A stretch of 64,000 nt of DNA from an uncultured Candidatus Saccharibacteria bacterium. Its GTDB lineage: Bacteria; Patescibacteriota; Minisyncoccia; Phycocordibacterales; DSPV01. Within the stretch, counting starts at the first letter, position 1. Each line of letters opens with the position of its first letter. This document shows positions 1 through 64,000 of the stretch, one piece after another. The stretch lies in NCBI GenBank assembly GCA_964349135.1, contig CAYGFK010000001.1, positions 10,717-74,716 on the forward strand, read 5' to 3'. The position numbers were made by a program, and so were the translations under genes. The notes under the pieces were generated by a model. The model was not told the DNA's origin. It saw only the letters and a list, made by a program, of their open reading frames with translations, and did no database searches.

Positions 1-2
1 CG

Positions 3-1130
3 GGAGATTTGGAACCACTTCTAACCGCTAAGAAACCTCCCGCATCGCTTACACTCGAATATCTTCGCGGAGAGAAACAGATTCCGATACCTGAAAAGAG
101 ACGAGAATCAGAGAAGGGAGCTCTTAAAATCCGTGGAGCGAAAATCTTTAACCTTAAGAATATAAATGTGGAGGTGCCACTTGGTAAACTTGTCTCAGTG
201 ACAGGTGTTTCGGGCTCCGGGAAATCTTCCCTTGTCTATGAGGTGCTCCATAAGAACCTTCTTGCGCGACTTGACCGTAAGTACCGTTCGAACGACACAT
301 TCAATTGCGCAAGTTTTACAGGGTCTGAATATCTCGGCCGGGCTATCTTGATAGACCAGTCGCCGATAGGCCGTACACCGCGTTCGAATCCCGCAACCTA
401 TACGGGAGCGTTTGCGTTCATTCGTGAGTTGTTTGCCGAGACATCGGAGGCCCGGGCACACGGGTGGGGCGCCAGCCGATTCTCCTTTAACGTGCCGACG
501 GCGCGTCGCGGGGGACGTTGTGAGGCCTGTGAAGGGAATGGTGAAATTGCCGTTGAAATGCACTTCTTGCCGACGGTGTACGTCACGTGCGAAGTTTGTG
601 GCGGGAAACGTTTTATGAAAGAGACGCTTGAGGTTACCTTTAAAAAGAAGAATATACATCAAGTTCTTGAAATGACTATCGAAGAGGCCATCGTATTTTT
701 CGAAGATATTCCTGCGATTTATGACCGTCTCAAGACGCTTGATGATGTGGGGCTCGGGTATTTGAAGCTTGGTCAGTCAGCGACGACGCTCTCCGGTGGA
801 GAAGCTCAGCGCGTGAAAATCGCGTCAGAGCTTTATCGTCCGCATCTGCAGAAGACCATCTATCTCCTTGATGAGCCGACTATAGGGTTGCATTATGAGG
901 ATGTTAAGAGACTCATTGAGATATTGCAGAAACTGGTTGACCGAGGAAACACGGTGGTGGTCATTGAACATAATATGGAGGTTATCAAGTCGTCTGATTA
1001 TCTCATTGATATCGGCCCCGAGGGAGGGGATGGCGGCGGCAAGGTTGTGGCAAAAGGTACACCTGAAGAAGTGGCGCAAACCGACACGCATACCGGTAAC
1101 TATCTTCGTAAGACTCTCCGAAAGAAATAA
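3..1130 (+). CDS. uvrA: Excinuclease ABC subunit A, C-terminal part (5' end lies outside the window)
   Basis: Second ABC ATPase domain: Walker A GVSGSGKSS, ABC signature LSGGEAQR, Walker B LLDEPT. C-terminal Zn-finger cysteines CEACEG...CEVCGG. The ORF runs from the window edge. Confidence 0.9.
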   Translation, partial: GDLEPLLTAKKPPASLTLEYLRGEKQIPIPEKRRESEKGALKIRGAKIFNLKNINVEVPLGKLVSVTGVSGSGKSSLVYEVLHKNLLARLDRKYRSNDTFNCASFTGSEYLGRAILIDQSPIGRTPRSNPATYTGAFAFIRELFAETSEARAHGWGASRFSFNVPTARRGGRCEACEGNGEIAVEMHFLPTVYVTCEVCGGKRFMKETLEVTFKKKNIHQVLEMTIEEAIVFFEDIPAIYDRLKTLDDVGLGYLKLGQSATTLSGGEAQRVKIASELYRPHLQKTIYLLDEPTIGLHYEDVKRLIEILQKLVDRGNTVVVIEHNMEVIKSSDYLIDIGPEGGDGGGKVVAKGTPEEVAQTDTHTGNYLRKTLRKK

Positions 1131-1188
1131 CGAACTCCTGGTGATATTTTGACGAGTTATGTGCCTGTGATAGCATGCGGGAAGATGT

Positions 1189-1214
1189 AAACGTGCATGG
1201 TGCACGTTTTTTCT
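1189..1214 (+). terminator. Rho-independent terminator after uvrA
   Basis: Hairpin acgtgcaTGGtgcacgt followed by a T6 run. Confidence 0.6.
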
Positions 1215-1227
1215 TTGAAAGGATATT

Positions 1228-1995
1228 ATGAATACAGAAACAATAGTTCCGTTTGATAACGAAGGTTTACTGACGCTTGCCACACGATGTGGCGGATTCT
1301 ACGAGTGTCCGAAGGACACTGATGGAAAACGGCTCGGACCGCTTGTCGGCTATGCCGGCCGAGATTCTCTTGGCAGGCAGTATGTTGGTGAAGTGTATGT
1401 AAATTTCGCCAAGGTCGAACGACATCCAAAAGCGCTCTCCAGAGTCGCTTCTCTTCTGCTCGACAAGATGCTTGCGCACGATAATGAGTGCATGGACATG
1501 ACATCGGGTTTTTGCGGTGCCCCTGAAGGTGGTAAAGCGCTTGCGCAGGCTTTGTCGGTGCTCACTGGTAAGCAGTACATCTTTCCTGAAAAGAAGATTA
1601 CCGCTCTCGCGACCGATAGTTCACGTGAGCAATCGGAGCTTGTCTGGGGCCGGCATGAGCCCCGTCCTGTAGGTGGGTGGTGGATTGTCGAAGACGTATG
1701 CAATAACTTCTCGACAACATTGAAATTTGTTGACCTGTTTCGTATCTACGGTTCGTTTCCCATTGGCATTATCTGTTTCCTGAATCGGTCGATTAGCACG
1801 GTTGACCGATTATCGGTGAGTATGGATGGGCCCGATATGCCTATCCTCTACGCCGTTCATAAGCCCTTTAGCCAGTATGAGGTCGGGCATATGCATGTGG
1901 AGCGCGATGTATCTATTGGCAACGTCGTCTGGAAGCCGAAAGCGGAGTGGGGTCGCCTTACAGAAGCGGTGGCGAATGCACGCGTGCAACAATAG
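1228..1995 (+). CDS. Type I phosphoribosyltransferase-family protein (orotate PRTase-like)
   Basis: PRPP-binding motif WWIVEDVCNNFSTT matches the VLLVDDVITTGGT pattern. Upstream FCGAPEGGKALAQALS resembles the PyrE FGPAYKGIPIA region. The exact substrate is not assignable. Confidence 0.5.
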   Translation: MNTETIVPFDNEGLLTLATRCGGFYECPKDTDGKRLGPLVGYAGRDSLGRQYVGEVYVNFAKVERHPKALSRVASLLLDKMLAHDNECMDMTSGFCGAPEGGKALAQALSVLTGKQYIFPEKKITALATDSSREQSELVWGRHEPRPVGGWWIVEDVCNNFSTTLKFVDLFRIYGSFPIGIICFLNRSISTVDRLSVSMDGPDMPILYAVHKPFSQYEVGHMHVERDVSIGNVVWKPKAEWGRLTEAVANARVQQ

Positions 1996-2002
1996 TAGAT
2001 AA

Positions 2003-2047
2003 AGCCTGCGAGCCCGCCGATGGCGGACTCGCAGGCTCTTTTCTTTT
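2003..2047 (+). terminator. Rho-independent terminator (agcctgcgag...ctcgcaggct plus T-run)
   Basis: 10-bp inverted repeat followed by TTTTCTTTT. It overlaps the 5' end of the track ORF, which argues for the uvrC start at 2065. Confidence 0.55.
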
Positions 2048-2064
2048 GTGCTAATTTTACCGGC

Positions 2065-3309
2065 ATGAATACTGAACGGTTACTCAAAAGACTTCCTGAC
2101 AGTCCGGGCGTCTATTTCTTTCTCGGAGCTCGTCGCAAAATACTTTATATTGGCCGTGCAACGTCATTGCGCGACCGTGTGCGAAGCTATTTCACCCATG
2201 ACCTCGCTGAAGTGCGGAGCCCGCTTATCGCCAAGATGATTGCTGAAGCGAAAGGAGTGGATTTCAAGAAGACAGACTCCGTGCTTGAGTCTATTCTGCT
2301 TGAAGCCGACCTCATCAAGAAATTCAAACCACCGTATAACACCGATGACAAAGACGATAAAAGCTTTAATTGTGTGGTGATTACGGATGAAGAGTATCCG
2401 CAGATTGTGCTGGTGCGCAAGAAGGAGTTAGAAGGTGACCGTTTTACTTTCGGGTCTCCGCGAAAGGTTTTCGGTCCATTTACTGAAGGCGGTAAACTCA
2501 AGCTCGCTCTCAAGATTATCCGCAAGATATTTCCGTACCGAGACGGGAAATGTGTACCGAATTCAGGCAAATCTTGTTTCAATCGCCAGATAGGCCTCTG
2601 TCCCGGTGTCTGTATGAATGAGGTTACAAAGATGGACTACGAAAAGACCGTTTGTAACATCGAGCGACTGTTCGAAGGCAAGAAATCATCCATTATTCGT
2701 GTCTTGCGAGCTGAAATGAAGCAGTGTGCCAAGCTTCATGAATTTGAGAAGGCGGGAGAAATCAAACGTCAGCTTTTTTCACTTCAACATATCGCCGACG
2801 TCGCGCTTATCACCGAGACAGCTCCTTCTGACCCAATCCGTTCAGTCCGTATCGAAGCGTTCGACATAGCGCATACATCCGGTCATGAAACCGTTGGTGT
2901 GATGACCGTTGTTTTCGGCGCGTCTGCGGACAAAAAAAGTTACCGCATGTTCCTTATCAGGGGGGCAAAAGCCGGAGATGATGTCGGAGCTCTCAGGGAA
3001 GTGTTGAGTCGCCGATTTAGTCATCCAGAGTGGGGTATGCCGGGTCTTGTGGTTGTTGATGGCGGAAAATCTCAGCTCAATGCCGCACAGAAACTATTGG
3101 CGACTATAGGCCTTTCGATTCCGCTTGTCTCTGTTGTGAAAGATGAACGACATCGTCCACGAGAGGTGTTGGGTGATAGCACGTATAGGCATACCTACGA
3201 GCGGGGGATACTGCTTGCGAATGCTGAAGCACACCGATTCGCCATCTCATTCCACCGTCGTCGGCGCGACCGTATTGGTGTAACGATAAAGAAAAGAAAA
3301 AGCCGGTGA
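2065..3309 (+). CDS. uvrC: UvrC-like excinuclease with GIY-YIG and RNase H-like endonuclease domains but no C-terminal HhH domain (415 aa)
   Basis: N-terminal GIY-YIG (GVYFFLG...ILYIGRATSLRDRVRSYF). UvrC endonuclease domain (IEAFDIAHTSGHETVGVMTVVF). At 415 aa it is about 190 aa shorter than canonical UvrC. Confidence 0.85.
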   Translation: MNTERLLKRLPDSPGVYFFLGARRKILYIGRATSLRDRVRSYFTHDLAEVRSPLIAKMIAEAKGVDFKKTDSVLESILLEADLIKKFKPPYNTDDKDDKSFNCVVITDEEYPQIVLVRKKELEGDRFTFGSPRKVFGPFTEGGKLKLALKIIRKIFPYRDGKCVPNSGKSCFNRQIGLCPGVCMNEVTKMDYEKTVCNIERLFEGKKSSIIRVLRAEMKQCAKLHEFEKAGEIKRQLFSLQHIADVALITETAPSDPIRSVRIEAFDIAHTSGHETVGVMTVVFGASADKKSYRMFLIRGAKAGDDVGALREVLSRRFSHPEWGMPGLVVVDGGKSQLNAAQKLLATIGLSIPLVSVVKDERHRPREVLGDSTYRHTYERGILLANAEAHRFAISFHRRRRDRIGVTIKKRKSR

Positions 3310-3326
3310 CGTGTCACCGGCTTCCG
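3300..3326. terminator. Bidirectional hairpin terminator between the convergent uvrC and Dabb genes
   Basis: gccggtgacGTgtcaccggc perfect inverted repeat. Confidence 0.5.
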
Positions 3327-3335
3327 TGTATTCCC

Positions 3336-3689
3336 TCAGATAGAGAGATAGTCGTGGTCGTGTACGTCCCCGACAATCCAGTCAGCCACTTCACTCAAGC
3401 CACATACAAATTTCTCGTGAAGCGGGTGTTTTTGATAACGTTCAAAGTCTCGGTCGCTTCGAAACATTGAGAAGAGGACGAGCTCGTAACCTTTTCTGGT
3501 ATCGAGATTTTTTCCTACTATCCAGAAGAGAAGTCCTTTACTGACTCCGCCACATTCCGCGCCAAGGACGTTTAATTCTGCCGCCACCTCCTCTCTTTTA
3601 ATGAACGTCGTCTCATCTCTGAATTTGATAAGTACGGTGTGCCAGCGTGCGGGCATACGGTTTCCTTTCGTTGATGGAGTTCTCTCCAA
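3336..3689 (-). CDS. Dabb (stress-responsive A/B-barrel) domain protein
   Basis: 117 aa. C-terminal pattern DFERYQKHPLHEKFV...VGDVHDHDY is typical of Dabb/YciI-like proteins. Confidence 0.55.
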   Translation of the reverse strand: MERTPSTKGNRMPARWHTVLIKFRDETTFIKREEVAAELNVLGAECGGVSKGLLFWIVGKNLDTRKGYELVLFSMFRSDRDFERYQKHPLHEKFVCGLSEVADWIVGDVHDHDYLSI

Positions 3690-3819
3690 AAGATTGCCAC
3701 AAATAATCTACGTGTCAATATATTGCAGGGCGAGGAGGTATGGTCAGATGTATCTGGTAACAGTTCTTAGGGTTGCCTAGTTTTATGGTCAGACGACATC
3801 TAAATAGAAAGGGAAGATT

Positions 3820-4275
3820 ATGATTGATACGTTCGACAAAGTCTTTGAGGCGTTTTTGAAAATGTTTTGGGAGCACCACCGGCATTTTTCCGAGTGTAAC
3901 CAAACGGGGCGATGGTCACAGAGTGACATGGAACGCTTCAGTGAAAGTAAGATTCAACTTGAAGGAGCATCTCGCGTTCTCGGCATCAATGCTCGAGACC
4001 AAGCGCTTCTTCAGAGAAGCTTGCCACTCCTCGGCATGATTAATGGAAATAAGAGCGTGTCTATGAAACCACTCTTTGTCACGTTCATGACGTCGGATTC
4101 GCACTACGCATCTTTGAACGGAAGGCGGGCGATGGTGCTTGATATTATCGAGCAAAGATGGCTGTACCGTTTCGGTCTCGCGGTGAGTCTGAAATTCACC
4201 GATGACCAGCGCCAAACGTATGCCGGTATCGACGAGGTCTCGGTTATTCCCGAAGACAGCACACCCCCTCTGTAG
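3820..4275 (+). CDS. Hypothetical protein (151 aa)
   Basis: Strong SD AAAGGGAAG 7 nt before the ATG and its own terminator at 4262-4291. No recognisable domain. Confidence 0.5.
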   Translation: MIDTFDKVFEAFLKMFWEHHRHFSECNQTGRWSQSDMERFSESKIQLEGASRVLGINARDQALLQRSLPLLGMINGNKSVSMKPLFVTFMTSDSHYASLNGRRAMVLDIIEQRWLYRFGLAVSLKFTDDQRQTYAGIDEVSVIPEDSTPPL

Positions 4276-4291
4276 AGGGGGTGTTTTTTAT
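4262..4291 (+). terminator. Rho-independent terminator
   Basis: acaccccctcTGTAgagggggtgt followed by TTTTTTA. Confidence 0.7.
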
Positions 4292-4314
4292 CCCTCAGTA
4301 AGGCCGTGGAAATA

Positions 4315-4376
4315 GTTGACAATGATATCTAAATATGCTATACTTTTCATCAGATTCAAACCCTCAACAAAGGTAG
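4315..4376 (+). promoter_or_regulatory. Sigma-70-type promoter (TTGACA-17-TATACT) plus conserved leader motif, copy 1
   Basis: TTGACA at 4315-4320, TATACT at 4338-4343, then leader cagATTCAAACCCTCAACAAAGGTAG ending 5 nt before the ATG at 4382. Confidence 0.6.
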
Positions 4377-4381
4377 TTCTT

Positions 4382-4657
4382 ATGAGCAAAACTAGTATCA
4401 CTAAAGGCAGTATCAATCCTCGTGCTTGGAGTAAACCAGATTCTGAGCAGACAAGAACCTCGTGGAGGCTTCAAGTCGTAAGCAAGGTCGACAGCAAGAG
4501 CTTCGTTGGCGGTAGCCTCGACGAACACTCTCTTTCTTCAAAGGAAGAGTGTGAGAAGGTTCTGATTGAAACCGGTCAATTCTGGAAGAAGTTCGGTTGT
4601 GAAATTACGTCCGCCATGGCCGAAGGGCCGGACGGCGAAGTCGTGAAGTTCATCTGA
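4382..4657 (+). CDS. Small hypothetical protein (91 aa), probable member of the small-protein family (C-terminal FGCEITSAMAEGPDGEVV motif)
   Basis: ATG at 4382 follows the conserved leader. The C-terminal motif aligns with ELDCTGSITVYIGGGDGIIEG of the 5148 gene. The track ORF starts at 4316, but the promoter and leader favour 4382. Confidence 0.5.
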   Translation: MSKTSITKGSINPRAWSKPDSEQTRTSWRLQVVSKVDSKSFVGGSLDEHSLSSKEECEKVLIETGQFWKKFGCEITSAMAEGPDGEVVKFI

Positions 4658-4667
4658 ACTTCAGACT

Positions 4668-4705
4668 ATCAGCTCATCGCTTAGGCGGTGAGCTGATTTT
4701 ATTTT
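4668..4705. terminator. Bidirectional terminator (atcagctca...tgagctgat) shared by the convergent genes
   Basis: 8-bp stem hairpin with T-runs on both sides. Confidence 0.55.
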
Positions 4706-5048
4706 ACAAATCGCCGAGGTGCGTGTGTTTGAACGAATCCGGATATTTGAGTCCGAAGCCGATAAGCCGGTCAAGTCCGATGTGTCCGACAAGAATAATA
4801 CCGGCCATGCCGAGGTATGGAGAAGAAAGAAGCGAGCCGGTGATAATGCAGGCGAAGGCGGTGGCGAGTGAGTGAGTGACGTTATAGGTGTATGCACCGA
4901 CACGGTCGTTAATAAAGTAGCCAAGCATGCCGGCATCAGGAGTGAGGATGAGCGCGAGATAAAGCCACCACGGATAGGGGAGCAGGGTGTAAAGATAAAT
5001 AGAGAATGCGAACAGCGCGACATATTCAAGTTTGAGCCAGCTTTTCAT
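4704..5048 (-). CDS. Small integral membrane protein (DUF4260-like, 4 TM)
   Basis: 114 aa with hydrophobic segments throughout. Resembles DUF4260-family membrane proteins by pattern recall only. Confidence 0.45.
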   Translation of the reverse strand: MKSWLKLEYVALFAFSIYLYTLLPYPWWLYLALILTPDAGMLGYFINDRVGAYTYNVTHSLATAFACIITGSLLSSPYLGMAGIILVGHIGLDRLIGFGLKYPDSFKHTHLGDL

Positions 5049-5084
5049 CAGGACAGTATAGCAAGGCGTCTGGCCTCCTAAACA

Positions 5085-5144
5085 TTGACGATACGGAGAA
5101 GTGTGTTAGAATCAAGATAGATTCAAACCTCAACAGAAAGGAAG
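5085..5144 (+). promoter_or_regulatory. Promoter (TTGACG-16-TAGAAT) plus conserved leader motif, copy 2
   Basis: Leader tagATTCAAACCTCAACAGAAAGGAAGatt then ATG at 5148. Confidence 0.6.
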
Positions 5145-5147
5145 ATT

Positions 5148-5570
5148 ATGAAGGTGGACATCGAGATAGTTCCTCACATGTCGTGTTCGTATAAACGGGA
5201 TTGTCAGCGCAAGACATCGGTTGCCACGAATGGGACCTACGATGAGAAATTCAGGCAAAGCAAGATTATTGCACGAATTGTCGGTGCCGTAGGGGCCTTT
5301 GTGGAGTTGGATTGCACAGGTTCCATTACGGTATATATCGGTGGAGGTGATGGCATTATCGAAGGCGACCTTAAAGTTGCCAACGAAGAACAGAAATTAT
5401 TCGCCCTCAAGGAATTTCATGACATCGAGTTTGATATGCTCTTGTTGTCGAGCATGCACCCGCAGGCGAAAGTCGAAGTGGAGTTTACGATGCACACAAC
5501 GTTTGCCGAGGAGGAATCCGACACTGAAATCCTAAGAGCGATTGATTGCTCACGAGTACAACCCGCATGA
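5148..5570 (+). CDS. Hypothetical small protein (140 aa), paralog family member A
   Basis: Own promoter, leader and terminator (5578-5620). Shares AF(V/E)(E/Q)LDC(T/N) and an N-terminal M.V.IEI pattern with the 5743 gene. Confidence 0.55.
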   Translation: MKVDIEIVPHMSCSYKRDCQRKTSVATNGTYDEKFRQSKIIARIVGAVGAFVELDCTGSITVYIGGGDGIIEGDLKVANEEQKLFALKEFHDIEFDMLLLSSMHPQAKVEVEFTMHTTFAEEESDTEILRAIDCSRVQPA

Positions 5571-5577
5571 TACGCGC

Positions 5578-5620
5578 CAACCGCCGATTCGCTACAGCGA
5601 ACCGGCGGTTTTTCTATACT
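5578..5620 (+). terminator. Rho-independent terminator
   Basis: aaccgccgattcgctacagcgaaccggcggtt followed by TTTTCT. Confidence 0.65.
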
Positions 5621-5712
5621 ACGTCTTAACTACGGAGTTTTTTACTGCAATGTCGGACATTGCAGATTTATACATTGACACAGGTGGTATTATGTGACAC
5701 TATATAAATAGG

Positions 5713-5739
5713 TTTTGAACCTCAACAAAAGAAAGGAAA
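5713..5739 (+). promoter_or_regulatory. Conserved leader motif, copy 3 (ttgAACCTCAACAAAAGAAAGGAAAG)
   Basis: Directly precedes the ATG at 5743. TTGACA at 5675-5680 lies upstream. Confidence 0.5.
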
Positions 5740-5742
5740 GAT

Positions 5743-6171
5743 ATGCAAACAGTACGCGTTGAAATACCTTCTGTACTCCGACCACATATGGACGGAAACG
5801 GAAGACTTCGGTCCGGTATTGAATACCGAACAAATCGTAAGGCTGACACCAGTGTGTATTACGGCACCAAGGGTTCAGTTGAGTCACGATTCAAACAGCA
5901 TCAGCAGATGGGTGGAGTCCAGGCAATCATTCAGGCGTTCGAGCAACTCGATTGCAACGCCATTGTACGGGTGGAGGTCAAAGGTGCCACTTATCGATTA
6001 GACGTCGACATTTCAGTCGGTCAACCTTTCCAGCGGAAAATAGTCCGTAAGGCACTGGAAGATATTGAGCGCGTGCTCTCCGTTCTTCAGAGATGGCCAG
6101 AAATGGTTGAATTCACTCTAGGGTTTACGGTCAAGACCGTCTATCTTGAAGCTGGACCACGTTGTGTTTGA
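5743..6171 (+). CDS. Hypothetical small protein (142 aa), paralog family member B
   Basis: Tandem to the 5148 gene. Shared motifs MQTVRVEI / QAFEQLDCNAIVRVEVKG. Terminator at 6203-6232. Confidence 0.55.
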   Translation: MQTVRVEIPSVLRPHMDGNGRLRSGIEYRTNRKADTSVYYGTKGSVESRFKQHQQMGGVQAIIQAFEQLDCNAIVRVEVKGATYRLDVDISVGQPFQRKIVRKALEDIERVLSVLQRWPEMVEFTLGFTVKTVYLEAGPRCV

Positions 6172-6202
6172 GGGTGTCGCTAAAAGTGGTAAGTATTTTA
6201 AA

Positions 6203-6232
6203 ACTGCCGAATCCGTTCGGCAGTTTTTTTCT
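6203..6232. terminator. Bidirectional terminator (actgccgaATCCGttcggcag plus T7) between the 5743 gene and thrS
   Basis: 8-bp stem with a T-run on plus and T/A-rich sequence on minus. Confidence 0.65.
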
Positions 6233-6239
6233 GGAGTTC

Positions 6240-6262
6240 ATTTCAAGGTCCGACCTTGAAAT
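6240..6262. repeat. 23-bp perfect palindrome ATTTCAAGGTCCGACCTTGAAAT, copy 1
   Basis: 11-nt arms around a single C. An identical copy lies at 43238-43260. Confidence 0.8.
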
Positions 6263-6267
6263 AGGGT

Positions 6268-8022
6268 CTATTTCTTTTCGATATTTTCTCTTGAGAGCTT
6301 CTCGGTGATTTTCTCTAGTGAGAGCTCCTCTTTTTCTCCCGAGCGAGATTCGAGCGTGGCAGAATGTGAGCCAGCTTCTTTATCGCCAATGACAAGCCAG
6401 TAAGGAGCTTTTTGGAGTTTTACGTTGCGGACGCGTTTACCGAGAGATTCGTTCGGGTCGGAGAGTTCGGCACGAATGCCGGAGGAGGAGAGAGCGGTGA
6501 GCGCTTCGCGAGCCGCGCTTTCATGTTTCTCGCTGACGGGTAAGATGACCGCTTGCACCGGTGAGAGCCAGAGTGGGAATACTCCCGCATAATGCTCGAT
6601 AAGGATGGCGAGAAATCGTTCGATAGAGCCCATGATGGCGGCGTGGAGCATGACGATACGTTCCTTCTCTCCTTTTTCATTGATACAGGTCAGGTCGAAA
6701 CGTTCGGGCATGTTCATGTCGAGCTGGATAGTAGCCACTTGATGTTCGCGTCCGAGCGCATCTTTTCCAAGGAAGTCGATTTTTGGTCCGTAGAACGCGG
6801 CTTCGCCCGGAGCTTCTTCCGCGACAGCCCCTTTTTCGCTCACAATCTCACGGAGAACGTTTTCGGCATGAGTCCAGGTCTTTTCGTCACCGAGATATTT
6901 TTCCATTTGGTTCTTATCGTGAAGTGAAAGTCGGTAAGAAAGCGAAAAACCGAATGCTCCGTAGAATGTCGAAATGATATCCCAGATGGCGCTGGCCTCG
7001 TCTTTTACTTGTGTGGAGCGACAAAAGACGTGTGCATCATCTTGAGTGATTGACCTGACACGTGAGAGTCCCGCCATTTCGCCAGATTGTTCGTCGCGGT
7101 AGACCTTTGTCGTGTTTGCATATCGTTGCGGAAGTTCGCGGTAGCTCCAGAGTTTGCGTGCGTAAATTTGTGTGTGATGCGGGCAATTCATCGGCTTCAT
7201 GGCAAATTCATGACCTTCGCGCGTGGTAATGCGGAATAGCTCGTCCTGAAATTTTGCCCAGTGACCACTTTTCTCGTAAAGGTCTTTTTTGGTGATATGG
7301 GGTATGTCGACGCGAACGTATCCACGTGCCTTTCGCAGCTCCCAGACGAAACCTTCAAGAAGGTCGCGGACAAGGGTTCCTCGAGGTGTCCAGAGGGGGA
7401 GTCCCGCACCGACAAGTTCGGAGAATATAAAGAGGTCGAGTTCTTGCCCGAGTTTTTTATGGTCGCGTTTTTTCGCTTCCTCCACTTGGTGTTTGTAGCT
7501 CTCGAGTTCATTGGCGCTTTCAAAGGCAAGTCCGTAGATGCGGGTGAGCATTTTATTGTTTTCGTCACCGCGCCAGTAGGCGCCGGCGACACGGTCAAGA
7601 TTCCATGACCCTGATGCAATGTCTTTCGACGGATTGTCAGCGTGACCCCCCCGGCACAAATCAGTGAAATCGCCTGAGGTGTAAAAGGTGAGTTTTTGTC
7701 CGTCTTTGACGATGTCGCCGATGAGTTCGAGTTTATAATGATTACCCGCAAAGTGCCGGCGCGCTTCGTCTTCGGTGACCTCTTTACCTTCAAAGCCCGT
7801 CCACTTTTTTACAAGTTCGCGCATTTTCTGCTCTATCTTCGGTAGTTCTTTTTCACTGACGGCAAGATTGTCAAAGTCGTAATAGAACCCATTGTCGATT
7901 GCCGGACCGATAGTCGGTATCGCGTCAGGGTAGAGTTCACGTACGGCAGCGGCGAGCAGGTGTGCAAGCGAGTGGCGTTTATGGTCGAGCGAGTTGTTTT
8001 TCATGGCACTAACTATAGACAT
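6268..8022 (-). CDS. thrS: Threonyl-tRNA synthetase (584 aa, N-terminal TGS region shortened)
   Basis: Editing-domain histidines (HRHSLAHLLAAAV), a class II catalytic core and a C-terminal anticodon-binding domain are all recognisable. Confidence 0.93.
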   Translation of the reverse strand: MSIVSAMKNNSLDHKRHSLAHLLAAAVRELYPDAIPTIGPAIDNGFYYDFDNLAVSEKELPKIEQKMRELVKKWTGFEGKEVTEDEARRHFAGNHYKLELIGDIVKDGQKLTFYTSGDFTDLCRGGHADNPSKDIASGSWNLDRVAGAYWRGDENNKMLTRIYGLAFESANELESYKHQVEEAKKRDHKKLGQELDLFIFSELVGAGLPLWTPRGTLVRDLLEGFVWELRKARGYVRVDIPHITKKDLYEKSGHWAKFQDELFRITTREGHEFAMKPMNCPHHTQIYARKLWSYRELPQRYANTTKVYRDEQSGEMAGLSRVRSITQDDAHVFCRSTQVKDEASAIWDIISTFYGAFGFSLSYRLSLHDKNQMEKYLGDEKTWTHAENVLREIVSEKGAVAEEAPGEAAFYGPKIDFLGKDALGREHQVATIQLDMNMPERFDLTCINEKGEKERIVMLHAAIMGSIERFLAILIEHYAGVFPLWLSPVQAVILPVSEKHESAAREALTALSSSGIRAELSDPNESLGKRVRNVKLQKAPYWLVIGDKEAGSHSATLESRSGEKEELSLEKITEKLSRENIEKK

Positions 8023-8076
8023 TTTCGGGCAAAAAGAAAAGCGCGACCCGTGGGGTCGCGCTTCGTATTTTTTGAG

Positions 8077-8418
8077 TCAGTTGTGAAAGAGGCAGAGAAA
8101 CGCGCTCACTTTGCTTGGGACAATGGTCGGTCCGTCCTGATGCCAATGCCCGGTTCCTTCATCGAATCGGAGTCGTTTTGCTGATACGAGGAGTGAGAGA
8201 CCCTCCGTCTGTACATCGAAATGGAGGGGACTGAATGCTTTCAGTAGTGGAAGCAAGTCCTTCCGGCAGGCTTTCTTTGCGACATGTTTTGAGGTCGCAC
8301 GTTGAAATCTTACATTTCGTTCGAGAGGTACTATCTCAAATACCCCTTTTTGTTTCTTAGGAATGACGCGGAGCACATTGTCTCCGACAATGACCACCAA
8401 TCCGACAGTTGTTTTCAT
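8077..8418 (-). CDS. Hypothetical protein (113 aa)
   Basis: ORF between dnaE and thrS with a downstream hairpin plus T-run at about 8035-8075. No confident domain. Confidence 0.4.
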   Translation of the reverse strand: MKTTVGLVVIVGDNVLRVIPKKQKGVFEIVPLERNVRFQRATSKHVAKKACRKDLLPLLKAFSPLHFDVQTEGLSLLVSAKRLRFDEGTGHWHQDGPTIVPSKVSAFLCLFHN

Positions 8419-8517
8419 GCATGGCCTTTGCGTTAGAGGTTTCAGGGGACGTCTACTATCAGATTATACTTCAGTGCTTTGATGTCAAGAAAAACTGTTT
8501 AGAGCACTGTGATAAAA

Positions 8518-11500
8518 CTAAGACTGCACAGGTTTTGGTGTCTGGATGTCGAGTGTCTTCATTTTTTCGATGATGATGGACGTCTCGCCGTTTCGGTTCG
8601 AGACTCGTCCGCGGATAGCGATACAAGCTTCAGGTTGAATAAGTGATTGATATTCCTCGAATCCTTTCGGGAAGATGACGCACTCCACAGAACCTGAGAG
8701 GTCGCCGAGGCGTATAAAAGCCATTTGGTCGTTCTTTTTGGTGAAAAGCATCCGTATATCTTCGATAATACCACCGAGCACGACCTGCATACCTTCCCGA
8801 TACTCACTCTTCACTCGAGAAATATTCACCTCGCGCTTTTCGAGGATGGTTCTGAATTTATCGAGCGGGTGTCCTGAGATGTAGAGACCGAGTAGCTCCT
8901 TTTCCCATGCAAGTCTTTCGGCAAGCGGAGTTTCCGGTGTGCTGACGAGGCGAAGTTGGTTGTGTGAAGAATCTACGCCGAAAAGAGAGTTCTGGTTGCG
9001 TGCCCCGCTTGAGTATTCTTTATGGTAAGCGAGAAGTGCTTCAAGGTTACCCATAAGCGTCCCGCGTTCCCCGAAGAGGTCGAGTGCACCTGATTTAATG
9101 AGTGCTTCGAGCGATTTCTTATTGAGATTTTTATCTTGGACACGTTCGAGGAAGTCAGCAAGCGACGCATACACACCTCCTTTCTTACGTTCCTCGATAA
9201 TGCTCTTGGCGATGCCCTCGCCGAAATTTTTGATGGTCGTGAGGCCGAAGCGAATGGTGTCGACCGTTACGGTACCTGTTCCTGCTCTTACCACGGAGAA
9301 TCCGGCGAAACTTTCGTTGATGTGGGGTGGGAGTACGGGGATGGCCATGCGTTTACACTCGGTGATAATCTCTCCTATCTTTTCGATGTCGCCTGAATCG
9401 GCAGTAAGTACCGCCGACATATAAATAGCAGGATAGTTTGCTTTCATGTAGGCGGTTTGGTAGGCGACTCGTCCGTAGCTTGCCGCATGTGCTTTGTTGA
9501 ATCCGTAGGCCGCGAATGGTTCGATGAGATGCCAGAGTTCCTCGGCTCTCTGGGATGAGAGGCCGTTTTTTTGGAACCCTTCAATGAGTTTTTCTTTCTG
9601 GGCGGCCATTTCTGCCGGGATTTTCTTTCCCATTGCTTTGCGCAGTTTGTCGGCTTCAAGCCATGAGTAGCCTGCGAGTCTGATGGCGATAAGCATGACG
9701 TCGTCTTGATACGTGATGACGCCGAATGATTGAGACAAGATATCTTCCAGGCGCGGGTCAAGGTAGGAAACGAGGCGTGGATTATGCTTGCGTTCAATGT
9801 AGCGGGGAATCGACTCCATAGGGCCCGGACGATAAAGCGCGACCATGGCATTGATATCGTAGATGCTTGAAGGTTTCAGGTCTTTGAGATAACGAGTCAT
9901 GCCTGAGCCACCGAGTTGGAATACGCCGATGGTCTCTCCGCGCGCAAGCATTTCATAGGTTTTTATGTCGCCGAGCGGTATGTTTTCGATGTCTACCGTT
10001 ATGCCAAGAATGGCTTGTACGCGGTGCACGGCATCTGCGAGGATGGCGAGGTTTTTGATGCCAAGAAAATCGAACTTGAGAAGTCCCGCATCTTCGACTG
10101 CATGCATGTCATATTGCGTGATGACTTTACCTTCGCCTTTTGGGTCGTATTGCAGAGGAACGTAGTCGGTGATGGCCGTTGGGGAAATGACGACACCGGC
10201 CGCATGGACGCTGATATGTCGCGCGCATCCCTCCACTTTTTTTGCCATCGCGATAATGTCTTTTGTGGCTTTATCTTTCTGCGCTAACTTCTTGAGTTCG
10301 GGAATCATTTCAAGTGCGCGCTCGATGGACATGGGGAATCCTTGCGAACCGAAAGGAATAAGTTTCGCAATTTGGTCACCTTTCGCGTAGTCATGGCCAA
10401 GTGCACGCGCAACATCACGCACACTTCCGCGTGCCATCATGGTGCCGAAGGTCCCAATTTGGGCGACTTTATCGGCGCCATATTTCTCGCGTACATAGGC
10501 AATCATATCGTCTCGTCTATTATCGGCGATATCCATGTCGATATCGGGAGCCGAAGGGCGTTCCGGGTTGAGAAATCGTTCGAACGGGAGTTTGTAGGCA
10601 AGCGGGTCGACCGTAGTAATGTAGGTGAGATAGGAAACGAGCGACCCTCCGGCGCTTCCGCGCGTGGTGCTCAAGATATTGTGCGTTCGGGCATAGGCAA
10701 GAAGGTCGGCGACGACAAGAAAATAAGGCGAGTACCCTTTCTTTTTAATGATATCAAGTTCGTATTCAATACGTTTTTCGACTTCCGGTGTCTTCTCCAT
10801 TTTTCGTTCGGTAAGTCCTGCGTACGTTTTTTCCCGGAGTTCTTGGTCATGACTTTTTCCCTTTTCGGTTTTGTAGTCAGGAAAGACCCATGTACCGAGT
10901 TCAAGCGAGAGCGAACATCGGTCGACGATTTTTTGATTGTTTGAGAGCGCGTCCGGAACATCACTAAAGAGCTCAGCGATTTTCTCTTGCGTTAAAAACG
11001 ATAGGTCAAGTCCGTTGTCTCGAACGGAGATTTCTCCGTAATCGGGATTATTCTGTACGGAGAGAAGTGTTTCGTGCGCTCGTTTATCGTCAGGCGTAAG
11101 GTAGTAGATATCATGTCCTGCAACGAGGGGGACATCCTCTTCTTTTGCAAAATCAGTAAGGTCGGGGATATCAAAATTTGGGACTTCGGGATGGCGGGTA
11201 ATCTCAAGAAAGAGATTTTTCTTGCCGAAGATTTCTCGTAATCCCATGAGTTTTTCTCTGGCTTTCGCTCGGTCCTTGTTTTTGAGTGCCTGTGCAATAT
11301 CCCCGAAGTAGGCAGGGCTGATGGCGATGAGGCCGTCCGCGTATCTCTCCAAGAGCTCCATGTCTACGCGCGGGCGGTAGTAGAAACCTTCAAGATGTGC
11401 AGCCGTGACGAGCTTGATAAGGTTTTGGTAGCCCGCTTTATTCTCAGCCAGGAGCACAAGGCGACCGCGTCGATTATCAACTCCTGTTTGCTTGTCGGTT

Positions 11501-11721
11501 CGTAAGCGGGCTGCGGTATAGACCTCGACTCCGATGATTGGTTTCAGTCCTTCTTTTTTACAGGATTTGTAGAACTCAAGCGCCCCGTAGAGGTTGCCGA
11601 GGTCGGTGAGCGCAAGCGCTTCCATGCCATTGTTTTTTGCTGCGGCAATGAGCTCTCCTATCTTAGGTAGGGCGGAGAGTAGAGAGTAATGGGAGTGAGT
11701 ATGTAGGTGGGTGAATTTCAC
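8518..11721 (-). CDS. dnaE: DNA polymerase III alpha subunit
   Basis: PHP domain (FTHLHTHSHYSLL), polymerase core, and a C-terminal OB region. Start set at the GTG (VKFTHLH) preceded by GGAGG. The 19-aa extension in the track ORF (MPIITYCR...) reads through the RBS. Confidence 0.93.
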   Translation of the reverse strand: MKFTHLHTHSHYSLLSALPKIGELIAAAKNNGMEALALTDLGNLYGALEFYKSCKKEGLKPIIGVEVYTAARLRTDKQTGVDNRRGRLVLLAENKAGYQNLIKLVTAAHLEGFYYRPRVDMELLERYADGLIAISPAYFGDIAQALKNKDRAKAREKLMGLREIFGKKNLFLEITRHPEVPNFDIPDLTDFAKEEDVPLVAGHDIYYLTPDDKRAHETLLSVQNNPDYGEISVRDNGLDLSFLTQEKIAELFSDVPDALSNNQKIVDRCSLSLELGTWVFPDYKTEKGKSHDQELREKTYAGLTERKMEKTPEVEKRIEYELDIIKKKGYSPYFLVVADLLAYARTHNILSTTRGSAGGSLVSYLTYITTVDPLAYKLPFERFLNPERPSAPDIDMDIADNRRDDMIAYVREKYGADKVAQIGTFGTMMARGSVRDVARALGHDYAKGDQIAKLIPFGSQGFPMSIERALEMIPELKKLAQKDKATKDIIAMAKKVEGCARHISVHAAGVVISPTAITDYVPLQYDPKGEGKVITQYDMHAVEDAGLLKFDFLGIKNLAILADAVHRVQAILGITVDIENIPLGDIKTYEMLARGETIGVFQLGGSGMTRYLKDLKPSSIYDINAMVALYRPGPMESIPRYIERKHNPRLVSYLDPRLEDILSQSFGVITYQDDVMLIAIRLAGYSWLEADKLRKAMGKKIPAEMAAQKEKLIEGFQKNGLSSQRAEELWHLIEPFAAYGFNKAHAASYGRVAYQTAYMKANYPAIYMSAVLTADSGDIEKIGEIITECKRMAIPVLPPHINESFAGFSVVRAGTGTVTVDTIRFGLTTIKNFGEGIAKSIIEERKKGGVYASLADFLERVQDKNLNKKSLEALIKSGALDLFGERGTLMGNLEALLAYHKEYSSGARNQNSLFGVDSSHNQLRLVSTPETPLAERLAWEKELLGLYISGHPLDKFRTILEKREVNISRVKSEYREGMQVVLGGIIEDIRMLFTKKNDQMAFIRLGDLSGSVECVIFPKGFEEYQSLIQPEACIAIRGRVSNRNGETSIIIEKMKTLDIQTPKPVQS

Positions 11722-11778
11722 GTTGCCTCCATTATACCCGAATCCATCACAGGACCTGCAGTACGTTATAATGGGCAT

Positions 11779-12378
11779 ATGATGAGGCTCGTCGGTGTAG
11801 ATGAAGTGGGTCGAGGTCCTGTTGCGGGGCCGGTGACGGTGTGCGCCGTGATTCTCCGGCGTTCTCTTCCGCGCGGATTCTTTACCGGTATACGTAACTC
11901 AAAAGCACTTACTGAGACGGCACGGCTTGCGTGGTATCGGAAGGCACGTGAGGCACGCACGAAAGCGTTCCTCCAGTTTGCTGTTGCATCACGGAGCGCG
12001 AATTTCATTGACCGACGGGGGATTGCCAGTGCGCTACGTGCATCGGTCGCGAGTGCGCTGAAGAGACTTGAATGTAAACCGTCCGAAGCACAGATTTTTC
12101 TCGACGGCAGTTTGTATGCGCCCGTCGTCTATAAAAATCAGAAAACAATAGTTCGAGGTGACGAGAAGGTGCCACTTATCGCGCTTGCGTCCATTATTGC
12201 CAAGGTGCACCGTGACAGGCGTATGAAGCGGCACGCCAAACGGTTCCCCGAATATGGCTTTGATGCGCATGTTGGCTATGGGACACCCGCGCACTACCAT
12301 GCCATACGTGCGCATGGGCCATGTAAACTCCATCGGATAAGCTTTCTTACCATACTGTTGCAGAATAAGCGTTCGTGA
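11779..12378 (+). CDS. rnhB: Ribonuclease HII
   Basis: VGVDEVGRGPVAGPV motif at the N-terminus. Start moved to the internal MMRLVG; the track ORF start overlaps dnaE. Confidence 0.88.
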   Translation: MMRLVGVDEVGRGPVAGPVTVCAVILRRSLPRGFFTGIRNSKALTETARLAWYRKAREARTKAFLQFAVASRSANFIDRRGIASALRASVASALKRLECKPSEAQIFLDGSLYAPVVYKNQKTIVRGDEKVPLIALASIIAKVHRDRRMKRHAKRFPEYGFDAHVGYGTPAHYHAIRAHGPCKLHRISFLTILLQNKRS

Positions 12379-12394
12379 GGTATACTCTTTCCCA

Positions 12395-12625
12395 ATGGTA
12401 GTACGAATGCGAGCAACCCGTGGACACACCGGCAATCGCCGGAGTCATCATGCGCTCAAGGAGCCGCGTCTTTCTGCGTGCGCTTCCTGTGGGACTTCGC
12501 ATGTACGCCATCGCGTGTGCCCGAACTGCGGTAAATACCGTGGCCGGGAAGTCATCAATGTCGCTCTCCATGCGGAGAAGCGCTTGAAGAAACAGAAAGC
12601 GCGCGAGAAGGAAATGGTGAAGTAG
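12395..12625 (+). CDS. rpmF: 50S ribosomal protein L32 (C-terminal basic extension)
   Basis: RRSHHAL motif and a Zn ribbon C..C...CPNCG. Confidence 0.8.
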   Translation: MVVRMRATRGHTGNRRSHHALKEPRLSACASCGTSHVRHRVCPNCGKYRGREVINVALHAEKRLKKQKAREKEMVK

Positions 12626-12675
12626 TCACGCCTTTGCGTGCTGAGTCAGTCCTTCCCAAGAGCACTTTTTTGTAA

Positions 12676-13593
12676 ATGGCAAACAGGCACCTTTCACGTT
12701 CAGTCGCACTGCAGACCCTCTTCGAGTGGGATACGAGGAATGTTCTCGAGAGTGATATGCAGAACGTTATGGAGCGCAACATCATTGAGTTCGCGCCGGG
12801 TCTTGGCGACTCTGATTTTGCAGAAAGACTTATCAGTACCGTGCTCGGGAAGCATACCGACCTCGATACTATTATTCAAAAAGCGGCACCCGATTGGCCG
12901 CTCGAAAAGATTTCAACGGTAGACCGCAACGTCCTTCGTATAGGGCTTGCGGAACTTTTATTCTCGGACAGAAAAGAAGTCCCGGCTAAAGTGGCTATCA
13001 ATGAAGCGATTGAGCTTGCGAAGACGTTTGGTGGCGAGAACAGTGGCAAGTTTGTCAACGGTGTGCTCGGTAGCGTTTATAAAGAGCTTGGCGAGCCGGG
13101 AAAAGATGAAGAGTCGAAGCATAAAAAGAATCAAATCACGCTTCAGCGTTTAGCGGGTGCTATTGTGTACGCGCAACACTCTGGAGCAACGTACGTTGCC
13201 TTGGTGCACGATGTGTTCGGACACTGGACCCTTTCGAAGGGAGGTGTTGAAGAAGGTGAAGACTTGGAGAAGGGCGTTGTGCGCGAGCTCAAGCAGGAAC
13301 TCGGTCTCAAGCATCTTAAGGTGAAGGACCGTTTGGGCGAGAACCAGTATATGGCGAGCCATCCTGAAAAAGGGAAACTACTGAAACAGGTCTCGTACTT
13401 TCTTGTTGAGTCGAAATTCGAGGACATTAAACTTGAAGAGAAGGGGGGGCTCGATGACGCGCGTTGGTTTAAGCTTGCCGATATCGTGGACCTCAATTTT
13501 TACGATGATATCTTGCCAATTGTGACGAAGGCGGTTACTATGCTCCTTGCCGTCGGTACAGGCGGTAAGAGGAAGAAGAACGTTACCAAGTAA
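12676..13593 (+). CDS. nusB: NusB antitermination factor fused to a C-terminal Nudix hydrolase domain
   Basis: Residues 1-140 match NusB (VPAKVAINEAIELAKTFGGENSGKFVNGVL). Residues about 160-300 carry the Nudix box GGVEEGEDLEKGVVRELKQELGL. It is one continuous 305-aa ORF. Confidence 0.8.
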   Translation: MANRHLSRSVALQTLFEWDTRNVLESDMQNVMERNIIEFAPGLGDSDFAERLISTVLGKHTDLDTIIQKAAPDWPLEKISTVDRNVLRIGLAELLFSDRKEVPAKVAINEAIELAKTFGGENSGKFVNGVLGSVYKELGEPGKDEESKHKKNQITLQRLAGAIVYAQHSGATYVALVHDVFGHWTLSKGGVEEGEDLEKGVVRELKQELGLKHLKVKDRLGENQYMASHPEKGKLLKQVSYFLVESKFEDIKLEEKGGLDDARWFKLADIVDLNFYDDILPIVTKAVTMLLAVGTGGKRKKNVTK

Positions 13594-13663
13594 TCTGATT
13601 TGGAAGAGAAAGGGCCTCGCCACCTCTCGGGTGTCGGTTCGTTTCTTCTCCGGATCCACACGT

Positions 13664-14353
13664 ATGGATTTTAAAGAATTTGAGCGTCGCGCGAATGTTT
13701 CGTTCCGCGACCAGGCGTTGTTGAGGCAGGCATTTACGCATCGTTCATACCTCAACGAGCACAAGAATTCAGGACTCGAGCACAATGAACGCCTCGAGTT
13801 TTTGGGCGATGCGGTACTTGAGCTAGTGGTGACCGAACATCTCTTTTCGAAATATCCAAACTATCCGGAGGGCGATATGACATCGTTGCGCGCTTCCGTG
13901 GTAAACGCCGATGCACTTTCGGAAGTTGCAACAGAAGTTGGCATGAATGATTTTCTTTTACTCTCACGTGGTGAAGCGAAAGATAAGGGTCGCGCACGAC
14001 GTTATATTCTCGCGAATACCTTTGAAGCGTTTGTCGGTGCGCTGTTCCTCGACCAGGGATACAATGCCTCACGCGATTTTGTTGCCGCACATTTGTTTCC
14101 GATGCTTGAAAAAATCGTCGCGGACGGTTTATGGACAGACTCGAAGAGTTCGTTTCAAGAAGAAGCGCAAGAACGCGCAGGGGTAACACCTGCATATCAA
14201 ACGCTTTCAGAAGAAGGCCCGGACCACGATAAAATATTCACCGTTGGCGTTTTTGTTGGTGACGAGCAAGTGGCTTTAGGTAAGGGAAAATCGAAACAAG
14301 AGGCTGAACAGGTCGCCGCACGCGAGGGCCTGAAGGCTAAGGGCTGGGATTAG
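13664..14353 (+). CDS. rnc: Ribonuclease III
   Basis: ERLEFLGDAVLEL signature and a C-terminal dsRBD. Start taken at MDFKEF inside the track ORF. Confidence 0.9.
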   Translation: MDFKEFERRANVSFRDQALLRQAFTHRSYLNEHKNSGLEHNERLEFLGDAVLELVVTEHLFSKYPNYPEGDMTSLRASVVNADALSEVATEVGMNDFLLLSRGEAKDKGRARRYILANTFEAFVGALFLDQGYNASRDFVAAHLFPMLEKIVADGLWTDSKSSFQEEAQERAGVTPAYQTLSEEGPDHDKIFTVGVFVGDEQVALGKGKSKQEAEQVAAREGLKAKGWD

Positions 14354-14361
14354 AGAGAGTA

Positions 14362-14391
14362 AAAAGCGGGACGAACAGCCCGCTTTTTTGT
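14362..14391 (+). terminator. Rho-independent terminator after rnc
   Basis: agcgggACGAACAGcccgct followed by T6. Confidence 0.65.
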
Positions 14392-14418
14392 TGTCTAAAT
14401 TCCTGCTACAATTTTCCT

Positions 14419-16677
14419 ATGTATCTGAAGGGCCTTGAGCTCTCCGGTTTCAAGTCGTTTGCCAAGAAGACTTCTCTTGGCTTTTCTTCGCCTATCACTT
14501 CTATTGTCGGTCCGAACGGTTCGGGAAAATCAAATGTGGCGGAAGCATTCAGGTTTGTTCTTGGCGAGCAATCCATCAAGTCGCTTCGTGGAAAACGTGG
14601 TGAAGACCTCATCTTTAACGGTTCACGCACCATTGGTCGGCAAAATCGCGCTTCCGTAAAGATTACTCTCGACAATTCAAAGCGTCTGCTCGACATTGAT
14701 TTCGATGAGGTGACCATCGAGCGTATCGTGCATCGCGACAATAATAATGAGTATCTCATCAACGGTAGCCAGGTTCGTCTTAAAGATATTCTGGAGCTTT
14801 TGGCGCAGGCGCATATGGGTCCGACAGGACACCACATCATTTCGCAGGGTGAAGCAGACCGAATTCTTAACGCGAATCTTAAAGAACGGCGACTTATGGT
14901 TGAGGACGCTCTCGGACTCAAGATTTACCAATTCAAGCGTACCGAATCTGAACGCAAGCTTGAGCGGACGCGTGAGAATATCACACAAGTCGAGTCACTG
15001 CGTCGCGAACTTGCGCCACATCTACGGTTTCTGAAGAAACAGGTTGAGAAGATAGAGAAGGCTAAAGAGCTTAAGAAAGCGCTTGCAGAACTTTACGTCG
15101 AATATCTGTCGCTTGAGCGCGCGTACCTTAGAGAGGCCGAACAGACGCTTTCTCGGGAATCGGAAGAGCCAACCAAGAAACTTGCCGAACGTGAGCATGA
15201 CCTTGCGCGCGCAAAGAAGATGCTTGAGCGCTCAAAGACGGGAGATGATAAAAGCACGCAGGTACTTGCAAGCGAGAAGGCGCTTAGGGATTTGCGGAAT
15301 CAAAAAGATGAGCTTTTGCGGGAAGTAGGGAGACTTGAAGGAGAACTTTCTGCCGAAGACCGACGATTGAAAAAACTTACGGATGAGAACGAAGCCGATA
15401 CGCACAAAACAGTCCCGCTTTCCGAAGTTCGGGCACTTGCCGGCGATATTGGGTCCCGGCTCGCTCGGGTTGAAGCAGTGTCTGATGTGTCGATGTTTCG
15501 GCAATTCATTTCCGAGATGAAAACAGTGCTTTCAGGTTTTCTCAAGCGTTTTGAAAGTGCTACGTCTACCGGCGCGCTTGAAGATGCGGTTCGGGGAATT
15601 GAACGTATCAAGACAGAGAAAGAAGAGGTGTCCGGGCGTGTCATTGCGATACAGGAGCGTGAGCGCGAGGAGCATGGAAAGTACGAGGCGCTTCGAGCTG
15701 ATATTGAAAAGGAGAAAGATGAAGGACGTGATGCCGAGCGGGAGATATTTCGTATCATGGCCGAGCAGAATGAGCTACGCGCCATTCTCAATAGTATCAA
15801 GGGCCGAGAGGCGTCTCTTTTGCTTGAGCGGGAAGAGTATAAACGAGAAGAACAAGAAGCCGTAGCCCTCGTAGGTCCGGAAACCGTTCGACGTTCGCAT
15901 GAGGCGGAGGTACCGTCTGTGCTTTCTGACCGCACCACACAACATGAACGTCGTCGGAATCTTGAGAAGATGAAAATTCGTCTTGAGGAGACGGGAAGCG
16001 GAGCCAGTGAAGAAACATTGAAGGAGTTTGAAGAAGTCTCACAACGGGATGCGTTTCTTGAACGTGAAGTCGGCGACCTGAATCGTTCGGCGGAATCCCT
16101 CGAAGTCCTCATCAAGGATTTAACTGCCAGACTCGACATTGAATTCAAGGAGGGAGTGAGGAAGATAAATGTGCAATTTGAAGAATTCTTTAAGCTCATG
16201 TTTGGTGGCGGAAGCGCTTCGCTTGAGGTTGTTCGTCCGGAGAAGCGACGCTCAAGCATGGCGGATGAGTTGTTCGCGACTGAGGCGGGCGCCCTGGTCC
16301 CTCAGGATGAAGAGGAGACTGAAGAGGGAATTGAGATACGAGTAAATTTGCCTCACAAGAAGATTCGCTCGCTTGAAGTCCTCTCGGGTGGTGAGCGTGC
16401 ACTTACCTCTATCGCCCTTCTATTCTCGATTTCACAGGTGAATCCGCCCCCGTTTATTATTCTCGATGAAACTGACGCGGCGCTTGATGAAGCCAACTCA
16501 AAGAAATACGGCGATATGATTGAAAACCTTTCGAGCTATTCTCAACTCGTGCTCATTACCCACAATCGCGAGACGATGTCTCGTGCCAGCGTGCTCTATG
16601 GAGTGACTATGGGGCAGGACGGGATATCGAAGCTTCTCTCTATTCATTTCGACGAGGCCGTGAAAGTTGCCAAATAA
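14419..16677 (+). CDS. smc: SMC-family chromosome-segregation ATPase, short form (752 aa) with no recognisable hinge
   Basis: N-terminal head with GPNGSGKSN. C-terminal head with LSGGERALTSIAL and ILDETDAALD. The middle is all charged coiled coil. Confidence 0.8.
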   Translation: MYLKGLELSGFKSFAKKTSLGFSSPITSIVGPNGSGKSNVAEAFRFVLGEQSIKSLRGKRGEDLIFNGSRTIGRQNRASVKITLDNSKRLLDIDFDEVTIERIVHRDNNNEYLINGSQVRLKDILELLAQAHMGPTGHHIISQGEADRILNANLKERRLMVEDALGLKIYQFKRTESERKLERTRENITQVESLRRELAPHLRFLKKQVEKIEKAKELKKALAELYVEYLSLERAYLREAEQTLSRESEEPTKKLAEREHDLARAKKMLERSKTGDDKSTQVLASEKALRDLRNQKDELLREVGRLEGELSAEDRRLKKLTDENEADTHKTVPLSEVRALAGDIGSRLARVEAVSDVSMFRQFISEMKTVLSGFLKRFESATSTGALEDAVRGIERIKTEKEEVSGRVIAIQEREREEHGKYEALRADIEKEKDEGRDAEREIFRIMAEQNELRAILNSIKGREASLLLEREEYKREEQEAVALVGPETVRRSHEAEVPSVLSDRTTQHERRRNLEKMKIRLEETGSGASEETLKEFEEVSQRDAFLEREVGDLNRSAESLEVLIKDLTARLDIEFKEGVRKINVQFEEFFKLMFGGGSASLEVVRPEKRRSSMADELFATEAGALVPQDEEETEEGIEIRVNLPHKKIRSLEVLSGGERALTSIALLFSISQVNPPPFIILDETDAALDEANSKKYGDMIENLSSYSQLVLITHNRETMSRASVLYGVTMGQDGISKLLSIHFDEAVKVAK

Positions 16678-16718
16678 GACAGTTGACGTATAGCCCATCC
16701 TCTGTTAGCATAGCGAGC

Positions 16719-17108
16719 ATGTTGAAATTACGTTTACAGCGAGTTGGAAAGAAAAATATCCCGTCGTTCCGCATTGTGCTGACCGATTCAAAGAACTCCA
16801 CGAAGAGCGGAAGATTTTTGGAAGTGCTTGGAACGTATGACACTATCAATAATGTTAAAACAGTCGATGGTGACCGTGTGAAGCACTGGATTTCAGTTGG
16901 AGCTCAACCGACTGAGACGCTCCACAATTTTCTCGTTGACCAGAAAGTAATCTCAGGAAAGAAGGTGAACGTTTTGCCTCGTAAAAGTCCGATAAAGAAG
17001 GAAGGTGATGCGCCTCCTGCCTCTACAACTCCTGCCGTTGAGGTTGCTTCTCCAGAGAATGCGTCATCTGCAGAGCCGGAGAAGGTTTCGGAGACTCCTG
17101 CGGTGTAA
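16719..17108 (+). CDS. rpsP: 30S ribosomal protein S16 with an Ala/Pro/Glu-rich C-terminal tail
   Basis: MLKLRLQRVGKKNIPSFRIV is a canonical S16 N-terminus. Confidence 0.9.
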   Translation: MLKLRLQRVGKKNIPSFRIVLTDSKNSTKSGRFLEVLGTYDTINNVKTVDGDRVKHWISVGAQPTETLHNFLVDQKVISGKKVNVLPRKSPIKKEGDAPPASTTPAVEVASPENASSAEPEKVSETPAV

Positions 17109-17240
17109 CACACCTCGTATGGGTAGGAAAGAAAACGAAGCGTCTTTTGACGCCGTTTGCGCGTTGTGATATAAGTTAGAGAGCAGTCACACATGTCGAG
17201 TACTGCACTATATTTACGAGAGAATTGATAGAATAAACCA

Positions 17241-17555
17241 ATGCAAGAATTGGACTCGCAGTTTCTGGACTACGTCGTCAAGGCATTAGTAGACAATCCG
17301 AGTGATGTGAAGATTGAGCGAACGGTCGACGAGATGGGAGTGCTTTTGAAGCTCTCCATCAATCCGAGTGATATGGGCAAGGTCATCGGTCGCATGGGAA
17401 ATACCGCGAAAGCTATCCGTACCCTGTTGCGCGTTGTTGGCATGAAGAATAATGCTCGTGTGAACCTCAAAATCAATGAACCGGAAGGGGCAGCTCCTCG
17501 ACAAGAGAAGGCCACCAAGACGGTTGATGAGGCAATGGCAGACCTTCAGCTCTAA
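17241..17555 (+). CDS. KH-domain RNA-binding protein (UPF0109 / YlqC-like)
   Basis: KH GxxG core VIGRMGNTAKAIR. Typical position after rpsP. Confidence 0.75.
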   Translation: MQELDSQFLDYVVKALVDNPSDVKIERTVDEMGVLLKLSINPSDMGKVIGRMGNTAKAIRTLLRVVGMKNNARVNLKINEPEGAAPRQEKATKTVDEAMADLQL

Positions 17556-17581
17556 TTTCTAAGCGAATCTTAAACACAAAA

Positions 17582-17630
17582 CCCGTTTCTCAATGCAGGA
17601 ACGGGTTTTGTGTTTTTATTATTTCTATTG
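17582..17630 (+). terminator. Strong rho-independent terminator (15-bp perfect stem)
   Basis: aacacaaaacccgtt-TCTCAATGCAGG-aacgggttttgtgtt followed by TTTATT. Confidence 0.7.
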
Positions 17631-17645
17631 CATTATACTCAAGCT

Positions 17646-18323
17646 ATGACTTTCCATGTCATTACGTTATTTCCAAAGGCGTTTACCTCGTACCTAGGCG
17701 AGTCTATTATTGCGCGTGCTATTCGCGATAAAAAGATTGCCGTATTGTTCTATAATCCTCGTGATTACACTACTGATAAGTGGGCTCGAGTTGACCGTAA
17801 GCCGTATGGCGGTGGCCCAGGCATGGTACTTGAAGCACCCGCGTTCGTGAAGGCCATAGAGGCGGCGCAGAAGAAAGCGGGGGGGCGCGCCCGAGTTATC
17901 ATCTTTTCAGCCAGCGGAAAGGAGTTCACGAACGGACATGCGAAAATACTCTCTCGTGGGAAGCGAGATATCATTTTAGTTTGTGGTCGCTACGAAGGTA
18001 TCGATGCGCGCGTCAAGAAAATATTCAAAGCAACTGAAGTATCCGTTGGTCCGTATATTCTCACGGGAGGTGAATTGCCGGCCGAGATTGTTATTGATGC
18101 TGTTTCGCGTCAAATCAAGGGTGTGCTCGGGAACTTCGATTCTGTAGAGGAACGACGGATTTCTACATCAGAAGTTTATACTCGGCCAGAGTTTTTCACC
18201 TATAAAGGTAAGAAGTATAACGTCCCGAAAGTTCTGCTTTCTGGTCACCACGCTCGTATGGATGATTGGAAACAGGGGAAGAGACAGAAAGAGCAGAAAG
18301 AGCAGAAAGAGATAGGGAAATAA
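17646..18323 (+). CDS. trmD: tRNA (guanine37-N1)-methyltransferase
   Basis: MTFHVITLFP..., SPOUT core, and PYGGGPGMVL. Confidence 0.9.
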   Translation: MTFHVITLFPKAFTSYLGESIIARAIRDKKIAVLFYNPRDYTTDKWARVDRKPYGGGPGMVLEAPAFVKAIEAAQKKAGGRARVIIFSASGKEFTNGHAKILSRGKRDIILVCGRYEGIDARVKKIFKATEVSVGPYILTGGELPAEIVIDAVSRQIKGVLGNFDSVEERRISTSEVYTRPEFFTYKGKKYNVPKVLLSGHHARMDDWKQGKRQKEQKEQKEIGK

Positions 18324-18338
18324 GCCCACTCGCTTAAA

Positions 18339-18371
18339 CCCATATCTGGACTTACGAAGTCCAGATATGGG
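18339..18371. repeat. 13-bp perfect inverted repeat (cccatatctggac-TTACGAA-gtccagatatggg) with no T-run
   Basis: Read directly from sequence. Lies immediately after the trmD stop. Confidence 0.7.
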
Positions 18372-18401
18372 AGGGTAATCCACAGGGTCCTATTTTGACC
18401 C

Positions 18402-18430
18402 TTGACATAATAATAGGGGTGGTATAGACT
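18402..18430 (+). promoter_or_regulatory. Putative sigma-70 promoter for rpoBC (TTGACA-17-TAGACT)
   Basis: Consensus -35 and a near-consensus -10, about 185 nt upstream of the rpoB ATG. Confidence 0.45.
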
Positions 18431-18538
18431 TTCTCCCTACGCGAAGCAAGATTGAGTTACGGACGCGGACTCGTTTACTACGTTAAGAGAGCCCCGAATT
18501 CTTGCTGACTAATTAAGAATACAATCCAAGAAGAATAA

Positions 18539-18566
18539 TCCGCCCAGGCGGACTCTTTTTGTTTTT
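18539..18566 (+). promoter_or_regulatory. Attenuator-like hairpin plus T-run in the rpoB 5' leader
   Basis: tccgccCAggcgga followed by CTCTTTTTGTTTTTG, about 50 nt before the rpoB start. Confidence 0.45.
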
Positions 18567-18615
18567 GACGGAAGCAGAGAATTGAGATTATAAGCATTAG
18601 CAACGCGCATCAATT

Positions 18616-21600
18616 ATGAAGACTACGCACGAGGAAAAGTCAGTCGCTCAGCTACCGAAGAAATATTTTAATAAATTTAAGAAGCCGCTCGCGCCACTTC
18701 CGAACTTTGTGGAGTCACAGCTCGACTCGTTCAAGTGGCTTATTGAGCGTGGCCTCGAGGAAGTGTTCAAAGAATTTTCTCCGATAAAAGATTATTCGGA
18801 GAAGAAATTTGAGTTTGAAATCATCGGTTTCACCATCAGCGAGGCGAAATATGATGAATACTATGCGAAAGACAATAAACTCTCCTATGAGGCGCCGATA
18901 AAGATGCGTGTCCGTCTTAAGAATAAGATGGTCGGCACCACGAAAGAGCAAGAGATTTTTCTCGCTGATTTTCCTCTCATGACCTCGCATGGGACGTTCA
19001 TCATTTCAGGTGTCGAGCGCGTCATCGTGCCACAGCTCGCACGCTCATTCGGCGTGTTCTTTACGGTTAATGAACTCCGTGACAAACGTCATTTTGGTGG
19101 CAAGATTATCCCGTCACGTGGCGTGTGGGTTGAGATAGAAACTGAGGCAGACGGCGTGCTCTACGTTCGCATTGACCGTAAACGCAAGTTCCCGATTTCA
19201 TCACTTCTTCGTGTCCTCTCGCAGAAAACCGACGAGGCAATTATCGCCGCATTCAAAGCGCACCCGAACGCCATTCCTTATTTACAGGCTTCGTTTGCAA
19301 AGGACCATGCGAAAACTATCGACGATTCGTACATAGAGATTCATAAACGTCTTCGTGATGGTGAAATTGGCTCTGTCGAGAACGCCAAAGAGTTCATCAA
19401 CGGCATCTTCAATCCGGCTCGTTATGACCTCTCGAAAGTCGGACGTTTTAAATTTAACAAGCGTTTCGGCATGCCCCTCACCGATAAGGCCCTTGAGAAC
19501 CGAACCGTGTCATTCGACGACCTCATTTTAACCATTGCCCACATCGCGCATCTCAATAACACTCCCGGAGCAATGGAAGATGATATCGACCATTTGGGGA
19601 GCCGACGTGTTCGTTTCGTTGGCGAACTTCTTCAGCAGAAGATTCGTGTTGGTATGTCCCAAATCAAACGTAATATCCAGGACCGTATGTCGACTGTGGA
19701 TGCCGATGTGACGCTTCCGGTACAGTTCATTTCTCCGAAACCACTTCAGGCTCGTATTAAAGAATTTTTCACGACAAACCAGCTCTCACAGTTCATGGCG
19801 CAGGAAAATATCCTCGCTGAGATTGAACACCTCCGAACGCTTTCGGCACTTGGTCCTGGAGGCCTCACGCGCGAGCGTGCGGGGTTTGAAGTCCGTGACG
19901 TTCATCCGTCGCACTATGGGCGCCTTTGTCCAATCCATACTCCTGAAGGACCAAACATCGGTCTTATTCTCCGCATGGCGACGTATGCGAAAATCAACGA
20001 ATTCGGCATGATTGAGACACCGTATGCAAAAGTAGAGAAGGGTCGTGTGACCGAAGAAATTGTCTATCTCAACGCCCTCGAAGAAGAAGGATTTAATATT
20101 GCCCATGCGGCAACAACGACCGACGACCGTGGAAATATCCTTACGAACGAAGTCGAAGTACGACAGAATGGGAAGCCGAGCATTGTGAAGAAAGAAGATG
20201 TTCAGTATTTTGACGTGGCTACCAATCAGGCATTTTCAATCGCGACTTCTATGATTCCGTTCTTGAATCATGACGACGCAAACCGAGCGCTCATGGGTTC
20301 AAACATGCAAAAGCAGGCCACCCCATGTCTGATTCCGGAAGCACCGCTTGTGGCAACCGGCATTGAGCGAAAAGCTGCCGTTGATACCGGACGAGTCATT
20401 CTTGCAGGGGAGGATGGCACCGTGGTCGCCGCCGATGCTCGAGGGGTTACCCTGAAGGCAAACCGAACCGGTAAGGAGCACGTGTACCCGCTCGTGAGTT
20501 TCTCGCGCACGAATGGTTTTACGGCGTTCCATCAGCGCCCGTCGGTAACGGTTGGTGACAAGCTCAAGAAGGGTGATGTCATCGCCGATACATCGTCAAG
20601 CGATGGCGGAGAGATGGCACTCGGTCAGAACGTACTTGTTGCGTTTATGTCATGGTCCGGTTCAAATTACGAAGACGCCATTATCCTCTCCGAGCGTCTT
20701 GTGAAAGAGAGCCGATTCGCCTCTATCCATATTGAAGAGTTCGTGGTCAACGTCCGTGATACCAAACTTGGTCCGGAAGTGACCACTCACGATATTCCAA
20801 ACGTCGGAGAAGGAAAACTCAAAAATCTCGACGAAGACGGTGTTGTCCGTATCGGTGCAGAAGTACGGCCGGGCGATATTCTTGTCGGAAAGATTACGCC
20901 GAAAGGAGAAACGCAACTCACTCCGGAAGAGAGACTTCTTCGGTCGCTCTTCGGTGAGAAAGCACGCGATGTTAAAGATACTTCGAAGCGCATGGAGAAC
21001 GGTAAGCGAGGTCGCATTCTTTCAGTGAAAGTATTCTCCCGTGAAAAGGGCGATAAGCTTGAATCAGGTATTATCAAGCGCATTCATATCGAAGTTTCGG
21101 AGATTCGAAATGTCTCAGTGGGTGACAAGCTTGCCGGTCGCCACGGGAACAAAGGAGTCATCTCAAAGATACTTCCTGAGGCAGACATGCCGTTTATGCC
21201 GGACGGACGTCCTATTGATGTTATTCTCACACCACTTGGCGTTCCGTCGCGTATGAACCTCGGTCAGATTCTTGAATTACATCTTGGTTTGGCTGCTAAA
21301 ACACTCGGTTATCAGGCTGTGGTGCCTCCGTTTGCCGGAGCAACCGACGCCGAGATTAAAGAGGAACTGGTAAAAGCCGGTTTCAATGAAAGCGGTAAGA
21401 TTCGTCTTAAGGACGGTCGCACCGGAGAGGCGTTTGAGCGCGACATTGCTGTTGGGTACATGTATATCTTGAAACTGCACCACATGGTTGAAGATAAGAT
21501 TCATATGCGCTCTATTGGTCCGTACTCACTTATCACTCAGCAACCGCTTGGTGGTAAGGCGCAGGGCGGAGGACAGCGATTCGGAGAAATGGAAGTCTGG

Positions 21601-21864
21601 GCGCTTTTGGGTCACGGTTCCGCGTATACGCTTCGCGAAATGCTTACGGTGAAATCTGACGACATTGTCGGTCGTGCGGCGGCTTTCGATTCCATTGTGA
21701 GAGGTTCGGATGTCAGTCAAACAAACATTCCAGCATCGTTCAACGTGCTCACCAACAATCTGCGAGGTCTCGCACTTGATGTTGATTTTCAACATACGAA
21801 AGAACAGGTCGAATCAGCTCCTGAGAGGGAATTGCGTCCGCGACGACGCTCCCCACGCTCTTAA
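18616..21864 (+). CDS. rpoB: DNA-directed RNA polymerase beta subunit (1082 aa)
   Basis: Full-length match to RpoB conserved regions. Confidence 0.97.
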   Translation: MKTTHEEKSVAQLPKKYFNKFKKPLAPLPNFVESQLDSFKWLIERGLEEVFKEFSPIKDYSEKKFEFEIIGFTISEAKYDEYYAKDNKLSYEAPIKMRVRLKNKMVGTTKEQEIFLADFPLMTSHGTFIISGVERVIVPQLARSFGVFFTVNELRDKRHFGGKIIPSRGVWVEIETEADGVLYVRIDRKRKFPISSLLRVLSQKTDEAIIAAFKAHPNAIPYLQASFAKDHAKTIDDSYIEIHKRLRDGEIGSVENAKEFINGIFNPARYDLSKVGRFKFNKRFGMPLTDKALENRTVSFDDLILTIAHIAHLNNTPGAMEDDIDHLGSRRVRFVGELLQQKIRVGMSQIKRNIQDRMSTVDADVTLPVQFISPKPLQARIKEFFTTNQLSQFMAQENILAEIEHLRTLSALGPGGLTRERAGFEVRDVHPSHYGRLCPIHTPEGPNIGLILRMATYAKINEFGMIETPYAKVEKGRVTEEIVYLNALEEEGFNIAHAATTTDDRGNILTNEVEVRQNGKPSIVKKEDVQYFDVATNQAFSIATSMIPFLNHDDANRALMGSNMQKQATPCLIPEAPLVATGIERKAAVDTGRVILAGEDGTVVAADARGVTLKANRTGKEHVYPLVSFSRTNGFTAFHQRPSVTVGDKLKKGDVIADTSSSDGGEMALGQNVLVAFMSWSGSNYEDAIILSERLVKESRFASIHIEEFVVNVRDTKLGPEVTTHDIPNVGEGKLKNLDEDGVVRIGAEVRPGDILVGKITPKGETQLTPEERLLRSLFGEKARDVKDTSKRMENGKRGRILSVKVFSREKGDKLESGIIKRIHIEVSEIRNVSVGDKLAGRHGNKGVISKILPEADMPFMPDGRPIDVILTPLGVPSRMNLGQILELHLGLAAKTLGYQAVVPPFAGATDAEIKEELVKAGFNESGKIRLKDGRTGEAFERDIAVGYMYILKLHHMVEDKIHMRSIGPYSLITQQPLGGKAQGGGQRFGEMEVWALLGHGSAYTLREMLTVKSDDIVGRAAAFDSIVRGSDVSQTNIPASFNVLTNNLRGLALDVDFQHTKEQVESAPERELRPRRRSPRS

Positions 21865-21885
21865 TCGCTAACACACGAAACTACC

Positions 21886-24800
21886 ATGATGAAAAACAAC
21901 AACAAACATAATACCTCGCAGAATTTTGATGCGATTATGCTCAAAGTCGCTTCACCGGAGCGTATCAAGGAGTGGTCTTATGGCGAAGTTACCAAGCCGG
22001 AAACTATCAACTACCGAACTCAACGTAGCGAAAAGAGCGGACTCTTCGATGAGAAGATTTTTGGTCCTGACAAGGATTATGAGTGTTACTGCGGTAAATA
22101 TCGGGGTATTCGCTATAAAGGCATCGTTTGCGAGAAGTGCGGTGTTGAAATAACTCGCTCCATTGTCAGACGCGAACGAATGGGACATATCGAGCTTGCC
22201 AGCCCCGTCAGCCACATCTGGTTTCTTCGCAGTACACCTTCACGAATAGGTCTCATTCTCGGCATGTCGGCGGACGACCTTGAAAAGGTTATCTACTTTG
22301 CCGGATACATTGTGACGACAGTGAGCGAAAATGGGCGCAGTGAAATTCTTAAGGAGCTTGATTCAGAATTTAAATCGAAAGTGAAGGCGGTTCATGACGA
22401 AAAGACGAAAGAGGCCCTCAAGGAGATGTTCACCAATACGAAAAAGGAAATTGAAGGCATTCGTCCGGGTGTCGTACTCGACGAGGTTGCGTATCATAAC
22501 TACTCAGTCAAATACAGTACGCTTTTTGAGGCGGGTATTGGGGCTGAAGCTATTTATAACATTTGCAGAGACCTCGACCTTAAGGAGCTTGAAGAGCGAC
22601 TTGCCGCTTCCTACGAAAAGGCATCAAGTGTTGAAAAGGAGCGACTCAATAAACGCCTCTCCATCATTCGCGCAATGATTGCGGCAGGTACACGTCCGGA
22701 ATGGATGTTTCTTACGCGCATACCGGTTATTCCGCCAGCACTGCGTCCGATGGTTCCGCTCGACGGTGGCCGTTATGCGACATCAGACGTCAACGACCTC
22801 TACCGACGCGTTATCAACCGAAACAACCGACTTCGTAAACTCAAGGAGATTAGCGCACCGGAAGTTATTTTGCGAAACGAGAAGCGTATTTTACAGGAAG
22901 CGGTTGATGCGCTCATCGACAACTCTCTCCGACACGGTTCAAGTATCATGTCGAACCTCTCGCAGGCGCAACGACGTCCGCTTAAATCGCTCGCGGACAA
23001 CCTGAAGGGTAAACGCGGTCTTTTCCGTCAAAACCTGCTCGGTAAACGTGTCGACTACTCCGGCCGAAGTGTTATCGTGGTTGGTCCTGAACTCAAAATC
23101 CACCAGTGCGGTCTCCCCAAGCTTATGGCCCTTGAACTCTTCCGTCCATTCGTTATCGCCAAGATTCTTGAATACGAGTATGCCTACAATATCCGTGGCG
23201 CCAACCGTCTCATTGATGACGATGTGCCGGAAGTCTGGGCCATTCTTGAAGAGGTTATTAAAGATAAATATGTGTTGTTGAACCGTGCACCGACGCTTCA
23301 CCGACTCGGTATTCAGGCATTCAAGCCCGTGCTTATTGAAGGGAGTGCTATTCAGGTTCATCCGCTCGTCTGTACGGCATTCAACGCAGACTTCGACGGA
23401 GACCAGATGGCCGTTCACCTACCGCTCTCACAGGAGGCGCAAGCTGAAGCGGTCAATATTATGGCTGCCGATAAGAACATCTTGAAGCCTGGTTCTGGAG
23501 ACCCAACGGTCAGTGCGAAGATGCTCGATATTGTTCTCGGTTCGTTTTGGATGACGAAAGATGTTCCAAGCGAGCGAAAAGAACAGCAAAAATATTTTGA
23601 TTCTCCGAAGAGCGCTGTCCAGGCGTACGATTTCGGTGCGCTTAGCTTCCGTGAGCCAGTCAAAATTCTCGCGCCTCATGAGGCTCGATACCAGGCGTTT
23701 AAAGGCGAGATGTTTGAGACGACCGTAGGCCGTATCATCTTCAACGAAGTGCTTCCGGACGACTACCCGTTCATCAACCAGGAAGTTGGACGAAAAGATA
23801 TGTCGAAGATTGTCAGCGACCTTATCGACCGGTACGGCATCGAGAATGTTCCGCCTATCCTCGACCGTGTAAAGCAAATCGGTTTCCATTACGCGACCCG
23901 TTCAGGAGTGACGTGGGGAATCGATGATATTAAAATCCCCGAAGGAAAAGCGGAGGTGATTAAGAAGGCCAAGCTGAAATCCGAAGAGGTGTTCATGCAG
24001 TACGAAACAGGACTTCTCTCATCAGAAGAGCGCTTCCGTAAGAGTATCGATATCTGGCATGAAGCTAAGAATGAAGTGGAGCGTCTTATTCCGGATGCAA
24101 TGAATTCTGATGGTTCGGTCTACGACATGTGGAAGTCAGGAGCTCGAGGTTCGCTTTCGCAGGTGACGCAGATGGCTGGTATGAAAGGTCTTATCGCCAG
24201 CACGTCGGGAGAAGTCATCGAATTTCCTATTCTTTCTTGTAGCAAGGAAGGTCTTACACCAATCGAATACTTCATTACGACGCACGGTTCACGAAAAGGT
24301 CTTACTGACACCGCTCTTAATACGGCGAAGGCGGGTTATCTTACGCGCAAACTCTTCGTGGTTGCTCAAGACGTTGTTATTACCGAAGATGATTGTAAAA
24401 CTAAAGATTTCATTGTCATCAGTACGACAGGAAGCACCGCAGGCGTACATATCTCAATCGGAAAACACCTTCGTGGCCGAGTACTTGCCGAAGACCTTGA
24501 AAAGAACGGAGTTTCGTTTAAGCGCGGAACACTTCTCAATAAAGAGGATGCGGTGAAGATAGAGGAGCTCGGCTTCACGGAAGTGAAAGTTCGTTCTCCG
24601 CTCATGTGTCGAACCTCGCACGGCATTTGCGCTCAGTGCTACGGACTCGACCTTGGAAAGAATAAACTCGTTGACCTTGGCGAAGCGGTTGGTACGGTTG
24701 CTGCGCAAGCAATCGGCGAACCGGGCACCCAGCTAACCATGCGTACCTTCCATGCAGGAGGAACCGCGTCAGTAGGTGGCGACATCACCGCTGGTCTCCC

Positions 24801-25647
24801 TCGCGTTGAAGAACTCTTTGAAAAGCGAGCACCGAAGAATCCGGCAGTTGTGTCGCACGTTGACGGTGTAGTCTCTGAGATTCGTGATATGGGCAAAGAG
24901 AAAGTTATTGTGGTGATTCCGACTGTCGAACATAAACCGAAGGGTAAAGGGAAGAAGGGAACTGAGGCGGAGGAGTACTCGGTTCATTATCGACGCATGC
25001 CACTCGTTAAAGTGGGTGGAAACGTCAAGAAAGGAGATATTCTCACCGATGGTTCAGTGAATATTGATGAATTGTACAAATATGGTGGCGTCGAGAAAGC
25101 GCAAAATTACATCATTTCCGAGGTTACCAAGCCGTATGAACTTCAAGGAGAAACCGTCTCGCGTAAACATATCGACGTGATTGTGAAGCAGATGTTTTCT
25201 CGGTTCCGCATCAAGGAATCAGGTGGCACGCCGTTCTCTGCGGGCGACGTCGTTTCAAGCGGAGAATTGTATCTTGAAAATACCGCCGCGCGAGAACGTG
25301 GTGAAGAGGAGGCGAAAGCTGACCGGGTCGTAATGGGAATTACCGAAGCGTCACTGACGCGCCGAAGCTTCCTTGCAGCTGCTTCGTTCCAACACACGGC
25401 ACGAGTTCTTATTTCAAGTGCGGTGCGCGGTTCCGTCGATACCCTCCGAGGTCTTATGGAGAATGTCATCATCGGGCGTTTGATTCCTGCCGGAACAGGG
25501 TTCCCTGGGAGTCCGAAGCGCGCGATGGTTGCAGAAATCCAGAAACGAAAGGCGGAGGTAGCACGTGAGCGTGAGATGGAAGAAATGCAGCGGCAGGCAG
25601 CTGAGGCCGCAGAGAAGTCCGGAGACGAAGAGACGGTTTCAGCGTAA
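21886..25647 (+). CDS. rpoC: DNA-directed RNA polymerase beta' subunit (1253 aa)
   Basis: Zn-binding CYCGKY...CEKCGVE, NADFDGD catalytic motif, and the trigger loop are all present. Confidence 0.97.
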
Positions 25648-25716
25648 TCGTTACGCATCAGATTTCTTCGTGCAGGACTTCGCGTCTTGCCCTTTAGCCA
25701 TTCATCGAACCATTCT

Positions 25717-27417
25717 ATGTCATCACCAGTTGAACTCATTAAAGAGCGACTGAGCGTCACTGACGTCATCGGCTCGTATGTTCAACTGGAGAAGGCGGGC
25801 TCCAATCTTAAGGCGAAATGTCCGTTTCATAACGAAAAGACCCCGTCATTCTTCGTATCGCCGGCTCGTGGCAGTTATTACTGTTTTGGGTGCGGTGCGA
25901 AAGGGGATATCTTCTCATTTGTGCAGGCCTTTGAGGGTCTAGATTTCATGGGCGCGCTCAAATCACTCGGCACTCGGGCCGGTGTAGAGATTTCCCCTGA
26001 GGACCCGAAGGTTCGGAGCGGACGAGAGCGTCTTTTTCTGCTTCTTGAAACAGCAACAGCGTTCTTTGAAGCTGAGCTGAATAAAAATAAGGAGGCACGG
26101 GCGTATCTTACGAAACGAGGCCTTTCTGACGAGACGGTTCGCTCGTGGAGGATAGGGTTTGCTGAGGACGAGTGGCAGTCGTGTCTTGACTACTGCACCA
26201 CAAAAGGATTCTCACTTGATGAGCTCGAAAAAGCCGGACTTATCAAGCGCGAAGGAGGAAAGACGTATGACCGATTTCGTTCCCGTGTCATGTTTCCGAT
26301 AGTTGATGCGTCGGGACGGCCCGTTGCATTTTCCGGACGACTCTTTGGTAAAAAAGACGATAAGGCGCCTAAATATCTTAATAGCCCGGAAACACTGGTG
26401 TTCTCAAAGTCACGTATCTTATATGGTTTTGACAGGGCAAAGAATGAAATTCGCAGACTTGATTACACCATGCTTGTTGAAGGACAAATGGACCTCTTGA
26501 TGTGTCATCAGGCAGGTTTCAAGAATGCCGTTGCATCGTCGGGTACGTCGTTTACCGAAGAGCAGATTACCATTCTCAAGAGACTTTCGAAACGACTTTT
26601 GATGGTTTACGATGCAGATAAAGCGGGTGTTGCGGCGAGCGTTCGGAGTGCCTCTCTTGCCCTTGCGGAAGGTATGGAGGTTAAAGTTGCCGCTCTTCCG
26701 GAAGGGAAAGACCCTGCCGAACTTATCGTTCTAGATAAGGAAGGATTTAAGCAGGCACTCAAGAGCTCTCAGCACGTTATCGATTTTTATCTCGAAGCCA
26801 TTCTTAAGGAGGGTCTCGATGAGCGGTCGCTTCTCGGAGCACTTCGTATAAAACTTTTTCCGTATATTGCCGCCCTTGAATCGAGCGTTGAGCGTGATTA
26901 TTTTATCAAACGACTCGCAGAAAAGACCGGAATTCGCGAGGCCGCAATCAGAGAGGATTTGTCGAGTGTCGAGGTGGTGCGCGAGACGAAAGAAATGGTG
27001 CGCCCTTCAGTTTCACTCTCTCCTCGCCGAAACTTTTCAGAACGTCTATTAGTCGGGATTTGGCTTTGGCAGTCAGGGCAAAAGGAACCACAACTTGATG
27101 TCGCTACTTTCAGGAAAGAAGTTGAGCGTATCCTTGGAACAAAGAAGGGTGGAGAGATTTTTGAGGAGGCGAAACAGGTAAGTGACGAGCTTGTATATCA
27201 GGCCGAATCATACTATGGTGGCACACGCGACCTTGGCCGTGCGGTTGATGAGCTTCTCTCGATGCTTGAAGACGATTTCCTAAGTGACGAGATGACAACG
27301 ACGCTTCATGAACTTGCGCTTGCAAAGCAGAAGAAAGATATCCAAGAGGCGCACTCTTTGCAGACAACCTATCAAAAACTTGCCCGCCGTCGAGATGAGT
27401 TGCGGGGTAAGCGTTAG
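25717..27417 (+). CDS. dnaG: DNA primase
   Basis: CHC2 zinc finger CPFHNEKTPSF...YYCFGCGAKGD and a TOPRIM domain. Confidence 0.9.
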   Translation: MSSPVELIKERLSVTDVIGSYVQLEKAGSNLKAKCPFHNEKTPSFFVSPARGSYYCFGCGAKGDIFSFVQAFEGLDFMGALKSLGTRAGVEISPEDPKVRSGRERLFLLLETATAFFEAELNKNKEARAYLTKRGLSDETVRSWRIGFAEDEWQSCLDYCTTKGFSLDELEKAGLIKREGGKTYDRFRSRVMFPIVDASGRPVAFSGRLFGKKDDKAPKYLNSPETLVFSKSRILYGFDRAKNEIRRLDYTMLVEGQMDLLMCHQAGFKNAVASSGTSFTEEQITILKRLSKRLLMVYDADKAGVAASVRSASLALAEGMEVKVAALPEGKDPAELIVLDKEGFKQALKSSQHVIDFYLEAILKEGLDERSLLGALRIKLFPYIAALESSVERDYFIKRLAEKTGIREAAIREDLSSVEVVRETKEMVRPSVSLSPRRNFSERLLVGIWLWQSGQKEPQLDVATFRKEVERILGTKKGGEIFEEAKQVSDELVYQAESYYGGTRDLGRAVDELLSMLEDDFLSDEMTTTLHELALAKQKKDIQEAHSLQTTYQKLARRRDELRGKR

Positions 27418-27459
27418 ACAAGCCCCTTATTTATATTATAGGATAACCATAACGCCCAT

Positions 27460-28704
27460 ATGAAGAAAAAGAAGACGGTTTCGAAAAAGAAAACAAGTGG
27501 TACAAAACGTGCAAAGATGCATCCAAAGAGGAAGTCAGTTCGGTCTGCATCGAAGACGCATGTCAAGAAAGCTAAGAAAGGAGCAGTTTCAGGTAAATCG
27601 AATCTCCCGAAAGTATCCAAGAAATCACGTCTTCTTGAGACAAAAGTCGAAAAGCTCCTTGCTCGTGGAAAGGAGAAGGGATTCGTGACCTATGACGAAA
27701 TTTTGAAAGAATTCCCGACCATTGAGAATGATATTATTTTCCTTGAAGACCTCTATGTTCGTTTTAATGAAGCGGGTATCGATGTGCTTGAGGGTGGTGG
27801 CATGCTCGACCCGCATGTCGATGAGATAGTTGCGAAGCGGTCCGGTTACGGGCGGTCGGATTCTTCCTACGATTCCATCCAAATGTACCTCAAAGAGATT
27901 GGACAGTATCCTCTTATCAGTGCCGCTATGGAACGTGAACTCGCGAGACGTATCGAACAGGGGGACGAAGAGGCGAAGAATCTCCTCGCTCGTGCAAACT
28001 TGCGTCTTGTCGTGTCTATCGCCAAGAAATATGTAGGACGTTCTCCTGACCTCACACTCCTCGACCTCATTCAGGAAGGGAACCTCGGCCTTTTTAAGGC
28101 CGTTGATAAATTCGATTGGACAAAAGGGTACAAATTTTCGACGTACGCCACGTGGTGGATTCGACAGGCGATTACCCGCGCGCTCGCTGACCAGTCTCGC
28201 ACGATTCGCGTGCCGGTGCACATGGTAGAGACTATTGCAAAGTATAAGCAGGTTGTCCGCCGATTATCACAGGACCTTGGGCGCGACCCGCTTCCGGAAG
28301 AGGTCGCTATCGAGATGGGTATTGAGGTGCAGAAAGTGTATCAGATTGAAAAAATTGACCAGGATACCGTTTCGCTTGAAAGCCCTGTAGGGGATGACGG
28401 CGATGACGGAAAATCAACGCTCGGAGATTTTGTCTCCGATGATAAGATACTGTCGCCTGACCAGGAATCGTCACGACGCATTCTCTCTGACCAAGTAAAA
28501 GAAATCTTAAGAGAGCTCTCCGAGAAAGAACGGCGTATTCTTGAGATGCGACATGGGCTAGGCGAGTGGCAGGGAATTACCCATACACTTGAAGAAGTCG
28601 GCCAGAAGTTTGGTGTGACCCGCGAACGTATTCGCCAGATTGAAGCGAAGGCGCATGAAAAGATTCGCCAGCATGAGAAGGCAATGAAGCTCAAAAACTA
28701 CTAA
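27460..28704 (+). CDS. rpoD: Primary sigma factor (sigma-70 family) with a lysine-rich N-terminal extension
   Basis: Regions 1.2 to 4 are conserved (YLKEIGQYPLIS; DLIQEGNLGLFKAVDKFD; YATWWIRQAITRA; the region 4 HTH). The first ~60 aa are highly basic rather than an acidic region 1.1. Confidence 0.9.
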   Translation: MKKKKTVSKKKTSGTKRAKMHPKRKSVRSASKTHVKKAKKGAVSGKSNLPKVSKKSRLLETKVEKLLARGKEKGFVTYDEILKEFPTIENDIIFLEDLYVRFNEAGIDVLEGGGMLDPHVDEIVAKRSGYGRSDSSYDSIQMYLKEIGQYPLISAAMERELARRIEQGDEEAKNLLARANLRLVVSIAKKYVGRSPDLTLLDLIQEGNLGLFKAVDKFDWTKGYKFSTYATWWIRQAITRALADQSRTIRVPVHMVETIAKYKQVVRRLSQDLGRDPLPEEVAIEMGIEVQKVYQIEKIDQDTVSLESPVGDDGDDGKSTLGDFVSDDKILSPDQESSRRILSDQVKEILRELSEKERRILEMRHGLGEWQGITHTLEEVGQKFGVTRERIRQIEAKAHEKIRQHEKAMKLKNY

Positions 28705-28705
28705 A

Positions 28706-28736
28706 AAAACGGCGCTCCAGAAGGAGCGCCGTTGTG
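28706..28736. terminator. Hairpin terminator after rpoD
   Basis: acggcgctccAGAAggagcgccgt flanked by an A-run and a T-run. Confidence 0.6.
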
Positions 28737-28998
28737 TATTAAATCATGACGGACGGGTCGTCACTTCTAAGCGCCATGATAAGCCTTTCAGCGCTTTTTC
28801 TGGCGTCTGTTTCGATAGACTCACCCTTACGGAGGGGGCGGCCGGTGATGGGGAATGTTCTGGATGTTCGCTTCGGTGTTTCTATGGTGAGCGGTAATCC
28901 CGTTCGATAATCACGTAGGGTGCTAAATTGTTTTTTCATTCTGCCCGTCAGTATAGAACCTGTCTCATCGATAGGCAAGTTGGTATATACTGGATTCG

Positions 28999-31917
28999 AT
29001 GAAGACTGATAAATTTGCAGAGGCGTACCGAAAACTCAATCAAAAACAGCGGGAGGCCGTAGACGCCATTGACGGGCCGGTTATGGTTATTGCTGGTCCG
29101 GGAACGGGCAAGACGACCATTCTTTCTCTGCGCATTGCGAATATTCTACGGAAAACCGACTCGCCTCCGGACGCTATTTTGGCGCTGACCTTTACCGAAT
29201 CAGGGGTCCGTTCGATGCGAAAGAAACTTCTTGAGGTCATCGGACCACGAGCGTATCGCGTTCACGTACACACGTTCCACGGTCTTGCCAATGAAATTAT
29301 CAAGACGTATCCCGACAAATTTCCGCGTATTATCGGGTCTGAGCACATCGAAGACCTTGAGCAGATACGACTTGTTGACGAACTTCTCGGGAAAGGGGAA
29401 TACGAATATCTGAGACCTAAAGGAGACCCGCTCTACTATGTGCGTAAGATTATCGATGTGGTGAAGAACTTGAAGAAGGACGGGATTTTGCCCGATGCGC
29501 TTGAAAAAAGGGTCTCCCTGGAGGAGCAGGAAATTCTCTCGGCGCACGATTTGCGACACGAATCGGGTCGGTACGCGGGTGAGATGAAGGGGGCCTATCG
29601 TGAACGTCTCGAGTCAATCGCAAAGAATAAAGAGCTTGTTCAAGCGTACCGTGACTATGAGTTACTTCTCGAGAAATCGCGTCTCTACGATTATGAAGAT
29701 ATGATTTCAGAGGTCGTCAAGGCGCTTGAAAGTGATTCGGATTTGCGACTCCGGCTTCAGGAAGAGTATCAGTATGTCTTGGCTGATGAACACCAGGATG
29801 CCAACAAATCGCAGAATCTTTTCCTTGAGTTGCTAAGCTCATTCCATGAGAACCCCAATTTATTCGTCGTAGGGGACGAAAAACAGGCGATATTTCGTTT
29901 TCAAGGCGCCTCACTCGAGAATTTTTTGTACTTTAAGAGTCGATTCCCGACGACAAAACTTATTGTACTCGACGAGAACTTTCGTTCGCATCAAATTATA
30001 CTCGATGCAGCCCACGCTCTCATTGAGCATAATACGGTAGATGACCGTTCTCTCCGAACTGAGCTGAAATCTGTTCGGAGTATCGCGCCCGAGAAGCTTG
30101 TTGTGGCAGAGGCACCCGACCGTCTCTCAGAGCTCTTCTATATCGCAGAAAGGATTACTGAGCTCCGGTCAAAAGGGGTTCCCCTTAAAGAAATGGCGAT
30201 TTTGGTTCGGGATAACGCGCATGCCGGACCGGTGGAACATGAGCTCCGTCGTCACGGTATCAGTGTCGCTCGGCTTGCGAGTGCGGATGTGCTCGGTCAC
30301 CCGTACCTCGATGGCTTTTTGACACTGATGCAGGCCGTGTCGACCCCGGCTGATGAGTCGATATTTATACGCGCTGCTTTCGTCGGATTTCTGAAGGTTG
30401 ACCCGATTGCCTTGTCACGAATTCTCTCGCGCCGATTGCGTGGAGAACCTTTGCTTGAACTCCTTGCCAAACACCAAGAGACTAAAGCATTTGCCGCGCA
30501 TTTTCGTTTGTTTGCCGAGCTCGCACATCGCGAACCGCTCGTTGAGGCATTCGAACGCATTGCACTCGAATCGGGATTCATTGATTTTCTTGTTGCTCAC
30601 ACTCGTTCACATGAACTCCTTCCGCTCTATGCCGGCCTTCTTGACGCCGTGGTTCGGCACGCGGAGCGAGATAAAAAAGCGACCCTAGCTGATTTCATGA
30701 GACGCCTTGAGAGTGCTCGGGCTCATGGACACACGATTGCTGTTTCTCCACTGCCACCTGAAGGTGTACAGCTTCTGACGGCGCACGGTTCGAAAGGACT
30801 TGAGTTTGACCATGTCTTTATCGTGCATGTTCTTGATGGGATATGGGGAGGCCGGAAATCTCGAAGCGCTTTTTCTATTCGTGGCGTAGGTTCTCTCGGG
30901 TCTGATATTGAGGATGAACGCCGTCTTTTTTATGTGGCTCTCACACGAGCTCGACAGTCGGTAACGCTCTCGTTTTTTGAACATACCGAGGACGGTAAAG
31001 AAAAGAGTCCGTCGCAGTTTGTCGCCGAGCTCGCGCTCGAACATGTGCAACGTAAACTGGTCGAACCCATTTCTCTCGAATCAGCGGTGAAGCCGACGCC
31101 CGGCCCGAAGACGGGAGCGTTCGACAAATCCTATTTGAACGGACTGTTTCTTGAACGAGGATTTTCAGTTACGCATCTCAATAACTATCTATCATGTCCG
31201 TGGAGATATTTCTTTGTCGATTTGCTTCGCGTACCAAAACCTTTAGAATCCTCGGCAATCTACGGTCTTGCAATGCACGGCGCATTGAAATATTACTTTG
31301 ATGCCTACGCGCGTGAAGAGGATGTAACCGTGTCTCAAGTGGCTTCCTTCATTGAAAATCTTTTATGGCGTAGTGCGCTTTCAGACAAAGATTTCAAGCA
31401 ACACGCTCGAGAAGGTAAAAAGGAGGTCCAAGGGTATCTCCAGTCTCGCCATTTTTCTCGAGCCATTTTTAATGAAATGCGCATTTCAGGGGTGCCGTTT
31501 TCAATCGGGGATACGGAGATTGTACTTACCGGAATACTCGACAAAGTTGAAATGATGGAGGGTTCGTCGGTTCACGTCATCGATTATAAAACCGGAACCC
31601 CAAAAAGTCGGAATGACATACTTGGTAAAACAAAGAATTCAGACGGAAATTACCATCGTCAACTTCTGTTTTATAAGCTGTTGTTAGACCAATACAAGGA
31701 CGGGGAGTGGAAGATGAAGGCCGGTACCATTGATTTTATCAAGCCGGATAAGAAAGGAAGTTACCACAGCGAGACGTTCGATGTTGCAGATGGTGACGAG
31801 AAAGTTGTTGCAGAAGAAATACGACACGCTGCCCGTGAAATTCTCGAGCTCTCTTTTTGGGAACGTTTTTGCGACGACCGTTCTTGCCCGTGGTGCCGGC
31901 TACGGCGACAACTGTGA
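28999..31917 (+). CDS. UvrD/PcrA-type superfamily 1 helicase fused to a C-terminal RecB-family (PD-(D/E)xK) nuclease domain with a 4-Cys Fe-S cluster signature
   Basis: SF1 motifs GPGTGKTT, DEHQD, Q-motif. C-terminal HVIDYKTG (DxK), QLLFYKLL (QxxxY). Cys at LSCPWRYF plus C-x5-C-x2-C (FCDDRSCPWC) at the extreme C-terminus. Confidence 0.8.
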   Translation: MKTDKFAEAYRKLNQKQREAVDAIDGPVMVIAGPGTGKTTILSLRIANILRKTDSPPDAILALTFTESGVRSMRKKLLEVIGPRAYRVHVHTFHGLANEIIKTYPDKFPRIIGSEHIEDLEQIRLVDELLGKGEYEYLRPKGDPLYYVRKIIDVVKNLKKDGILPDALEKRVSLEEQEILSAHDLRHESGRYAGEMKGAYRERLESIAKNKELVQAYRDYELLLEKSRLYDYEDMISEVVKALESDSDLRLRLQEEYQYVLADEHQDANKSQNLFLELLSSFHENPNLFVVGDEKQAIFRFQGASLENFLYFKSRFPTTKLIVLDENFRSHQIILDAAHALIEHNTVDDRSLRTELKSVRSIAPEKLVVAEAPDRLSELFYIAERITELRSKGVPLKEMAILVRDNAHAGPVEHELRRHGISVARLASADVLGHPYLDGFLTLMQAVSTPADESIFIRAAFVGFLKVDPIALSRILSRRLRGEPLLELLAKHQETKAFAAHFRLFAELAHREPLVEAFERIALESGFIDFLVAHTRSHELLPLYAGLLDAVVRHAERDKKATLADFMRRLESARAHGHTIAVSPLPPEGVQLLTAHGSKGLEFDHVFIVHVLDGIWGGRKSRSAFSIRGVGSLGSDIEDERRLFYVALTRARQSVTLSFFEHTEDGKEKSPSQFVAELALEHVQRKLVEPISLESAVKPTPGPKTGAFDKSYLNGLFLERGFSVTHLNNYLSCPWRYFFVDLLRVPKPLESSAIYGLAMHGALKYYFDAYAREEDVTVSQVASFIENLLWRSALSDKDFKQHAREGKKEVQGYLQSRHFSRAIFNEMRISGVPFSIGDTEIVLTGILDKVEMMEGSSVHVIDYKTGTPKSRNDILGKTKNSDGNYHRQLLFYKLLLDQYKDGEWKMKAGTIDFIKPDKKGSYHSETFDVADGDEKVVAEEIRHAAREILELSFWERFCDDRSCPWCRLRRQL

Positions 31918-32856
31918 TTAGTCGAGCAGGGCGTCGATAATCTGACTTACGATACCCAAGGGAAGTGCGCCTGACATACTGATTCGTTTTCGGTCATTTG
32001 AGATGACGAATACCTGTCCTTGGCCTTGCGCGATGAAGTCGTTATTGAGCTTTTCGATGTACGCAACTCCCGAGTCAGAGAATCCGTCCTTTGAGACAAA
32101 CACCGAGAACGGAGTCCCGCGACCACCACCACGGGTCGCGTCGTCATACTCGCTCTGTACAGTGTCCGCATATTTGCTACTTGAAAGGCAAGTGGCAAAG
32201 GCATCTTTATCGAGTCCAACATCTCCGGCAATTTCTGGCAGACGCGCAGGGTCAAGTCCGTTATTGGCAGGTGTTATTTCATAAAGTCTATTTGTGTAAT
32301 CCCAGAAACCTTTGTTCCCGCCAAGTTCGCCGGCACATTCAAGCGCCTCGCCTTCTTTAGGTGCTCGTGGATGCAGTTGGGTGAGAGGAAAATGTCGATA
32401 TACCCAACTAACCTCTCCATTCTTACCGTAGGAATCTATCACGCTCTGCATGGTTGTATGGAAGTTCTTGCAGAAAGGACATTCGGTGTCTGAGTATTCA
32501 ACGATAGTAATCGGTGCTTCCGGGCTTCCAAGTATCCAGTCATCGCCGCTAATAGGTGCAATCGTAACATCACTTGTCGTCTGCGGTTTAATTTGTTGCG
32601 CCGCGGGCTTTTCTTCAGTTGTGGTGCCACCTCCGTTGTTGGCGATAAGTACGGCACCTCCAATAAGGGCACCAGCGATTACAATAGCTACGGGAAGCGT
32701 CAATGCGTTTGAGTTGTTGGATTCCATATCTTTTACGTTAAAGAGTAACCGCCCTAGTGTACCTGACCCTGAGAGCTCATGCAACGAGTATTTGTTTTGT
32801 TGTGTAGAGCCGTGGTTTTGCGGTATAGTGCTCAGATAATGGATTCTATACTTCAA
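31918..32856 (-). CDS. DsbA-like thiol:disulfide oxidoreductase with an N-terminal membrane anchor
   Basis: Thioredoxin-fold CPFC active site and hydrophobic stretch LTLPVAIVIAGALIGGAVLI. The true start may be the internal MESNNS at 32727. Confidence 0.7.
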   Translation of the reverse strand: MKYRIHYLSTIPQNHGSTQQNKYSLHELSGSGTLGRLLFNVKDMESNNSNALTLPVAIVIAGALIGGAVLIANNGGGTTTEEKPAAQQIKPQTTSDVTIAPISGDDWILGSPEAPITIVEYSDTECPFCKNFHTTMQSVIDSYGKNGEVSWVYRHFPLTQLHPRAPKEGEALECAGELGGNKGFWDYTNRLYEITPANNGLDPARLPEIAGDVGLDKDAFATCLSSSKYADTVQSEYDDATRGGGRGTPFSVFVSKDGFSDSGVAYIEKLNNDFIAQGQGQVFVISNDRKRISMSGALPLGIVSQIIDALLD

Positions 32857-33639
32857 GCGCTCGTATTAGGACTTGTTCAGGGAGTTACGGAGTTCATCCC
32901 GGTCTCTTCTTCGGGTCACCTTATTCTCGTGCGCGATTTCTTTGGTATTGTCGCTACTCCTGCCGACCTCGCCTTTGATGCCGTACTTCAGTTAGCCACG
33001 GCAATATCTGTGGCTTGGTATTTCAGGAAAGACCTCATCAACTTGCTCTTGGCGTTTGGGCGCAAACTTCAAGGACACCATGTGGACGAGGAATATCGCG
33101 TGCTCTTTCTTTCACTTGTACTTGGCACGATTCCTGCTGTACTCGCAGGACTCTTACTCGAAGATTCGATGGAGACACTCTTCCGTTCCAGCACGCTCGT
33201 TGCGTGGACGCTCATTGTCGGTGCCGTGCTCATGTATTCGGCAGACCGCATAGGGTCGCAAAAAGACGGACTCACGGTTAGGAAGGGTTTCTTTGTAGGT
33301 CTATTTCAAGTCCTCGCGCTTGTGCCGGGAATCTCGCGTTCAGGGGCCACTATCTCTGGAGGTCTCTTTGCCGGTCTGAATCGGGAGAATGCAATTCGAT
33401 TCAGTTTCCTTCTTGGATTTCCGATTCTTTTCGGTTCGGGTATAAAAAAACTCCTTGAGTTGCTTAGCGCGGGGGCGCTCGACACTCTCGGCGCATCTCT
33501 TGTTATTGGCTCAATTGCCGCGTTTGTATCAGGACTTGCCGCCATCCATTTCCTTGTCTCGTATCTAAAACGGCACGGTCTCAGTGTCTTTGTATTCTAC
33601 CGTGTAGCGCTAGCCGTTCTCATTCTCGTATTTCTCTAA
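32839..33639 (+). CDS. uppP: Undecaprenyl-diphosphatase
   Basis: MDSILQALVLGLVQGVTEFIPVSSSGHL is a canonical UppP/BacA N-terminus. Confidence 0.9.
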   Translation: MDSILQALVLGLVQGVTEFIPVSSSGHLILVRDFFGIVATPADLAFDAVLQLATAISVAWYFRKDLINLLLAFGRKLQGHHVDEEYRVLFLSLVLGTIPAVLAGLLLEDSMETLFRSSTLVAWTLIVGAVLMYSADRIGSQKDGLTVRKGFFVGLFQVLALVPGISRSGATISGGLFAGLNRENAIRFSFLLGFPILFGSGIKKLLELLSAGALDTLGASLVIGSIAAFVSGLAAIHFLVSYLKRHGLSVFVFYRVALAVLILVFL

Positions 33640-34205
33640 AACAAAGCCCCTGTCTTGTTGGCAGATGGTGCCTCCCATGACGAGGTGTCGAGTTTGAAAT
33701 CTTTAACGGTCCCGTTGTCGAGATAGCTAAGTTTGCCGTTTTTGCGAGCATAGTCATACAGTTCTTTAGTGATGCGCACGTCTTCAATGCAGTATTTTCG
33801 TAATTTCTCTATCTGGCCCTCGTTCCACCACTTGATAGCATCAAGGCCGTGTCCGATTTTCTTCTTGCCGAGTGTTGCCTCGGCGAGCGTATCGAGTTTA
33901 ATGCGTCGTCCGAGCGAGTGGCGCACTTCTTTGAGGAGGTCGAGACTTCGTATCTTTGTCAGGTCTCCACGATAGTATTTATTCAGACAGGGGATATCAA
34001 AGTGGTCAGAATTGAAACCGATAAGCAGGTCAGCTTTTTCAAGAATAGGCCACAGGTTCTCGAGTTCCTCTTCTAGGTAACTTGAATAGGTATCTGATTC
34101 TGAATCGTAGATGCAGACGATGGACATGTCGAGGTCGGCCGGATTGTTTGAGCCGACATCGGTGAAGATGTTTTTTGTTTCGATATCAAAAACTACCTTT
34201 CGCAT
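33636..34205 (-). CDS. DEDD-type 3'-5' exonuclease (RNase H-like fold)
   Basis: FDIET...(Exo I), FNSDHFDIP (Exo II), YCIEDV (Exo III). Confidence 0.6.
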   Translation of the reverse strand: MRKVVFDIETKNIFTDVGSNNPADLDMSIVCIYDSESDTYSSYLEEELENLWPILEKADLLIGFNSDHFDIPCLNKYYRGDLTKIRSLDLLKEVRHSLGRRIKLDTLAEATLGKKKIGHGLDAIKWWNEGQIEKLRKYCIEDVRITKELYDYARKNGKLSYLDNGTVKDFKLDTSSWEAPSANKTGALF

Positions 34206-34226
34206 GGTTTGTATAGTCTACGCTAG

Positions 34227-35180
34227 TTACTTGAGAGGTAGAGCGTGAGTTACCAGGAAATCCCGAAGGGTTACGTCGCCCATGCCGAAGCCGACGGTGG
34301 GAACTGGCTCAGCGTCAAATAGTTCCATGAGGTTGTCATACCGACCCCCTCCGAAGAGTGAGCGACGGTTTTCTTCATGGGTGTCGAATACTTCGAATAC
34401 CATACCGGTATAGTAGTCGAATCCTCGAACAAGGGTCGGTTCATAGATGACGTTAGTGATACCTGCGGAGGTGAGTGCTTCAAGGACATCCGTTGGTCCG
34501 TTGCTTGCACTGAGCACGAACTCTTTGTTGGAGAACTTTGTCCATTCCGCGGTGAATTCCTCGTCGGTGATTTTGTTCTTCTTATCTATGAGTCGCATCG
34601 CTTCGGGTAGGGTTAGCGGGTCCTTGAGAAGTCCCGATATCTCCTTTTCGCTGTGTGCGCGGTTATTAATCTTGATTTGAAAATCCTGCTCCTTGGCACC
34701 AAACGCTTTCATAAGGTCGTAGGCGAGCTTTATGATTTCAACGTCGGCTTCTGTCCCTGCGATTCCCATGAGGTCGCAGTTGAGTTGCCAGTGTTCACGA
34801 CGTCGGCCGCGTTGAGGCCTCTCGTACCGGAAACAATTGGCGATGGTGAACCAGCGAAGAGGGAACTCTCTTTGGAGTTCTCGTCGTTTGGCGGCGACCA
34901 TACGAGCAAGACTCGGAGTCATTTCAGGTCTCAAGGCCACCTCACGGTCTCCTTTATCGCGGAAGAGGTACATTTGGTCGTTGACGATTTCGTCGCTTCC
35001 CTTGCGTCGGTAAAGTTCGGCGTACTCAAGAATCGATGAGCTGTACTCAGCGTAACCGGCTTTTTCGACCGTTTTTCGCCACGTAGAGAAGATATAGTTT
35101 TGGACTGCCATATCCTCGGGGTAAAAATCCCTAACGCCTTTATAGGGCTCTGTAGAAAGTTTATTTACTTTTTCTGACAT
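34227..35180 (-). CDS. hisS: Histidyl-tRNA synthetase catalytic core with no anticodon-binding domain (317 aa; HisZ-like architecture)
   Basis: GVRDFYPED, ALRPEMTPSLARMV, motif 2 FRYERPQRGRRREHWQ, motif 3 GGGRYDNL. The ORF ends right after motif 3 and the next gene is the unrelated exonuclease. Confidence 0.75.
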   Translation of the reverse strand: MSEKVNKLSTEPYKGVRDFYPEDMAVQNYIFSTWRKTVEKAGYAEYSSSILEYAELYRRKGSDEIVNDQMYLFRDKGDREVALRPEMTPSLARMVAAKRRELQREFPLRWFTIANCFRYERPQRGRRREHWQLNCDLMGIAGTEADVEIIKLAYDLMKAFGAKEQDFQIKINNRAHSEKEISGLLKDPLTLPEAMRLIDKKNKITDEEFTAEWTKFSNKEFVLSASNGPTDVLEALTSAGITNVIYEPTLVRGFDYYTGMVFEVFDTHEENRRSLFGGGRYDNLMELFDAEPVPTVGFGMGDVTLRDFLVTHALPLK

Positions 35181-35345
35181 AGGGCAATTGTAGCGTGCCT
35201 AGAGTCGTTTCGCAACGTGGAACTTGCATTATATTTTAATGTATGCTATACTCCTTGCGTCGTAGTATTTCTCGAATGTCGGCTGTGAGTTTTCACGCAC
35301 GAGTTTGAGGAGGTCGTGCTATGAAAGTTACAACAAAGAATACTC

Positions 35346-35618
35346 ATGGCTAAGAAATTGTATGTCGGTAACCTCTCATGGGGTACTGACGATGACAGCT
35401 TGCGCAGCGCCTTCGCTGAAGCCGGTTCCGTGTTGTCCGCTCAGGTCCTCAAGGACCGAATGACGGGCCGCTCACGTGGATTCGGATTCGTCGAAATGGA
35501 AGATGCGGATGCTCAGAAAGCGATTGAGATGCTTGATGGCAAGGATCTTGATGGCCGAAACATTCGTGTCAATGAAGCGAAGCCGCTCGCCGAGCGACCA
35601 GCTCGCCGGGAGTTCTAA
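35346..35618 (+). CDS. RRM-type RNA-binding protein
   Basis: RNP-2 LYVGNL and RNP-1 RGFGFVEM. Terminator at 35628-35662. Confidence 0.88.
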   Translation: MAKKLYVGNLSWGTDDDSLRSAFAEAGSVLSAQVLKDRMTGRSRGFGFVEMEDADAQKAIEMLDGKDLDGRNIRVNEAKPLAERPARREF

Positions 35619-35627
35619 CTCTCGCAC

Positions 35628-35662
35628 AAAAACGCCCGCTCTCGCGGGCGTTTTTGTTTTGC
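35628..35662 (+). terminator. Rho-independent terminator after the RRM gene
   Basis: aacgcccgcTCTCgcgggcgtt followed by TTTGTTTT. Confidence 0.7.
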
Positions 35663-35730
35663 TTGACGGCGTTATTCTGACGAGTACTATGGGGTCAGAA
35701 CAACCGGGCATAGCCCGAGAAAGGCAACTC

Positions 35731-36003
35731 ATGGAGATTAAATATCCCGAGCCGGAGAAGGTCTCCCGGCGACGTATACGCGGAATGGTTAAGTACGCGA
35801 CGAGTCAGGTCACTCATGTGCCGGTACCGGAAATAAACAGGGATACGCCACTATCCACTGCACAGGCGCATGAGGTTCTCGCACTTTTGGGAAATGACCT
35901 TGACCGAGAGATACCTATGCCACGGCGCAAGCGCCGAGGCATCAAGGTGTCCACATTGGAAGGTTTTGTCTTCCATGGCCAGGAGAAGTTTCCCAAGTGC
36001 TAA
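35731..36003 (+). CDS. Small basic hypothetical protein (90 aa)
   Basis: Promoter TTGACG-16-TACTAT at 35664-35691 and SD GAGAAAGG before the ATG at 35731. Own terminator at 36003-36046. The longer track ORF (35476) overlaps the RRM gene in another frame and is rejected. Confidence 0.35.
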   Translation: MEIKYPEPEKVSRRRIRGMVKYATSQVTHVPVPEINRDTPLSTAQAHEVLALLGNDLDREIPMPRRKRRGIKVSTLEGFVFHGQEKFPKC

Positions 36004-36046
36004 TGCGCGCAATGATTCCCTCTGGAATCCATTGCGCGCTTTTTCG
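36003..36046 (+). terminator. Rho-independent terminator (gcgcgcaatgg...ccattgcgcgc plus T5)
   Basis: 11-bp stem followed by TTTTTCGTTT. Confidence 0.65.
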
Positions 36047-36169
36047 TTTGTAACATCATACCCCTTTCGTGCGTTGTATAAGTGAACAGGTCGATATTTT
36101 TTAAAAAACGATGGCGGCAAGTTGCTACTCCTTGCCGCCTCCCTTTAGGGGGGTATACTTTGTGGACGT

Positions 36170-36760
36170 ATGGCGTATTTGGAAACAAAACCAGACGAAC
36201 AGTCGCTTGTCAGGACAAAACTCACTGACGAAGAAGTGTTTTCACGTGCGCTCACGAAGGACCCAGAGCTATTTTCCGAGATTGTAGAACGGTATCGTCA
36301 TGCGTTTTTGAGGAAGGCGAATTCCATCCTTAAGAACGAAGGGGATGCCGAAGATGCGGTTCAGGACGCACTCGTAAAGATATATGCAAAAGGTCGCTCG
36401 TTTAAGCCCGTACCCGGTGCTACCTTTAGTTCATGGGCATATCGAGTGCTCATCAACACGTGTTTGACCCTGTATCGAAAACGGGCTCGAGCTCGACTCG
36501 TGAGCTCCGAAGAACTTGAAGAGGTACTTGCTGATTATGCCGACGAGGCGCGTACGGAATCACGCTTGTCGTATGATGCATTTCTCGCTGTCGTATCGCG
36601 TCTTCCGGTTCAATTCTCTGCGCTCTTACAGAAACTTGTGGTATTAGGACGGAGTCCGGCAGATGTCGCCTCGGAAGAGGGGGTAAGTGTCGGTGCAATT
36701 CGAACTCGCTTGCATCGTGCCAGAAAAGCGTTTGAGAAAGTGCGGGTAACCATTGAATGA
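36170..36760 (+). CDS. ECF-type sigma-70 family sigma factor
   Basis: Region 2 (DAVQDALVKIY...FSSWAYRVLINTCL) and region 4 HTH (VASEEGVSVGAIRTRLHRARKAF). There is no region 3. Confidence 0.8.
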   Translation: MAYLETKPDEQSLVRTKLTDEEVFSRALTKDPELFSEIVERYRHAFLRKANSILKNEGDAEDAVQDALVKIYAKGRSFKPVPGATFSSWAYRVLINTCLTLYRKRARARLVSSEELEEVLADYADEARTESRLSYDAFLAVVSRLPVQFSALLQKLVVLGRSPADVASEEGVSVGAIRTRLHRARKAFEKVRVTIE

Positions 36761-37124
36761 TAGATACGATATGATTATTGTGATGCCAAAAGCAGAATTA
36801 GGAGAATTGGTGATGCGCCGAGTTCGGTTCATCTATCTTGTTCGCACACTGGTCACGCCACTTGTGGCTGAGGTCATTTCGCTTTCCGCCTGTGTCGGGG
36901 CATTTGTAGTGCTTGTTTCCTTTGAAGATGTGGTTGCTAATGCGCGTGCCACCGAATCGTTTTTGTCGCTCGTACAGTACGTGTTTTCTGCCGCGATGCA
37001 TACCGAGCTACTCATGCAGACCCTCTTTATTATCTTTATCGCCGTTTCAAGCTACTGTATGTATTCAATTATAAAGATGCCACGTCAGGAAAGCAGAACA
37101 TTCGTAGAATCGCAAATCGCTTAA
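36753..37124 (+). CDS. Putative membrane-bound anti-sigma factor (3 TM, 123 aa)
   Basis: Start overlaps the ECF sigma stop by 8 nt, which implies translational coupling. Hydrophobic helices present. No sequence homology is claimed. Confidence 0.4.
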   Translation: MNDRYDMIIVMPKAELGELVMRRVRFIYLVRTLVTPLVAEVISLSACVGAFVVLVSFEDVVANARATESFLSLVQYVFSAAMHTELLMQTLFIIFIAVSSYCMYSIIKMPRQESRTFVESQIA

Positions 37125-37444
37125 AGACGTCCACTGGACATAAGAAAGAAGAATCTCCGCATAGGCGGAGTTTTTATTTATCCGTTCCAGAGGTCGGTCC
37201 ACCAATCAAACGTGAGAAAAAGCAACACCGCTGCGGGAATATAGATGGGGGATAGGATGAGAAAAAGAATTCGTTTCCACATCATGGGATTAAAGAAGGC
37301 CGATACGTTCCTGAGGTGTGAGGGGGGGTGCTACAGCCTCGAGAAGAGAACGTACCGGCCAGGTAAGGGAACGAGTTGCTTGCGTGCGATGTGCGTTCCC
37401 TGTAAGAGAGAGAGTACTCTGAAGGTGTCTTTTCGTCAAGAATA

Positions 37445-37759
37445 TTATAGAGCGATAGTTACGAAGATGATGAAAGTAAAAAGGGCTAGAAAGGCGATGG
37501 TGTAGGCAAACATTTGTACGGCTTCAGCCGGTTTCTTTTCAAAGAAGAGCATGGTTGGTTTACCGAGTACCAGTGACCCGGTAATGGCGGCGGATGTAAC
37601 AAAGAGAAGCAACATGGCAAGCGGTGCAGCGAATGTGTCCGGTTTCCCTCCGAAGAATTTCTCCACATAAGACATAAAAACGGCGACTAAGGTAACGTAA
37701 ATAGCAGTGGCACCGGCATGTAACGCCGCACGTCTGATTAAATCATTTTTATGCTCCAT
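37445..37759 (-). CDS. Small membrane protein (104 aa, 3 TM)
   Basis: Hydropathy only. Confidence 0.35.
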   Translation of the reverse strand: MEHKNDLIRRAALHAGATAIYVTLVAVFMSYVEKFFGGKPDTFAAPLAMLLLFVTSAAITGSLVLGKPTMLFFEKKPAEAVQMFAYTIAFLALFTFIIFVTIAL

Positions 37760-37795
37760 GGCTCTAATATAACTCTTTTAAGTGTAAAAATCTTA

Positions 37796-38176
37796 CTATT
37801 TGTTAGTAAGCTTGGATATTCCTCTTTCAACTTCAATATGGCAATTCTTACAGAGAAGAATGCATTTTCGTGCTTCTTTGAGAATGCTTTTCCACGAATA
37901 ACTCAACCCCTTCACACTCAAAGAAAATTCTTTCTGTTTTCGGTTTAAGTGATGGAAATCAAGGGCGCCTGCATATTTTTTGTAACCACAAATTTGACAT
38001 TCCCCTCCGAACAAACTGACAAGTCTTTCTTTCTTTTTTCTCCTGTTATTAATAACCCATTCGGACGCGCACTTTCCGCATCGATAGGTCCCATCTTTCC
38101 TTGGAAAATGAGATGATTTCCCGTGATGTCGACAATGTTTAATCATGCGCAAATTATAACACTTGGTGTTAAGCAT
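37796..38176 (-). CDS. HNH endonuclease, free-standing
   Basis: C..C...HH...C..C.H core (CQICGY...FHHLNRK...CKNCH). Start set at MLNTK; the longer track start (38272) would overlap the tRNA 5' exon. Confidence 0.7.
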   Translation of the reverse strand: MLNTKCYNLRMIKHCRHHGKSSHFPRKDGTYRCGKCASEWVINNRRKKKERLVSLFGGECQICGYKKYAGALDFHHLNRKQKEFSLSVKGLSYSWKSILKEARKCILLCKNCHIEVERGISKLTNK

Positions 38177-38232
38177 CTGTAGGCACTGGACTTCATTGAT
38201 ACTCTGGAATAGAATTGTTGTGTTCGTTATAT

Positions 38233-38503
38233 TCCGGGATAGCTCAGCGGTAGAGCAGTCGCCTGTAAACATATTTGCAGCTTTTCACCGAAAGGTGGAT
38301 TGAAAAACTTCGGGATAACGGTGGAGCCCCTCTGGGGTAATACCGTGGGAACCCTTACTAATTAATTAGTTGGGGGCGCCGTAGAGACTAGATACCGAAG
38401 CACCTAAGGTTTTCATAACTATGGTGGTGATATAGTCCACGCCATTGGTAACAATGGATAACGTGTAAGCGATTGGTCGCAGGTTCGAATCCTGCTCCCG
38501 GAG
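38233..38503 (+). tRNA. tRNA-Asn(GUU) interrupted by a 199-nt group I intron (38267-38465) in the anticodon loop, between nt 35 and 36
   Basis: 5' exon TCCGGGATAGCTCAGCGGTAGAGCAGTCGCCTGT and 3' exon TAAGCGATTGGTCGCAGGTTCGAATCCTGCTCCCGGAG. Spliced product has loop CUGUUAA. Close to B. subtilis tRNA-Asn. The intron carries Azoarcus-like P7/P9 elements (GTAGAGACTAGA, CACCTAAGG, CTATGG, ATAGTCC) and ends in G. Confidence 0.8.
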
Positions 38504-38519
38504 TTGCCAAAATTAATAT

Positions 38520-38545
38520 GCCCCGCAAGGGGCGTTTTAATTTTG
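38520..38545 (+). terminator. Rho-independent terminator after the tRNA
   Basis: gccccGCAAggggc followed by GTTTTAATTTT. Confidence 0.6.
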
Positions 38546-38663
38546 TTGCAACTCCGAGGAGAGGACGCAAAAGTCTTTGCGTCCGTCAGGATTCGAAAGG
38601 GTCGTTGGGTTCCCGTTCGTGAAGCGAATGGGATACGACCACCTGCGACGGTAGTCGAGAATT

Positions 38664-38679
38664 CTCCTGCTCCCGGAGT
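38664..38679 (+). repeat. 16-nt direct repeat of the tRNA-Asn 3' end (TCCTGCTCCCGGAGTT; first copy 38490-38505)
   Basis: Exact match read from sequence. It lies in a 290-bp structured noncoding stretch with a GGACGCAAAAGTCTTTGCGTCC hairpin and two CAGGATTCGAAAG elements. Confidence 0.75.
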
Positions 38680-38771
38680 TAGAGTAAGTTTAGCCCCGTT
38701 GCGAGAGCAATGGGGATTTACTTATCTCTCTGCGGGGCAGGATTCGAAAGACGGAGAATACAGTCAACGTA

Positions 38772-38842
38772 TTGACCAAAAGTTCTAGATGTAGTACTAT
38801 ATTGCTAGTTCCAGAGTCACTCAAAACCTCAAAGAAAGGAAG
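38772..38842 (+). promoter_or_regulatory. Promoter (TTGACC-17-TACTAT) plus conserved leader motif, copy 4
   Basis: Leader cactCAAAACCTCAAAGAAAGGAAGtatcc then a TTG start at 38848. Confidence 0.55.
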
Positions 38843-38847
38843 TATCC

Positions 38848-39489
38848 TTGAAAACATACATATCGTTAGTGCTTGCGCTGTCAGTGTCGTTGTTGTTTGG
38901 CGACGATTCCGACAGAGTTTCAAGTCCAGGAATACTCTTGGGCTACAAAGGCGTCGGACTCGATGGCTACACGTTCAGCCATGATACGCACCCCAACGAC
39001 CCTTTCCTGATGAATTCAGGGCAACCGGGCTCAGCAGGGGAAACCAAACTCGATGACCCGTTGCACTTCTTGGCCGTTGGCCTGACGTATGACGTGCCAC
39101 TGGGTAAGTCATGGACCGTCGCCATAGGAGCTGGCGGTTTATTTATCCCAAACCGGGATGAGCATCAAAATGATAACGATACGCGCCCGGCAGAAAATGG
39201 CGCATTCGTATATTCTGAAGCAAATTTTGGCGTATTCGCGACGGTCGGCTTGTCGTATGATGTCACCAAACGTTGTTACGTTGGCATCGAGGGACAGGTT
39301 GCCGGAATCTTTGTCGAAAGCGGATGGGACCGTTTTAATTCGGATGAGAGAGTTCATTCGAGTACAGAATGGGTTCCGTCTATTGGACCAAAAATTGGTT
39401 ACTGGGTTAATGAACACTTTCTCATGGAGGTAGGCGTTCAGTTTGGCCACTCGGTTGGTGGGACGGTATCGCTCAGATATCGATTTTGA
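38848..39489 (+). CDS. Secreted OmpW-like 8-strand beta-barrel protein (213 aa, TTG start)
   Basis: N-terminal signal peptide MKTYISLVLALSVSLLFG. Alternating hydrophobic beta-strand pattern. C-terminus ...VSLRYRF matches the OmpW-family terminal GYRF/aromatic-end barrel signal. Confidence 0.5.
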   Translation: MKTYISLVLALSVSLLFGDDSDRVSSPGILLGYKGVGLDGYTFSHDTHPNDPFLMNSGQPGSAGETKLDDPLHFLAVGLTYDVPLGKSWTVAIGAGGLFIPNRDEHQNDNDTRPAENGAFVYSEANFGVFATVGLSYDVTKRCYVGIEGQVAGIFVESGWDRFNSDERVHSSTEWVPSIGPKIGYWVNEHFLMEVGVQFGHSVGGTVSLRYRF

Positions 39490-39504
39490 ACCTGTTACGA
39501 ACAA

Positions 39505-39540
39505 GCCCGAGACCTATGGTCTCGGGCTCTTTCTTTTCAT
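39505..39540 (+). terminator. Rho-independent terminator
   Basis: agcccgagaccTATGggtctcgggct followed by CTTTCTTTTC. Confidence 0.65.
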
Positions 39541-39587
39541 AAAGTGAAAAATGTAATACACTTTTCTCTTATAACGTCTTACATTCA

Positions 39588-39947
39588 ATGCATCGGACTA
39601 CCAGATACATAACGATTGGCACCGGCATCATTGCACCCCTGTCAGTCTCCGCACAAAATTACGATATCTCCACAATCGAAGGCATGGTATCTGCCGTTTC
39701 CGGAATCATTAACACAATATTTCCGGCACTTACGGCTCTCGCCGTATTCATGATAGCGTGGGCGATATTTAGCTTCATTATAAACGCAGGGGACTCGGAG
39801 AAACGGAAGCAAGGATTGATGCACATCATATGGACGCTTATAGGTGTATTTCTCCTTTTTTCCATTTGGGGCCTCGTGAACATCTTGAAAAATACGTTTA
39901 CTCTAGACACAACGCCTCCTCCGCTTCCCACAACGCTCATTCCGTAG
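39588..39947 (+). CDS. Small secreted two-TM protein with a Pro/Thr-rich C-terminus (VirB2/TrbC-pilin-like topology)
   Basis: Signal-like N-terminus ending SVSAQ, two long hydrophobic helices separated by the NAGDSEKRKQG loop, and a TTPPPLPTTLIP tail. Confidence 0.35.
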   Translation: MHRTTRYITIGTGIIAPLSVSAQNYDISTIEGMVSAVSGIINTIFPALTALAVFMIAWAIFSFIINAGDSEKRKQGLMHIIWTLIGVFLLFSIWGLVNILKNTFTLDTTPPPLPTTLIP

Positions 39948-40136
39948 CCGATTCTTATTGTCGAGAGTACTTAGTAATTCGTGACCGAGTCTTGTTCCCG
40001 GGGAGGTAGGGACATAGTGAAAGATGAGAGATATAAAGAGTTCTAATTTGATTTTTCCGTGATTATGTTATATAAATCGTAATAGAGTTCTATAAAAGAA
40101 GGGAGGTGAATTAGTATTAAAAGTACCACTTTTAGT

Positions 40137-40328
40137 GTGAAGGATTCTGATTTTCAGACATCCTCTTGGTCAAACAAACGATTCAAACCGCTTTGTGTAC
40201 AGGTCGCTCGAAAGCGACAGGGTGTAGCGGTGCGTGACAGTAAAGACCAAGCAAAACAAACTCTTTACTTCAGTCGTAAGGAGTGGAACGCCTTTATTAA
40301 GGGCGTGAAAGCAGGGGAGTTTGATTAA
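40137..40328 (+). CDS. Small hypothetical protein (63 aa, GTG start)
   Basis: GGGAGGTG RBS upstream. Terminator at 40338-40372 (agccccgccagTGAActggcggggct plus T6). Confidence 0.35.
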   Translation: MKDSDFQTSSWSNKRFKPLCVQVARKRQGVAVRDSKDQAKQTLYFSRKEWNAFIKGVKAGEFD

Positions 40329-40615
40329 CCCTGAACGCAAGCCCCGCCAGTGAACTGGCGGGGCTTTTTTATGCCAGAGATAGCAACAGGTCCTTGCAAG
40401 ATTCATCTATTGGGTCGGGTATTTCTAGTATTTCGCATCAGATTGACAAAATGTGAAGACAAGTGTATTATGTAGCTCTGACACTCTCACTGGTTTTTGT
40501 TCAGGGAATACCGATTCCTTCAAAGCTCTAAAGCTTTATCTGAAAAACTCGCGAGACTCGATTGCGATAAAAGCATCGGCGCTCGGGAGTGTTTTTTATT
40601 TTTCTAACATCATGT

Positions 40616-41845
40616 ATGTATAACAGAACAAGAGGTCATTCAGGTGGCACTAAAGGGCGATTTCCAAGTAGGACGGGGCATTTTAGTCATGGCAGGGGTA
40701 GGTCTCATCACGCTCGTCCAAGTCGGCGTCTTCCCGGAACGCAGTACATCGACCCTGCGGTTTTCGTCAACAAAGTTGCGATAACCGAAGTTGCGGAGCA
40801 TTTTATACCTGAACACCAGTTCACTGATTTTGAGATAGCTGAGGAGCTTAAACAGGCGATTGTTGCTCGAGGGTATATTGTGCCTACTCCTATTCAGGAC
40901 CGCACTATTCCACACATCCTCAGAAATCTTGACGTCGTGGGAATTGCAAATACCGGAACCGGCAAAACCGGAGCATTTCTTGTACCCGCCATTGATAAGG
41001 TTCTCCGAAAACGAACAGAGAAGATTTTGGTTATTGTTCCTACGCGGGAGCTTGCTCTTCAGATAGACACAGAACTCAAGTCGTTCACCAAGACATCTCG
41101 GATACATTCGGTGGTATGTGTTGGCGGAACCAGTATGGGGAAACAGATATCTGATTTGCGGAGACCGTATAACTTCATTATCGGCACCCCCGGACGTATC
41201 AAAGACCTCATCAATAGAAAATGTATACGACTTTCCGAGTTCAAGACGTTGGTGTTGGATGAGGCAGACCGAATGCTCGACATGGGATTTGTCGGCGACA
41301 TGCGCTTTGTGGTGTCACTGATGCCCAAAGACAGGCAGACCATGTTCTTTTCGGCAACCGTTTCGTCGTCAATTGAGAAACTCATAAGTGAATTTGTACG
41401 TGAGCCGGTACGAGTGTCGGTGAAGACCGGAGATACGTCAAAGAATGTTGAGCAAGACGTTGTAAAAGTTACGGACCCAAGTAAAAAACTGGAACGTTTG
41501 CATGACCTTTTGATTGAAAAAGATTTCAAGAAAGTACTCGTCTTTTTGAGAACGAAGCATGCTGCTGAGCGGTTATCTAAAGACCTAATTCAGAGGGGTT
41601 TTAAAGCAACCTCGATTCATGGCAACAAGAGCCATATCAAACGACAACAGGCGCTTGGTAGTTTCAGAAAGGGGGAAGTGCAGGTCCTTGTTGCGACTGA
41701 CGTGGCGGCCCGTGGGTTAGATATCGATGGAGTCAGTCATGTCATCAATTATGATTTGCCGGCAACGTACGATGATTATGTGCACCGTATTGGACGCACT
41801 GGCCGAGGAGACAAAAAGGGCAAAGCGCTTACCTTCATTCAATAA
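40616..41845 (+). CDS. DEAD-box ATP-dependent RNA helicase with an Arg/Gly/His-rich N-terminal extension
   Basis: Q motif, Walker A GTGKTG, DEAD, SAT, HRIGRTGRG. Confidence 0.9.
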   Translation: MYNRTRGHSGGTKGRFPSRTGHFSHGRGRSHHARPSRRLPGTQYIDPAVFVNKVAITEVAEHFIPEHQFTDFEIAEELKQAIVARGYIVPTPIQDRTIPHILRNLDVVGIANTGTGKTGAFLVPAIDKVLRKRTEKILVIVPTRELALQIDTELKSFTKTSRIHSVVCVGGTSMGKQISDLRRPYNFIIGTPGRIKDLINRKCIRLSEFKTLVLDEADRMLDMGFVGDMRFVVSLMPKDRQTMFFSATVSSSIEKLISEFVREPVRVSVKTGDTSKNVEQDVVKVTDPSKKLERLHDLLIEKDFKKVLVFLRTKHAAERLSKDLIQRGFKATSIHGNKSHIKRQQALGSFRKGEVQVLVATDVAARGLDIDGVSHVINYDLPATYDDYVHRIGRTGRGDKKGKALTFIQ

Positions 41846-42074
41846 TGAAACATTCACATCCACAAAAGAAATCGTACGGTCACGGCTGGGTCTACAAGAA
41901 GACCTTGTCGCCGATTTTGGTATGTTCTTGTGGCTCTAAATATCTAAAGACTCGCCCCAGTCAGACAAAATGCGTCAGGTGCTTTACGAGGAGTTAGCCC
42001 TCCTCTGCAAGGTCCGACCTCGCCGTAGAATTGACGTATTTCTACAACCATGGTACTCTCCTCTGGAGTCAATC

Positions 42075-42096
42075 TGAACCTTCAACGAAAGAGACA
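42075..42096 (+). promoter_or_regulatory. Conserved leader motif, copy 5 (ctGAACCTTCAACGAAAGAGacatct)
   Basis: Precedes the ATG of the MDMQSVRV... gene. Local coordinates are approximate (+/-1). Confidence 0.45.
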
Positions 42097-42099
42097 TCT

Positions 42100-42546
42100 A
42101 TGGACATGCAAAGTGTTAGGGTCGGCAAAATCCACTACGCGGGTTCGTCTGGTCGTCGTCAGTATCCAGTCATCTACAAAGTATTTGGACAGCAGATTAT
42201 ATTTACCGGTCTCAAGGTGGAATGTCCTTCAACCAGACATTCCGCCACAGAAATTGTCTGGCTTATTGCCACACAGGAGGGAATTATCCCGGCGACAGGA
42301 ATGTTTTTTGACCTCCAGACGCGCTTGGGGTACCCAGAGCTTCGGCCGGGGAAATTCATCTTTAGCTTACTTGTGCTTGAGCAGTTCGGGTCCGGCGTCC
42401 GAGTAGTCGGTTGGAAAGAAGGAGTATGCCACCCCTTGGTTCTCCAGCACTTCCAGGGTTACATCAGCGATTCCGACTTGGGAGTTTCCCTGCAGAACGT
42501 AAGTCCAAGTCAAGGTGTCTATCAGCCAATACAGGCGTGCGAATAA
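42100..42546 (+). CDS. Hypothetical protein (148 aa), third member of the small-protein paralog family
   Basis: Start at the internal Met of the track ORF, directly after the leader motif. Shares N-terminal MQSVRV and the QQIIFTGLKVEC block with 5743 (MQTVRV; QAIIQAFEQLDC). Confidence 0.45.
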   Translation: MDMQSVRVGKIHYAGSSGRRQYPVIYKVFGQQIIFTGLKVECPSTRHSATEIVWLIATQEGIIPATGMFFDLQTRLGYPELRPGKFIFSLLVLEQFGSGVRVVGWKEGVCHPLVLQHFQGYISDSDLGVSLQNVSPSQGVYQPIQACE

Positions 42547-42613
42547 CCGTCTGTGAAAATCGAATGCTCGCGCGTTCGGTTTTTTCTTTTGAGAACTGTT
42601 GTATTATGGTGAT

Positions 42614-42772
42614 ATGAAGAAAAGCAGAATTCTATTTTCCGTACTCGCCATACTATTCGGAGTATTCATGGTTGTGTACGGTGGATACGACGATAGTCCC
42701 GGCGCGCAAGGACTTGGACTACTTGCCGTCATTGGCGGTATCATCGGTGTGATAAAGAGTAGGGGAGTTTAA
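42614..42772 (+). CDS. Tiny membrane peptide (52 aa, 2 TM)
   Basis: ATG after TATTAT. Two hydrophobic helices. Below the track size cut-off and found by manual translation. Confidence 0.3.
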   Translation: MKKSRILFSVLAILFGVFMVVYGGYDDSPGAQGLGLLAVIGGIIGVIKSRGV

Positions 42773-42802
42773 CAGACGCTATAGAAAACCCGCCAAATTA
42801 TT

Positions 42803-43015
42803 ATGGAATTAGTCACCGTTCTCTTAGTGCTCGTTGTTGTACTTGCGCTCGGCACCACGTACGCGTGGTACCAATTTTATAAAGTAATCAAGAACGAATG
42901 CGATACGTGCTCAGTTGGACTGCATCAGAGCCCGTTTCGCTCGAAGTGTTTTGTAGGAGCACTTTTCTTTAGTGGCGCATTAGTGCTCGCACTGTACGCG
43001 TACGCACTCGTCTAA
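42803..43015 (+). CDS. Small membrane protein (70 aa, 2 TM, CDTC motif)
   Basis: Hydropathy plus C-x2-C in the loop. Confidence 0.35.
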   Translation: MELVTVLLVLVVVLALGTTYAWYQFYKVIKNECDTCSVGLHQSPFRSKCFVGALFFSGALVLALYAYALV

Positions 43016-43074
43016 GATGTCACTTGACATTCGTAGGTATCGTCGTATCATATAGTCAGAACGAAAGGAAACTT

Positions 43075-43188
43075 ATGGAGATTCTGCTCTTTGTTGTGGT
43101 GTACGTAATTGTTGGCCTCTTCTCTTTTTGCGCGCTTGGTCGCGCTCGAAAGACGGGGGATTCCATACGAATTACTGACGACTCCTAG
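43075..43188 (+). CDS. Tiny single-TM peptide (37 aa)
   Basis: SD GAAAGGAAA 6 nt before the ATG. Terminator directly after (43205-43232, aacgccccgaTGTTCAtcggggcgtt plus T5). Confidence 0.3.
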   Translation: MEILLFVVVYVIVGLFSFCALGRARKTGDSIRITDDS

Positions 43189-43237
43189 GAGTCGTGCTCA
43201 AAACGCCCCGATGTTCATCGGGGCGTTTTTCTTACAG

Positions 43238-43260
43238 TATTTCAAGGTCCGACCTTGAAA
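43238..43260. repeat. 23-bp perfect palindrome ATTTCAAGGTCCGACCTTGAAAT, copy 2
   Basis: Identical to 6240-6262. Again sits about 6 nt after a terminator T-run. Confidence 0.8.
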
Positions 43261-43354
43261 TGGAGGTGTTTGAACATTTAAACTTTTCTTTTCTGTCTTT
43301 TGTTCTATACTCTCGAGAGAATAAATTCCGGTCTTTGCCGGAGAAAGGAAGATT

Positions 43355-43576
43355 ATGGATTCAATAAATTCGCTTGCTAATGTAGTGGCCGTAGCAGCCA
43401 AGATGAGAGGGGACCCGCTCGTAATGATGGATTTCATCAGGGATGCACTCGAACGTATTCGTGATGGTAAGGAGGTTGTAGAGGAATATCCCGCAACAGG
43501 AAACCCTTCATTGCGTGATGTGTATAAGATTGCCGCGCGTCTTCAACAGGAAGCGGCTACAGCTGAAGCCGTATAA
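43355..43576 (+). CDS. Small hypothetical protein (73 aa)
   Basis: SD GAAAGGAAG. Terminator at 43580-43608 (actgccgaCCAAGGtcggcag plus T6) with the same stem as the 6203 terminator. Confidence 0.4.
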   Translation: MDSINSLANVVAVAAKMRGDPLVMMDFIRDALERIRDGKEVVEEYPATGNPSLRDVYKIAARLQQEAATAEAV

Positions 43577-43654
43577 CAATTACTGCCGACCAAGGTCGGC
43601 AGTTTTTTGTCACACCCTGCCGTCATAGCACGTCTTAGAGTATAATAAATCCCT

Positions 43655-44590
43655 ATGGACCCTCAACATGAGCATAAAAAGAACATAGACCAGAAGACCT
43701 TACTGAGCGTAGCCGGTATGGTCATTCTTGCTCTGTTTGCTCTCGTGTATTTTTCACTTTCAACGCGACTTAGTCGTATCGATGAACAGCTTGCCTCACT
43801 TACGTCTCAGGCCAATCAGCTTGAGGCCGGCGTAGCTACTCTCAACGAAAAGTCGCAAGGTCTCTCAGATGTACTTTCTGCTACCGCTGTCGGTTTGCAG
43901 AATACCCAAGCGAACATACAAAACGTGCAATCTCAGGTCGGCAGTGTTACAGAAACACTCGGCCAAGTGACCGGCTCGGTGACGACACTTGAGAAACTCT
44001 CAAAGACCGACCCGGAACTTCTCCAGAAATATTCCAAAGTCTTTTTTCTCAATGAGCACTATACGCCGGAACGAGTAGTGGGCATTCCGTCAGAGTTTTT
44101 GTATTACGAGAAAAATCCGGAAGTCATTCATGCGCACGTCGCACCCTATCTTGGAACACTGCTTAGTGTCGCGAAGTCCGCCGGTATCAATCTCTATATA
44201 CTCTCCGCGTATCGTTCGTTTGATGAGCAACAGAACTTGAAATCTGATTATACGGTGGTGTACGGAGCAGGAACGGCAAATCAATTCTCTGCGGACCAGG
44301 GCTATTCGGAACACCAACTTGGTACAGCCGTCGACTTCATGACGACAGGAATAGGAGGTACGTTGGACGGGTTCGATACGACCGGGGCCTACGCGTGGCT
44401 TACGTCACACGCACATCTCTACGGGTTCACACTTTCGTATCCCAAAGGCAACAGTTTTTATATCTTCGAGCCGTGGCATTGGCGATATGTAGGTGTGGCA
44501 TTGGCAACTGAACTTTATAATTCAGACAAACATTTCTACGACCTTGACCAGCGCGAGATAGACGCGTATCTAGTCAGGCTTTTTGAGTAA
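43655..44590 (+). CDS. Membrane-anchored D-alanyl-D-alanine carboxypeptidase (VanY / peptidase M15 family) with a coiled-coil linker
   Basis: N-terminal TM. M15 zinc motifs SEHQLGTAVDF and EPWHWRYVG. Confidence 0.75.
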   Translation: MDPQHEHKKNIDQKTLLSVAGMVILALFALVYFSLSTRLSRIDEQLASLTSQANQLEAGVATLNEKSQGLSDVLSATAVGLQNTQANIQNVQSQVGSVTETLGQVTGSVTTLEKLSKTDPELLQKYSKVFFLNEHYTPERVVGIPSEFLYYEKNPEVIHAHVAPYLGTLLSVAKSAGINLYILSAYRSFDEQQNLKSDYTVVYGAGTANQFSADQGYSEHQLGTAVDFMTTGIGGTLDGFDTTGAYAWLTSHAHLYGFTLSYPKGNSFYIFEPWHWRYVGVALATELYNSDKHFYDLDQREIDAYLVRLFE

Positions 44591-44595
44591 GTGGC

Positions 44596-45150
44596 CTAGA
44601 ACAGTGTGTGTCCGAGCGATGCCGTGAGGGTGACAATGCTGAAACTACCGACCATGAGGACAGGAGCCAGATGGAGGTACCTTATACCTGCGAGCGCGAG
44701 CGCGAGCATCAAGAGGTCGTTTGGAAATGGCGTGAAGCCGATATAGCAGAGGACGAACGTATACATAATCCACGGAGGGAGTTTCGCTATTTTCTCGGAG
44801 AATTTTTGGATATTTGGAATTGAGCGAGCTTCAAGTACCCGTACACCACGTCGCGCGATAAGAAAGAAGATGGAGTCGCTTAGGAATATTCCGAGACCGC
44901 CAAAAATCCCAAGGAGTAAGGGGTTGGCACCTCCAGCCCCGAACGTGGCGATAGAGACAAAAAAAGGAGCTCCGGTAAGCGTTGAAAGTCCGCCGAATAC
45001 GGCGAGTAAGAAGGCAATGAGGTAGGTGTTATGTACACCGATGTTGTCGATGAAGATTGACGGGGGTATGAAAACGAAAAAGAGCGTCCACGCAACAAGA
45101 AAGAGAACGAGAAGCCAAAATCCCCAGTGTTTTTTAAACCATTGTGACAT
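44596..45150 (-). CDS. DedA / VTT-domain family membrane protein
   Basis: 184 aa multi-TM. Resembles the DedA/TVP38 family (G-rich GAPFFVSIATFGAGG). Confidence 0.6.
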   Translation of the reverse strand: MSQWFKKHWGFWLLVLFLVAWTLFFVFIPPSIFIDNIGVHNTYLIAFLLAVFGGLSTLTGAPFFVSIATFGAGGANPLLLGIFGGLGIFLSDSIFFLIARRGVRVLEARSIPNIQKFSEKIAKLPPWIMYTFVLCYIGFTPFPNDLLMLALALAGIRYLHLAPVLMVGSFSIVTLTASLGHTLF

Positions 45151-45239
45151 TGATGGGGGATGTGGGTAGCTTAGGCATGCCCAAACATAAGTCCATTATA
45201 TACTATTGTCACTTTCTGGTAAGATAATCGAACACGCCA

Positions 45240-45998
45240 ATGCTTTCAGTTATCTTCGCGTCATGTGTCATCATGCTCACCTCGCTCATCGGGGTTATTT
45301 CATTATGGGGGAAGATGGGTAATGTCATCGCACGGAACCTAAGCTTTTTGGTGAGTTTCTCTTCAGGGGTATTTCTCATTGTTGCGTACGAGCTTCTGGA
45401 GGAGACGTTTGAGCATGCTACCGGCCTGGCAGGCGGACTTGTATGGATTACCGTTGGTATCGGGGGGTTACTCATTCTCTTCAAGTTTTTACCGCAGTTC
45501 CACCATCACCATAGCGGACATGACGAACAAGAACATGCGCACACCTCGCTTGATGCACGGAGGATTCTTTTGAGCGACGGCATGCATAATATCGGTGACG
45601 GCATTTTGCTTTCCGCTGCATTCGCTGTAGACACTCGGCTTGGTATATTGACTACATCAAGTGTTTTTATTCATGAGATACTTCAAGAGATATCAGAGTT
45701 TTTTGTGCTCAAAGAAGCAGGTTATTCCACAAAGAAGGCCCTTTTTATGAATTTTATCGTTTCGGGGACGATACTTATCGGAGCACTCGGTTCTTTTTTC
45801 TTGCTTGAGAATTTCGAAGGAGTCGAGACAATGCTTCTCGGCATTTCAGCCGGCGCGTTTGTGGTTGTCGTATTTCATGACCTCATCCCTCATTCTGTCC
45901 GGCAGTCACGCAAGACGAAGAGTTATCTCCGGCACGCGCTCTGGTTCTTAACCGGAGCCGCCCTCATGTCTTTCCTGAGTGTATTTGCAACGCACTGA
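45240..45998 (+). CDS. ZIP-family divalent metal transporter (ZupT-like)
   Basis: His-rich loop HHHHSGHDEQEHAH. Conserved HNIGDG and HEILQE helices. Confidence 0.75.
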   Translation: MLSVIFASCVIMLTSLIGVISLWGKMGNVIARNLSFLVSFSSGVFLIVAYELLEETFEHATGLAGGLVWITVGIGGLLILFKFLPQFHHHHSGHDEQEHAHTSLDARRILLSDGMHNIGDGILLSAAFAVDTRLGILTTSSVFIHEILQEISEFFVLKEAGYSTKKALFMNFIVSGTILIGALGSFFLLENFEGVETMLLGISAGAFVVVVFHDLIPHSVRQSRKTKSYLRHALWFLTGAALMSFLSVFATH

Positions 45999-46055
45999 TG
46001 TGACTGGGCCGACAACGTTTTCTCTACATTTTTAGACGTGGTACACTAAAGCACG

Positions 46056-47456
46056 ATGGATTCGTACGGTAAATTTATTACACGAGAATTGCCGAGCCCA
46101 CCACACTGGAGTAAGGCGCTTGGTGTGGGTATTGTCGTCATGGGGCTTGCAATCGGAACCGGTGAGCTTATTCTCTGGCCTCACCTTATTGCAAAGCATG
46201 GACTCTCTCTTCTGTGGGCCGCGCTCGTCGGTATTACGTTCCAATATTTCATCAATCAAGAAGTGGCGAGGCATGCACTGGCGACTGGGGAAAGTTTTTT
46301 CACTTCAAGTTCACGTGTCGTAGGGTGGCTTCCGCCTTTTTGGCTCGGTTCAGCCGTCCTACTCTATATTTGGCCGGGGTGGGCGGCCGCACTTGGTACG
46401 ACGCTTAAAGAGTTGTTCGGGTTTGGGCACTATCTTGGATGGGCCACGGCCAGCTTGGCGCTGATTTTAATTCTTACCTTCACCGGTCGGGCCGCGTACA
46501 CCGTCCTTGAGAGGACACTCAAGATTGTCGTACCCGTCTTTTTCGTCTTACTTGTCATTACGAGCTTTTTGACGCTTTCCTTCTCTGATATCCAGGAGGC
46601 CTTCTCTGGGTTGCTGAATTTCGGTCATTTCCCAGAAGATATTGATATGTCTGTGCTTCTCGGTGCCATTGTTTTTGCCGGAGCCGGCGGCCTCTTAAAC
46701 CTTTGTGTATCACTTTGGTATCGAGATAAACAAATTGGTATGGGTGCGTACGCGGGTCGCATTCTCAACCCGATTACAGGGAAAACGGTGTCAGCTTCTT
46801 TTGAGGGATATAGGTTTGAACCAACTGAAGAAAATCTTTCCCGATGGAAGAAATGGATGTCTTTTGTACGAATCGACCAGGGAGTCATCTTTTGGTTCTT
46901 AGGATTGATTACACTGGTCCTTTTGAGTTTAAACGCCTATGTGGTACTGACGCCACTTGGTTTAGTTCCCGAAGGATTGCAGGTTGCTGTCGTGCAAGCG
47001 GAGATTTTTGGCGCCAATTGGGGGCGATTCGGTTTCGACCTGTTTTTGGTCATGGCGTTTCTCATGCTTTTTTCGGTTATGTGGACGGTGGTTGATGCAT
47101 TCACACGTATTGTCTCCGACATTCTTTATGTAAACGCGCGAACCGGCCCATTTTATTCACGTCTATCATGGCTTTCTCGTGTTCCGCTTAGCACGCTCTA
47201 CTATACGCTCATTGTCGGGATTGTCCTTGCGAGCACGCTTCTGCTTTCTTTTGAGCAACCGCTCGTACTTCTGACGACGAGCGCTGTACTTGGGGGGCTT
47301 ACCATGGCTGTCTATACGCCGATGCTTTTGTATCTGAATAATCGACGTCTGCCAAAAGAAGTGAGGCCGGGATTTTTCAGCAACGCAATGCTCGTTCTCG
47401 CATCCCTTTTTTACATAAGCTTTTCGGCGTATATTTTGGTAACCACATTTACATAA
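46056..47456 (+). CDS. Divergent Nramp-family transporter (11 TM) without the canonical DPGN/MPH metal-site motifs
   Basis: TM1 region LAIGTGELILWPHL...SLLW aligns with MntH IDPGNFATNIQAGA...LLW. The TM6 region is AGAGG instead of MPH. Confidence 0.55.
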   Translation: MDSYGKFITRELPSPPHWSKALGVGIVVMGLAIGTGELILWPHLIAKHGLSLLWAALVGITFQYFINQEVARHALATGESFFTSSSRVVGWLPPFWLGSAVLLYIWPGWAAALGTTLKELFGFGHYLGWATASLALILILTFTGRAAYTVLERTLKIVVPVFFVLLVITSFLTLSFSDIQEAFSGLLNFGHFPEDIDMSVLLGAIVFAGAGGLLNLCVSLWYRDKQIGMGAYAGRILNPITGKTVSASFEGYRFEPTEENLSRWKKWMSFVRIDQGVIFWFLGLITLVLLSLNAYVVLTPLGLVPEGLQVAVVQAEIFGANWGRFGFDLFLVMAFLMLFSVMWTVVDAFTRIVSDILYVNARTGPFYSRLSWLSRVPLSTLYYTLIVGIVLASTLLLSFEQPLVLLTTSAVLGGLTMAVYTPMLLYLNNRRLPKEVRPGFFSNAMLVLASLFYISFSAYILVTTFT

Positions 47457-47468
47457 TCAAGACAACCT

Positions 47469-47927
47469 ATGTTGATAGACCCTATTCATGTCTCAAGTAA
47501 GGTATTCAGCGCAGGTGGCGCTATCCCGCCTTCGTATACGTGTGACGGAAATGATGTTTTTCCTCCGCTTGAGATTCGTTCGCTTCCGGAGGGCGTGGTA
47601 ACTCTCGCGCTTGTTATGGATGACCCGGATTCGCCGAGTGGCACGTGGGACCACGTCATTCTCTTCAATATAAAACCGGATGCCGTTTTTGCTGAAGGTA
47701 TGGTGCCGGAAGGAATTTACGGAACAAACAGTTGGGGTAGAACAGATTGGGGAGGTCCGTGCCCTGGAGACGGTGTGCACCGATACTTCTTCAAGGTGTA
47801 CGCGTTGAATAAAAGGATTTCTCTCAAGAAAGGCGCATCGAAATCGGACTTGCTTGTGGCAATGGAAGGACACATTATCGGCTACGGTGAACTTATGGGC
47901 ACCTATGCTCGAACTTCTGATGATTGA
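47469..47927 (+). CDS. PEBP-family protein (YbhB/YbcL-like)
   Basis: DDPDSPSGTWDHVILFNI and GVHRYFFKVYALN motifs. Confidence 0.85.
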   Translation: MLIDPIHVSSKVFSAGGAIPPSYTCDGNDVFPPLEIRSLPEGVVTLALVMDDPDSPSGTWDHVILFNIKPDAVFAEGMVPEGIYGTNSWGRTDWGGPCPGDGVHRYFFKVYALNKRISLKKGASKSDLLVAMEGHIIGYGELMGTYARTSDD

Positions 47928-47939
47928 AAACCGATTGCA

Positions 47940-48179
47940 ATGAGACGCCTTATTAAAGTAAAAGTTGTTTCAGACGCTCGTAAGGAGTCGGTAGTTGTTC
48001 GTTCGCCTGATTCATATACCGTCTCAGTTCGGGCGCCTGCTGAAGCGGGACAGGCTAATCGGCGAGTACTCCACCTTCTTAGGCAATACTTCGGGTCTGG
48101 AACTTTGATGCGCATTGTCTCCGGACACCATAAGCCCGGGAAGATTGTATCTCTTGAGGCAGGAGAAAGGAGGATTTGA
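47940..48179 (+). CDS. DUF167 / YggU-family protein
   Basis: 79 aa. ...AEAGQANRRVLHLL...G resembles UPF0235. Confidence 0.6.
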   Translation: MRRLIKVKVVSDARKESVVVRSPDSYTVSVRAPAEAGQANRRVLHLLRQYFGSGTLMRIVSGHHKPGKIVSLEAGERRI

Positions 48180-48194
48180 TATACTGGAAGGACT

Positions 48195-48575
48195 ATGCGA
48201 TTACATATAAAAACAACGAATATCCCGTCCACTCCCGAGCTCACTGAGTACCTCGAAAGACGTCTCTCTGCGCTCGACAAGCTTACGGTCCACCATGAAG
48301 AAGAGGTAATTGTTGATGTTGAAGTCGGGCAGACAACCCGCCACCATCAATCTGGGGATATCTATCGAGCGGAAATAAATGTTACAATCGGTAAAACGGT
48401 CTTTCGGGCCGTACAGGAAACTGAGGACCTTTTCACATCGATTGACGTGGCTAAAGACCAGATGCTCGGAGAGCTCCGTTCATTCAAAGGGAAACGAATC
48501 TCTCTCGCACGGCGCGGCGGGCAGAAGATAAAGGCATTGATGCGCCGTTTACCATGGTGGAGAAATAACACATAA
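48195..48575 (+). CDS. hpf: Ribosome hibernation-promoting factor (RaiA/HPF, short form)
   Basis: MRLHIKTTNIPSTPELTEYLERRLSALDK is a canonical S30AE N-terminus. Confidence 0.85.
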   Translation: MRLHIKTTNIPSTPELTEYLERRLSALDKLTVHHEEEVIVDVEVGQTTRHHQSGDIYRAEINVTIGKTVFRAVQETEDLFTSIDVAKDQMLGELRSFKGKRISLARRGGQKIKALMRRLPWWRNNT

Positions 48576-48777
48576 CTATATGGGAGGAATGCTCAATCGC
48601 CAGTTCTCGTCTCTCTCGTCGCTTGTGATGCTCTTAATGCTATCGCTCGGTACCGCATGGCTCTTTTCGGTTGCCGCACATACCAACGACTTCATTGAGG
48701 ACATTATGGCATCTCAGGGTGAAGTGGTGAGTTACGGCCAGTCGGCGCGTGCTTCAAGTACGCTCTTGCGGTAAGAG

Positions 48778-49632
48778 TTAGGATGAAAGATTTCCCCGGA
48801 GAAAATCCTGATAAGGCATTTCTCTTTTGTTTTCAGGTATAACGCTCTGTGGCTCGAACCCTCCTTCTGTCGTGAGTTTGGCATCAGTGATTTTTACTCG
48901 CAGGTCCCGCCCTTTTCGTGTTGCGATGAAATAGACGCCGGGCGATGACCGGTACGCCTTAAAACGCCTCCAGTTTTCGTTTGCGTCCATAGTGAGGTCG
49001 ATGAAGCCGTCCTCCTTAGTTATTTTCTTTGTGAAGGTTGCCTGTTCATGTTCTTGCTCTTCTGCGCGAAGGGTTCCCTCAATCCATTTTGGCAGAAGGT
49101 CTGCATACAGTTGCGCTCCTGTTATCGCGAGTACGGATTCAGCCTCATCTGCATCAGGGGTGTTTTCGAACGCTATCGCTTTGCATCCAAGGGTTGGTCC
49201 GTGGTCCATCTTATGGTCGAGCTTCATGACACAAACACCGAGTTCGCCCCCTTCTCTGATGGCTGTCCTGATAGGGGACGCTCCTCGATATTTTGGGAGG
49301 AGTGACGGGTGAATATTGAGAACACCATGTGGCGGGATATCGAGAATGTGTGGCGGGAGGAGTTTCCCGTATTCTGCGACCAGAAAGACGTCCGCCCCCA
49401 CTTCACGCAATGTTTTTTCCACGCTCTCATCTCTCAGGGTTTCGGGTTGGAGAGAGGGGATGGCATGCTGTGTTGCCCATATTTTTACGGGAGGAGAAGT
49501 GAGTGCGTGCCCCCGACCTTTCGGCTTGTCGGTTTCGGTGACAACGAGTGTCGGGAGTATTCCGCGTGCTTTGAGTGTCTCAAGAACGGTGACAGCGAAG
49601 TCTGCGGTACCAAAAAATATCATTGAGGTCAT
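48778..49632 (-). CDS. fmt: Methionyl-tRNA formyltransferase
   Basis: MIFFGTADFAV..., the SLLPKYRG motif and a C-terminal domain. Start taken at the internal Met; the track ORF extends upstream across the def stop. Confidence 0.9.
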   Translation of the reverse strand: MTSMIFFGTADFAVTVLETLKARGILPTLVVTETDKPKGRGHALTSPPVKIWATQHAIPSLQPETLRDESVEKTLREVGADVFLVAEYGKLLPPHILDIPPHGVLNIHPSLLPKYRGASPIRTAIREGGELGVCVMKLDHKMDHGPTLGCKAIAFENTPDADEAESVLAITGAQLYADLLPKWIEGTLRAEEQEHEQATFTKKITKEDGFIDLTMDANENWRRFKAYRSSPGVYFIATRKGRDLRVKITDAKLTTEGGFEPQSVIPENKREMPYQDFLRGNLSS

Positions 49633-49633
49633 A

Positions 49634-50182
49634 TTATTTTTCGAAATCCTCAGGATGAACTTCCTGGATATCTCGGGCTTTATCAATAAATAATATACCG
49701 TTGAGGTGGTCGGTTTCATGCTGGAATACTTGAGCAAGTAGGCCCGAGGCTCCTCGGGTGAACCGTTCTCCGTTCTCGTCGTACGCTTCAATGGTTGTCT
49801 TGGTTGCGCGTTCCACCTTACCGTAGAGCCATCGTACCGAGAGACATCCTTCCTCCATCCACGTTTTTTTCTTTGAAAGCCGTGTAATGCGAGGATTGAT
49901 GAATACCATATCTTTCGACGTTGATGGTTCCGAGAAGACCTCGCTTTTTTTACTGTTCCTGAGTTCGTCCTCTATGTCGAAGACTCTCTTCGACACAACG
50001 AAGATTCGCAATGTTTCTCCTATCTGCGGAGCGGCAATGGCAACGCCGTCCGGTTGTTCCTCAACGGCCTTCTTCATCTCCGAGATAATGCGTTGCAGGC
50101 GTGGAGACCCTATCTCTTCGATAGGGACTTCTTTGGATACCTCTCGCAAGGCATGATGGTCTTTTCCGACAATATTCGACAT
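49634..50182 (-). CDS. def: Peptide deformylase
   Basis: GIAAPQIG, EGCLSV, HETDHLNG motifs. Confidence 0.92.
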   Translation of the reverse strand: MSNIVGKDHHALREVSKEVPIEEIGSPRLQRIISEMKKAVEEQPDGVAIAAPQIGETLRIFVVSKRVFDIEDELRNSKKSEVFSEPSTSKDMVFINPRITRLSKKKTWMEEGCLSVRWLYGKVERATKTTIEAYDENGERFTRGASGLLAQVFQHETDHLNGILFIDKARDIQEVHPEDFEK

Positions 50183-50214
50183 AGGTTCATTATATAGTCT
50201 ATTGAAGATGATTT

Positions 50215-52095
50215 TTATGTAAAGCTCTCCGGGTCTACCGATAATTCTGCCGATGGGGGAAGTGAGCGGAGTATTGAGAGAATTCGTTCATTGGGCCACT
50301 CTTTTGCGGGTATCTTCATGACGCCGGATAGACCAGATTTGTTCTTTGCTTGTTTAAGAAAGACCGGGAAGATGTCTATTTCTTGAGGTGCAAGCGCTTG
50401 GACAAGTGCGTGCATCTCTTTACTGATTACCTCTTTCTGGCCGGAAAGGGTTATCTTTATCGGCACGGAAAATGGGGGATAGAGTAGTGTTTTGCGTAGT
50501 GCCAATTCGCCCTGAAAGAACGAGCTCAGGCTTCCTTCCGCAAAACTTGCAAGCGCATGAGAGTTTTCTGTTCGTGTTTGAATGATAAATTCTCGTTCCG
50601 CGAATTCAATTAAGTTTCCAAGGAGATAGCTGACACGTTCGTTTATGCGAAAATCAGGTATTGAGAAGAGTTCGTCAATCGAGGCGATAGCAACTGTACC
50701 CACGGGAGCTAAGAGATACGGGAGCATGAATTCGGTTCCAACAAGAACACTTCCGGGGGAGTTATAAAATTTCTCGATAAGCGCTTTCGCCTGTTTTCTG
50801 TTGGTTACCGATTCAGAATCCATTCTGATGACGACAAGGTCGTCGAAGACCTCATGGAGTTCTCGTTCGACGAGTTCAGTCCCGATGCCGAACGTGGCGA
50901 GTTTCCAACTGTTGCAGGAGGCGCACCTAATCGACGCATCTATTTTTTCTCCGCACCGGTGACAGAGGAAAAACCGGTTTTTTTCAGAAGTTCCGTGAAG
51001 TACGGTCGGGTGACCACATACGCTACAGGAAAGCAGGGTGCCACAATCTCCGCATATGGTTGTTGGGGCGAGCCCTTTTCTCCCGGCAAATACAATGACA
51101 CGGTCTGCAGAGGCTCGAGCGGTACGTATCTTTTCAATGAGTTCATCCGAGAGTGCGCGAGGCACACCTTTCAGACTTGGTTTATACGGCTTCATGTCGA
51201 TAAGGGAGACTCGAGATTTGGTGCTACGTCTCCATTTCAGCGGGACGAGTTCATCGATTTCATGCTCGTAGTACCGTTCAATAAGCGCGCTTGATAAAAT
51301 GGTATCTCCGAAAATGAGGCGTGCATGGGCGTGCCGGGCGTACGTACGTATGAAGAAACGGAAATCGATGAAAGGTCGGTTTCGTTGTTTATATGACGCA
51401 GAATTCTCGCGCTCTACGATAATGGTCCCGGCGCGGTCTGCGGCAATGCCGATGAATCCGGGAGTTGAGACCATAAGGAGCGGATGCGTTTCTTTATATA
51501 TTCGTTCGATATCAAGTGTCAGTGCGCGTAGTGTCTTTTTGCTGTGCAGCAGGAGCGAATACTCTTCGATACCTTTTGAGAGTTTTTCGAGAGCCGTTTC
51601 TGCTTCTTGTATCGTCGGGACGAGGAAGAGCACAGACTCTTTATGCCTGAATGCTTCGCGGATGAGAGAGCGGTATTGGCTGAACCTCTCCTCACTGTCG
51701 TTTTGGATTGCCTGCAGGGTCGGACGGGCAGTAGGCGCCGGCTCATGACGGGCTTCCGGGATTTTTTTGATGAGATTGAGCGGAAGAAGCGCGGTAAGTG
51801 TCGCTCCGAACGGAGCCGCATAGAATCGAGAGGTCTCCCGGGCTGCGGTAATGAAGGCGTCGCTTGAGAAACGCGGAGAGATGATTTTCCCAACTTTCTT
51901 CATTGAGAATGACGACGATTTAATTGACGTCTTTTCTTCACGGGCCTTTTTTGCCCCGATAACGAGTCCTGTCACGCTCTTCGAGCGAAGAGGGATATGC
52001 ACAAGACTGCCGATAGGTATTTCCTGCGCGCTGAAATACGTGAGGGTGTCGGCCCACACGCTTTTCTCGAGCGGGATGACCTCTATAATATGCAT
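50215..52095 (-). CDS. priA: Primosomal protein N' (replication restart helicase)
   Basis: Helicase core and Zn-binding CGDCGTLLSCSVCGHP...CHRCG...CASCNS. Confidence 0.9.
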   Translation of the reverse strand: MHIIEVIPLEKSVWADTLTYFSAQEIPIGSLVHIPLRSKSVTGLVIGAKKAREEKTSIKSSSFSMKKVGKIISPRFSSDAFITAARETSRFYAAPFGATLTALLPLNLIKKIPEARHEPAPTARPTLQAIQNDSEERFSQYRSLIREAFRHKESVLFLVPTIQEAETALEKLSKGIEEYSLLLHSKKTLRALTLDIERIYKETHPLLMVSTPGFIGIAADRAGTIIVERENSASYKQRNRPFIDFRFFIRTYARHAHARLIFGDTILSSALIERYYEHEIDELVPLKWRRSTKSRVSLIDMKPYKPSLKGVPRALSDELIEKIRTARASADRVIVFAGRKGLAPTTICGDCGTLLSCSVCGHPTVLHGTSEKNRFFLCHRCGEKIDASIRCASCNSWKLATFGIGTELVERELHEVFDDLVVIRMDSESVTNRKQAKALIEKFYNSPGSVLVGTEFMLPYLLAPVGTVAIASIDELFSIPDFRINERVSYLLGNLIEFAEREFIIQTRTENSHALASFAEGSLSSFFQGELALRKTLLYPPFSVPIKITLSGQKEVISKEMHALVQALAPQEIDIFPVFLKQAKNKSGLSGVMKIPAKEWPNERILSILRSLPPSAELSVDPESFT

Positions 52096-53618
52096 TAGAG
52101 CTCTCGCAAAATCTTAATTTTCGCACCAAGCTTTGCGAGTCGCTCGGCGATGTCTTCGTAACCGCGATTGATGGAATAGATATTTCTGAGAATCGATGTC
52201 CCTTCTGCACCGAGCATACCGATGAGTACGATGGCTGCGGGGCGGAGCGCCGGAGGGCAGATTATCTCATTTGCTTTGAGTTTTGTCGGACCGTTGATAA
52301 AGACGCGGTGAGGGTCGGCGAGAATAATGTCGGCACCGAGGCGGTCAAGTTCTTTGTAATGAATAGCGCGCGCTTCGTAGACCCAATCATGAATGAAGGT
52401 TTGTCCTTTCGCTTGAGTTGCGATGATGGCGAAGAAGGGAAGGTTGTCTATGTTCAGACCGGGGTATGGTCGAGCTTCGATTTTTTCGTCGAGTGCGGTG
52501 AGTTTTGAAGGAAATGTCTCAATGTCGACAAGCGCGGTCTGTCCGTTCTCAGACATATACGGTTTGCTCTTTTTGAATCGAAATCCCATCTTCTTGAGTT
52601 TCAGGAGCTCAAGCTCAAGAAAATGTATCGGACAGCGTTTTATGGTCAGGTTTGATTTGGTCACGATAGCAACCGCAAGCATGAACATGGATTCAATAGG
52701 GTCTTCGCTTAGGTGGTAGCGCGCCTTCACCTCAATATCCGGTTTGCCGTGCACCACGAGCGTGGTTGTGCCTATTCCGTCTACCTGTACGCCGAGCTCA
52801 TGAAGGAAGAAACAGAGGTCCTGAATTTGATAGTTCGCCGATGCGTATTTGATGGTTGTGGTTCCTTTAAACCGTGCGGCCGCCATCAGGACGTTTTCGG
52901 TTACCGTATCGCCTGATTCGTAGAGAATGATTTCACGACTCTTTGGTTTGCCGACCGTGACTCGGTGACCGGCACCAGAGGTTTTAATAGAAACGCCAAG
53001 GTTTTCAAGAGCGTAGAAATGCGGGCGCACTGTGCGTTTGCCAAGCTTACAACCTCCCGATTGCGGAAGAAAGAAGCTTTTTGCGATATGCATCAAAGGC
53101 CCGATGAGCATGATGACACTCCGTGTTTTTTGCGCTGATGCCACATTGATTGTAGAAAGTGAGAGTTTAGACGGCGGTTTGATGATAAGGTCGCTGTTTA
53201 CCCATCGAACTGAAACACCGATAGATTGCAGAACTTCAATCATGCGATACACCTCTTCTATTCTCGGCACGCTTACGAGCGTTGTTTCTCCTTTGTTGAG
53301 GAGTGCGGCGCAAATAAGACCCATCGCGGCATTTTTCGATGTCTTTGTGGTGATAGTTCCTGAGAGTGGGTGTCCGCCTTCGATTTCGAGATTGATGGCA
53401 CCATCGCCGATATGAATGATGTCTTTATTGAGAATGTTGCTGATGCGGGAGAGGAGGGAGGCGCTGACGTTTTGCGTTCCACTCTCGATGCGAGCGACAG
53501 CGCTCTGTGTCGTACCCAGACGCTTTGCAAACGCGTCTTGAGTGACACCACGCTCTTCGCGGAGATTTTTAATCAAGGAACCCAGCACAGAGAGCTGTTT
53601 GTTAGGTTTAGTAGGCAT
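52095..53618 (-). CDS. murA: UDP-N-acetylglucosamine 1-carboxyvinyltransferase fused to an N-terminal XRE-family HTH domain
   Basis: The first ~70 aa form a Cro/C1 HTH (LREERGVTQDAFAKRLGTTQSAVARIESG). The rest aligns end-to-end with MurA, including active-site Cys (GGCKLG) and C-terminal IYSINRGYEDIAERLAKLGAKI. The ATG at 53618 follows an in-frame TTG. Confidence 0.85.
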   Translation of the reverse strand: MPTKPNKQLSVLGSLIKNLREERGVTQDAFAKRLGTTQSAVARIESGTQNVSASLLSRISNILNKDIIHIGDGAINLEIEGGHPLSGTITTKTSKNAAMGLICAALLNKGETTLVSVPRIEEVYRMIEVLQSIGVSVRWVNSDLIIKPPSKLSLSTINVASAQKTRSVIMLIGPLMHIAKSFFLPQSGGCKLGKRTVRPHFYALENLGVSIKTSGAGHRVTVGKPKSREIILYESGDTVTENVLMAAARFKGTTTIKYASANYQIQDLCFFLHELGVQVDGIGTTTLVVHGKPDIEVKARYHLSEDPIESMFMLAVAIVTKSNLTIKRCPIHFLELELLKLKKMGFRFKKSKPYMSENGQTALVDIETFPSKLTALDEKIEARPYPGLNIDNLPFFAIIATQAKGQTFIHDWVYEARAIHYKELDRLGADIILADPHRVFINGPTKLKANEIICPPALRPAAIVLIGMLGAEGTSILRNIYSINRGYEDIAERLAKLGAKIKILREL

Positions 53619-53665
53619 CAAGACATTATAGCATAGATGCTATATCTTGCATATCTGGAATCTGG
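53619..53665 (-). promoter_or_regulatory. Putative promoter with an overlapping 18-bp palindromic operator (TATAGCAT-AG-ATGCTATA, 53627-53644) immediately upstream of HTH-murA
   Basis: Minus-strand reading is ATGCAA-17-TATAAT-GTCTTG-ATG. The palindrome covers the spacer and the -10 box. Confidence 0.45.
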
Positions 53666-53929
53666 AGGTAGATTGACAGTAACACCGTATCATGTTATTA
53701 TTGCATATAGTCGGGTCAGAACCTAGTAGAGCTCTCGAATGGTCATAACCCGAAATTCACATTATTGGTTCGTCACGCCAATGTCTCCTGAGTTTAATCC
53801 AATGCGATAACCAGACGAGGTACATTGAGGCCGACGCTGTCCGCACCATACCGTGTGTGACACCGGCCTCTTTTTATTTTTTGGTAACTGGACGCACTTC
53901 ACTAAAAGCTATAAGCTAGAAGCTACTCT

Positions 53930-54943
53930 ATGGCGTTTTTCTCAAAAAAATTAGGTATTGACCTTGGTACGGCAAACACCCTCGTATTTGTTCCCGGCAA
54001 AGGAGTCATTCTCAATGAACCGTCGGTAGTCGCACTTTCCGAACCGGACCGACGAATACTTGCGGTTGGTGTTGAAGCGAAGCGCATGATTGGCAAGACG
54101 CCGGAGAGCATTATCGCGTACCGACCCATGAAGGACGGTGTGATTGCCGACTACCGAGTGACGGAGACGATGCTTCGTTATTTTATACAAAAAGCACTCG
54201 GTCGCTGGAATATTATGAAGCCGGAAGTAATGATTTCCGTGCCGGCAGGTATCACGTCAACAGAACGCCGTGCCGTTATTGAAGCGGCTATTCGTGCCGG
54301 CGCGAAAAATGCGTATGTGGTCAAAGAGCCGATTCTTGCCGCTATCGGCGCGGGTATTCCTATTCATGAACCGGTTGGCCACATGGTCGTGGATATCGGA
54401 GGTGGTACCACTGACGTTGCTGTCATTTCACTCGGTGGCATCGTGGCATCGACATCCGTGAAATGCGCCGGAAATCGAATTGATTCGGCAATCGCTGACT
54501 ATCTTAAGAAAACGTACAATCTCGCTATCGGAGACAAAATGGCGGAAGATATCAAAATACAAATCGGTTCGGCGCTTCCTCTCGAGGAAGAGCTTTCAAT
54601 GATGGTGAAGGGGAGAGATTTTGTTACCGGCCTTCCTCGTTCGACAGAGTTCAAGACGAATGAGGTTGTCAAAGCCATCGGTCGTGAATTACGCGAAATG
54701 GTGAAGGCAATACGCGAAGTGCTTCAGGAGACACCTCCGGAGCTTGCGGCAGACATCATTGAGCGTGGCATTATTATGACCGGAGGAACTTCTCAATTAC
54801 GCAATTTGCCGGAACTTATTTTCCGTCGCACGGGTGTGCCTTGTAAACTGGCGAAAGATGCGCTCTTTTGTGTTGCGCGCGGTACCGGTGTTGCTCTAGC
54901 GCATCTCGAAAGCTACAAGAAAGCCATCGTCGCCAAGCGGTAG
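53930..54943 (+). CDS. mreB: Rod-shape actin homolog MreB (copy 1, stand-alone)
   Basis: LGIDLGTANTLVFV..., DIGGGTTDVAV, ATPase core. Confidence 0.9.
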   Translation: MAFFSKKLGIDLGTANTLVFVPGKGVILNEPSVVALSEPDRRILAVGVEAKRMIGKTPESIIAYRPMKDGVIADYRVTETMLRYFIQKALGRWNIMKPEVMISVPAGITSTERRAVIEAAIRAGAKNAYVVKEPILAAIGAGIPIHEPVGHMVVDIGGGTTDVAVISLGGIVASTSVKCAGNRIDSAIADYLKKTYNLAIGDKMAEDIKIQIGSALPLEEELSMMVKGRDFVTGLPRSTEFKTNEVVKAIGRELREMVKAIREVLQETPPELAADIIERGIIMTGGTSQLRNLPELIFRRTGVPCKLAKDALFCVARGTGVALAHLESYKKAIVAKR

Positions 54944-54956
54944 TATAATAATCGAG

Positions 54957-55664
54957 ATGGCACGAGATACTATCTGGCAAGGGGTGGGGAAGAAGCCACT
55001 TGAATTGCATCACGCCTATGCTCTCGTTGGCGAGCGAAAAGCCGTTCTTGATGACGTGTACCTCTTTCTTCAGGAGGCCTTTAAGCTCGACATGAGGGGT
55101 AATCCCGATATTCATATCAGCGCATTTGATTCGCTTTCGATAGATGATAGCCGGCGCTTGAAAGATATACAGCAAAAGAGGGCGTTTAAGGATAGGAAAA
55201 TTATTGTGGCCGCATTCAATACGGCAACATCGGACGCGCAAAATGCTCTCCTCAAAGTACTTGAAGAACCGACGGCGCATACACACTTCTTTCTCATCGT
55301 GCCGAGTCTTGAGGTGCTGTTGCCCACCGTGCAGTCGCGTGTTTTTGTGGTAGAGGTCGGGGAACGACGTCCGCGCCCTGTACATTCGAAAGCAAAAGAG
55401 TTCCTCCAAGCATCTCTTCAGGTAAGACTTGAGATTGCGAAAACCTTGGCTGATTCTGTATCGGATGAAAAAATTGAACGGCAGGCGGTTATCGACTTCG
55501 TTGGCGATATTGAAGCACTTCTCGCTTCATCCGATAAGAAATCGCTCCACTATCAGGCGCTTGAGGATGTCGCACTGTGCAGGAATTATCTTGGCGACCG
55601 AGCATCGTCGGTGAAGATGTTGCTTGAGCATTTGGCAGTTGCACTACCAGTGCTGAACCTATAA
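54957..55664 (+). CDS. holB: DNA polymerase III delta' subunit-like clamp-loader protein
   Basis: AAA+ fold with SRC-like VLEEPTAH...FLIVPS...LPTVQSRVFVV and a degenerate P-loop. Confidence 0.65.
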   Translation: MARDTIWQGVGKKPLELHHAYALVGERKAVLDDVYLFLQEAFKLDMRGNPDIHISAFDSLSIDDSRRLKDIQQKRAFKDRKIIVAAFNTATSDAQNALLKVLEEPTAHTHFFLIVPSLEVLLPTVQSRVFVVEVGERRPRPVHSKAKEFLQASLQVRLEIAKTLADSVSDEKIERQAVIDFVGDIEALLASSDKKSLHYQALEDVALCRNYLGDRASSVKMLLEHLAVALPVLNL

Positions 55665-55690
55665 GATACAAGTACTAAACCCACATTACT

Positions 55691-56242
55691 ATGGCATACG
55701 ATTTCAAATCATTGAAAGAAAAAACAGGAGACGCCGAACAATGGCTTTCCAAGGAATACTCATCCATCCGTACGGGTCAGGCAACTCCGGCTGTGCTTGA
55801 TGGCGTGTTTGTCGAATCATACGGTTCGAAAATGAGTATTCAACAGCTCGCATCAGTCGGCATAGAAGGATTGAAAGTCCTTCGTATCACGCCGTATGAT
55901 ATGGAACAAGCGAAGGGGATAGAAAAAGCTATTGCGCAATCAAATTTAGGACTTTCAGTGGCAATCGACGACAAAGGTTTGCGAATCACATTTCCTGATT
56001 TAACCGCCGAGCGCCGAGCGTCATATTTAAAGATTGCTAAAGAGAAGCTCGAAGAAGCCCGAAAAAAACTTCGTGTTGCGCGTGATGAAGTGTGGAAGGA
56101 TATCCAGGAGCGTGAACGAGAAGGCACTATTCGTGAAGACGAGAAATTCCGTCTGAAAGACGAGATGCAGAAGATTATCGATGCCGCCAGTTCAAAAATC
56201 GAAGGACACCTTGAACGAAAAGAAAAGGAGATAAACGCTTAG
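55691..56242 (+). CDS. frr: Ribosome recycling factor
   Basis: SIRTGQATPAVLDGVFVESYG plus a C-terminal coiled coil. Confidence 0.9.
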   Translation: MAYDFKSLKEKTGDAEQWLSKEYSSIRTGQATPAVLDGVFVESYGSKMSIQQLASVGIEGLKVLRITPYDMEQAKGIEKAIAQSNLGLSVAIDDKGLRITFPDLTAERRASYLKIAKEKLEEARKKLRVARDEVWKDIQEREREGTIREDEKFRLKDEMQKIIDAASSKIEGHLERKEKEINA

Positions 56243-56245
56243 TCC

Positions 56246-57337
56246 GTGACCGTCCTGCTTTTCATTGTCATACTGGGCGCGCTCATATTTGTTCATGAAC
56301 TCGGTCATTTTTTGTTGGCAAAACTCTTTGGTATTCGTGTTGATGAATTTGCTCTCGGATTTCCGCCTCGGTTATTTTCTCGAGTGGTGGGTGAGACGCG
56401 CTACGCGCTCAATCTCCTACCGTTTGGCGGTTATGTGAAGATATTTGGCGAGGATATGACCGCTATTCCATCGAGTGACCCGGATAAGTCGCGTAGTTTC
56501 TCCGCACAGAATCGCTTTAAGCAGGCAATGGTGCTTGTGGGAGGTGTTTCAATGAATGTCATCTTTGCATGGCTTCTCTTGTCGGCAGGGTTTCTTTTTG
56601 GGGCGACCGTTGTCTCGGACGATTATCCGAATCGTACTCTCATTGACGAGCGGTTGCTTGTTGTTTCTGTGCTCCCTGATTCTCCGGCCTTTGAAGCCGG
56701 ACTTCAAGAGGGTGATGTGGTCCGTGGCATACGCGATGAGTCAGAGACTATTTCCATGCCTTCGGTGACCGTGGTACAGCAGTTTGTAGCTGACCACGAT
56801 GCTCGAGAGGTAGTCTTTGATATTGAGAGGAGCGGGGTGCCCTCTCTTATTTCCGCAATCCCTAAGGAGGGTGTTGTGGAGGGGCAGGCAGGCGTTGGAA
56901 TCAGTATGGAGCAGGTCGGCACCTTACGCCTCTCGATAGTTGGTTCACTCATTGAGGGTATGCGCCGGACGTCAACGTTGCTTGTCCTTACGGTGCAAGG
57001 ATTGGGAGGTTTCCTCTATGAACTCTTTTTATTCCAGGCTGATTTTTCTGAGGTCGCAGGTCCGGTTGGTATTGCCATACTTGTTGGCGACGCGCAATCT
57101 CTCGGACTTTTCTATCTCCTCTCGTTTACGGCCATCATCTCGCTCAATCTTGCCGTACTCAATCTCATTCCATTTCCGGCACTTGACGGAGGACGTCTTT
57201 TCTTTGTGCTCATCGAATCCGTCATTCGTCGACCTCTACCGGTGAACTTCATCAAGACATTAAATACGGTTGGTTTCTTCTTGCTCATTGGTCTCATTCT
57301 TTTCATCACCTACAAGGACATTGCGAAGTTGTTCTAG
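56246..57337 (+). CDS. rseP: Site-2 protease (RseP/M50 family) with a PDZ domain
   Basis: HELGHF zinc motif, PDZ segment, and C-terminal LDGG in TM. Confidence 0.85.
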   Translation: MTVLLFIVILGALIFVHELGHFLLAKLFGIRVDEFALGFPPRLFSRVVGETRYALNLLPFGGYVKIFGEDMTAIPSSDPDKSRSFSAQNRFKQAMVLVGGVSMNVIFAWLLLSAGFLFGATVVSDDYPNRTLIDERLLVVSVLPDSPAFEAGLQEGDVVRGIRDESETISMPSVTVVQQFVADHDAREVVFDIERSGVPSLISAIPKEGVVEGQAGVGISMEQVGTLRLSIVGSLIEGMRRTSTLLVLTVQGLGGFLYELFLFQADFSEVAGPVGIAILVGDAQSLGLFYLLSFTAIISLNLAVLNLIPFPALDGGRLFFVLIESVIRRPLPVNFIKTLNTVGFFLLIGLILFITYKDIAKLF

Positions 57338-57498
57338 TGCTTTTCCTACGAGACGTGGTATCGGTGAGCTTCTCAAGGGGAGCGTGCAGAGCGAAAATTT
57401 CGGGCTGACGCTATCACGCGAATGGGGTTTGTCAACTATCGCGGTTATATGAGTTTTACGTTACTATAGGTGATATTCTTTAACGTTTAAGCGTTTCT

Positions 57499-58755
57499 AT
57501 GCGCCAGTCAGAGCTATTCACTAAAACACGAAAAGAGGCCCCAAAGGATGAATTATCCAAGAATGCGAAGCTTCTTATCCGTGGAGGATTTATTCATAAG
57601 GAAATGGCGGGTGTGTACTCGTTTCTTCCGCTTGGATTGCGCGTGCTCGATAAGGTAGTGAATGTGATTCGTGAAGAGATGAACGCCGTTGGCGGGCAGG
57701 AGGTGCACTTGTCGACACTTCAAAGTAAGGAAGCGTGGGAAGCAACCGGACGATGGGACGACAAATCAGTCGATACGTGGTTTAAGACATCACTGCGCTC
57801 TGGTGGCGAAATCGGTCTTGGTTTTACGCATGAAGAGCCTATGACACGAATGATGCGGGAGCATGTGCGTAGTTTTCGCGACCTACCGGTATACCCATAC
57901 CAATTTCAAATGAAGTTTAGGAATGAGGAGCGCGCGAAGTCAGGGCTTATGCGAACCCGTGAATTTTTAATGAAAGACCTCTATTCAATTTCTCGAGATA
58001 CCAAAGAGCATGAGCGTTTCTATGAGACGATAACTCTGGCGTATAAAAAGGTGTTTGAACGTCTTGGCATTGGCCCGTTTACGCATCTTACCTATGCGTC
58101 AGGCGGTTCGTTTAGCAAATATTCTCACGAGTTTCAGACGCTTTGTGAGGCCGGGGAAGACACCATTCATCTCTGCCGGGACTGTGGCGTGGCGGTGAAT
58201 GAGGAAATACACAGCGAACAGAACACGTGCCCTCAGTGTAAGAGCGAAGCGCTTGTTGAAAAGAAGGCGGTTGAGGTAGGTAATATATTTTCGCTCGGTA
58301 CTCGCTTTTCTGAAGCACTCGGGCTTGTGTATGTGGATGAACGGAATGAATCAAAGCCTGCCGTGATGGGCAGTTACGGTATTGGTCCGGGACGATTGAT
58401 TGGTACCATTGTTGAATTGTTTTCTGATGAAAAGAGCATTCTCTTCCCGAAGAGTATCGCTCCTTTCTCGGTACACCTCTTGCTTCTTGATACGGACAAT
58501 GAAAAAGCGCGTACGCAGGCGGAAATCCTCTACAATGAACTATCCGCTGATGGCATCGACGTTCTCTTTGATGACAGGCCTTCGCGTGCAGGAGAGAAGT
58601 TCGCGGACGCAGACCTCATTGGTATTCCGCTTCGTCTTGTCGTGAGTGAACGTACGCTCAAAGAGGACGCTATAGAAGTAGTAAACCGTCGGGGTGGGGA
58701 TGTCTCCCATGTGCCGGCGAAGAAAATAAAAGGGTATCTGCATGAACATCTTTGA
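57499..58755 (+). CDS. proS: Prolyl-tRNA synthetase, minimal bacterial-type without the INS editing domain (418 aa), with a CxxC-x13-CxxC insertion
   Basis: LLIRGGFIHKEMAGVYSFLPLGLRVL, motif 2 FRNEERAKSGLMRTREFLMKD, and an anticodon-binding domain. CRDCG...CPQCK replaces the loop before GNIFSLGT. Confidence 0.85.
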   Translation: MRQSELFTKTRKEAPKDELSKNAKLLIRGGFIHKEMAGVYSFLPLGLRVLDKVVNVIREEMNAVGGQEVHLSTLQSKEAWEATGRWDDKSVDTWFKTSLRSGGEIGLGFTHEEPMTRMMREHVRSFRDLPVYPYQFQMKFRNEERAKSGLMRTREFLMKDLYSISRDTKEHERFYETITLAYKKVFERLGIGPFTHLTYASGGSFSKYSHEFQTLCEAGEDTIHLCRDCGVAVNEEIHSEQNTCPQCKSEALVEKKAVEVGNIFSLGTRFSEALGLVYVDERNESKPAVMGSYGIGPGRLIGTIVELFSDEKSILFPKSIAPFSVHLLLLDTDNEKARTQAEILYNELSADGIDVLFDDRPSRAGEKFADADLIGIPLRLVVSERTLKEDAIEVVNRRGGDVSHVPAKKIKGYLHEHL

Positions 58756-59809
58756 GGAACAAATCGAAAAACTCTACCGGCTTTTTTCGCACGACTTAGG
58801 AATTGACCTTGGTACGGCAAATACGCTTGTCTACGTACGGGGGAGGGGCATTGTGGTCAATGAACCTTCGGTTGTTGCGCTCAATCAGAAAACCGGACAG
58901 GTGGTTGCTGTCGGCAATCAGGCCAAAGCCATGCTCGGCAGGACACCGCCTCATATCAGCGCGATTAGACCGCTTGTTGAGGGTGTCATCTCGGATTTCG
59001 AAGTGACGGAAGAAATGATTTCGTACCTTATGAATCGCGCGCAGGAAGGGGGGCGCAAGTATTTCGGTCCTCGCGTTGTGGTTGGTGTGCCGTCCGGGGT
59101 GACGAACGTCGAGTCGCGCGCCGTGCGTGATGCAACAAAGAATAGTGGGGCACGCGAAGTGTACATTGTGGAACAGCCAATGGCTGCGGCAATCGGCATC
59201 AGACTTCCGGTCAAGGACCCGGTGGGGAATATGATTATCGATATCGGCGGTGGAACTACCGATATTGCCGTTTTGTCGCTTGGCGGAACCGTTCGTTCTC
59301 GAAATCTAAAGACTGCTGGTGACCATTTCAATAACGATATCGTGTCGTACATCAGAAATGAGTTTAAAATACTGATTGGTGAGAAGACGGCAGAGCAGAT
59401 TAAGATTGCTATCGGTTCGGCAATGCATGAAGGGGAGTCGATGGAAGCGGTTGTGAAAGGCCGTGATTTGGTGACAGGTCTGCCTCGAGAAGTGGTGGTG
59501 ACTGATGCGGATGTTCGAGAGGCGATTGGTCAATCGGTGGACACCATCGTTGAGGCGACACGAGAAGTTCTTGAAAAGACACCGCCCGAGCTGGTGTCGG
59601 ACATTATGCAAAAAGGTATCTTTCTTGTCGGCGGGGGCGCGCTCCTCAAAGGTCTTGCCAAATTCCTCGAACAGAATTTGCGAATTCCGATTCATGTTGC
59701 TGATGACCCGCTGACGGCCGTTGCCCGTGGGGCAGGCATTATTCTTGAGGATATGGACCGTTATAGAGATACTCTGATTCACTATGAAGAGGATGATAGG
59801 GCTGGCTAG
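58742..59809 (+). CDS. mreB: MreB (copy 2, heading the mreBCD-mrdA operon)
   Basis: LGIDLGTANTLVYV, DIGGGTTDIAV. Sequence is distinct from copy 1. Confidence 0.9.
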   Translation: MNIFEEQIEKLYRLFSHDLGIDLGTANTLVYVRGRGIVVNEPSVVALNQKTGQVVAVGNQAKAMLGRTPPHISAIRPLVEGVISDFEVTEEMISYLMNRAQEGGRKYFGPRVVVGVPSGVTNVESRAVRDATKNSGAREVYIVEQPMAAAIGIRLPVKDPVGNMIIDIGGGTTDIAVLSLGGTVRSRNLKTAGDHFNNDIVSYIRNEFKILIGEKTAEQIKIAIGSAMHEGESMEAVVKGRDLVTGLPREVVVTDADVREAIGQSVDTIVEATREVLEKTPPELVSDIMQKGIFLVGGGALLKGLAKFLEQNLRIPIHVADDPLTAVARGAGIILEDMDRYRDTLIHYEEDDRAG

Positions 59810-60611
59810 GTCAGCGCGCGGACCGCGCCACAAGGTGTCCTTTGTATTCACTCTGGTGCTCGTTCTTGTTGCTATACTCTCTTTTTGGAAGCCGTCTGTG
59901 ATATCCAATGTGGTCTACACGATATCCGTACCGTTTTCGCGTTCGTGGCTCTATATTGAATCGAAGAGCAGAGAAGTGCTTGTGTATTTTGAATCAAAAA
60001 CAGTTCTTGAACGTGAGAACGAAAAGCTTTCTCAGGATTTGCGTTCGGCACAGCTTGAACTTTTGTTATTTACATCGCTTGCGCCCGACGTTGCCCGTCT
60101 AAAAACATTTCTTGCCGATGAGCGACCGAAGAGTAGCATTGTGTCAGGTGTCTTAAGCGCGCCACCGCGCTCCCCGTATGACACACTCGTTATCGACGCC
60201 GGCGCAAGAGACGGCGCGACCATCGGAGCACTTGTGCACAGTATGGAAGGTGTCGCGCTTGGTACCATTACAGAAACGTTTAGAGACTTTTCTCGAGTGA
60301 CCCTCTTCTCTTCTCCGGGGAATGAGATTGGGGTGCGCATTGGTGAATCGCAGACTCAGGTGCAGGCGATTGGTATTGGCAATGGAGAGTTTCAGTTGCT
60401 TCTCCCGCGCGAACTCGAGATACATGTCGGAGACCCGGTTGCCTTTCCGGACCTTCTCCCGTCAATTATCGGCGAAGTTGGTTCGGTCACGTATCAGGAC
60501 GTTGATTTCCTCCAACTTGTTTCATTTCGTATTCCCGTGAACATGAATACACTTCGTTATGTTTTGGTGGAGACAGAACCTACTAACGGTGAAGGTGAGA
60601 ATGGAAACTAA
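59784..60611 (+). CDS. mreC: Rod shape-determining protein MreC
   Basis: N-terminal TM, coiled coil, beta-rich C-terminal domains. Operon position. Start overlaps the mreB end. Confidence 0.7.
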   Translation: MKRMIGLARSARGPRHKVSFVFTLVLVLVAILSFWKPSVISNVVYTISVPFSRSWLYIESKSREVLVYFESKTVLERENEKLSQDLRSAQLELLLFTSLAPDVARLKTFLADERPKSSIVSGVLSAPPRSPYDTLVIDAGARDGATIGALVHSMEGVALGTITETFRDFSRVTLFSSPGNEIGVRIGESQTQVQAIGIGNGEFQLLLPRELEIHVGDPVAFPDLLPSIIGEVGSVTYQDVDFLQLVSFRIPVNMNTLRYVLVETEPTNGEGENGN

Positions 60612-60882
60612 GACACAATCTAAAATATTTTTTGTACTCGTGTGGGTGTTTTCGCTTATCGCGCTCCCGTGGTGGGGGACTTCGATTGTGGCGCTCATGT
60701 CTTTTTTCGTGTTTCGCTCTCCGGCAGTATCGCTTACCCTCGGGTTTGGTATGGATGTATATTATGGTTCGATAACGTCCGCATTCTTTCCGTTTCCATT
60801 TCTTGTCTCGGCAGTCATTCTTAGTTTTCTTGTCCCGCGTTTTAAACGACAACTTGTCTTTTGGCGCTCGGGCGACGCATAG
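60601..60882 (+). CDS. mreD: MreD-like small membrane protein
   Basis: 93 aa with 3 TM, overlapping the mreC stop. Position between mreC and PBP2. Confidence 0.5.
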   Translation: METKTQSKIFFVLVWVFSLIALPWWGTSIVALMSFFVFRSPAVSLTLGFGMDVYYGSITSAFFPFPFLVSAVILSFLVPRFKRQLVFWRSGDA

Positions 60883-60887
60883 TTTTT

Positions 60888-62594
60888 ATGAAGTTTTTTT
60901 CATTTAGGAAAAAGAGACTGAGGGAGAGTTCGGCTGAGCATGAAATAGAGCCGGACGAGATTTTCCTTGATTCAAGTAATTTACCTCAATTCGACAAATA
61001 CCAATTTGAGGGCCGGCTCGAAAAAGCGATTTCGGCCAAGACAGTTACGTTTTGGGGCTTCGCCTTTCTCTTGTGCGGACTGATTCTTCTTGGCCGGACC
61101 TGGGTATTACAGATTGCACGAGGTGAGTCATACGCAGAGTTGGCGCAGAAGAATCGTTTGCGCAGTTCGGTTATCTTCGCTCCCCGCGGTCTTATCGAAG
61201 ACAGGAATGGGGAACCGCTTGCCGTGAATAAAGCGAACGAAGAACATCCTCATTATCCCTCGAGAGAATACGTGACCGGAGGCGGTTTCAGTCACTTACT
61301 AGGGTATATCGAGTATCCAAAAACCGACTCCTCAGGTGTTTATTTTCGTACGGAATACGTTGGAAAAGAAGGTGTCGAGTATCTCTACAACGCGGTTCTT
61401 AAGGGAGAGAATGGTCTCCAGATTAGCGAAGAGAATGCGCGGGGAGATGTCGAGTCGGAGAGCGTTATCCAGCTCCCCCGATATGGACTCAACCTCACGC
61501 TCTCGGTTGATAAGCGTTTACAGCAGAAGCTTTATGAACTCATCAAGTCGACTGCGTCTGACCGAGGGTTTGTGGGAGGTGCGGCGGGTATCATGGACAT
61601 TGAAACCGGAGAACTCTTAGTGCTCACGAGTTTCCCCGAATATGATTCGAATATCATGTCCGAGGGAAGCGACCCTGAAGCAATCTCTGATTTTCTCACC
61701 GACGAACGCCAAGTCTTCCTTAATCGAAGCGTTGACGGTCTCTATGCGCCCGGCTCAATTATGAAGCCGTTCATAGCGGTAGGTGCCCTCATTGAAGGGG
61801 TCATTTCCCCCGACAAACAAATCTTGAGCACGGGTTCCATTTCTATTCCGAATCCATACAACCCTTCGAGCGTTTCCGTGTTTCGGGACTGGAAGGCGCA
61901 CGGTCTTGTCGATATGCGAGAAGCGCTTGCCGTATCGTCAGATGTTTATTTCTATGAAATTGGAGGAGGATTTGAAGACCAACAAGGGCTTGGCATTGAG
62001 CGCATAAAGAAATACCTCATGCTATTCGGTTTTGGTGACCGTAATTCTGACAACGAACTACTTCAGGTATCAGGCACTATTCCGGACCCGAAATGGAAAG
62101 CGGAGACCTTTGAAGGAGAACCATGGCGCATTGGAGATACGTATAACACATCAATCGGGCAGTATGGAACGCAGGTGACCCTTATGCAGGTGCTTCGGGC
62201 GACAGCCGCACTTACAAATGGCGGGCGTCTTATCGAGCCGACTCTCATGGTCGGCGGGAATCGTGGTCGTGTGCACGAAAAGAAGCTTGATATACCGGAA
62301 AGCGTTCTCAAGGTGGTTCAGGAAGGTATGCGAGATGCCGTGCTCTTCGGTACGGCATCAGGTCTTGGGGTTGGCGGAGTTGAGGTGGCGGCGAAAACCG
62401 GAACTGCCGAAATCGGGAGTCGGAAGCTTTATGTCAATTCGTGGATTGAAGGATTCTTTCCCTATGACGACCCTCGATACGCTTTTGTCGTACTTATGGA
62501 GCGAGGACCTCATGACAACACGGTGGGTGCCCTTTTCGTCATGAGACAGTTTATCGACTGGCTAAGCATTGAGGCCCCTGAATATCTCAAATAG
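60888..62594 (+). CDS. mrdA: Penicillin-binding protein 2 (elongasome transpeptidase)
   Basis: SIMKP (SxxK), SSD (SxN), KTGTAE (KTG). Confidence 0.85.
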   Translation: MKFFSFRKKRLRESSAEHEIEPDEIFLDSSNLPQFDKYQFEGRLEKAISAKTVTFWGFAFLLCGLILLGRTWVLQIARGESYAELAQKNRLRSSVIFAPRGLIEDRNGEPLAVNKANEEHPHYPSREYVTGGGFSHLLGYIEYPKTDSSGVYFRTEYVGKEGVEYLYNAVLKGENGLQISEENARGDVESESVIQLPRYGLNLTLSVDKRLQQKLYELIKSTASDRGFVGGAAGIMDIETGELLVLTSFPEYDSNIMSEGSDPEAISDFLTDERQVFLNRSVDGLYAPGSIMKPFIAVGALIEGVISPDKQILSTGSISIPNPYNPSSVSVFRDWKAHGLVDMREALAVSSDVYFYEIGGGFEDQQGLGIERIKKYLMLFGFGDRNSDNELLQVSGTIPDPKWKAETFEGEPWRIGDTYNTSIGQYGTQVTLMQVLRATAALTNGGRLIEPTLMVGGNRGRVHEKKLDIPESVLKVVQEGMRDAVLFGTASGLGVGGVEVAAKTGTAEIGSRKLYVNSWIEGFFPYDDPRYAFVVLMERGPHDNTVGALFVMRQFIDWLSIEAPEYLK

Positions 62595-62651
62595 CCAGAG
62601 GAGGTGTTTTGTGCTATCATCGCTCTGTTGCAAGCTATATCAACATAAATT

Positions 62652-63116
62652 ATGTCTCACGAAAGCGAATATTTAACGAAGGCAAAGTTTGAGGAATTAA
62701 CAAAAGAGCTCTCGTATCTCAAGACGGATAAACGAAAGGAGATTGCGGAGAGTCTTGAATATGCCAAAGGACTCGGCGACCTCTCAGAGAATGCGGAATA
62801 CCATGAAGCTCGTGAAGCCCAAGCGACGCTTGAGGACCGTATTGAAAAACTCGACGCGCTTCTGCAATCGGCTCAGATTGTGTCCGACAGTCATGGCGGA
62901 ACGGTCAGCATTGGTTCATCGGTGACCGTTAAGAGAGAGGGTGGAGATAAACAATCGTTTCATCTTGTTGGTTCCGAAGAAGTAGATGTCCAGAGTGGAA
63001 AAATATCGGTTCATTCACCACTTGGTTCGGCACTTATCGGGAAACGAAAAGGAGATGTTGCGGAGTTCCTGTCACCTCGGGGAACTATGCGCTATACCGT
63101 TGTCGAGGTAACGTAG
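62652..63116 (+). CDS. greA: Transcription elongation factor GreA
   Basis: Coiled-coil N-domain with LSENAEYHEAREAQ and a C-terminal FKBP-like domain. Confidence 0.9.
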   Translation: MSHESEYLTKAKFEELTKELSYLKTDKRKEIAESLEYAKGLGDLSENAEYHEAREAQATLEDRIEKLDALLQSAQIVSDSHGGTVSIGSSVTVKREGGDKQSFHLVGSEEVDVQSGKISVHSPLGSALIGKRKGDVAEFLSPRGTMRYTVVEVT

Positions 63117-63119
63117 AGA

Positions 63120-64000
63120 ATGGCTTCACAAGAAGAACTCAGGAATACACGCCTTGAGAAGTTGGAACGCCTGAAGAAGGCGGGGATGCCGGTTTATCCT
63201 GTGTCAGTTCCTCGAGACATGTCGATTGCACAAGCGATTCATGAATTTGATGCGCTCTCGAAGGGCGGAAAAGAACTTTCGCTTGCAGGACGTGTGATGG
63301 CCCTCCGTCCTCAGGGTGGACTCACCTTCCTCAACATCACCGATGGAACCGCAGTGTTTCAGGGATTGCTCAAAGATGAAGAGACGCCCAAAGACGTCAT
63401 CAACTTATTTTCAGAGACTGTCGATATAGGTGATTTTATATCAATGACCGGCACGTTGTTCGAGACGAAGCGCGGTGAAAAGACGATGCTGGTGTCGAAA
63501 TGGACGATGGCATCTAAATCGCTTTTACCACTTCCTGAGAAATGGCACGGCATCACTGACCCCGAAGAGCGGTATCGTCTTCGATATCTCGACTTATTGA
63601 TGAATGCCGAGTCGAGGGATACGTTTGTTCGTAAGCAGAAGTTTTGGGATGCGACGAGGTCGTTTATGAAAGAGAGAGGGTTTCTTGAAGTTGAGACCCC
63701 GACGCTTGAGGTGACGACCGGCGGTGCCGAAGCAAGACCGTTCAAGACACATCACAACGATTATGATATCGATTTATTTCTTCGCATCTCGGTCGGAGAG
63801 CTCTGGCAGAAGCGTTTGATGGCGGCCGGATTTCCTAAGACGTTTGAGGTCGGACGCCTGTATCGGAATGAAGGGTCAAGTCCGGAACATCTTCAGGAGT
63901 TTACGAATATGGAATTTTATTGGGGCTACGCAAGCGCCGAGGAGGGTATGAAGCTTGTCGAGGAGTTGTATCGCACTCTCGCGAAAGCCGTTTATGGAAA
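63120..64000 (+). CDS. lysS: Lysyl-tRNA synthetase, class II (3' end lies outside the window)
   Basis: OB anticodon-binding domain and class II motifs (FLEVETPTL, ...FEVGRLYRNEG). No stop codon before the window end. Confidence 0.9.
   Translation, partial: MASQEELRNTRLEKLERLKKAGMPVYPVSVPRDMSIAQAIHEFDALSKGGKELSLAGRVMALRPQGGLTFLNITDGTAVFQGLLKDEETPKDVINLFSETVDIGDFISMTGTLFETKRGEKTMLVSKWTMASKSLLPLPEKWHGITDPEERYRLRYLDLLMNAESRDTFVRKQKFWDATRSFMKERGFLEVETPTLEVTTGGAEARPFKTHHNDYDIDLFLRISVGELWQKRLMAAGFPKTFEVGRLYRNEGSSPEHLQEFTNMEFYWGYASAEEGMKLVEELYRTLAKAVYG

Follow-up and report, generated by a model that had tools for sequence, protein, structure and literature searches.

A short core, AACC(N0-1)TCAA, and then a Shine-Dalgarno (SD) sequence of the GAAAGGA type precede the start codons at 4382, 5148, 5743, 38848 and 42100 of the window, i.e. 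the whole 64,000-nucleotide stretch of DNA analyzed here, which belongs to a CPR/Paceibacterota bacterium. We tentatively interpret this motif as an enhancer of translation or a standby sequence, C/A-rich, associated with start codons and specific to this genome, that may serve the leadered mRNAs of an organism in which most transcripts appear leaderless. The enhancer or standby reading is the best supported one because the motif keeps its register with the start codon, contains neither G nor structure, is independent of the gene family downstream and is used elsewhere in intergenic positions lacking promoters. The repeat is real but modest: it is a well-supported, though local, regularity with an ordinary most-likely explanation.

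Recurrence of the core motif

The sequence examined comprised the window and 4.8 kb of adjoining genome. The core begins at 4359, 5126, 5718, 38825 and 42077 (copies A, B, C, D and E, respectively), and the start codon that follows is ATG in all copies except D, which precedes a TTG. The original prediction had listed a conserved leader element at five sites, and all five were found in place when the sequence was read directly. Its full consensus, on the other hand, is matched by copy B (5119-5144) and not by the other four: copy A has an additional C and a weaker SD (AAGGTAG), the 5' part of copy C differs (AGGTTTTGAACC), and copies D and E retain the core only, plus a 5' similarity to each other, GAGTCA[C/A]TC..AACC, the SD of copy E being weak (GAAAGAGA).

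A regular expression for the core has 15 matches in the window, compared with 5.3 +/- 2.4 in dinucleotide shuffles, and all five intergenic matches are situated between a -10 box and an SD. The gapped 8-mer core is common to five of twelve leaders, while 5000 shuffles that preserve leader composition reached three at most. The recurrence of the core exceeds composition and chance, and the 5' half of the element does recur non-randomly, as had been proposed. The plain 14-mer with three mismatches is not significant alone (12 matches vs. 7.7 expected in the window), its sole match without mismatches being copy B; the signal resides in the core and its context, the bare 14-mer being insufficient.

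A crude gene call with read-out of the upstream regions exposed two degenerate copies, both on the minus strand. Copy F (3657..3686; AGAACTCCATCAACGAAAGGAAACCGT, with the motif CTCCATCAACGAAAGGAAA) lies before the ATG at 3656 of a Dabb-domain gene (3336-3656), with TCAA at -18. Copy G (8419..8455; ..CCTGAAACCTCTAACGCAAAGGCCATGC, with the motif AACCTCTAACGCAAAGG) lies before the ATG at 8418 of a gene encoding 113 aa (8077-8418), downstream of a perfect TATAAT (8468-8463), and is the only extra match of the leader profile in the window (8.8 bits). All seven copies, five clear and two degenerate, are sense-oriented, asymmetric and located a few nucleotides upstream of a start codon. Approximately 12 leader-bearing starts were inspected in the window; the motif is clean in five of them and degenerate in two or three.

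Transcription units and probable descent of the copies

Promoter A (4316..4344, plus strand) agrees with the consensus at 11 of 12 positions (TTGACA, a 17-nt spacer with TG, TATACT). Leader A (4352..4381, plus strand) consists of AGATTCAAACCCTCAACA, the SD AAGGTAG and TTCTT, with the core AACC-C-TCAA at 4359-4367, so that the unit reads TATACT-tttcatc-AGATTCAAACCCTCAACA-AAGGTAG-ttctt-ATG 4382; gene A (4382..4657, plus strand; 91 aa, no Pfam family) is followed by a terminator at 4668-4697. Promoter B (5085..5112, plus strand; TTGACG, a 16-nt spacer with TG, TAGAAT) agrees with the consensus at 10 of 12 positions. Leader B, the reference copy (5119..5147, plus strand), is composed of AGATTCAAACCTCAACA, the SD GAAAGGAAG and ATT, with the core at 5126-5133, in a unit laid out as TAGAAT-caagat-AGATTCAAACCTCAACA-GAAAGGAAG-att-ATG 5148. 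Gene B (5148..5570, plus strand) encodes an orphan protein of 140 aa, a weak paralog of the 142-aa protein encoded by gene C (5743..6171, plus strand). Leader C (5710..5742, plus strand; AGGTTTTGAACCTCAACAAAAG, AAAGGAAAG and AT; core at 5718-5725) is preceded by TTGACA (5675-5680) and TATATA (5701-5706), whose spacing is non-canonical and which the promoter scan did not list; the layout is TATATA-aat-AGGTTTTGAACCTCAACAAAAG-AAAGGAAAG-at-ATG 5743.

The two remaining promoters, also on the plus strand, were read from the sequence: promoter D (38772..38800; TTGACC, a 17-nt spacer, TACTAT) and promoter E (42031..42059; TTGACG, a 17-nt spacer with TG, TACTCT). Leader D (38808..38847, plus strand; ..GAGTCACTCAAAACCTCAA, AGAAAGGAAG and TATCC; core at 38825-38832) belongs to a unit reading TACTAT-attgcta-GTTCCAGAGTCACTCAAAACCTCAA-AGAAAGGAAG-tatcc-TTG 38848, and leader E (42066..42099, plus strand; GAGTCAATCTGAACCTTCAACG, AAAGAGA and CATCT; core AACC-T-TCAA at 42077-42085) to one reading TACTCT-cctctg-GAGTCAATCTGAACCTTCAACG-AAAGAGA-catct-ATG 42100. 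All promoters are of the sigma-70 type, near consensus for A, B, D and E and less canonical for C, F and G. The original prediction had placed the 5' half of the element, in at least three copies, at the beginning of transcripts from such promoters, and it does lie inside short leaders starting about 7 nt past sigma-70-type -10 boxes. A terminator-like hairpin was seen for each of the units A, B and C, which look like independent small transcription units, each with its own promoter and terminator.

The genomic setting is chromosomal, with UvrC, ThrRS and DnaE as neighbors, and the genes with the motif are grouped in two regions, at 3.3-8.5 kb and 38.8-42.5 kb, both variable and a little richer in AT. 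The similarity of the copies could be explained by a functionless relic, that is, a promoter-leader-RBS cassette copied with or before the fast-evolving small genes, which has not decayed or in which any G-poor sequence is tolerated. The grouping of the genes, the tandem paralogy of B and C, the similarity of leaders outside the core (18 nt shared by A and B, about 32 nt by D and E), the species-specificity of the motif and the lack of global privilege of its 10-mer in viral contigs (see below) are consistent with such a relic, which we nevertheless regard as rather unlikely. Similarity has been lost to the level of randomness in the promoter spacers, in the coding sequences and in the stretch that separates the -10 box from the motif, whereas the core is invariant in five copies and the start-codon register is kept, and therefore selection is indicated. 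The identity of the copies is probably due both to descent from duplicated expression cassettes (A/B, D/E and B/C) and to purifying selection.

Register with the start codon and absence of structure

In the seven copies, TCAA is located at -18, -18, -21, -19, -18, -18 and -18 relative to the start codon, whereas anything from about 11 to 24 nt separates the core from the -10 box. Since the spacing to the start codon is fixed and the spacing to the -10 box is variable, the motif belongs to the ribosome-binding site and not to the promoter. The core also ends 1-6 nt ahead of the purine run of the SD in all seven copies. The fixed spacing points to a role at the RNA level linked to translation, as had been suggested. 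Among the kinds of shared post-transcriptional control site that the original prediction had offered, a translational enhancer is the most likely one given this register, while the accompanying idea of a regulon or paralog family is not supported (see below).

Considerations of register also bear on a DNA-level element, either an asymmetric repressor operator (stoperator-like, at approximately +8 to +25 of strong promoters) or a part of a methylation-sensitive site. Four of the five clear copies (A, B, D and E) do follow, at a short distance, promoters close to the consensus, which might require a repressor. Like stoperators (PMC3203893), the site lacks symmetry and points in the direction of transcription, and a GANTC (GATTC or GAGTC) precedes the core by 5-10 nt in these four copies. 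An operator is, however, hardly probable, because the register follows the start codon rather than the promoter and because the motif is also found in intergenic RBS positions lacking promoters (contigs L154 and L220, see below). Moreover, the motif has no dyad symmetry, and GANTC is missing in copy C and shows no bias in the window (286 occurrences vs. about 250-316 expected).

The core AACC(N)TCAAC is G-free, the leaders are short (about 27-40 nt), and folding of each of the five leader-plus-start regions is poorer than that of its shuffles, with z-scores of +0.76, +1.06, +0.96, +1.22 and +1.37 for A, B, C, D and E, respectively; folding of the leader RNAs, which the original prediction had proposed as a check, thus revealed no structure. 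No leader had an Rfam match at the gathering threshold or at E<0.05 when the whole window was searched. A structured cis-regulatory leader (riboswitch, attenuator or thermometer) was rejected given the lack of an Rfam match, the shortness of the leaders and their being less structured than shuffles. Sequestration of the anti-SD kind by the ACCUC of the motif was rejected as well, just 3-4 bp being possible in these weakly folding leaders, and so was the reading of GAACC as part of an ECF-sigma promoter, because the spacing would put the transcription start within genes.

Copies A, B and C contain ACA (TCAACA), copy D has TCAAAG, and copies E, F and G have AACG; the single ACA of leader E lies downstream of its SD. 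A resemblance of AGATTCAAACCTC to the antisense of the tRNA T-arm (GGATTCGAACC) was seen in copies A and B only and was judged coincidental.

The canonical 3' end of 16S rRNA is ..CCUCCUUUCU. Pairing of this terminus with the SD consensus, (A)GAAAGGA(A/G)G, would leave the motif beyond the normal reach of the anti-SD, as judged from the textbook 16S end. The assertion that the 5' half is not explained by SD pairing thus stands, the SD already occupying the canonical end.

Genes downstream of the motif

The proteins encoded by genes B and C share 25% identity (E 2e-11) and form the only detectable paralog pair among A-E; those of A, D and E cannot be aligned and are related neither to B/C nor to each other. 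The four family paralogs of the original prediction are thereby reduced to one pair, and paralogy was rejected as the cause of the shared leader, relatedness being limited to B and C. No significant Pfam match was found for A, D or E. Gene D (38848..39489, plus strand) starts with TTG and encodes 213 aa with a signal-peptide-like N-terminus; it has a weak match to a beta-barrel OMP (E 0.011, below the Pfam cut-off) and six homologs with 42-45% identity. Gene E (42100..42546, plus strand; 148 aa, no Pfam family) is unrelated to B, and for gene B no homolog was found among 5.8 billion proteins. Because the genes are unrelated and B is an orphan, conservation of the motif is not a by-product of protein homology. 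The downstream genes are mostly small orphan ORFs without functional coherence, which argues against a coherent regulon.

The generic requirement for an unstructured, C/A-rich sequence that an enhancer would impose leaves the eight invariant core positions of the five copies unexplained. This invariance can come from shared descent of the cassettes or from a sequence-specific partner (an sRNA, a protein or rRNA). Accordingly, a post-transcriptional regulator acting in trans, either a G/U-rich, GcvB-like sRNA (approximately UGUUGAGGUU) or an RNA-binding protein, could bind the motif right ahead of the SD and control these small genes jointly; we consider this conceivable, although unlikely. It would fit with a conservation that is sequence-specific and exceeds composition, and with the presence of the motif in only some leadered genes, those at 3820, 43075 and 43355 being without it despite near-identical SDs. 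Furthermore, the motif occupies precisely the position at which GcvB base-pairs with its target mRNAs (PMC3879156), and an RRM-type RNA-binding protein is encoded in the window (35346-35618). By analogy, such a regulator may even be compatible with an enhancer, as GcvB masks C/A-rich enhancers. However, a search for a complementary sRNA, also proposed in the original prediction, yielded no candidate outside coding regions in the 64 kb, the best duplex partners all being located within coding regions, and no Rfam sRNA was found in the window. The functional incoherence of the genes, mostly orphans, and the observation that the identical motif accompanies the RBS of each gene in L154, an unrelated phage-like contig, also argue against regulation of this kind.

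Apparently leaderless starts and leadered genes

About 18 ORFs of at least 60 aa in the window start 5-9 nt after a strong TAnnnT -10 box, including ThrRS (6268-8022, minus strand; TATAGT, then 7 nt, then ATG at 8004), the DUF4260 gene and the MurA fusion. The same close spacing between the -10 box and the start is seen in relatives, and therefore most first-in-operon housekeeping genes are probably leaderless. The leadered, SD-dependent genes would thus be a distinct minority, consisting of small accessory ORFs. To our knowledge, translation signals of CPR/Patescibacteria are almost unstudied, and a literature search found no paper joining leaderless mRNAs, SD usage and CPR. The window suggests two tiers: housekeeping operons that are apparently leaderless, and small accessory or orphan genes with a strong promoter, a conserved C/A-rich leader and a strong SD.

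Three leadered genes with equally good SDs are without the motif, namely those with ATG at 3820, at 43075 (a 17-nt leader) and at 43355. The last of these (promoter TATACT and leader, 43306..43354, plus strand) has an RBS, AGAAAGGAAGATTATG, identical to that of B, while a CCGG..CCGG hairpin replaces the motif upstream and AACC-TCAA is absent. Two genes with strong SDs had been singled out earlier as lacking the element: those at 3820 and 43355 have no clean copy, but the leader of the former contains a diverged look-alike (CATCTAAATAGAAAGGGAAGATTATG).

These observations are consistent with an enhancer or standby role, which we infer to operate as follows. The motif, (T/C)NRAACC(N)TCAAC(R), would be a G-free, C/A-rich, unstructured stretch that abuts a GAAAGGA-type SD and prolongs the ribosome-binding region in the 5' direction, in a class of short-leadered mRNAs (about 27-40 nt) transcribed from sigma-70-type promoters. 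On the mRNA it would sit just outside the SD/anti-SD duplex, which is expected to use the extreme 3' end of 16S rRNA. There it may keep the initiation site single-stranded and offer the 30S subunit, i.e. S1 and the platform region, a landing surface, acting as an enhancer or as a ribosome standby platform. Because most first-in-operon housekeeping genes appear leaderless, the motif would mark the smaller group of genes, for the most part small accessory or orphan ORFs, whose translation needs an SD for initiation. If the enhancer is real, orphan genes with high expression could be recognized by it, and a lineage not yet open to manipulation would gain a compact expression module.

Distribution in relatives and in other contigs

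Among 80 ThrRS loci from GTDB genomes (about 30 of them CPR), no leader-like match was found; three unrelated matches of the regular expression occurred, none of them before a start codon. A profile HMM of the seven copies, run over 1.46 Mb, recovered the training sites only. By its ThrRS, the window is assigned to Patescibacteria/Paceibacterota. The nearest other genomes share only 74% ThrRS identity, and the syntenic small genes in the variable ThrRS-UvrC region of the three closest relatives lack the motif. Contigs of the same species from other samples are 100% identical and are therefore uninformative on polymorphism. The loci of the gene D homologs also lack the motif and have C/A-rich runs before the SD (aaacaaacagaaag, aacaaaccaaggag), such stretches being a general habit in relatives. 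Thus the C/A-rich property appears to be common with the relatives, and the exact sequence appears to be genome-specific.

A metagenome scan for AACCTCAACA followed by an SD and ATG gave at least 120 matches; those listed are mostly true gene starts from very diverse taxa with 30-68% GC and cannot be read as enrichment. In viral contigs, AACCTCAACA-N0-2-GAAAGGAA occurs at 13 loci, compared with 13, 15 and 12 for three composition-matched permutations, so the 10-mer AACCTCAACA has no global preference before GAAAGGAA there. These data bear on the possibility, named in the original prediction as its refutation, that the element is merely the preferred RBS context. C/A-rich stretches before the SD are indeed general, and the 10-mer is not enriched in viral contigs; on the other hand, the exact sequence is conserved here beyond composition, and three leadered genes do without it.

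In some phage-like contigs the motif is locally repeated. Six copies are found within 1.6 kb, before every gene, in L154 (GC 0.49), and three before tandem genes in L218, both contigs being from Ga0207893_1006343; the IMG/VR contig L220 (IMGVR_UViG_3300032053_000268; GC 0.39) has four copies and variants such as TAACCCCTAACAGGAGG. By comparison, none of approximately 40 control loci had three or more copies of a control motif with an SD. No similarity was detected between proteins encoded by ORFs of the window and those of the three contigs, among which only L220 had PHROGs matches (phage-type genes). No promoters are seen between the tandem genes preceded by the motif in L154, L218 and L220, which therefore suggests that the motif functions in the RBS context of polycistronic transcripts.

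The repetition of AACCTCAACAGAAAGGAA before genes in independent phage-like contigs of such unlike GC content as L154 and L220 would be expected if the partner were the host translation machinery. One form of such a partner is rRNA itself: the motif would pair with an extended 16S 3' tail (..CCUCCUUUCU-GUUGAGGUU) or with an exposed platform helix, making an extended SD of about 20 nt, similarly to the pairing once proposed for the T7 epsilon element. The gap-free junction of the motif with the SD and the result for the control loci are in line with this explanation, which we still find very unlikely: the canonical 16S end is already used by the SD, the ACCUC of the motif is identical rather than complementary to the anti-SD, and there is no global enrichment in viral contigs. 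The window contains no 16S rRNA, and the fetched loci hold flavobacterial 16S only.

In a broader version, the translation apparatus of the host clade would recognize AACCUCAAC with GAAAGGA sequence-specifically as a start-associated sequence, which would license SD-led initiation amid mostly leaderless mRNAs and be shared with L154/L218 and L220. Recognition might be due to a dedicated factor, to a platform helix or to an extension of 16S rRNA specific to the lineage. This version is quite unlikely; if true, the motif could be used as a host-linking signature for CPR phages.

Comparison with known systems

The gene 10 leader of phage T7 reportedly contains an "epsilon" enhancer, UUAACUUUA, upstream of the SD (Olins and Rangwala, 1989), which is said to have been proposed to pair with nucleotides 458-466 of 16S rRNA. 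Both elements are short, G-free and directly 5' of an SD (AAC-UUUAA-GAAGGAG vs. AACCUCAACAGAAAGGA); epsilon, however, belongs to the leader of a single phage gene, whereas the motif described here is a repeated genomic element.

Stoperators of Cluster A mycobacteriophages are asymmetric 13-bp repressor sites in intergenic regions (PMC3203893). They resemble the present motif in being asymmetric, oriented, multi-copy short sites in short intergenic regions, but they act on transcription and off the start-codon register, which is fixed in our case.

Experiments have established that C/A-rich or ACA elements adjoining the SD on its 5' side enhance translation, and those of yifK, dppA and oppA in Salmonella and E. 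coli are also pairing sites of the sRNA GcvB, which silences them (PMC3879156). The motif shares with them the position directly 5' of the SD, the C/A-rich, G-free and unstructured composition, the occurrence in several unrelated mRNAs of one genome and, in copies A, B and C, the ACA trinucleotide (CAACA). It differs in having an exact 8-9 nt core (AACC-TCAAC) instead of loosely placed ACA triplets, and ACA is missing from the motif proper in copies D and E; moreover, no GcvB-like sRNA was found in the window, the host is a CPR bacterium, and the enhancer role is putative.

Cluster K mycobacteriophages carry start-associated sequences (SAS), the 13-bp GGGATAGGAGCCC located 3-7 bp before start codons, whose function is presumed to be translational (PMC3203893). 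The sequence of our motif differs from GGGATAGGAGCCC, it resides on a bacterial chromosome with an own promoter for each gene instead of in phage genomes, and a counterpart of the extended inverted repeat (ESAS) is lacking. In common with SAS, it is an asymmetric repeat in one orientation that includes or adjoins the SD, lies few nucleotides before the starts of unrelated, mostly non-structural or orphan genes and is conserved beyond what pairing with rRNA explains, and the contigs L154, L218 and L220 use it in the manner of SAS. If it is sequence-specific, the motif would be a chromosomal counterpart of these still unexplained start-associated sequences of phages.

Start codons close behind promoter boxes

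In about 18 ORFs across the window, each 60 aa or longer, the start codon lies 5-9 nt past a strong -10 box (TAnnnT with 5 or more of the 6 positions matching), for example at ATG 5048 (-), 8004 (-), 12395, 14419, 17646, 28999, 37759 (-), 43655, 53618 (-) and 54957. The same close spacing recurs in the loci of relatives (L086, L089 and L092). Judged from the sequence, the position of these ~18 starts implies that leaderless mRNAs would be widespread in this Paceibacterota genome; our literature search found no paper on widespread leaderless mRNAs in CPR.

The gene for threonyl-tRNA synthetase (ThrRS) has its own promoter box, TATAGT, and starts at ATG 8004 (-), as in the NCBI record, its mRNA being apparently leaderless. 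Since the TATAGT-driven start agrees with that record, the longer ORF from ATG 8022 (-) would be an over-extension. Ahead of the ThrRS start, a terminator-like hairpin (8023-8076, -) ends the 113-aa gene G. A leaderless-type start (TATAAT, 6 nt, ATG) was also observed for a single 507-aa ORF (52095-53618, -), which encodes a fusion of an XRE-type HTH_3 domain (E 4e-14) with an enolpyruvyl transferase resembling MurA (PF00275, E 9e-48).

The RRM-type RNA-binding protein gene (90 aa; 35346-35618, +) starts without a Shine-Dalgarno (SD) sequence (cATGgctaa) and is overlapped by a 10-codon upstream ORF (MKVTTKNTHG; 35321-35353, +) with a strong SD, GAGGAGG. This arrangement looks like leader-peptide control or translational coupling with the upstream ORF.

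An apparently split tRNA gene and candidate non-coding RNAs

An apparent group I intron at 38257-38458 matches Rfam RF00028 at 50.8 bits, just above the gathering score of 50 (E ~6e-10), and this match surfaced in the E-value mode only. The intron is bordered by tRNA-like halves, the 3' half being GGTCGCAGGTTCGAATCCTGCTCCCGGAGTTGCCA, and appears to interrupt a candidate tRNA gene at 38215-38510 (+); ARAGORN called no tRNA across the window. The candidate split tRNA is adjoined by an ORF (37796-38272, -) with a weak match to HNH endonucleases (E 5e-4). Directly 3' of the tRNA lies a highly structured RNA candidate of ~220 nt (38545-38765, +; MFE -101 kcal/mol, z -6.3), inside which the tRNA 3' end is repeated in both inverted and direct orientation (GAATTCTCCTGCTCCCGGAGTT, 38659-38680). 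Rfam yields nothing for this candidate, and ARAGORN does not classify it as a tmRNA.

A second candidate non-coding RNA (53665-53890, +) consists of a TTGACA-17-TATTAT promoter, ~180 nt without an ORF and an intrinsic terminator made up of GACACCGGCCTC and the T-run after it. Its folding beats 200/200 shuffles (z -3.2), and Rfam yielded no match.

Sequences around the SD and the repeated core

The string from the ribosome-binding site to the start codon, AGAAAGGAAGATTATG, is the same in gene B (5136-5150) and in gene J (43340-43357), which lacks the core, and is near-identical to that of the gene at 3820 (AGAAAGGGAAGATTATG, 3804-3822). This suggests that SD, spacer and start form one strongly preferred unit; the GGAAG would fit a CUUCC, not a CCUCC, anti-SD. 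Four of the five leaders contain GANTC, the CcrM/HinfI-type motif, as GATTC or GAGTC (4353, 5120, 38814 and 42066), at 5-10 nt 5' of the core, while the window has no overall GANTC bias (286 observed versus ~250-316 expected).

Outside the window, AACCTCAACA(A)GAAAGG(A/T)AA precedes each of six consecutive small ORFs in the metagenomic phage-like contig L154 (Ga0207893_1006343, 1-1610, -), which shares no protein similarity with the window and has no PHROG matches. In three of the six upstream copies 26 nt are identical, and the related contig L218 carries three copies of the upstream unit.

Follow-up and report, generated by a model that had tools for sequence, protein, structure and literature searches.

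A NusB-Nudix fusion standard in Paceibacteria/Parcubacteria, with a conserved putative nucleotide pocket and a degenerate Nudix box

Organization of the locus

The window, that is, the whole 64-kb stretch of DNA that was analysed, contains a co-oriented gene block with the order rnhB-rpmF-fusion-rnc, in which the fusion is a single ATG-initiated ORF of 305 amino acids. This ORF joins a NusB domain to a Nudix-fold domain through a short linker, and the Pfam scan placed both domains on it. The features of the locus and their coordinates are provided in Table 1. The original prediction had described one ORF with a complete NusB domain followed by a canonical Nudix box, with rnc as the next gene; the ORF, the completeness of the NusB domain and the identity of the neighbour were all confirmed, and the canonical character of the box was not.

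Table 1. Features of the NusB-Nudix locus, with positions in the window and the evidence for each.
Feature	Position	Strand	Evidence and remarks
rnhB (RNase HII), first gene of the co-oriented block	11707..12378	+	Pfam RNase_HII, E 1.2e-32; present in 67/80 loci
rpmF (ribosomal protein L32), upstream neighbour	12395..12625	+	Pfam Ribosomal_L32p, E 1.7e-15; upstream in 75/80 loci
nusB::nudix fusion gene	12676..13593	+	ORF; Pfam NusB and NUDIX; TIGR01951 above cutoff; one ORF in at least 593 genomes
NusB domain, aa 1-138, all-helical	12676..13089	+	Pfam, alignment to NusB proteins, AF2, Foldseek
Linker, aa 139-158	13090..13149	+	Near-invariant G-E-P-G-K-(D/E)-E motif, then a Lys/Glu-rich spacer of variable length
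Nudix-fold domain, aa 159-295, Ap4A-hydrolase-like	13150..13560	+	Pfam, PDB sequence matches, fold search
Nudix box, aa 189-211, GGVEEGEDLEKGVVRELKQELGL	13240..13308	+	Gln207 (13294-13296) in place of the first Glu of the EE pair
rnc (RNase III), 229 aa	13664..14353	+	TIGR02191, 249.5 bits (cutoff 166); 70 nt downstream of the fusion
Intrinsic-terminator-like hairpin after rnc	14361..14388	+	10-bp stem with 5 GC pairs, then a T-run

The arrangement is not peculiar to this genome. The rnc gene lay directly downstream of the fusion in 79 of the 80 loci compared, as well as in L081, L082 and L083, and highly divergent fusions whose Nudix box is no longer intact had the same neighbourhood, rnc included. 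No terminator comparable to the strong hairpin that follows rnc was found between the fusion gene and rnc. The search for an rRNA leader/BoxA or other RNA element gave no Rfam or tRNA matches in the window. In addition, no second NusB-like ORF was noticed within these 64 kb.

The NusB domain and the linker

NusB, which usually has a single domain, is a universal core factor in the transcription of rRNA in bacteria and in the biogenesis of their ribosomes. The N-terminal half of the fusion matched Pfam PF01029 over residues 7-136 (E 5e-33), covering profile positions 3-133 of 133, and scored 122.7 bits against the NCBIfam equivalog model TIGR01951 (nusB), for which the cutoff is 88.35. It could be aligned end to end with the NusB proteins of Thermotoga, Aquifex, E. 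coli and M. tuberculosis, and the alignment with NusBs of solved structure includes a highly conserved helix pair (VPxKVAINEAIELAK..FVNGVL). The AF2 model gave helices over residues 4-138 with pLDDT values of about 85-95, and in Foldseek this half matched chain 3R2D_B, the NusB of a NusB-NusE-RNA complex, with a TM score of 0.83 and an rmsd of 2.0. Judged by these matches, the N-terminus is predicted to be a genuine NusB at the equivalog level. An RsmB-like reading was also considered and rejected: the RsmB models reached 16-53 bits against cutoffs of 269-540, in the N-terminal region only.

Characterised NusB proteins consist of one domain of about 130-150 aa. The fusion has the same full-length N-terminal NusB domain (138 aa) and differs from them in adding a GEPGK motif, a flexible linker and a Nudix-fold domain of 140 aa. 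Each of the residues G139, E140, P141, G142 and K143 was kept in 325-338 of 350 fusion sequences, in which the spacer ranged from 8 to 39 aa (median 21). Residues 141-152 had pLDDT values below 50 in the AF2 model, whose pTM was 0.51 and which does not fix the relative orientation of the two domains.

Distribution of the fusion

In the survey across related Paceibacteria/Parcubacteria, the fusion was encoded by at least 593 species-representative genomes and was present in more than 8000 protein clusters, all of which bear the plain annotation "NusB" (NCBI/JGI). All taxon names returned by the profile search for the fusion were of the Paceibacteria/Nomurabacteria/Minisyncoccia type, and the architecture persisted even where the Nudix halves were only about 30% identical. 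The NusB-Nudix fusion is the standard form of NusB within Paceibacteria/Parcubacteria. The earlier view that this is not a standard architecture holds with respect to characterised bacteria and fails within this group, where the fusion is the usual NusB. No description of it was found in the literature on NusB fusions, on Parcubacteria NusB or on Nudix proteins of the candidate phyla radiation.

A separate nusB and nudix pair would have served as Rosetta-stone evidence. The candidate for such a pair (L083/P0133) turned out to be the fused gene itself, interrupted by one in-frame TAA where the invariant Tyr135 would be encoded, and other near stand-alone matches were fragments. Among the candidates inspected there was no evidence of true split forms. 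Taken together, the sequences suggest an ancient origin for this fusion to a bona fide NusB, which purifying selection has maintained.

Kinship and fold of the Nudix domain

The C-terminal half matched Pfam NUDIX (PF00293) over residues 159-274 with an E value of 2.9e-15 and 56.9 bits (cutoff 21.1). Its best sequence matches in the PDB were CT771, the Ap4A hydrolases of Aquifex, C. elegans and human, and Ndx1, and the matches of Ap4A/ApnA-hydrolase type had E values from 4e-6 to 1e-4. The top match by fold was the Aquifex structure 3I7U (TM 0.89, rmsd 2.0), in agreement with a Nudix alpha/beta/alpha fold. By comparison, the RppH NCBIfam models (PRK00714) reached at most 30.1 bits against cutoffs of 116-259 (118 for the best scorer), and E. 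coli RppH, among the PDB sequences, aligned over the box alone (35 residues, E 0.15) and ranked 49th by fold. The domain is nearest in both sequence and fold to Ap4A/ApnA-hydrolase-type enzymes and is not RppH-like.

The hydrolases compared were Aquifex aq_158 (3I7U), C. elegans (1KT9), human NUDT2, Chlamydia CT771, T. thermophilus Ndx1 and mycobacterial MutT1/Rv2985. Going by the alignment, they would have in common with the fusion an HWT-x-x-KG phosphate-binding motif, tyrosines aligned with the adenine-stacking positions and Glu208, while the fusion differs from them in that its Nudix module is joined to NusB, SKG replaces PKG and the box is degenerate at Q207.

The Nudix box

The box GGVEEGEDLEKGVVRELKQELGL was confirmed at residues 189-211 and is the sole motif of its kind in the 64-kb window, where no second Nudix box or gene able to supply catalysis was found. 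When compared with the signature GX5EX7REUXEEXGU, the central part reads R203-E204-L-K-Q207-E208, so that position 19 is Gln (codon CAG). Contrary to the prediction, the box is not canonical: it carries RELKQE with Q207 where a metal-binding Glu is expected. The same Gln is present in the nearest relatives (P0004, P0005 and P0009), and it is therefore not a sequencing error. E195, R203, E204 and E208 are retained, and the protein may still have weak hydrolytic activity.

It should be noted that the erosion of the box extends well beyond this protein. Among 350 unique fusions, the Glu of the RE pair (E16 of the box) was kept in 205 (59%), with K, A, R, V, G, I and S as replacements, and E19 was kept in 247; parsimony on a UPGMA tree gave no fewer than 58 independent changes at the former position and no fewer than 55 at the latter, counts that any tree error inflates. 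All three box glutamates were intact in 159 of the 350 (about 45%). In relatives the box was degenerate at up to six of its seven canonical positions, that of the first Gly being the exception, and a perfect box was found in 7 of 34 divergent fusions compared with 22 of 23 stand-alone relatives (Fisher p = 1e-8). The mean pairwise identity was 0.66 for the Nudix domain and 0.73 for NusB; conservation along the protein was lowest in the box, with an identity of 0.54 vs. 0.77 for residues 159-188. The RE-Glu occupies what we take to be the position of the inactive E53A mutant of RppH, and it is the residue mutated for the E58A crystal form of human Ap4A hydrolase (4IJX), which is among the fold matches. 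Because the box glutamates are not conserved and have been lost independently dozens of times, catalysis cannot be what selection has conserved in the fused module. Hydrolysis may nonetheless be important to many members of the family, given that about 45% of them keep the three glutamates and that E208 is practically invariant, and it could proceed in fusions with fewer metal ligands.

The putative nucleotide pocket

Other residues of the Nudix domain were almost never replaced. W184 and Y276 were kept in all 350 unique fusions, K188 and W264 in 349, Y225 in 348 and E208 in 347. The residues were mapped to the pocket by sequence alignment to Ap4A hydrolases, in which K188, within the GHWTLSKG of the fusion, aligns with the phosphate-binding Lys of HWTPPKG and Y276 with Y121 of the C. 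elegans Ap4A hydrolase, while the placement of Y225 hangs on an alignment gap. W184 and several further invariant residues may belong to the fold core instead of the pocket. The pattern of constraint, as read from these alignments, is that of a putative pocket held fixed with catalytic glutamates apparently free to vary. Since the putative pocket is fixed and the catalytic residues are eroding, the conserved role is most likely the binding of nucleotides or polyphosphates, and not RppH-type catalysis.

Proposed role of the fused module

In attention to the above, the Nudix domain is more likely to be a nucleotide binder than an enzyme that trims RNA 5' ends. The explanation that we favour, with our confidence evenly divided on it, is that the protein would be a NusB with a tethered module derived from an Ap4A hydrolase, whose conserved job would be the binding and not the hydrolysis of nucleoside polyphosphates. 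According to this proposal, the NusB of the lineage would act as the subunit that binds BoxA RNA and S10 in the complex for rRNA transcription antitermination and processing, and the GEPGK motif with the flexible Lys/Glu-rich linker would tether to it a C-terminal Nudix-fold module descended from an Ap4A/ApnA-hydrolase-type enzyme. The ligand would be a dinucleoside polyphosphate, e.g. Ap4A, or the triphosphate or NpnN-capped 5' nucleotide of the nascent pre-rRNA, held by the retained pocket of Lys188, Tyr225, Tyr276 and Glu208 (plus Mg2+). In this way, the module would modulate or anchor the NusB-containing complex, which would also promote RNase III processing. Cleavage by RNase III during transcription is stimulated by the rrnTAC (bioRxiv 10.64898/2026.03.17.712431). 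Hydrolysis would be the ancestral activity, surviving in some members and lost in many others.

The evolutionary path would resemble that of NrtR, in which a Nudix enzyme, once joined to a domain that binds nucleic acids, evolved into a sensor of ligands. In NrtR the Nudix signature has decayed in most members and ligand binding has been kept, some members with an intact signature being still active (PMC2330246). Both proteins join a Nudix domain with a decayed signature to a nucleic-acid-binding domain, and the NrtR Nudix domain ranked sixth among the fold matches of ours. NrtR, however, derives from ADP-ribose pyrophosphatases and has an N-terminal Nudix domain followed by a C-terminal winged-helix DNA-binding domain, whereas in the fusion the Nudix domain is of the Ap4A-hydrolase type and C-terminal to the RNA-binding NusB, the order being reversed. 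The fusion is an analogue of NrtR in its evolutionary logic and not a homologous member of that family. There is also a likeness to the 16S rRNA methyltransferase RsmB/Sun, which combines a NusB-fold RNA-binding domain with an enzyme-fold domain in ribosome biogenesis; the fusion differs in having no methyltransferase domain and in an N-terminus that is an equivalog-level NusB and not a NusB-like targeting domain.

The Nudix fold could instead serve the antitermination complex only as a structural subunit that contacts other proteins, acting without a small-molecule ligand in the manner of SuhB. This protein, which is recruited to the E. coli rrnTAC in a NusB-dependent manner and whose catalysis is apparently dispensable there (PMC4807359; no statement on that dispensability was found in PMC6614801), is likewise an enzyme-fold component of an rRNA antitermination complex, but it has an inositol monophosphatase fold and is a separate, dimeric polypeptide. 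The persistence of the fold while the catalytic residues decay would agree with such a role, the near-invariant GEPGK of the linker suggests a docking element, and SuhB recruitment stabilises the rrnTAC (bioRxiv 10.64898/2026.03.17.712431). However, by alignment the most invariant residues of the Nudix half (K188, Y225, Y276 and E208) are those that line the nucleotide/phosphate site of Ap4A hydrolases and are common to active stand-alone enzymes, and a new interface would more probably give fusion-specific surface positions, whereas conserved positions specific to the fusion were few (F181, P230, L273 and D278). We consider a role confined to structure quite unlikely.

The original prediction proposed that an RppH-type activity attached to NusB would couple antitermination to 5'-end processing. 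Worked out further, the module would be an RppH-like RNA 5'-pyrophosphohydrolase or decapping enzyme that NusB delivers to nascent rRNA, where it would turn the 5'-ppp (or Np4N cap) of the leader into 5'-p and so, together with RNase III, allow the leader to be processed or degraded. RppH resembles the fusion in its Nudix fold and in a possible RNA-end substrate, and several observations agree with the model: E195, R203, E204 and E208 are present in the fold, the three box glutamates remain in about 45% of the family, the module is tethered to a BoxA-binding factor within a conserved operon with rnc, and NUDT2, an enzyme of the Ap4A-hydrolase type, trims PPP-RNA to P-RNA (PMC8616924). What stands of this model is the functional tie of the Nudix module to rRNA transcription and processing, consistent with the ancient fusion, the synteny with rnc and the lack of an intervening terminator. 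Trimming of 5' ends by an RppH-like activity fits poorly with family scores far below the cutoffs, a match to RppH limited to the box, the replacement of a metal-ligand Glu by Q207, and a set of catalytic glutamates that, unlike that of RppH, is incomplete here and unconserved across the fusions. The RE-Glu is K, A, R, V or G in 41% of them, and such losses recur dozens of times with domain and synteny retained. We regard this activity as an improbable explanation of the conserved module.

Genome reduction in Patescibacteria favours gene fusions. Against this background the module might be a housekeeping Ap4A/NpnN hydrolase joined to NusB merely for co-expression in a streamlined genome and uncoupled from antitermination, as its nearest relatives by sequence and fold and the single Nudix-box motif of the window would allow. 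A housekeeping enzyme should nevertheless have kept its catalytic box, as 22 of the 23 stand-alone relatives did, and the box of the fusion shows the lowest conservation of all segments and has been lost repeatedly from a domain that was retained; likewise, lineages this divergent should have broken up a neutral fusion, and the splits that seemed to exist were broken fusions or fragments. This makes the proposal decidedly improbable. Finally, the joining of adjacent nusB and Nudix genes through a sequencing or assembly error or a missed stop, in favour of which nothing was found, has a negligible probability and is ruled out by cross-genome conservation, since no stop or frameshift interrupts the frame, the same continuous ORF, its junction motif conserved, recurs across no fewer than 593 independent genomes as well as thousands of metagenome contigs, and the 2.4-kb metagenome contig L083 is the reverse case, a fused gene broken by a single TAA.

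Significance for Paceibacteria/Parcubacteria

A very large radiation that is still poorly understood, the Paceibacteria/Parcubacteria within the Patescibacteria, has permanently joined a putative nucleotide-binding Nudix module to NusB, under a public annotation that reads simply "NusB". The combination of a fixed pocket and decaying catalytic residues would be a clear signature of the passage from enzyme to binding module, and it advises caution, as a Nudix match alone is insufficient to infer RppH-like activity. From the binding module that we favour follows a testable hypothesis, namely that in these organisms with minimal genomes the synthesis and processing of rRNA might be tied to nucleotide signals or to the status of RNA 5' ends. 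In its boldest form, which is possible although rather unlikely, the NusB of Paceibacteria would be a ligand-responsive antitermination factor that senses a nucleoside polyphosphate (e.g. Ap4A or a different NpnN produced by aminoacyl-tRNA synthetases), or captures the 5'-ppp or NpnN-capped end of the pre-rRNA, and so tunes the assembly of the antitermination/RNase III complex. If true, a ligand-responsive NusB would constitute a direct input of nucleotide signals into rRNA synthesis, unknown in any model bacterium.

Gene organization and Nudix box

Pfam matched two domains in the single ORF of the nusB::nudix gene, NusB over its full profile (residues 7-136, E 5e-33) and NUDIX (residues 159-274, E 2.9e-15), and the NCBIfam equivalog model for nusB (TIGR01951) scored 122.7 bits (cutoff 88.35). 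These results bear out the original prediction of an ORF with a complete NusB domain followed by a Nudix domain, and its placing of rnc as the next gene also held (Table). On the 5′ side lie rpmF (L32) and rnhB, with dnaE on the opposite strand. Given the synteny, the lack of a terminator-like site between the fusion and rnc in the window, and the hairpin after rnc, this order is consistent with one rnhB-rpmF-nusB::nudix-rnc unit.

Table. Features located in the window.
Feature	Position	Strand	Remarks
nusB::nudix	12676-13593	+	ATG start; 305 aa
GEPGK linker motif	13090-13110		aa 139-145
Codon of Q207	13294-13296		CAG
rnc (RNase III)	13664-14353	+	ATG start; TIGR02191, 249.5 bits
Terminator-like hairpin + T-run	14361-14388		strong; 3′ of rnc
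SMC-like ORF	14419-16677	+	3′ of rnc
HisRS-like ORF	34227-35180	-	317 aa; class II core only
HTH_3/EPSP_synthase ORF	52095-53621	-	508 aa; XRE-type HTH_3, 17-68; full EPSP_synthase-family domain (MurA/AroA-type), 81-495
ORF	1228-1995	+	255 aa; no Pfam match at E≤1e-5
ORF	46056-47456	+	466 aa; no Pfam match at E≤1e-5

The Nudix box (residues 189-211) reads G189...E195...R203-E204-L-K-Q207-E208-L-G210-L211 against the signature GX5EX7REUXEEXGU. The string described as a canonical box is therefore present, but its "EE" pair has Gln (Q207) in place of the first Glu, and the box is near-canonical only. Since the closest relatives (78-80% identity) also carry Gln, Q207 is a fixed substitution and no read error. 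With 4/5 catalytic positions kept, weak hydrolysis by the window protein may occur.

Structure and closest relatives

The AlphaFold2 model (24-sequence alignment, mean pLDDT 82) showed the NusB domain as helical (residues 4-138) and the Nudix domain as alpha/beta (155-295), joined by a linker of low confidence (141-152); its pTM of 0.51 gives no confidence to the inter-domain packing. The NusB half aligned end to end with solved NusBs and superimposed on 3R2D_B, the NusB of a NusB-NusE-RNA complex (TM 0.83). The best PDB sequence matches of the Nudix half (E 4e-6 to 4e-4) were Chlamydia CT771, the Aquifex, C. elegans and human Ap4A hydrolases, NudI and T. thermophilus Ndx1. By fold, the Aquifex Ap4A hydrolase 3I7U came first (TM 0.89, rmsd 2.0 Å), followed by the mycobacterial MutT1/Rv2985 ApnA hydrolase, CT771, NUDT2 and Ndx1; the Nudix domain of NrtR ranked 6th and RppH 49th. 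In the PDB sequence search E. coli RppH matched in the box only (E 0.15), and no NCBIfam RppH model gave the window protein more than 30 bits, where the cutoffs are 116-259.

Although the linker is predicted to be disordered (pLDDT <50), it opens with the sequence G-E-P-G-K-(D/E)-E, which is nearly invariant (every position kept in 325-338 of 350 fusions) and is followed by a Lys/Glu-rich spacer of 8-39 aa. The NusBs of Thermotoga, Aquifex and E. coli lack this motif at their C-termini; it may act in docking or as a hinge.

Conservation of the box and the pocket

In the close family (197 unique sequences, ≥60% identity), which like the other samples consists of best-scoring search matches and not of a random draw from the clade, Glu occurred at residue 204 in only 56% and at residue 207 in 66%, while E208 was kept in 100%. 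The box was the least conserved of all segments of the protein, with a mean pairwise identity of 0.54 (0.77 for residues 159-188, 0.73 for NusB, 0.61 for the linker). A second, independent sample of 120 sequences had all seven signature positions intact in 54 and the three Glu in 65, with KRIKEE and RKIKEE as common variants. Among divergent full-length fusions the signature was complete in 6/34 and the three Glu were present in 7/34, some boxes being unrecognisable (VSVVKREMGI, IKKIKSETNW, VKKIKEKLDV, LCDGIKNELNI). In contrast, distant stand-alone relatives (140-175 aa) from the same search had a perfect signature in 22/23 cases (Fisher p = 1e-8 in the comparison with divergent fusions and 8e-7 in that with the close family).

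Parsimony on a UPGMA tree of 350 unique fusions, built from non-box columns, required at least 58 changes at E16 (residue 204; to K, A, R, V, G, I and S), at least 55 at E19 (207) and only 3 at E20 (208); UPGMA error inflates these counts, but the diversity of replacements is in itself proof of many events. On the same tree W184 (kept in 350), K188 (349), Y225 (348), W264 (349), Y276 (350), D179 (349) and F181 (347) changed 0-2 times each. Sequence alignment places K188 at the Lys of the phosphate-binding motif HWTPPKG, and Y276 at Y121 of the C. elegans Ap4A hydrolase, whose Y76 and Y121 are reported, for the 1KTG structure, to stack the adenine. E204 is the position changed in the E58A crystal form of human Ap4A hydrolase (4IJX, among the fold matches) and also that of the inactive RppH mutant E53A.

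A purely structural Nudix half, comparable to SuhB, would fit in part: box decay and the conserved GEPGK motif agree with it, but it leaves the invariance of the canonical pocket residues unexplained. The RppH-like 5′-end processing originally proposed is possible for members with an intact box, as Ap4A-hydrolase-type enzymes such as NUDT2 can trim PPP-RNA (PMC8616924); however, it cannot be the conserved function across a family whose boxes decay, Q207 weakens the case for it in the window protein, and the RppH scores and fold rank speak against it. A housekeeping Ap4A hydrolase joined to NusB for co-expression is contradicted by the same decay.

Distribution and gene neighbourhood

The protein search returned at least 8000 candidates, and all 120 among the matches listed, from Patescibacteria/Paceibacterota, were of ~300 aa, contained both PF01029 and PF00293, and were labelled plain "NusB" by NCBI and JGI. 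Scanning a single genome for each GTDB species confirmed at least 593 fusion loci, in MAGs of Kaiser-, Zambryski-, Adler-, Yonath-, Taylor- and Lloydbacteria, Parcubacteria, Paceibacteria and Minisyncoccia. When divergent members were used to build a profile, at least ~8000 matches were obtained; each contained the two domains, and Nomurabacteria joined the lineages represented. HMMER was also run in full on 1.84 billion representatives with only the Nudix half as query, which gave 181 clusters at E≤1e-10; both domains were present in 52 of the best 150, with Nudix identity down to ~30%. This recurrence across genomes refutes an artefactual fusion and excludes that a stop codon or frameshift was overlooked at 13100-13200. 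Both Pfam domains are precomputed for thousands of public entries, yet all are annotated as plain NusB, and a full-text literature search found no description of the architecture. The fusion is real, clade-defining and undescribed.

RNase III directly followed the fusion in 79/80 fetched loci (the sole exception being a 1.4-kb contig), L32 preceded it in 75, and RNase HII, an SMC-like gene and dnaE on the opposite strand were found in 67, 66 and 60, respectively. The arrangement was unchanged in highly divergent members with degenerate boxes, where rnc starts 4-10 bp past the fusion stop. One 2.4-kb metagenome contig (L083, 542-1459) seemed to hold two genes, NusB (133 aa) and Nudix (141 aa, P0133). 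It was rejected as an ancestral split, being a fused gene broken by a single in-frame TAA at the invariant Tyr135 (GAV*KELGEP), a sequencing error or pseudogene. Outside the usual synteny, a 577-aa protein (P0199; locus L084, 3605-5338) combines a partial NusB-like segment with a C-terminal Nudix module; its neighbours, an NB-ARC/AAA ATPase gene, a DDE_3 transposase and an HEPN_Swt1 gene, look like a mobile or defence-type setting.

The window is rich in genes for core information processing (thrS-like, dnaE, rnhB, rpmF, rnc, smc-like, rpsP, rpoB, rpoC, dnaG, rpoD and an addA-like helicase-nuclease), and in its 64 kb no Rfam family, tRNA and rRNA included, reached the gathering threshold, nor did ARAGORN find tRNA or tmRNA. 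The SMC-like protein, identified by a Walker-A-like N-terminus, an LSGGE-type C-terminus and synteny only, has 752 aa against ~1100-1200 aa in typical bacterial SMCs, a length that points to a greatly reduced coiled coil. The HTH_3/EPSP_synthase ORF is another unusual fusion of a DNA-binding domain and an enzyme. The HisRS-like ORF, in which no anticodon-binding domain was detected, may represent a truncated HisRS or, alternatively, a HisZ-like paralogue.

Proposed role of the fusion

The protein is a genuine NusB permanently tethered to a Nudix fold derived from Ap4A hydrolases, and the conservation pattern of the Nudix domain indicates purifying selection directed at its fold and its nucleotide/phosphate pocket rather than at the catalytic metal ligands. 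It mirrors NrtR, in which a Nudix enzyme is likewise joined to a nucleic-acid-binding domain and signature conservation is lost while ADP-ribose is still bound, members with an intact signature remaining active (PMC2330246). The rRNA antitermination complex also recruits the enzyme-fold SuhB, whose catalysis is apparently dispensable (PMC4807359). The fusion is a NusB whose accessory module, of Nudix type, is partly pseudo-enzymatic. Judged from conservation only, its conserved function would be to bind a nucleoside-polyphosphate moiety within a NusB-containing antitermination/processing complex, the ligand being either a free NpnN/nucleotide or the 5′-terminal nucleotide of nascent pre-rRNA, and the ability to hydrolyse, retained in part of the family, would be ancestral.

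Follow-up and report, generated by a model that had tools for sequence, protein, structure and literature searches.

A single-chain UvrD-type helicase with a Cas4-like four-cysteine nuclease domain, encoded among housekeeping genes of Patescibacteria

Does the gene at positions 28999–31917 of the 64-kb stretch of DNA analyzed here (the window) encode a complete helicase and a nuclease in one chain, and what might such an enzyme do in Patescibacteria? The open reading frame lies on the + strand, as do all features given below, begins with ATG, and encodes, up to and including its stop codon, a complete protein of 972 amino acids. This reading frame and the motifs quoted in a preliminary description of the sequence were all recovered, and the identical protein (P0001) is present on ENA, Logan, and NCBI contigs. 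The predicted model of the whole chain has a pLDDT of 85.7 and a pTM of 0.78.

The motor is complete and of the UvrD/PcrA type, which bears out the SF1A assignment made earlier. Its N-terminal half, comprising domains 1A and 1B (residues 13–317; positions 29035–29949), matches Pfam PF00580 (UvrD-helicase, E 1.4e-56). The C-terminal half, comprising domains 2A and 2B with motifs IV, V, and VI (residues 322–661; positions 29962–30981), matches PF13361 (UvrD_C, E 1e-31) over profile positions 1–349 of 350. Motifs Q, I, Ia, II (DExQ), III, IV, V, and VI are intact, invariant across 45 homologs, and place the protein in the SF1A UvrD/Rep/PcrA-like superfamily. We located Walker A (AGPGTGKT, residues 32–39; positions 29092–29115), the DExQ motif (positions 29779–29805, with DEHQD at residues 263–267), and motif III (VVGDEKQAIFRFQGAS; positions 29866–29913) in the sequence; motif V reads TAHGSKGLEFD and motif VI YVALTRAR. 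Within motif III, residues R300, F301, Q302, G303, and A304 are invariant. A hand alignment of this motif suggests that F301 occupies the position of the aromatic “pawl” that stacks on nucleobases, represented by Trp325 in AdnB and Phe422 in RecB (PMC13000450).

By sequence, the motor is closest to UvrD of D. radiodurans (4e-57) and to PcrA (1e-50), and it matches AdnB (5e-20), AddA (3e-16), and RecB (1e-7) more weakly. Residues 1–690 match UvrD, PcrA, and Rep best, in sequence as well as in structure, and share with them all motifs and the 1A/1B/2A/2B layout; a Foldseek search with the whole-chain model reached UvrD/PcrA at an E value of about 1e-39. In contrast to these helicases, a 250-residue nuclease replaces the C-terminal region, and the protein falls far below the three NCBIfam equivalog cutoffs for PcrA (TIGR01073, 263 versus 911.2 bits for the whole protein), UvrD (TIGR01075, 223.8 versus 1144.45 bits), and Rep (TIGR01074, 242.1 versus 951.45 bits). 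Between the two Pfam-matched regions, a linker of ∼60 residues (662–721; positions 30982–31161) stands where the C-terminal domain of UvrD/PcrA would be. In the predicted model it forms short helices and strands (pLDDT 60–93).

The remainder of the chain is a PD-(D/E)XK nuclease domain of the “iron-staple” kind (residues 722–969; positions 31162–31905), matched by PDDEXK_1 (PF12705) with an E value of 6.8e-25 and 88.9 bits against a cutoff of 22. Residues D848, D862, K864, Q888, and Y892 are invariant across the 45 homologs, in accordance with membership in this family. They belong to nuclease motifs II (GILDKVE, D848) and III (VIDYKTG, D862 and K864; positions 31525–31596 for both) and to the QhxxY motif RQLLFYKLL (Q888 and Y892; positions 31657–31683), which is present in all 85 loci compared. 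The D-x-K element is retained in eight loci with the variant contexts FDFK, YDYK, and SDYK. When the C-terminal 282 residues alone were searched with phmmer against PDB sequences, no match was found, and AdnA was reached only with a 24-sequence profile of the nuclease region. AdnA is the closest solved relative both by this profile and by fold, and its D934, the residue replaced in the nuclease-dead AdnA(D934A) form of the solved structures, aligns with D862. The fold matches that of the solved iron-staple nucleases (the AddB, AdnA, Cas4, and Dna2 group). Indeed, the solved structures nearest to the domain are those of the Fe-S-bearing AdnA, Dna2, Cas4-family, and AddB proteins and not those of the cluster-free nucleases of AddA and RecB. 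The nuclease fold that the preliminary description had assigned thus stands.

Only four cysteines occur among the 972 residues (C733, C958, C963, and C966). All four columns are conserved in 45 of 45 homologs, as the earlier reading required of orthologs, and other cysteines in the homologs are sporadic. C733 (positions 31195–31197) lies in the context LSCPWRYFF, within an N.[YF][LI].C motif found in 85 of 85 loci, and is the candidate N-terminal metal ligand. The other three lie at the C terminus (CDDRSCPWC; positions 31870–31896) and are spaced C-x4-C-x2-C, and not C-x5-C-x2-C as first described. This spacing recurs in 82 of the 85 loci; two of the others read C-x3-C-x2-C and C-x2-C-x2-C, and in the third the copy is cut short by the contig. 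One N-terminal and three C-terminal cysteines around the nuclease core reproduce the topology of the 1+3 cysteine “staple” of the RecB-type nuclease in AddB and Cas4 (PMC3378879). The likeness to AddB and Cas4 proposed earlier therefore holds for the topology but not for the spacing, since the triad of the Cas4 protein Pcal_0546 (C200/C203/C209) is C-x2-C-x5-C (PMC4176176), an arrangement that the present protein lacks. The spacing was set against Pcal_0546 and a Hymenobacter protein described below. From the sequence, the four cysteines are a candidate metal-ligand set of the Fe-S iron-staple type. The C-x4-C-x2-C triad is unlike those of characterized Fe-S nucleases, and a structurally related four-cysteine nuclease, 3L0A, holds zinc in the crystal (PMC3466216); both observations speak against an Fe-S staple.

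How does this architecture compare with known helicase–nucleases? In AdnAB, each subunit likewise consists of a motor followed by a nuclease, with an SF1A motor and an aromatic residue at the pawl position. The protein had been likened to one AdnAB subunit, which is correct for the layout; it is, however, no copy of either subunit but, in AdnAB terms, a mosaic that joins an active motor like that of AdnB to a nuclease of the Fe-S type like that of AdnA. Its motor resembles UvrD/PcrA much more closely than AdnB, and whereas AdnAB is a heterodimer with divided labor and two nucleases, here a single chain has no adjacent partner gene. Bacillus AddB shares the 1+3 staple (Foldseek E 1e-7, TMq 0.6) but its helicase domain is inactive, and it acts together with AddA in a Chi-regulated complex. 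The protein stays below the addB_Gpos (24 versus 903.7 bits), addA (107.8 versus 707.65 bits), and recB (141.3 versus 696 bits) cutoffs, and recC and recD are absent from the 64-kb window. It also stays below the cutoff for CRISPR-associated Cas4 (TIGR00372, 23.7 versus 65 bits), and its neighbors are housekeeping genes. Eukaryotic Dna2 and bacterial Bad, both nuclease–helicases with an Fe-S cluster, have an N-terminal nuclease and an SF1B motor (5′-to-3′), whereas in the present protein the nuclease follows an SF1A motor (3′-to-5′).

The architecture is not new, having been cataloged in 2017. Hudaiberdiev et al. (BMC Evol Biol 17:232; PMC5704561) described fusions of UvrD with a Cas4-like domain (pfam12705) as a monophyletic family. 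The protein encoded in the window shares with them a UvrD-like SF1 helicase at the N terminus, joined in one chain to a Cas4-like four-cysteine PD-(D/E)XK domain at the C terminus, and the order of its Pfam domains is that of this family. The helicase parts of the fusions are monophyletic and distinct from ordinary UvrD, and their commonest contexts are defense loci, beside Type III restriction–modification (RM) or Dcm/Vsr genes, although stand-alone occurrences and non-conserved contexts were also noted (PMC5704561). A defense context of this kind, common in the family without being required, was not found among the recurrent neighbors in the 85 loci. Outside the Patescibacteria, a protein on a Hymenobacter plasmid is colinear with ours from end to end (30% identity, E 4e-116), whereas its triad is C-x2-C-x2-C rather than C-x4-C-x2-C. 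The plasmid is conjugative, and the fusion gene adjoins genes for an RNaseH-domain protein and a large ATPase. A literature search found no biochemical characterization of any family member.

Family members come essentially from Patescibacteria (CPR), where they occupy at least 587 species genomes and form 1,206 clusters at E ≤ 1e-30; helicase and nuclease are fused in all 85 loci (protein length 909–1070 residues). In contrast to the fusions described previously, the Patescibacteria clade is a syntenic housekeeping gene. Its recurrent neighbors in the 85 loci are rpoD, dnaG, rpoC, a DsbA-like gene, hisS, truB, RNase J, bipA, obg, and pheST, and the synteny of the window (rpoBC-dnaG-rpoD ... 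DsbA-like ... hisS) is common to about one-third of the loci. This shared synteny indicates a housekeeping gene and not a defense-island gene. The gene is best explained as a vertically inherited core housekeeping gene of Patescibacteria. Co-transcription with rpoD is, in our judgment, unlikely, because the stop codon of rpoD is followed by a perfect 11-bp hairpin and a small antisense ORF, with a promoter-like site of its own, lies in the 295-bp gap.

In agreement with the lone gene described at first, none of the 85 loci has a partner or paralogous subunit within 6 kb, and no second helicase–nuclease is among the recurrent neighbors. The 64-kb window contains no recBCD-, addAB-, or adnAB-like gene, as had been stated for RecBCD and AddAB, no second UvrD-like or PD-(D/E)XK paralog, and no second subunit of an AddAB/AdnAB-like machine. 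However, the proposal that DNA ends are processed without RecBCD/AddAB was overstated, resting as it does on the 64-kb window and a published Parcubacteria core-gene list. That list (Nelson & Stegen 2015, supplement) includes recA, recO, recR, recJ, recG, and ruvC, and RecB, AddA, and exonuclease V do not appear in it, but it covers core genes only. A literature search gave no direct account of the RecBCD, AddAB, or UvrD content of Patescibacteria.

Given these features, we consider it about an even proposition that the protein is a stand-alone UvrD-Cas4-like helicase–nuclease, core in Patescibacteria, that serves as a minimal one-chain enzyme of end resection or flap processing. By analogy, the motor would load on the 3′-ended strand and track 3′-to-5′, as do, to our knowledge, all characterized UvrD, PcrA, AddA, and AdnB motors. 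The metal-stapled nuclease would hang off domain 2A, where it could thread and cut the displaced 5′-ended strand. Cutting of the 5′ strand is proposed because the closest structural relatives (AdnA, AddB, Dna2, and Cas4) do so: AdnAB directs the 5′ strand to the Fe-S nuclease of AdnA and the 3′ strand to the AdnB motor (PMC13000450), and Cas4 enzymes are 5′-to-3′ single-stranded DNA exonucleases (PMC3466216; PMC4176176). Since the protein has no second, 3′-strand nuclease, its action would leave a 3′ single-stranded tail without recourse to a Chi-type switch. On this tail, RecO and RecR, encoded by Parcubacteria core genes, could load RecA. The enzyme may thus provide end resection or flap processing for the repair of breaks and gaps in very small genomes, and it would probably cover some general UvrD/PcrA duties as well. 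Against 5′ cutting, the C-terminal nuclease on the motor subunits AddA, AdnB, and RecB cuts the 3′ tracking strand, and UvrD-type motors (UvrD, Rep, and PcrA) as monomers generally unwind DNA poorly unless a partner is present. Parcubacteria also have RecJ among their core genes and hence already possess a 5′ nuclease for resection, which speaks against the need for another. A stronger version, in which the protein is both the sole UvrD-family helicase and the sole double-strand-break resection machine of Patescibacteria, we consider rather unlikely. It would be a Chi-independent “minimal resectosome” of one chain (or a homodimer) with a variant C-x4-C-x2-C metal site, resembling the ancestor of AddAB and AdnAB before duplication.

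Alternatively, the protein might simply be the general-purpose UvrD/PcrA of its lineage, engaged in turnover during nucleotide excision repair with UvrABC, in mismatch repair, in removal of RecA filaments, and in clearing replication–transcription conflicts, with the nuclease as an accessory that, for example, degrades the excised or unwound strand. The motor, far nearer to UvrD/PcrA/Rep than to AddA/RecB/AdnB, fits this role, as do the IMG and NCBI annotations of family members (“DNA helicase II / PcrA”), the position beside rpoBC-dnaG-rpoD in about one-third of the loci, and the presence of uvrA and uvrC in the same 64-kb window. Neither the window nor 1.3 Mb of related loci contains another UvrD-like ORF. 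However, the scores lie far under the equivalog cutoffs, the protein is colinear with fusion proteins from outside the CPR (one of them on a plasmid), and the helicases of the fusions form a monophyletic group distinct from ordinary UvrD (PMC5704561). Moreover, the invariance of both the nuclease site and the metal site points to nuclease action as a central rather than an accessory function. We hold this role to be distinctly less probable than the helicase–nuclease of end or flap processing proposed above.

A defense function, in which the protein would unwind and shred foreign phage or plasmid DNA as proposed for the fusions beside Type III RM or Dcm/Vsr genes, appears improbable. The prevalence of defense loci among the contexts of the family (PMC5704561) and the colinear homolog on the conjugative Hymenobacter plasmid point in this direction, and a solo Cas4-like nuclease adjoins the gene in 5 of the 85 loci. 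PADLOC matched GajB models to the motor, but these matches are generic GajB/UvrD-helicase ones, with no match to a nuclease or system-specific model, and assignment to a known defense system was dropped. The CPR clade keeps its synteny with housekeeping genes even at 40–55% identity, whereas RM, Dcm, Vsr, and other defense genes are not recurrent among its neighbors in the 85 loci. The domain is also nearly absent from plasmid (3 of 72,556) and phage (1 of 50,697) records.

It is similarly improbable that the protein is one subunit of an AddAB/AdnAB-like machine, with its partner elsewhere in the genome or as a homodimer like the AdnAB ancestor before duplication: the layout of motor and nuclease is that of both AdnA and AdnB, AddA and AdnB are the best whole-chain structural matches (TMq 0.55–0.57), UvrD-family motors often require dimerization for helicase activity, and the M. 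tuberculosis UvrD1 dimer is among the motor matches, but the two genes of addAB and of adnAB normally lie side by side, and neither a paralogous subunit within 6 kb in the 85 loci nor a second family member in the window was found.

For a family that is uncharacterized but already cataloged, the present analysis provides a correct annotation with some refinement. If the proposed mechanism of end resection or flap processing is true, entries labeled “UvrD/PcrA” in metabolic reconstructions of CPR bacteria are really a helicase–nuclease, and the protein would offer a compact system for studying an SF1A motor coupled to a strand-specific nuclease. Patescibacteria account for a very large share of bacterial diversity and have genomes under 1 Mb. 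They would then begin recombinational repair with one protein, a step for which model bacteria use machines of two or three subunits.

The helicase-nuclease gene occupies 28999..31917 (+) of the window, starts with ATG, and encodes 972 residues, exactly as proposed in the preliminary description, and all motifs quoted there were located in the protein where it had placed them. A UvrD-helicase domain (residues 13–317, Pfam E 1.4e-56) is followed by a full-length UvrD_C domain (residues 322–661, E 1e-31) and a PDDEXK_1 nuclease domain (residues 722–969, E 6.8e-25, 88.9 bits versus a gathering score of 22). The observation is correct except for the terminal cysteine spacing, its sole factual slip: instead of C-x5-C-x2-C, the motif CDDRSCPWC reads C958-x4-C963-x2-C966. 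Together with C733, these proposed ligands are the entire cysteine content of the chain (exactly four by sequence count).

Among solved structures, the motor sequence matches D. radiodurans UvrD (4e-57), PcrA (1e-50), and E. coli UvrD and Rep (∼1e-45), whereas the matches to AdnB (5e-20), AddA (3e-16), and RecB (1e-7) are far weaker. PcrA, Rep, and UvrD also rank top in NCBIfam, but at 224–263 bits versus cutoffs of 911–1144; the protein is therefore not an ortholog of any of the three, nor of AddA, RecB, or AddB. A confident AlphaFold2 model of the whole chain from a 45-sequence alignment (pLDDT 85.7, pTM 0.78) retrieved UvrD/PcrA in Foldseek at E ∼1e-39, with AddA and AdnB as the best whole-chain matches (TMq 0.55–0.57). 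All helicase motifs are invariant across 45 aligned family members (42–62% identity), and the SF1A ATPase/translocase motor is intact.

The C-terminal 273 residues, modeled alone from a 24-sequence alignment, gave a very confident model (pLDDT 93.3) with a nuclease fold. Foldseek placed AdnA and AddB on top (each ∼1e-7), and AdnA was the sole match of the nuclease-domain sequence profile in the PDB, with D862 aligned to AdnA D934, the residue mutated in nuclease-dead AdnA structures. The modeled family nuclease is structurally nearest to AdnA. Invariant residues of the nuclease region in the 45-member alignment are C733, H760, E826, D848, D862, K864, Q888, Y892, C958, C963, and C966. The PD-(D/E)XK active site is intact.

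Cysteine is conserved in 45/45 members at the four ligand positions alone; the remaining cysteines are sporadic (median of two per ∼990 residues), and the four-cysteine site is strongly selected. The structural interpretation in the preliminary description, a UvrD/PcrA-type motor joined to a nuclease domain with four cysteines, is supported, and neither outcome that it had named as refuting, a C-terminal domain of another fold or cysteines that vary among orthologs, was observed. The cysteines show the topology of the iron staple, in which a RecB-type nuclease is flanked by one cysteine on its N-terminal side and three on its C-terminal side (PMC3378879; PMC3466216). The Cas4 protein Pcal_0546 has the triad C200/C203/C209, or C-x2-C-x5-C (PMC4176176), whereas C-x4-C-x2-C is found in 82/85 family loci, and the family therefore has its own motif variant. 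In AdnAB, the Fe-S subdomain lies at the fork and holds the strands apart (PMC13000450; PMC8789073); 3L0A, a structurally related four-cysteine nuclease, was crystallized with zinc (PMC3466216). From its sequence, the putative metal site could hold [4Fe-4S], [2Fe-2S], or zinc.

Thousands of relatives were recovered from 5.8 billion proteins. The 120 best matches all have 857–1042 amino acids and the same three Pfam domains; where a source is named, they originate from Paceibacterota/Parcubacteria/Patescibacteria MAGs and carry no annotation beyond “ATP-dependent DNA helicase” or “DNA helicase II/PcrA.” When a single genome from each GTDB species was scanned with the alignment of the nuclease domain, at least 587 loci were confirmed, the best 80 of which are Patescibacteria with many candidate-phylum labels. 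Searched exhaustively with a profile, 1.84 billion cluster representatives yielded 1,206 clusters at E ≤ 1e-30, always with the nuclease domain at the extreme C terminus; among the shorter entries the length of the N-terminal part varies, in keeping with truncation at contig edges. In all 85 loci examined, the nuclease is fused to the helicase (909–1070 amino acids, median 999). The domain is almost absent from plasmid (3/72,556) and phage (1/50,697) records. Three loci labeled Methanosarcinales archaeon or Gammaproteobacteria (L018, L084, and L085) encode typical members (37–44% identity over the nuclease domain) and are probably mislabeled or contaminated MAG contigs. In a Nomurabacteria MAG (L033:5575-10792), a 2.1-kb insertion with two paralogous ORFs (243 and 293 amino acids, identical N-terminal hydrophobic leaders) splits the gene between motifs V and VI, so that it is either disrupted or encodes a protein in two pieces.

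Cas4-like nucleases of pfam12705 fused to UvrD-like helicases have been described as the largest pfam12705 branch, with monophyletic helicase parts and a proposed ancillary unwinding-and-cleavage role, RecB/AddB-like by analogy (Hudaiberdiev et al. 2017, PMC5704561). The nearest non-CPR relatives are carried by two Hymenobacter plasmids. One (L086, NZ_CP095057.1 61447-78250) encodes a 1062-amino acid fusion whose neighbors are an “RNaseH domain-containing protein,” a large ATP-binding protein, and conjugation genes; on the other (L087, NZ_CP010055.1 97129-111971), helicase (599 amino acids) and PD-(D/E)XK nuclease (458 amino acids) are separate adjacent genes, with DUF262 and umuD near. Over its full length, the window protein aligns colinearly with the fusion on the conjugative plasmid (30% identity, E 4e-116). 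The plasmid protein has the same N-terminal ligand cysteine, in LKCP, and a C-x2-C-x2-C triad instead of C-x4-C-x2-C. Given this colinearity and the published description, the CPR proteins are members of the known UvrD-Cas4-like family, of which the window protein is a further member. We found no enzymology of a single-chain member in the literature.

To our knowledge, all characterized UvrD, PcrA, AddA, and AdnB motors move 3′-to-5′ on the bound strand, and the closest relatives of the nuclease, AdnA, AddB, Dna2, and Cas4, thread and cut 5′-ended single strands. From these relatives, we infer and favor a model in which the motor would track the 3′ strand 3′-to-5′ and the C-terminal nuclease would degrade the displaced 5′ strand. 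A 3′ tail would result, with no Chi switch involved because no 3′-strand nuclease is present. Against the 5′-strand assignment counts that the C-terminal nuclease on the motor subunit of AddA, AdnB, and RecB cuts the 3′ strand instead, and against a lone motor that UvrD-type monomers usually unwind DNA poorly when no partner is present. The main rival explanation casts the protein as the general-purpose UvrD/PcrA of the lineage, with the nuclease as an accessory. RecO, RecR, RecA, RecG, and RuvC are present in the published Parcubacteria core-gene table. So is RecJ, which counts against the model in that it would already supply the 5′ nuclease needed for resection. The same table lacks RecB, AddA, and exonuclease V, which fits a lineage needing an alternative resection activity. 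DNA-end processing, the function originally claimed, is plausible by analogy.

The helicase-nuclease is a single chain with no adjoining partner gene. Three relatives (43–53% identity, contigs of 0.67–1.0 Mb) reproduce the window order rpoB-rpoC-dnaG-rpoD-[helicase-nuclease]-DsbA-like(-)...RNaseH-like exonuclease(-)-hisS(-). Where flanks sufficed, rpoD lies directly upstream in 22/58 loci and the DsbA-like gene directly downstream in 20/68. When 770 neighboring ORFs were clustered, every family obtained was of the housekeeping type (rpoD, dnaG, rpoC, hisS, truB, RNase J, bipA, obg, pheST, and others); a second helicase-nuclease subunit was absent, as were restriction-modification and other defense genes. 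The window genes are housekeeping throughout (uvrA, uvrC, dnaE, thrS, smc, RNase III, trmD, rpoBC, dnaG, rpoD, priA, mreB, and others), and the 64 kb hold no other UvrD-like or PD-(D/E)XK paralog. Published fusions usually have Type III RM or Dcm/Vsr genes beside them and otherwise stand alone (Hudaiberdiev et al. 2017, PMC5704561). The context data from the window and the related loci make a defense role less likely, as they do a homodimer or a partner subunit encoded elsewhere in the genome.

Several neighboring features were also observed. The 295-bp rpoD-helicase gap (28705..28998) contains a perfect 11-bp hairpin (28708-28733) between an A-run and a T-run, and a minus-strand ORF (28739..28978; 79 amino acids from TTG or 66 from ATG) that has no NCBIfam match and whose promoter-like site lies at 28978..28950; relatives have unrelated small ORFs at this position. 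A 189-amino acid RNaseH-fold 3′-5′ exonuclease (33636..34205 (-)), syntenic in 26–27 loci, lies two to three genes downstream, co-oriented with hisS. It matches PF13482 and the DNA_pol_A exonuclease domain, more weakly and sub-threshold a PolB-related exonuclease domain, and no NCBIfam model; it may be functionally linked to the helicase-nuclease. In 5/85 loci, a stand-alone Cas4-like PD-(D/E)XK nuclease (∼260–330 amino acids) directly adjoins the gene (L030:10841-11680, L035:4973-5776, L026:6756-7535, L067:451-1233, and L021:11393-12379). Three of four inspected have CxxC...CxxC and one C...C-x6-C-x2-C. In certain lineages, the two adjoining genes may form a functional pair.

Elsewhere in the window, the HisRS-like product (34227..35180 (-)) has only 317 amino acids, scores under the hisS cutoff (270 versus 286.75 bits), and lacks the anticodon-binding domain, for which there is no space because the next gene begins 22 nt away; syntenic orthologs in related genomes have 414–441 amino acids including HGTP_anticodon. 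Unusual architectures among the housekeeping genes are a NusB–NUDIX hydrolase fusion (12676..13593 (+)), an SMC of only 752 amino acids (14419..16677 (+)), and HTH_3 fused to an EPSP-synthase-fold (MurA-like) enzyme (52095..53621 (-)). Two MreB paralogs lie <5 kb apart (53930..54943 (+) and 58742..59809 (+)), with mreC and a PBP2-like transpeptidase coming after the second.

Although the architecture itself is already known, our analysis adds that Patescibacteria members of the family are widespread, syntenic, and set in a housekeeping context, that the family nuclease is structurally nearest to AdnA, and that its cysteine triad has a distinct spacing.

Follow-up and report, generated by a model that had tools for sequence, protein, structure and literature searches.

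The gene at 34227..35180 (minus strand) of the window, by which we mean the whole 64,000-nucleotide stretch of DNA analysed here, is probably the organism's canonical histidyl-tRNA synthetase (HisRS, encoded by hisS), which would have lost its anticodon-binding domain (ABD) by one clean deletion and would charge tRNA-His via the acceptor end; we put the probability of this reading at roughly 70%. The ORF starts with ATG, stops with TAA and encodes 317 aa, in which Pfam recognizes only tRNA-synt_His (PF13393, 3.7e-39) and tRNA-synt_2b (PF00587). The protein consists of the class II catalytic domain and the HisRS insertion domain, up to the interdomain linker, and HGTP_anticodon (PF03129) was absent from it in the Pfam scan. 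The short gene would derive from the archaeal/eukaryote-like type of HisRS that Paceibacteria (Parcubacteria, CPR) carry; the C-terminal class IIa ABD was presumably cut away cleanly and only once, at the interdomain linker, in the common ancestor of a large Paceibacteria subclade.

The catalytic core and its active site

The sequence-only reading had described the catalytic motifs of this protein as intact, and the alignments agree. Motif 2 and its loop, FRYERPQRGRRREHWQ (aa 117-132; 34785..34832, minus strand), which hold the ATP arginine R118 and the acceptor contacts E120, R121, Q123, R126 and R128, were placed by the 1adj/4rdx alignment, with residue roles from PMC4357726, and the LRPEMTP segment in the histidine-binding 'ordering loop' region (aa 83-89; 34914..34934, minus strand) by alignment to T. 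thermophilus Thr83 (Tian 2015). The HisRS-specific helical insertion domain spans about aa 166-245 (34446..34685, minus strand), as judged from the helices of an AF2 model. It is followed by the histidine-1 motif RGFDYYTG (aa 252-259; 34404..34427, minus strand), which aligns to T. thermophilus LVRGLDYY and includes the arginine equivalent to the catalytic Arg259 of E. coli HisRS, and by motif 3, GGGRYDNL (aa 277-284; 34329..34352, minus strand), which holds the ATP arginine R280.

The same reading had the protein stop right after motif 3, which proved incorrect: 33 more residues precede the linker position, and in the AF2 model these form a strand (295-301) and a helix (302-311) that complete the catalytic domain. 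In the alignment, the protein ends where the linker and ABD of its 413-aa relative P0043 begin. The model as a whole has a pLDDT of 92.9 and TM scores of 0.85-0.88 to HisRS structures.

Contact residues were mapped from the T. thermophilus HisRS-tRNA complex (PMC4357726) via the 1adj/4rdx alignment, and their conservation was counted over 120 truncated sequences and 105 full-length relatives. The mapped set comprises contacts to ATP (R118, R280), to histidine (T88, D136, R252, Y256/Y257, G277-279), to A76 (Q69, E120), to C74 (R126, and also Q123 in the motif 2 loop) and to G-1 or its phosphate (K14, R121, R128), together with the cross-dimer contacts to G-1 made by D75, G77 and R79 of the DKGDR loop. 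These residues are invariant or nearly so across the 120 truncated sequences, and the 105 full-length relatives match. R84, E86 and T88 are invariant in both sets (120/120 and 105/105); R252, G253, Y256 and Y257, as well as G277-G279 and R280, are invariant in all 120 truncated sequences. At position 121 the variation is conservative (R in 89 and K in 31 of the 120), and K14, Q69 and G77 have one or two exceptions each among the same sequences.

The domain architecture is equally that of HisZ, the regulatory subunit of the short-form ATP phosphoribosyltransferase (HisG), which is likewise a HisRS-like core (∼300-390 aa) without an ABD, and the sequence-only reading was right to call the architecture HisZ-like. 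Automated pipelines give the family the HisZ name as well: NCBI's PGAP often labels its members 'ATP phosphoribosyltransferase regulatory subunit', while JGI and submitters use 'histidyl-tRNA synthetase'. The sequence, however, is not HisZ-like, scoring 270.1 bits against TIGR00442 (hisS) versus 170.8 bits against TIGR00443 (hisZ); the latter is far below its cut-off of 271.65 bits, and all of the NF0089xx hisZ models also score far below theirs. The equivalog cut-off of TIGR00442 (286.75 bits) is not reached either. The best-scoring stretch against that model covers profile positions 2-193 of 406, and the shortfall fits the missing ABD, which makes up a third of the model. The best sequence match in the PDB is the HisRS of Thermoplasma acidophilum (1wu7, 4.7e-65), followed by trypanosome HisRS (about 1e-60), bacterial HisRS (about 1e-30) and HisZ (1e-13 to 1e-19). 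Foldseek returned the same order, with archaeal and trypanosomal HisRS on top (TMq 0.85-0.88; 0.87 for 1wu7). By these comparisons the 317-aa protein is an archaeal/eukaryote-like HisRS core, missing the ∼95-aa HGTP_anticodon domain and most of the linker relative to full-length HisRS of that type.

HisZ itself has no adenylation activity: it is a catalytically inactive paralogue that partners HisG(S) in a hetero-octamer (PMC10795190, PMC9437257). Here, in contrast, the adenylation and aminoacylation residues that are degenerate in HisZ are invariant (R118, R280, E120, R126, R128), and the gene is a positional ortholog of hisS, in a clade nested inside Paceibacteria HisRS and situated at the hisS locus. 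We saw neither hisG nor any other his gene among the ORFs scanned in the 64-kb window or among the called genes of the truncated-hisS loci that we inspected. One genome of the clade, GCA_040384425.1, encodes a trpD/C/F fusion, trpB, trpA, trpE and trpG (L090:1-6194), 4 kb upstream of its truncated hisS. This trp operon indicates some amino-acid biosynthesis in the group, a point in favour of HisZ, and it cannot be assumed that 'CPR make no amino acids' when dismissing HisG. We nevertheless consider a HisZ identity highly improbable, and the HisZ-type database name wrongly implies a role in the regulation of histidine biosynthesis.

Locus and phylogeny of the short gene

In the window, hisS is followed by genes for an exonuclease, uppP/thioredoxin, a uvrD-like helicase, rpoD and dnaG. 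The spacer between the hisS stop (TAA) and the exonuclease start is 21 nt long (34206..34226, minus strand), and the exonuclease itself is a 189-aa RNase_H_2/DEDD-like 3'-5' enzyme (33636..34205, minus strand; Pfam PF13482, 1.4e-10), unrelated to HisRS as had been noted from the sequence alone. The locus of the full-length relative P0043 has the same order (hisS, a 189-aa RNase_H_2 exonuclease, BacA, UvrD/PDDEXK, RpoD, DnaG), and P0043 also shares the motifs and 64% identity over the catalytic and insertion domains. A scan of GTDB with a query alignment headed by full-length P0043 gave as its best 80 loci only full-length Paceibacteria hisS; the exonuclease lies directly downstream in about 72 of these 80, most of which go on with thioredoxin-like and UvrD-like genes. 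The layout of the window recurs in four truncated loci on long NCBI/ENA contigs, and about 45 truncated loci from JGI metagenomes mostly have the exonuclease a few bases past the stop and a single hisS. Members of the truncated clade are present in GCA_028714635.1, GCA_040384425.1 and GCA_036584635.1, on contigs of 76-257 kb. The shared locus and gene order indicate that the short gene is the canonical hisS, shortened in place. By phylogenetic nesting and conserved gene order alike, it is the positional ortholog of the canonical full-length gene.

Divergent from hisS, the window carries a gene for a 90-aa protein with a single RRM (35346-35618, plus strand). We rejected it as an RNA-binding partner acting in trans, since it adjoins full-length hisS too in many loci.

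The gene might instead encode a specialised paralog that makes His-AMP for another acceptor or purpose, with a second, canonical HisRS responsible for translational charging. Natural synthetase homologues without an ABD usually have non-canonical jobs (reviewed in PMC9437257), as YadB/GluQRS, PoxA and the aa:carrier-protein ligases illustrate; the NCBIfam hisS score falls just under its cut-off, and our view of this genome spans 64 kb. Against this, the gene sits at the ancestral hisS locus, the 80 full-length GTDB loci come from 80 differently named genomes with none represented twice, and a second hisS was absent within +/-10 kb in about 50 truncated loci. The contacts to A76, C74 and G-1 are also kept and the rate of evolution is not accelerated (see below), both of which would be unexpected after release from tRNA charging. 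A paralog is on these grounds unlikely, with a small but appreciable probability. CysRS* of Desulfobacterales, YadB/GluQRS and PoxA do resemble the short HisRS as synthetase cores that function without an ABD, and CysRS* still charges tRNA used in translation (PMC9437257). They are, however, extra paralogues beside a canonical enzyme, whereas the truncated HisRS itself appears to be the canonical copy.

Among 5.8e9 proteins searched, hundreds of relatives came from Patescibacteria/Paceibacteria, at 61-73% identity and mostly 295-335 aa long, with a few of up to 386 aa. The truncated family comprises at least 120 clusters at 90% identity, plus about 45 further metagenome loci. P0043 is the only ABD-bearing protein among the top 120 matches, and clustering at 50% reduces the short family to one representative, nearly everything else being 400-445 aa long. 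A joint alignment of 230 sequences shows two classes of tail beyond the C-terminus of the query, 0-10 aa long in 124 sequences and 78-106 aa long in the other 106, with none between, and the C-terminus THxLPL is conserved among the short proteins. In an NJ tree of the catalytic domain, all 120 short sequences form one clade with no full-length member inside (bootstrap 83% in a 30-sequence subsample), nested among full-length Paceibacteria HisRS of 400-445 aa; bootstrap for the sister group of the clade was only 4% in the NJ subsample.

Over the catalytic domain, the truncated proteins are 56.7% identical to other Paceibacteria full-length HisRS, versus 58.4% for the full-length sisters, showing no rate acceleration in the truncated clade, and per-column entropy showed no rise in its catalytic domain. 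The clade does differ from its full-length relatives in a shorter insertion domain (mean length 79 versus 96 aa) and a less acidic catalytic domain (net charge -4.8 versus -8.4), and it carries six clade-specific substitutions (M70, A82, K103, C135, M138, V290).

That a normal hisS was merely cut short here, by decay into a pseudogene, by a sequencing frameshift or by misassembly, is refuted. Database fragments do exist, P0277 lying on a nanopore contig with many broken genes and P0121 and P0203 at contig ends. The identical protein is nevertheless encoded on four independent contigs (ENA and Logan assemblies), so that the ORF must be a real gene and not an assembly artefact; hundreds of orthologues share the conserved C-terminus, the next gene begins only 21 nt past the stop, and purifying selection is strong. 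As to individual sequences, P0203 was rejected as a short representative for being a contig-end fragment and, from their C-terminal sequences alone, P0149 and P0179 appear cut off and P0256 frameshifted.

One sub-lineage of the truncated clade has a HisRS of 283-291 aa, in which ∼30 further residues are gone from the insertion domain (L132:7509-8360, L134:9998-10873 and L135:9995-10861; also L138, L139 and L141). At L132 and L134 this hisS lies directly after a 415-aa ORF that matches the ABD profile; our guess is that this ORF is another class IIa synthetase, possibly ProRS. An unrelated CPR-like lineage provides a further case, P0227 (L092:4001-5266, ENA contig k141_308364), a complete ABD-less HisRS of 318 aa that is 39% identical. 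In the 335-nt gap that follows its stop, the C-terminal half of an ABD is still encoded (...KLDKQLKYASRKGIPYVAILGPEEVEKKLVTIKNMQTGEQ...), with low-complexity sequence before it; this has the look either of an ABD decaying independently or of an interrupted gene.

Search for a detached domain, and other genes of the window

That the ABD is absent and not encoded nearby, as the gene's first description held, was confirmed. A tblastn search with the ABD of P0043 found no detached ABD in the 64-kb window, and scanning all six frames with a profile built from 33 Paceibacteria HisRS ABDs matched only ThrRS and ProRS there. The 21-nt spacer holds no ABD remnant and has no room for one, and no ABD ORF was found in about 45 truncated metagenome loci. 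Run against the 5.8e9 proteins in a word-index search of limited sensitivity, the profile gave 11 short hits and no stand-alone family: four of the hits keep part of the catalytic domain, most come from contigs no longer than about 2 kb, a Leptospira protein of 63 aa is among them, and the only hit from a long contig is a frameshift fragment. The sole match of a single-sequence ABD search, P0121 (136 aa), was rejected as a contig-end fragment. P0277 and similar sequences were not accepted as split genes, as they start at the internal Met of GFGMGD and the nanopore contig is full of broken genes.

Split synthetases are known, e.g. AlaRS, PheRS and PylRS isoforms (PMC11580382), and most of the genome lies outside the 64-kb window, so the ABD could in principle be a separate small protein encoded elsewhere that reassociates with the core. 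Given that neither a free-standing ABD ORF nor a remnant turned up in the window or the truncated loci, and that none of the 11 short hits to the 33-ABD profile resembles a stand-alone family, we regard a split enzyme as improbable, and outright loss of the domain from the canonical HisRS as the better account. The ThrRS (6268-8022, minus strand) and ProRS (57499-58755, plus strand; HGTP_anticodon) of the window keep their homologous ABDs, which indicates that the loss is specific to HisRS.

This ProRS has a length of only 418 aa, was matched by the bacterial proS profile at positions 1-237 and then in its C-terminal part, and seems to be without the INS editing domain. Some further genes of the window deserve mention. 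In an unusual fusion, a 508-aa protein (52095-53621, minus strand) joins an N-terminal XRE-type HTH_3 (aa 17-68) to a full EPSP_synthase/MurA-fold (aa 81-495), and a 305-aa ORF (12676-13593, plus strand) fuses NusB (aa 7-136) to a NUDIX hydrolase domain (aa 159-274). An SMC_N-family protein (14419-16677, plus strand) has only 752 aa; typical bacterial SMC proteins have ∼1100-1200 aa, and the length points to a shortened coiled coil. In a 429-aa UvrC-like protein (2020-3309, plus strand), the UVR motif and an RNase H endonuclease domain are present, and no GIY-YIG or HhH domain was detected at E<=1e-4. Two MreB paralogues, MreC and a PBP2-type transpeptidase occur together (53930-54943, 58742-59809, 59784-60611 and 60861-62594, all on the plus strand), a full set of rod-shape machinery in a CPR-type genome. 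ARAGORN found no tRNA or tmRNA in the window (1-64000), and no Rfam family reached its gathering threshold there.

Proposed charging through the acceptor end

The remaining 317-aa core would still make histidyl-adenylate and transfer histidine to tRNA-His. It would select its tRNA through the acceptor end only, that is, the extra 5' G-1 and its phosphate, C73/C74 and A76, by means of the motif 2 loop, the N-terminal lysine, the insertion domain and the cross-dimer DKGDR loop. Among the identity elements read by HisRS, G-1 is the major one, and the ABD is described as contributing weakly (PMC4357726). The catalytic domain of E. coli HisRS alone has an aminoacylation efficiency of ∼0.6% (Augustine & Francklyn 1997, as cited in PMC4357726) and a Km for histidine of 45 uM, versus 30 uM for the wild type (PMC4082485). 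The dominance of G-1, the weak role of the ABD and the activity of the E. coli fragment make it most likely, by analogy, that tRNA-His is charged by acceptor-stem (G-1/C73) recognition alone. The hisS score, the positional orthology and the retained acceptor contacts likewise favour the earlier suggestion of a HisRS working without anticodon recognition. The step from intact residues to an active enzyme that is the sole HisRS in the cell is one that we infer from the sequence.

The E. coli fragment, 'Ncat', has the same boundary as the short HisRS, consisting of the catalytic and insertion domains (∼320 aa) without the ABD, and, as described in PMC4357726 and PMC4082485, it still activates histidine and aminoacylates tRNA-His. 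It is, however, a laboratory construct of the bacterial type working at ∼0.6% efficiency, whereas the form described here is natural, archaeal-type, characteristic of a deep clade and known from its sequence. An efficiency loss of more than 99%, as in the engineered fragment, would be a heavy cost unless compensated. The short enzyme would be dimeric, and it too may have lost some efficiency, which slow growth might make tolerable. Eukaryote-type systems reportedly depend more on the anticodon, and the closest solved relatives of the short HisRS include trypanosome HisRS. No tRNA-His gene was found by ARAGORN in the window or in more than 170 related loci. For the wider claim, that the whole ancient Paceibacteria clade serves its histidine codons via a single anticodon-blind HisRS of 283-317 aa and that ABD erosion is recurrent in CPR (P0227), our confidence is only a little better than even.

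Both the enzyme family and the idea that a catalytic fragment can be active were known before, and the proteins are already in public databases. A full-text literature search brought up no account of an ABD-less HisRS clade in CPR, Patescibacteria or Parcubacteria, and as far as we could find, a natural, clade-wide and apparently canonical ABD-less HisRS is new. TIGR00442 is used as a single-copy marker and the short protein scores under its cut-off, so that hisS may be counted as missing in completeness estimates. A compact, possibly anticodon-blind HisRS is also of potential interest for genetic-code engineering. If our reading is correct, the short HisRS would be the natural counterpart of a protein-engineering result, a minimal HisRS architecture fixed in a large bacterial clade, and would let one test in nature how far HisRS can do without reading the anticodon. 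The anticodon of tRNA-His would then be free of synthetase constraint, and the finding bears on how far ultra-small genomes can reduce their translation components.
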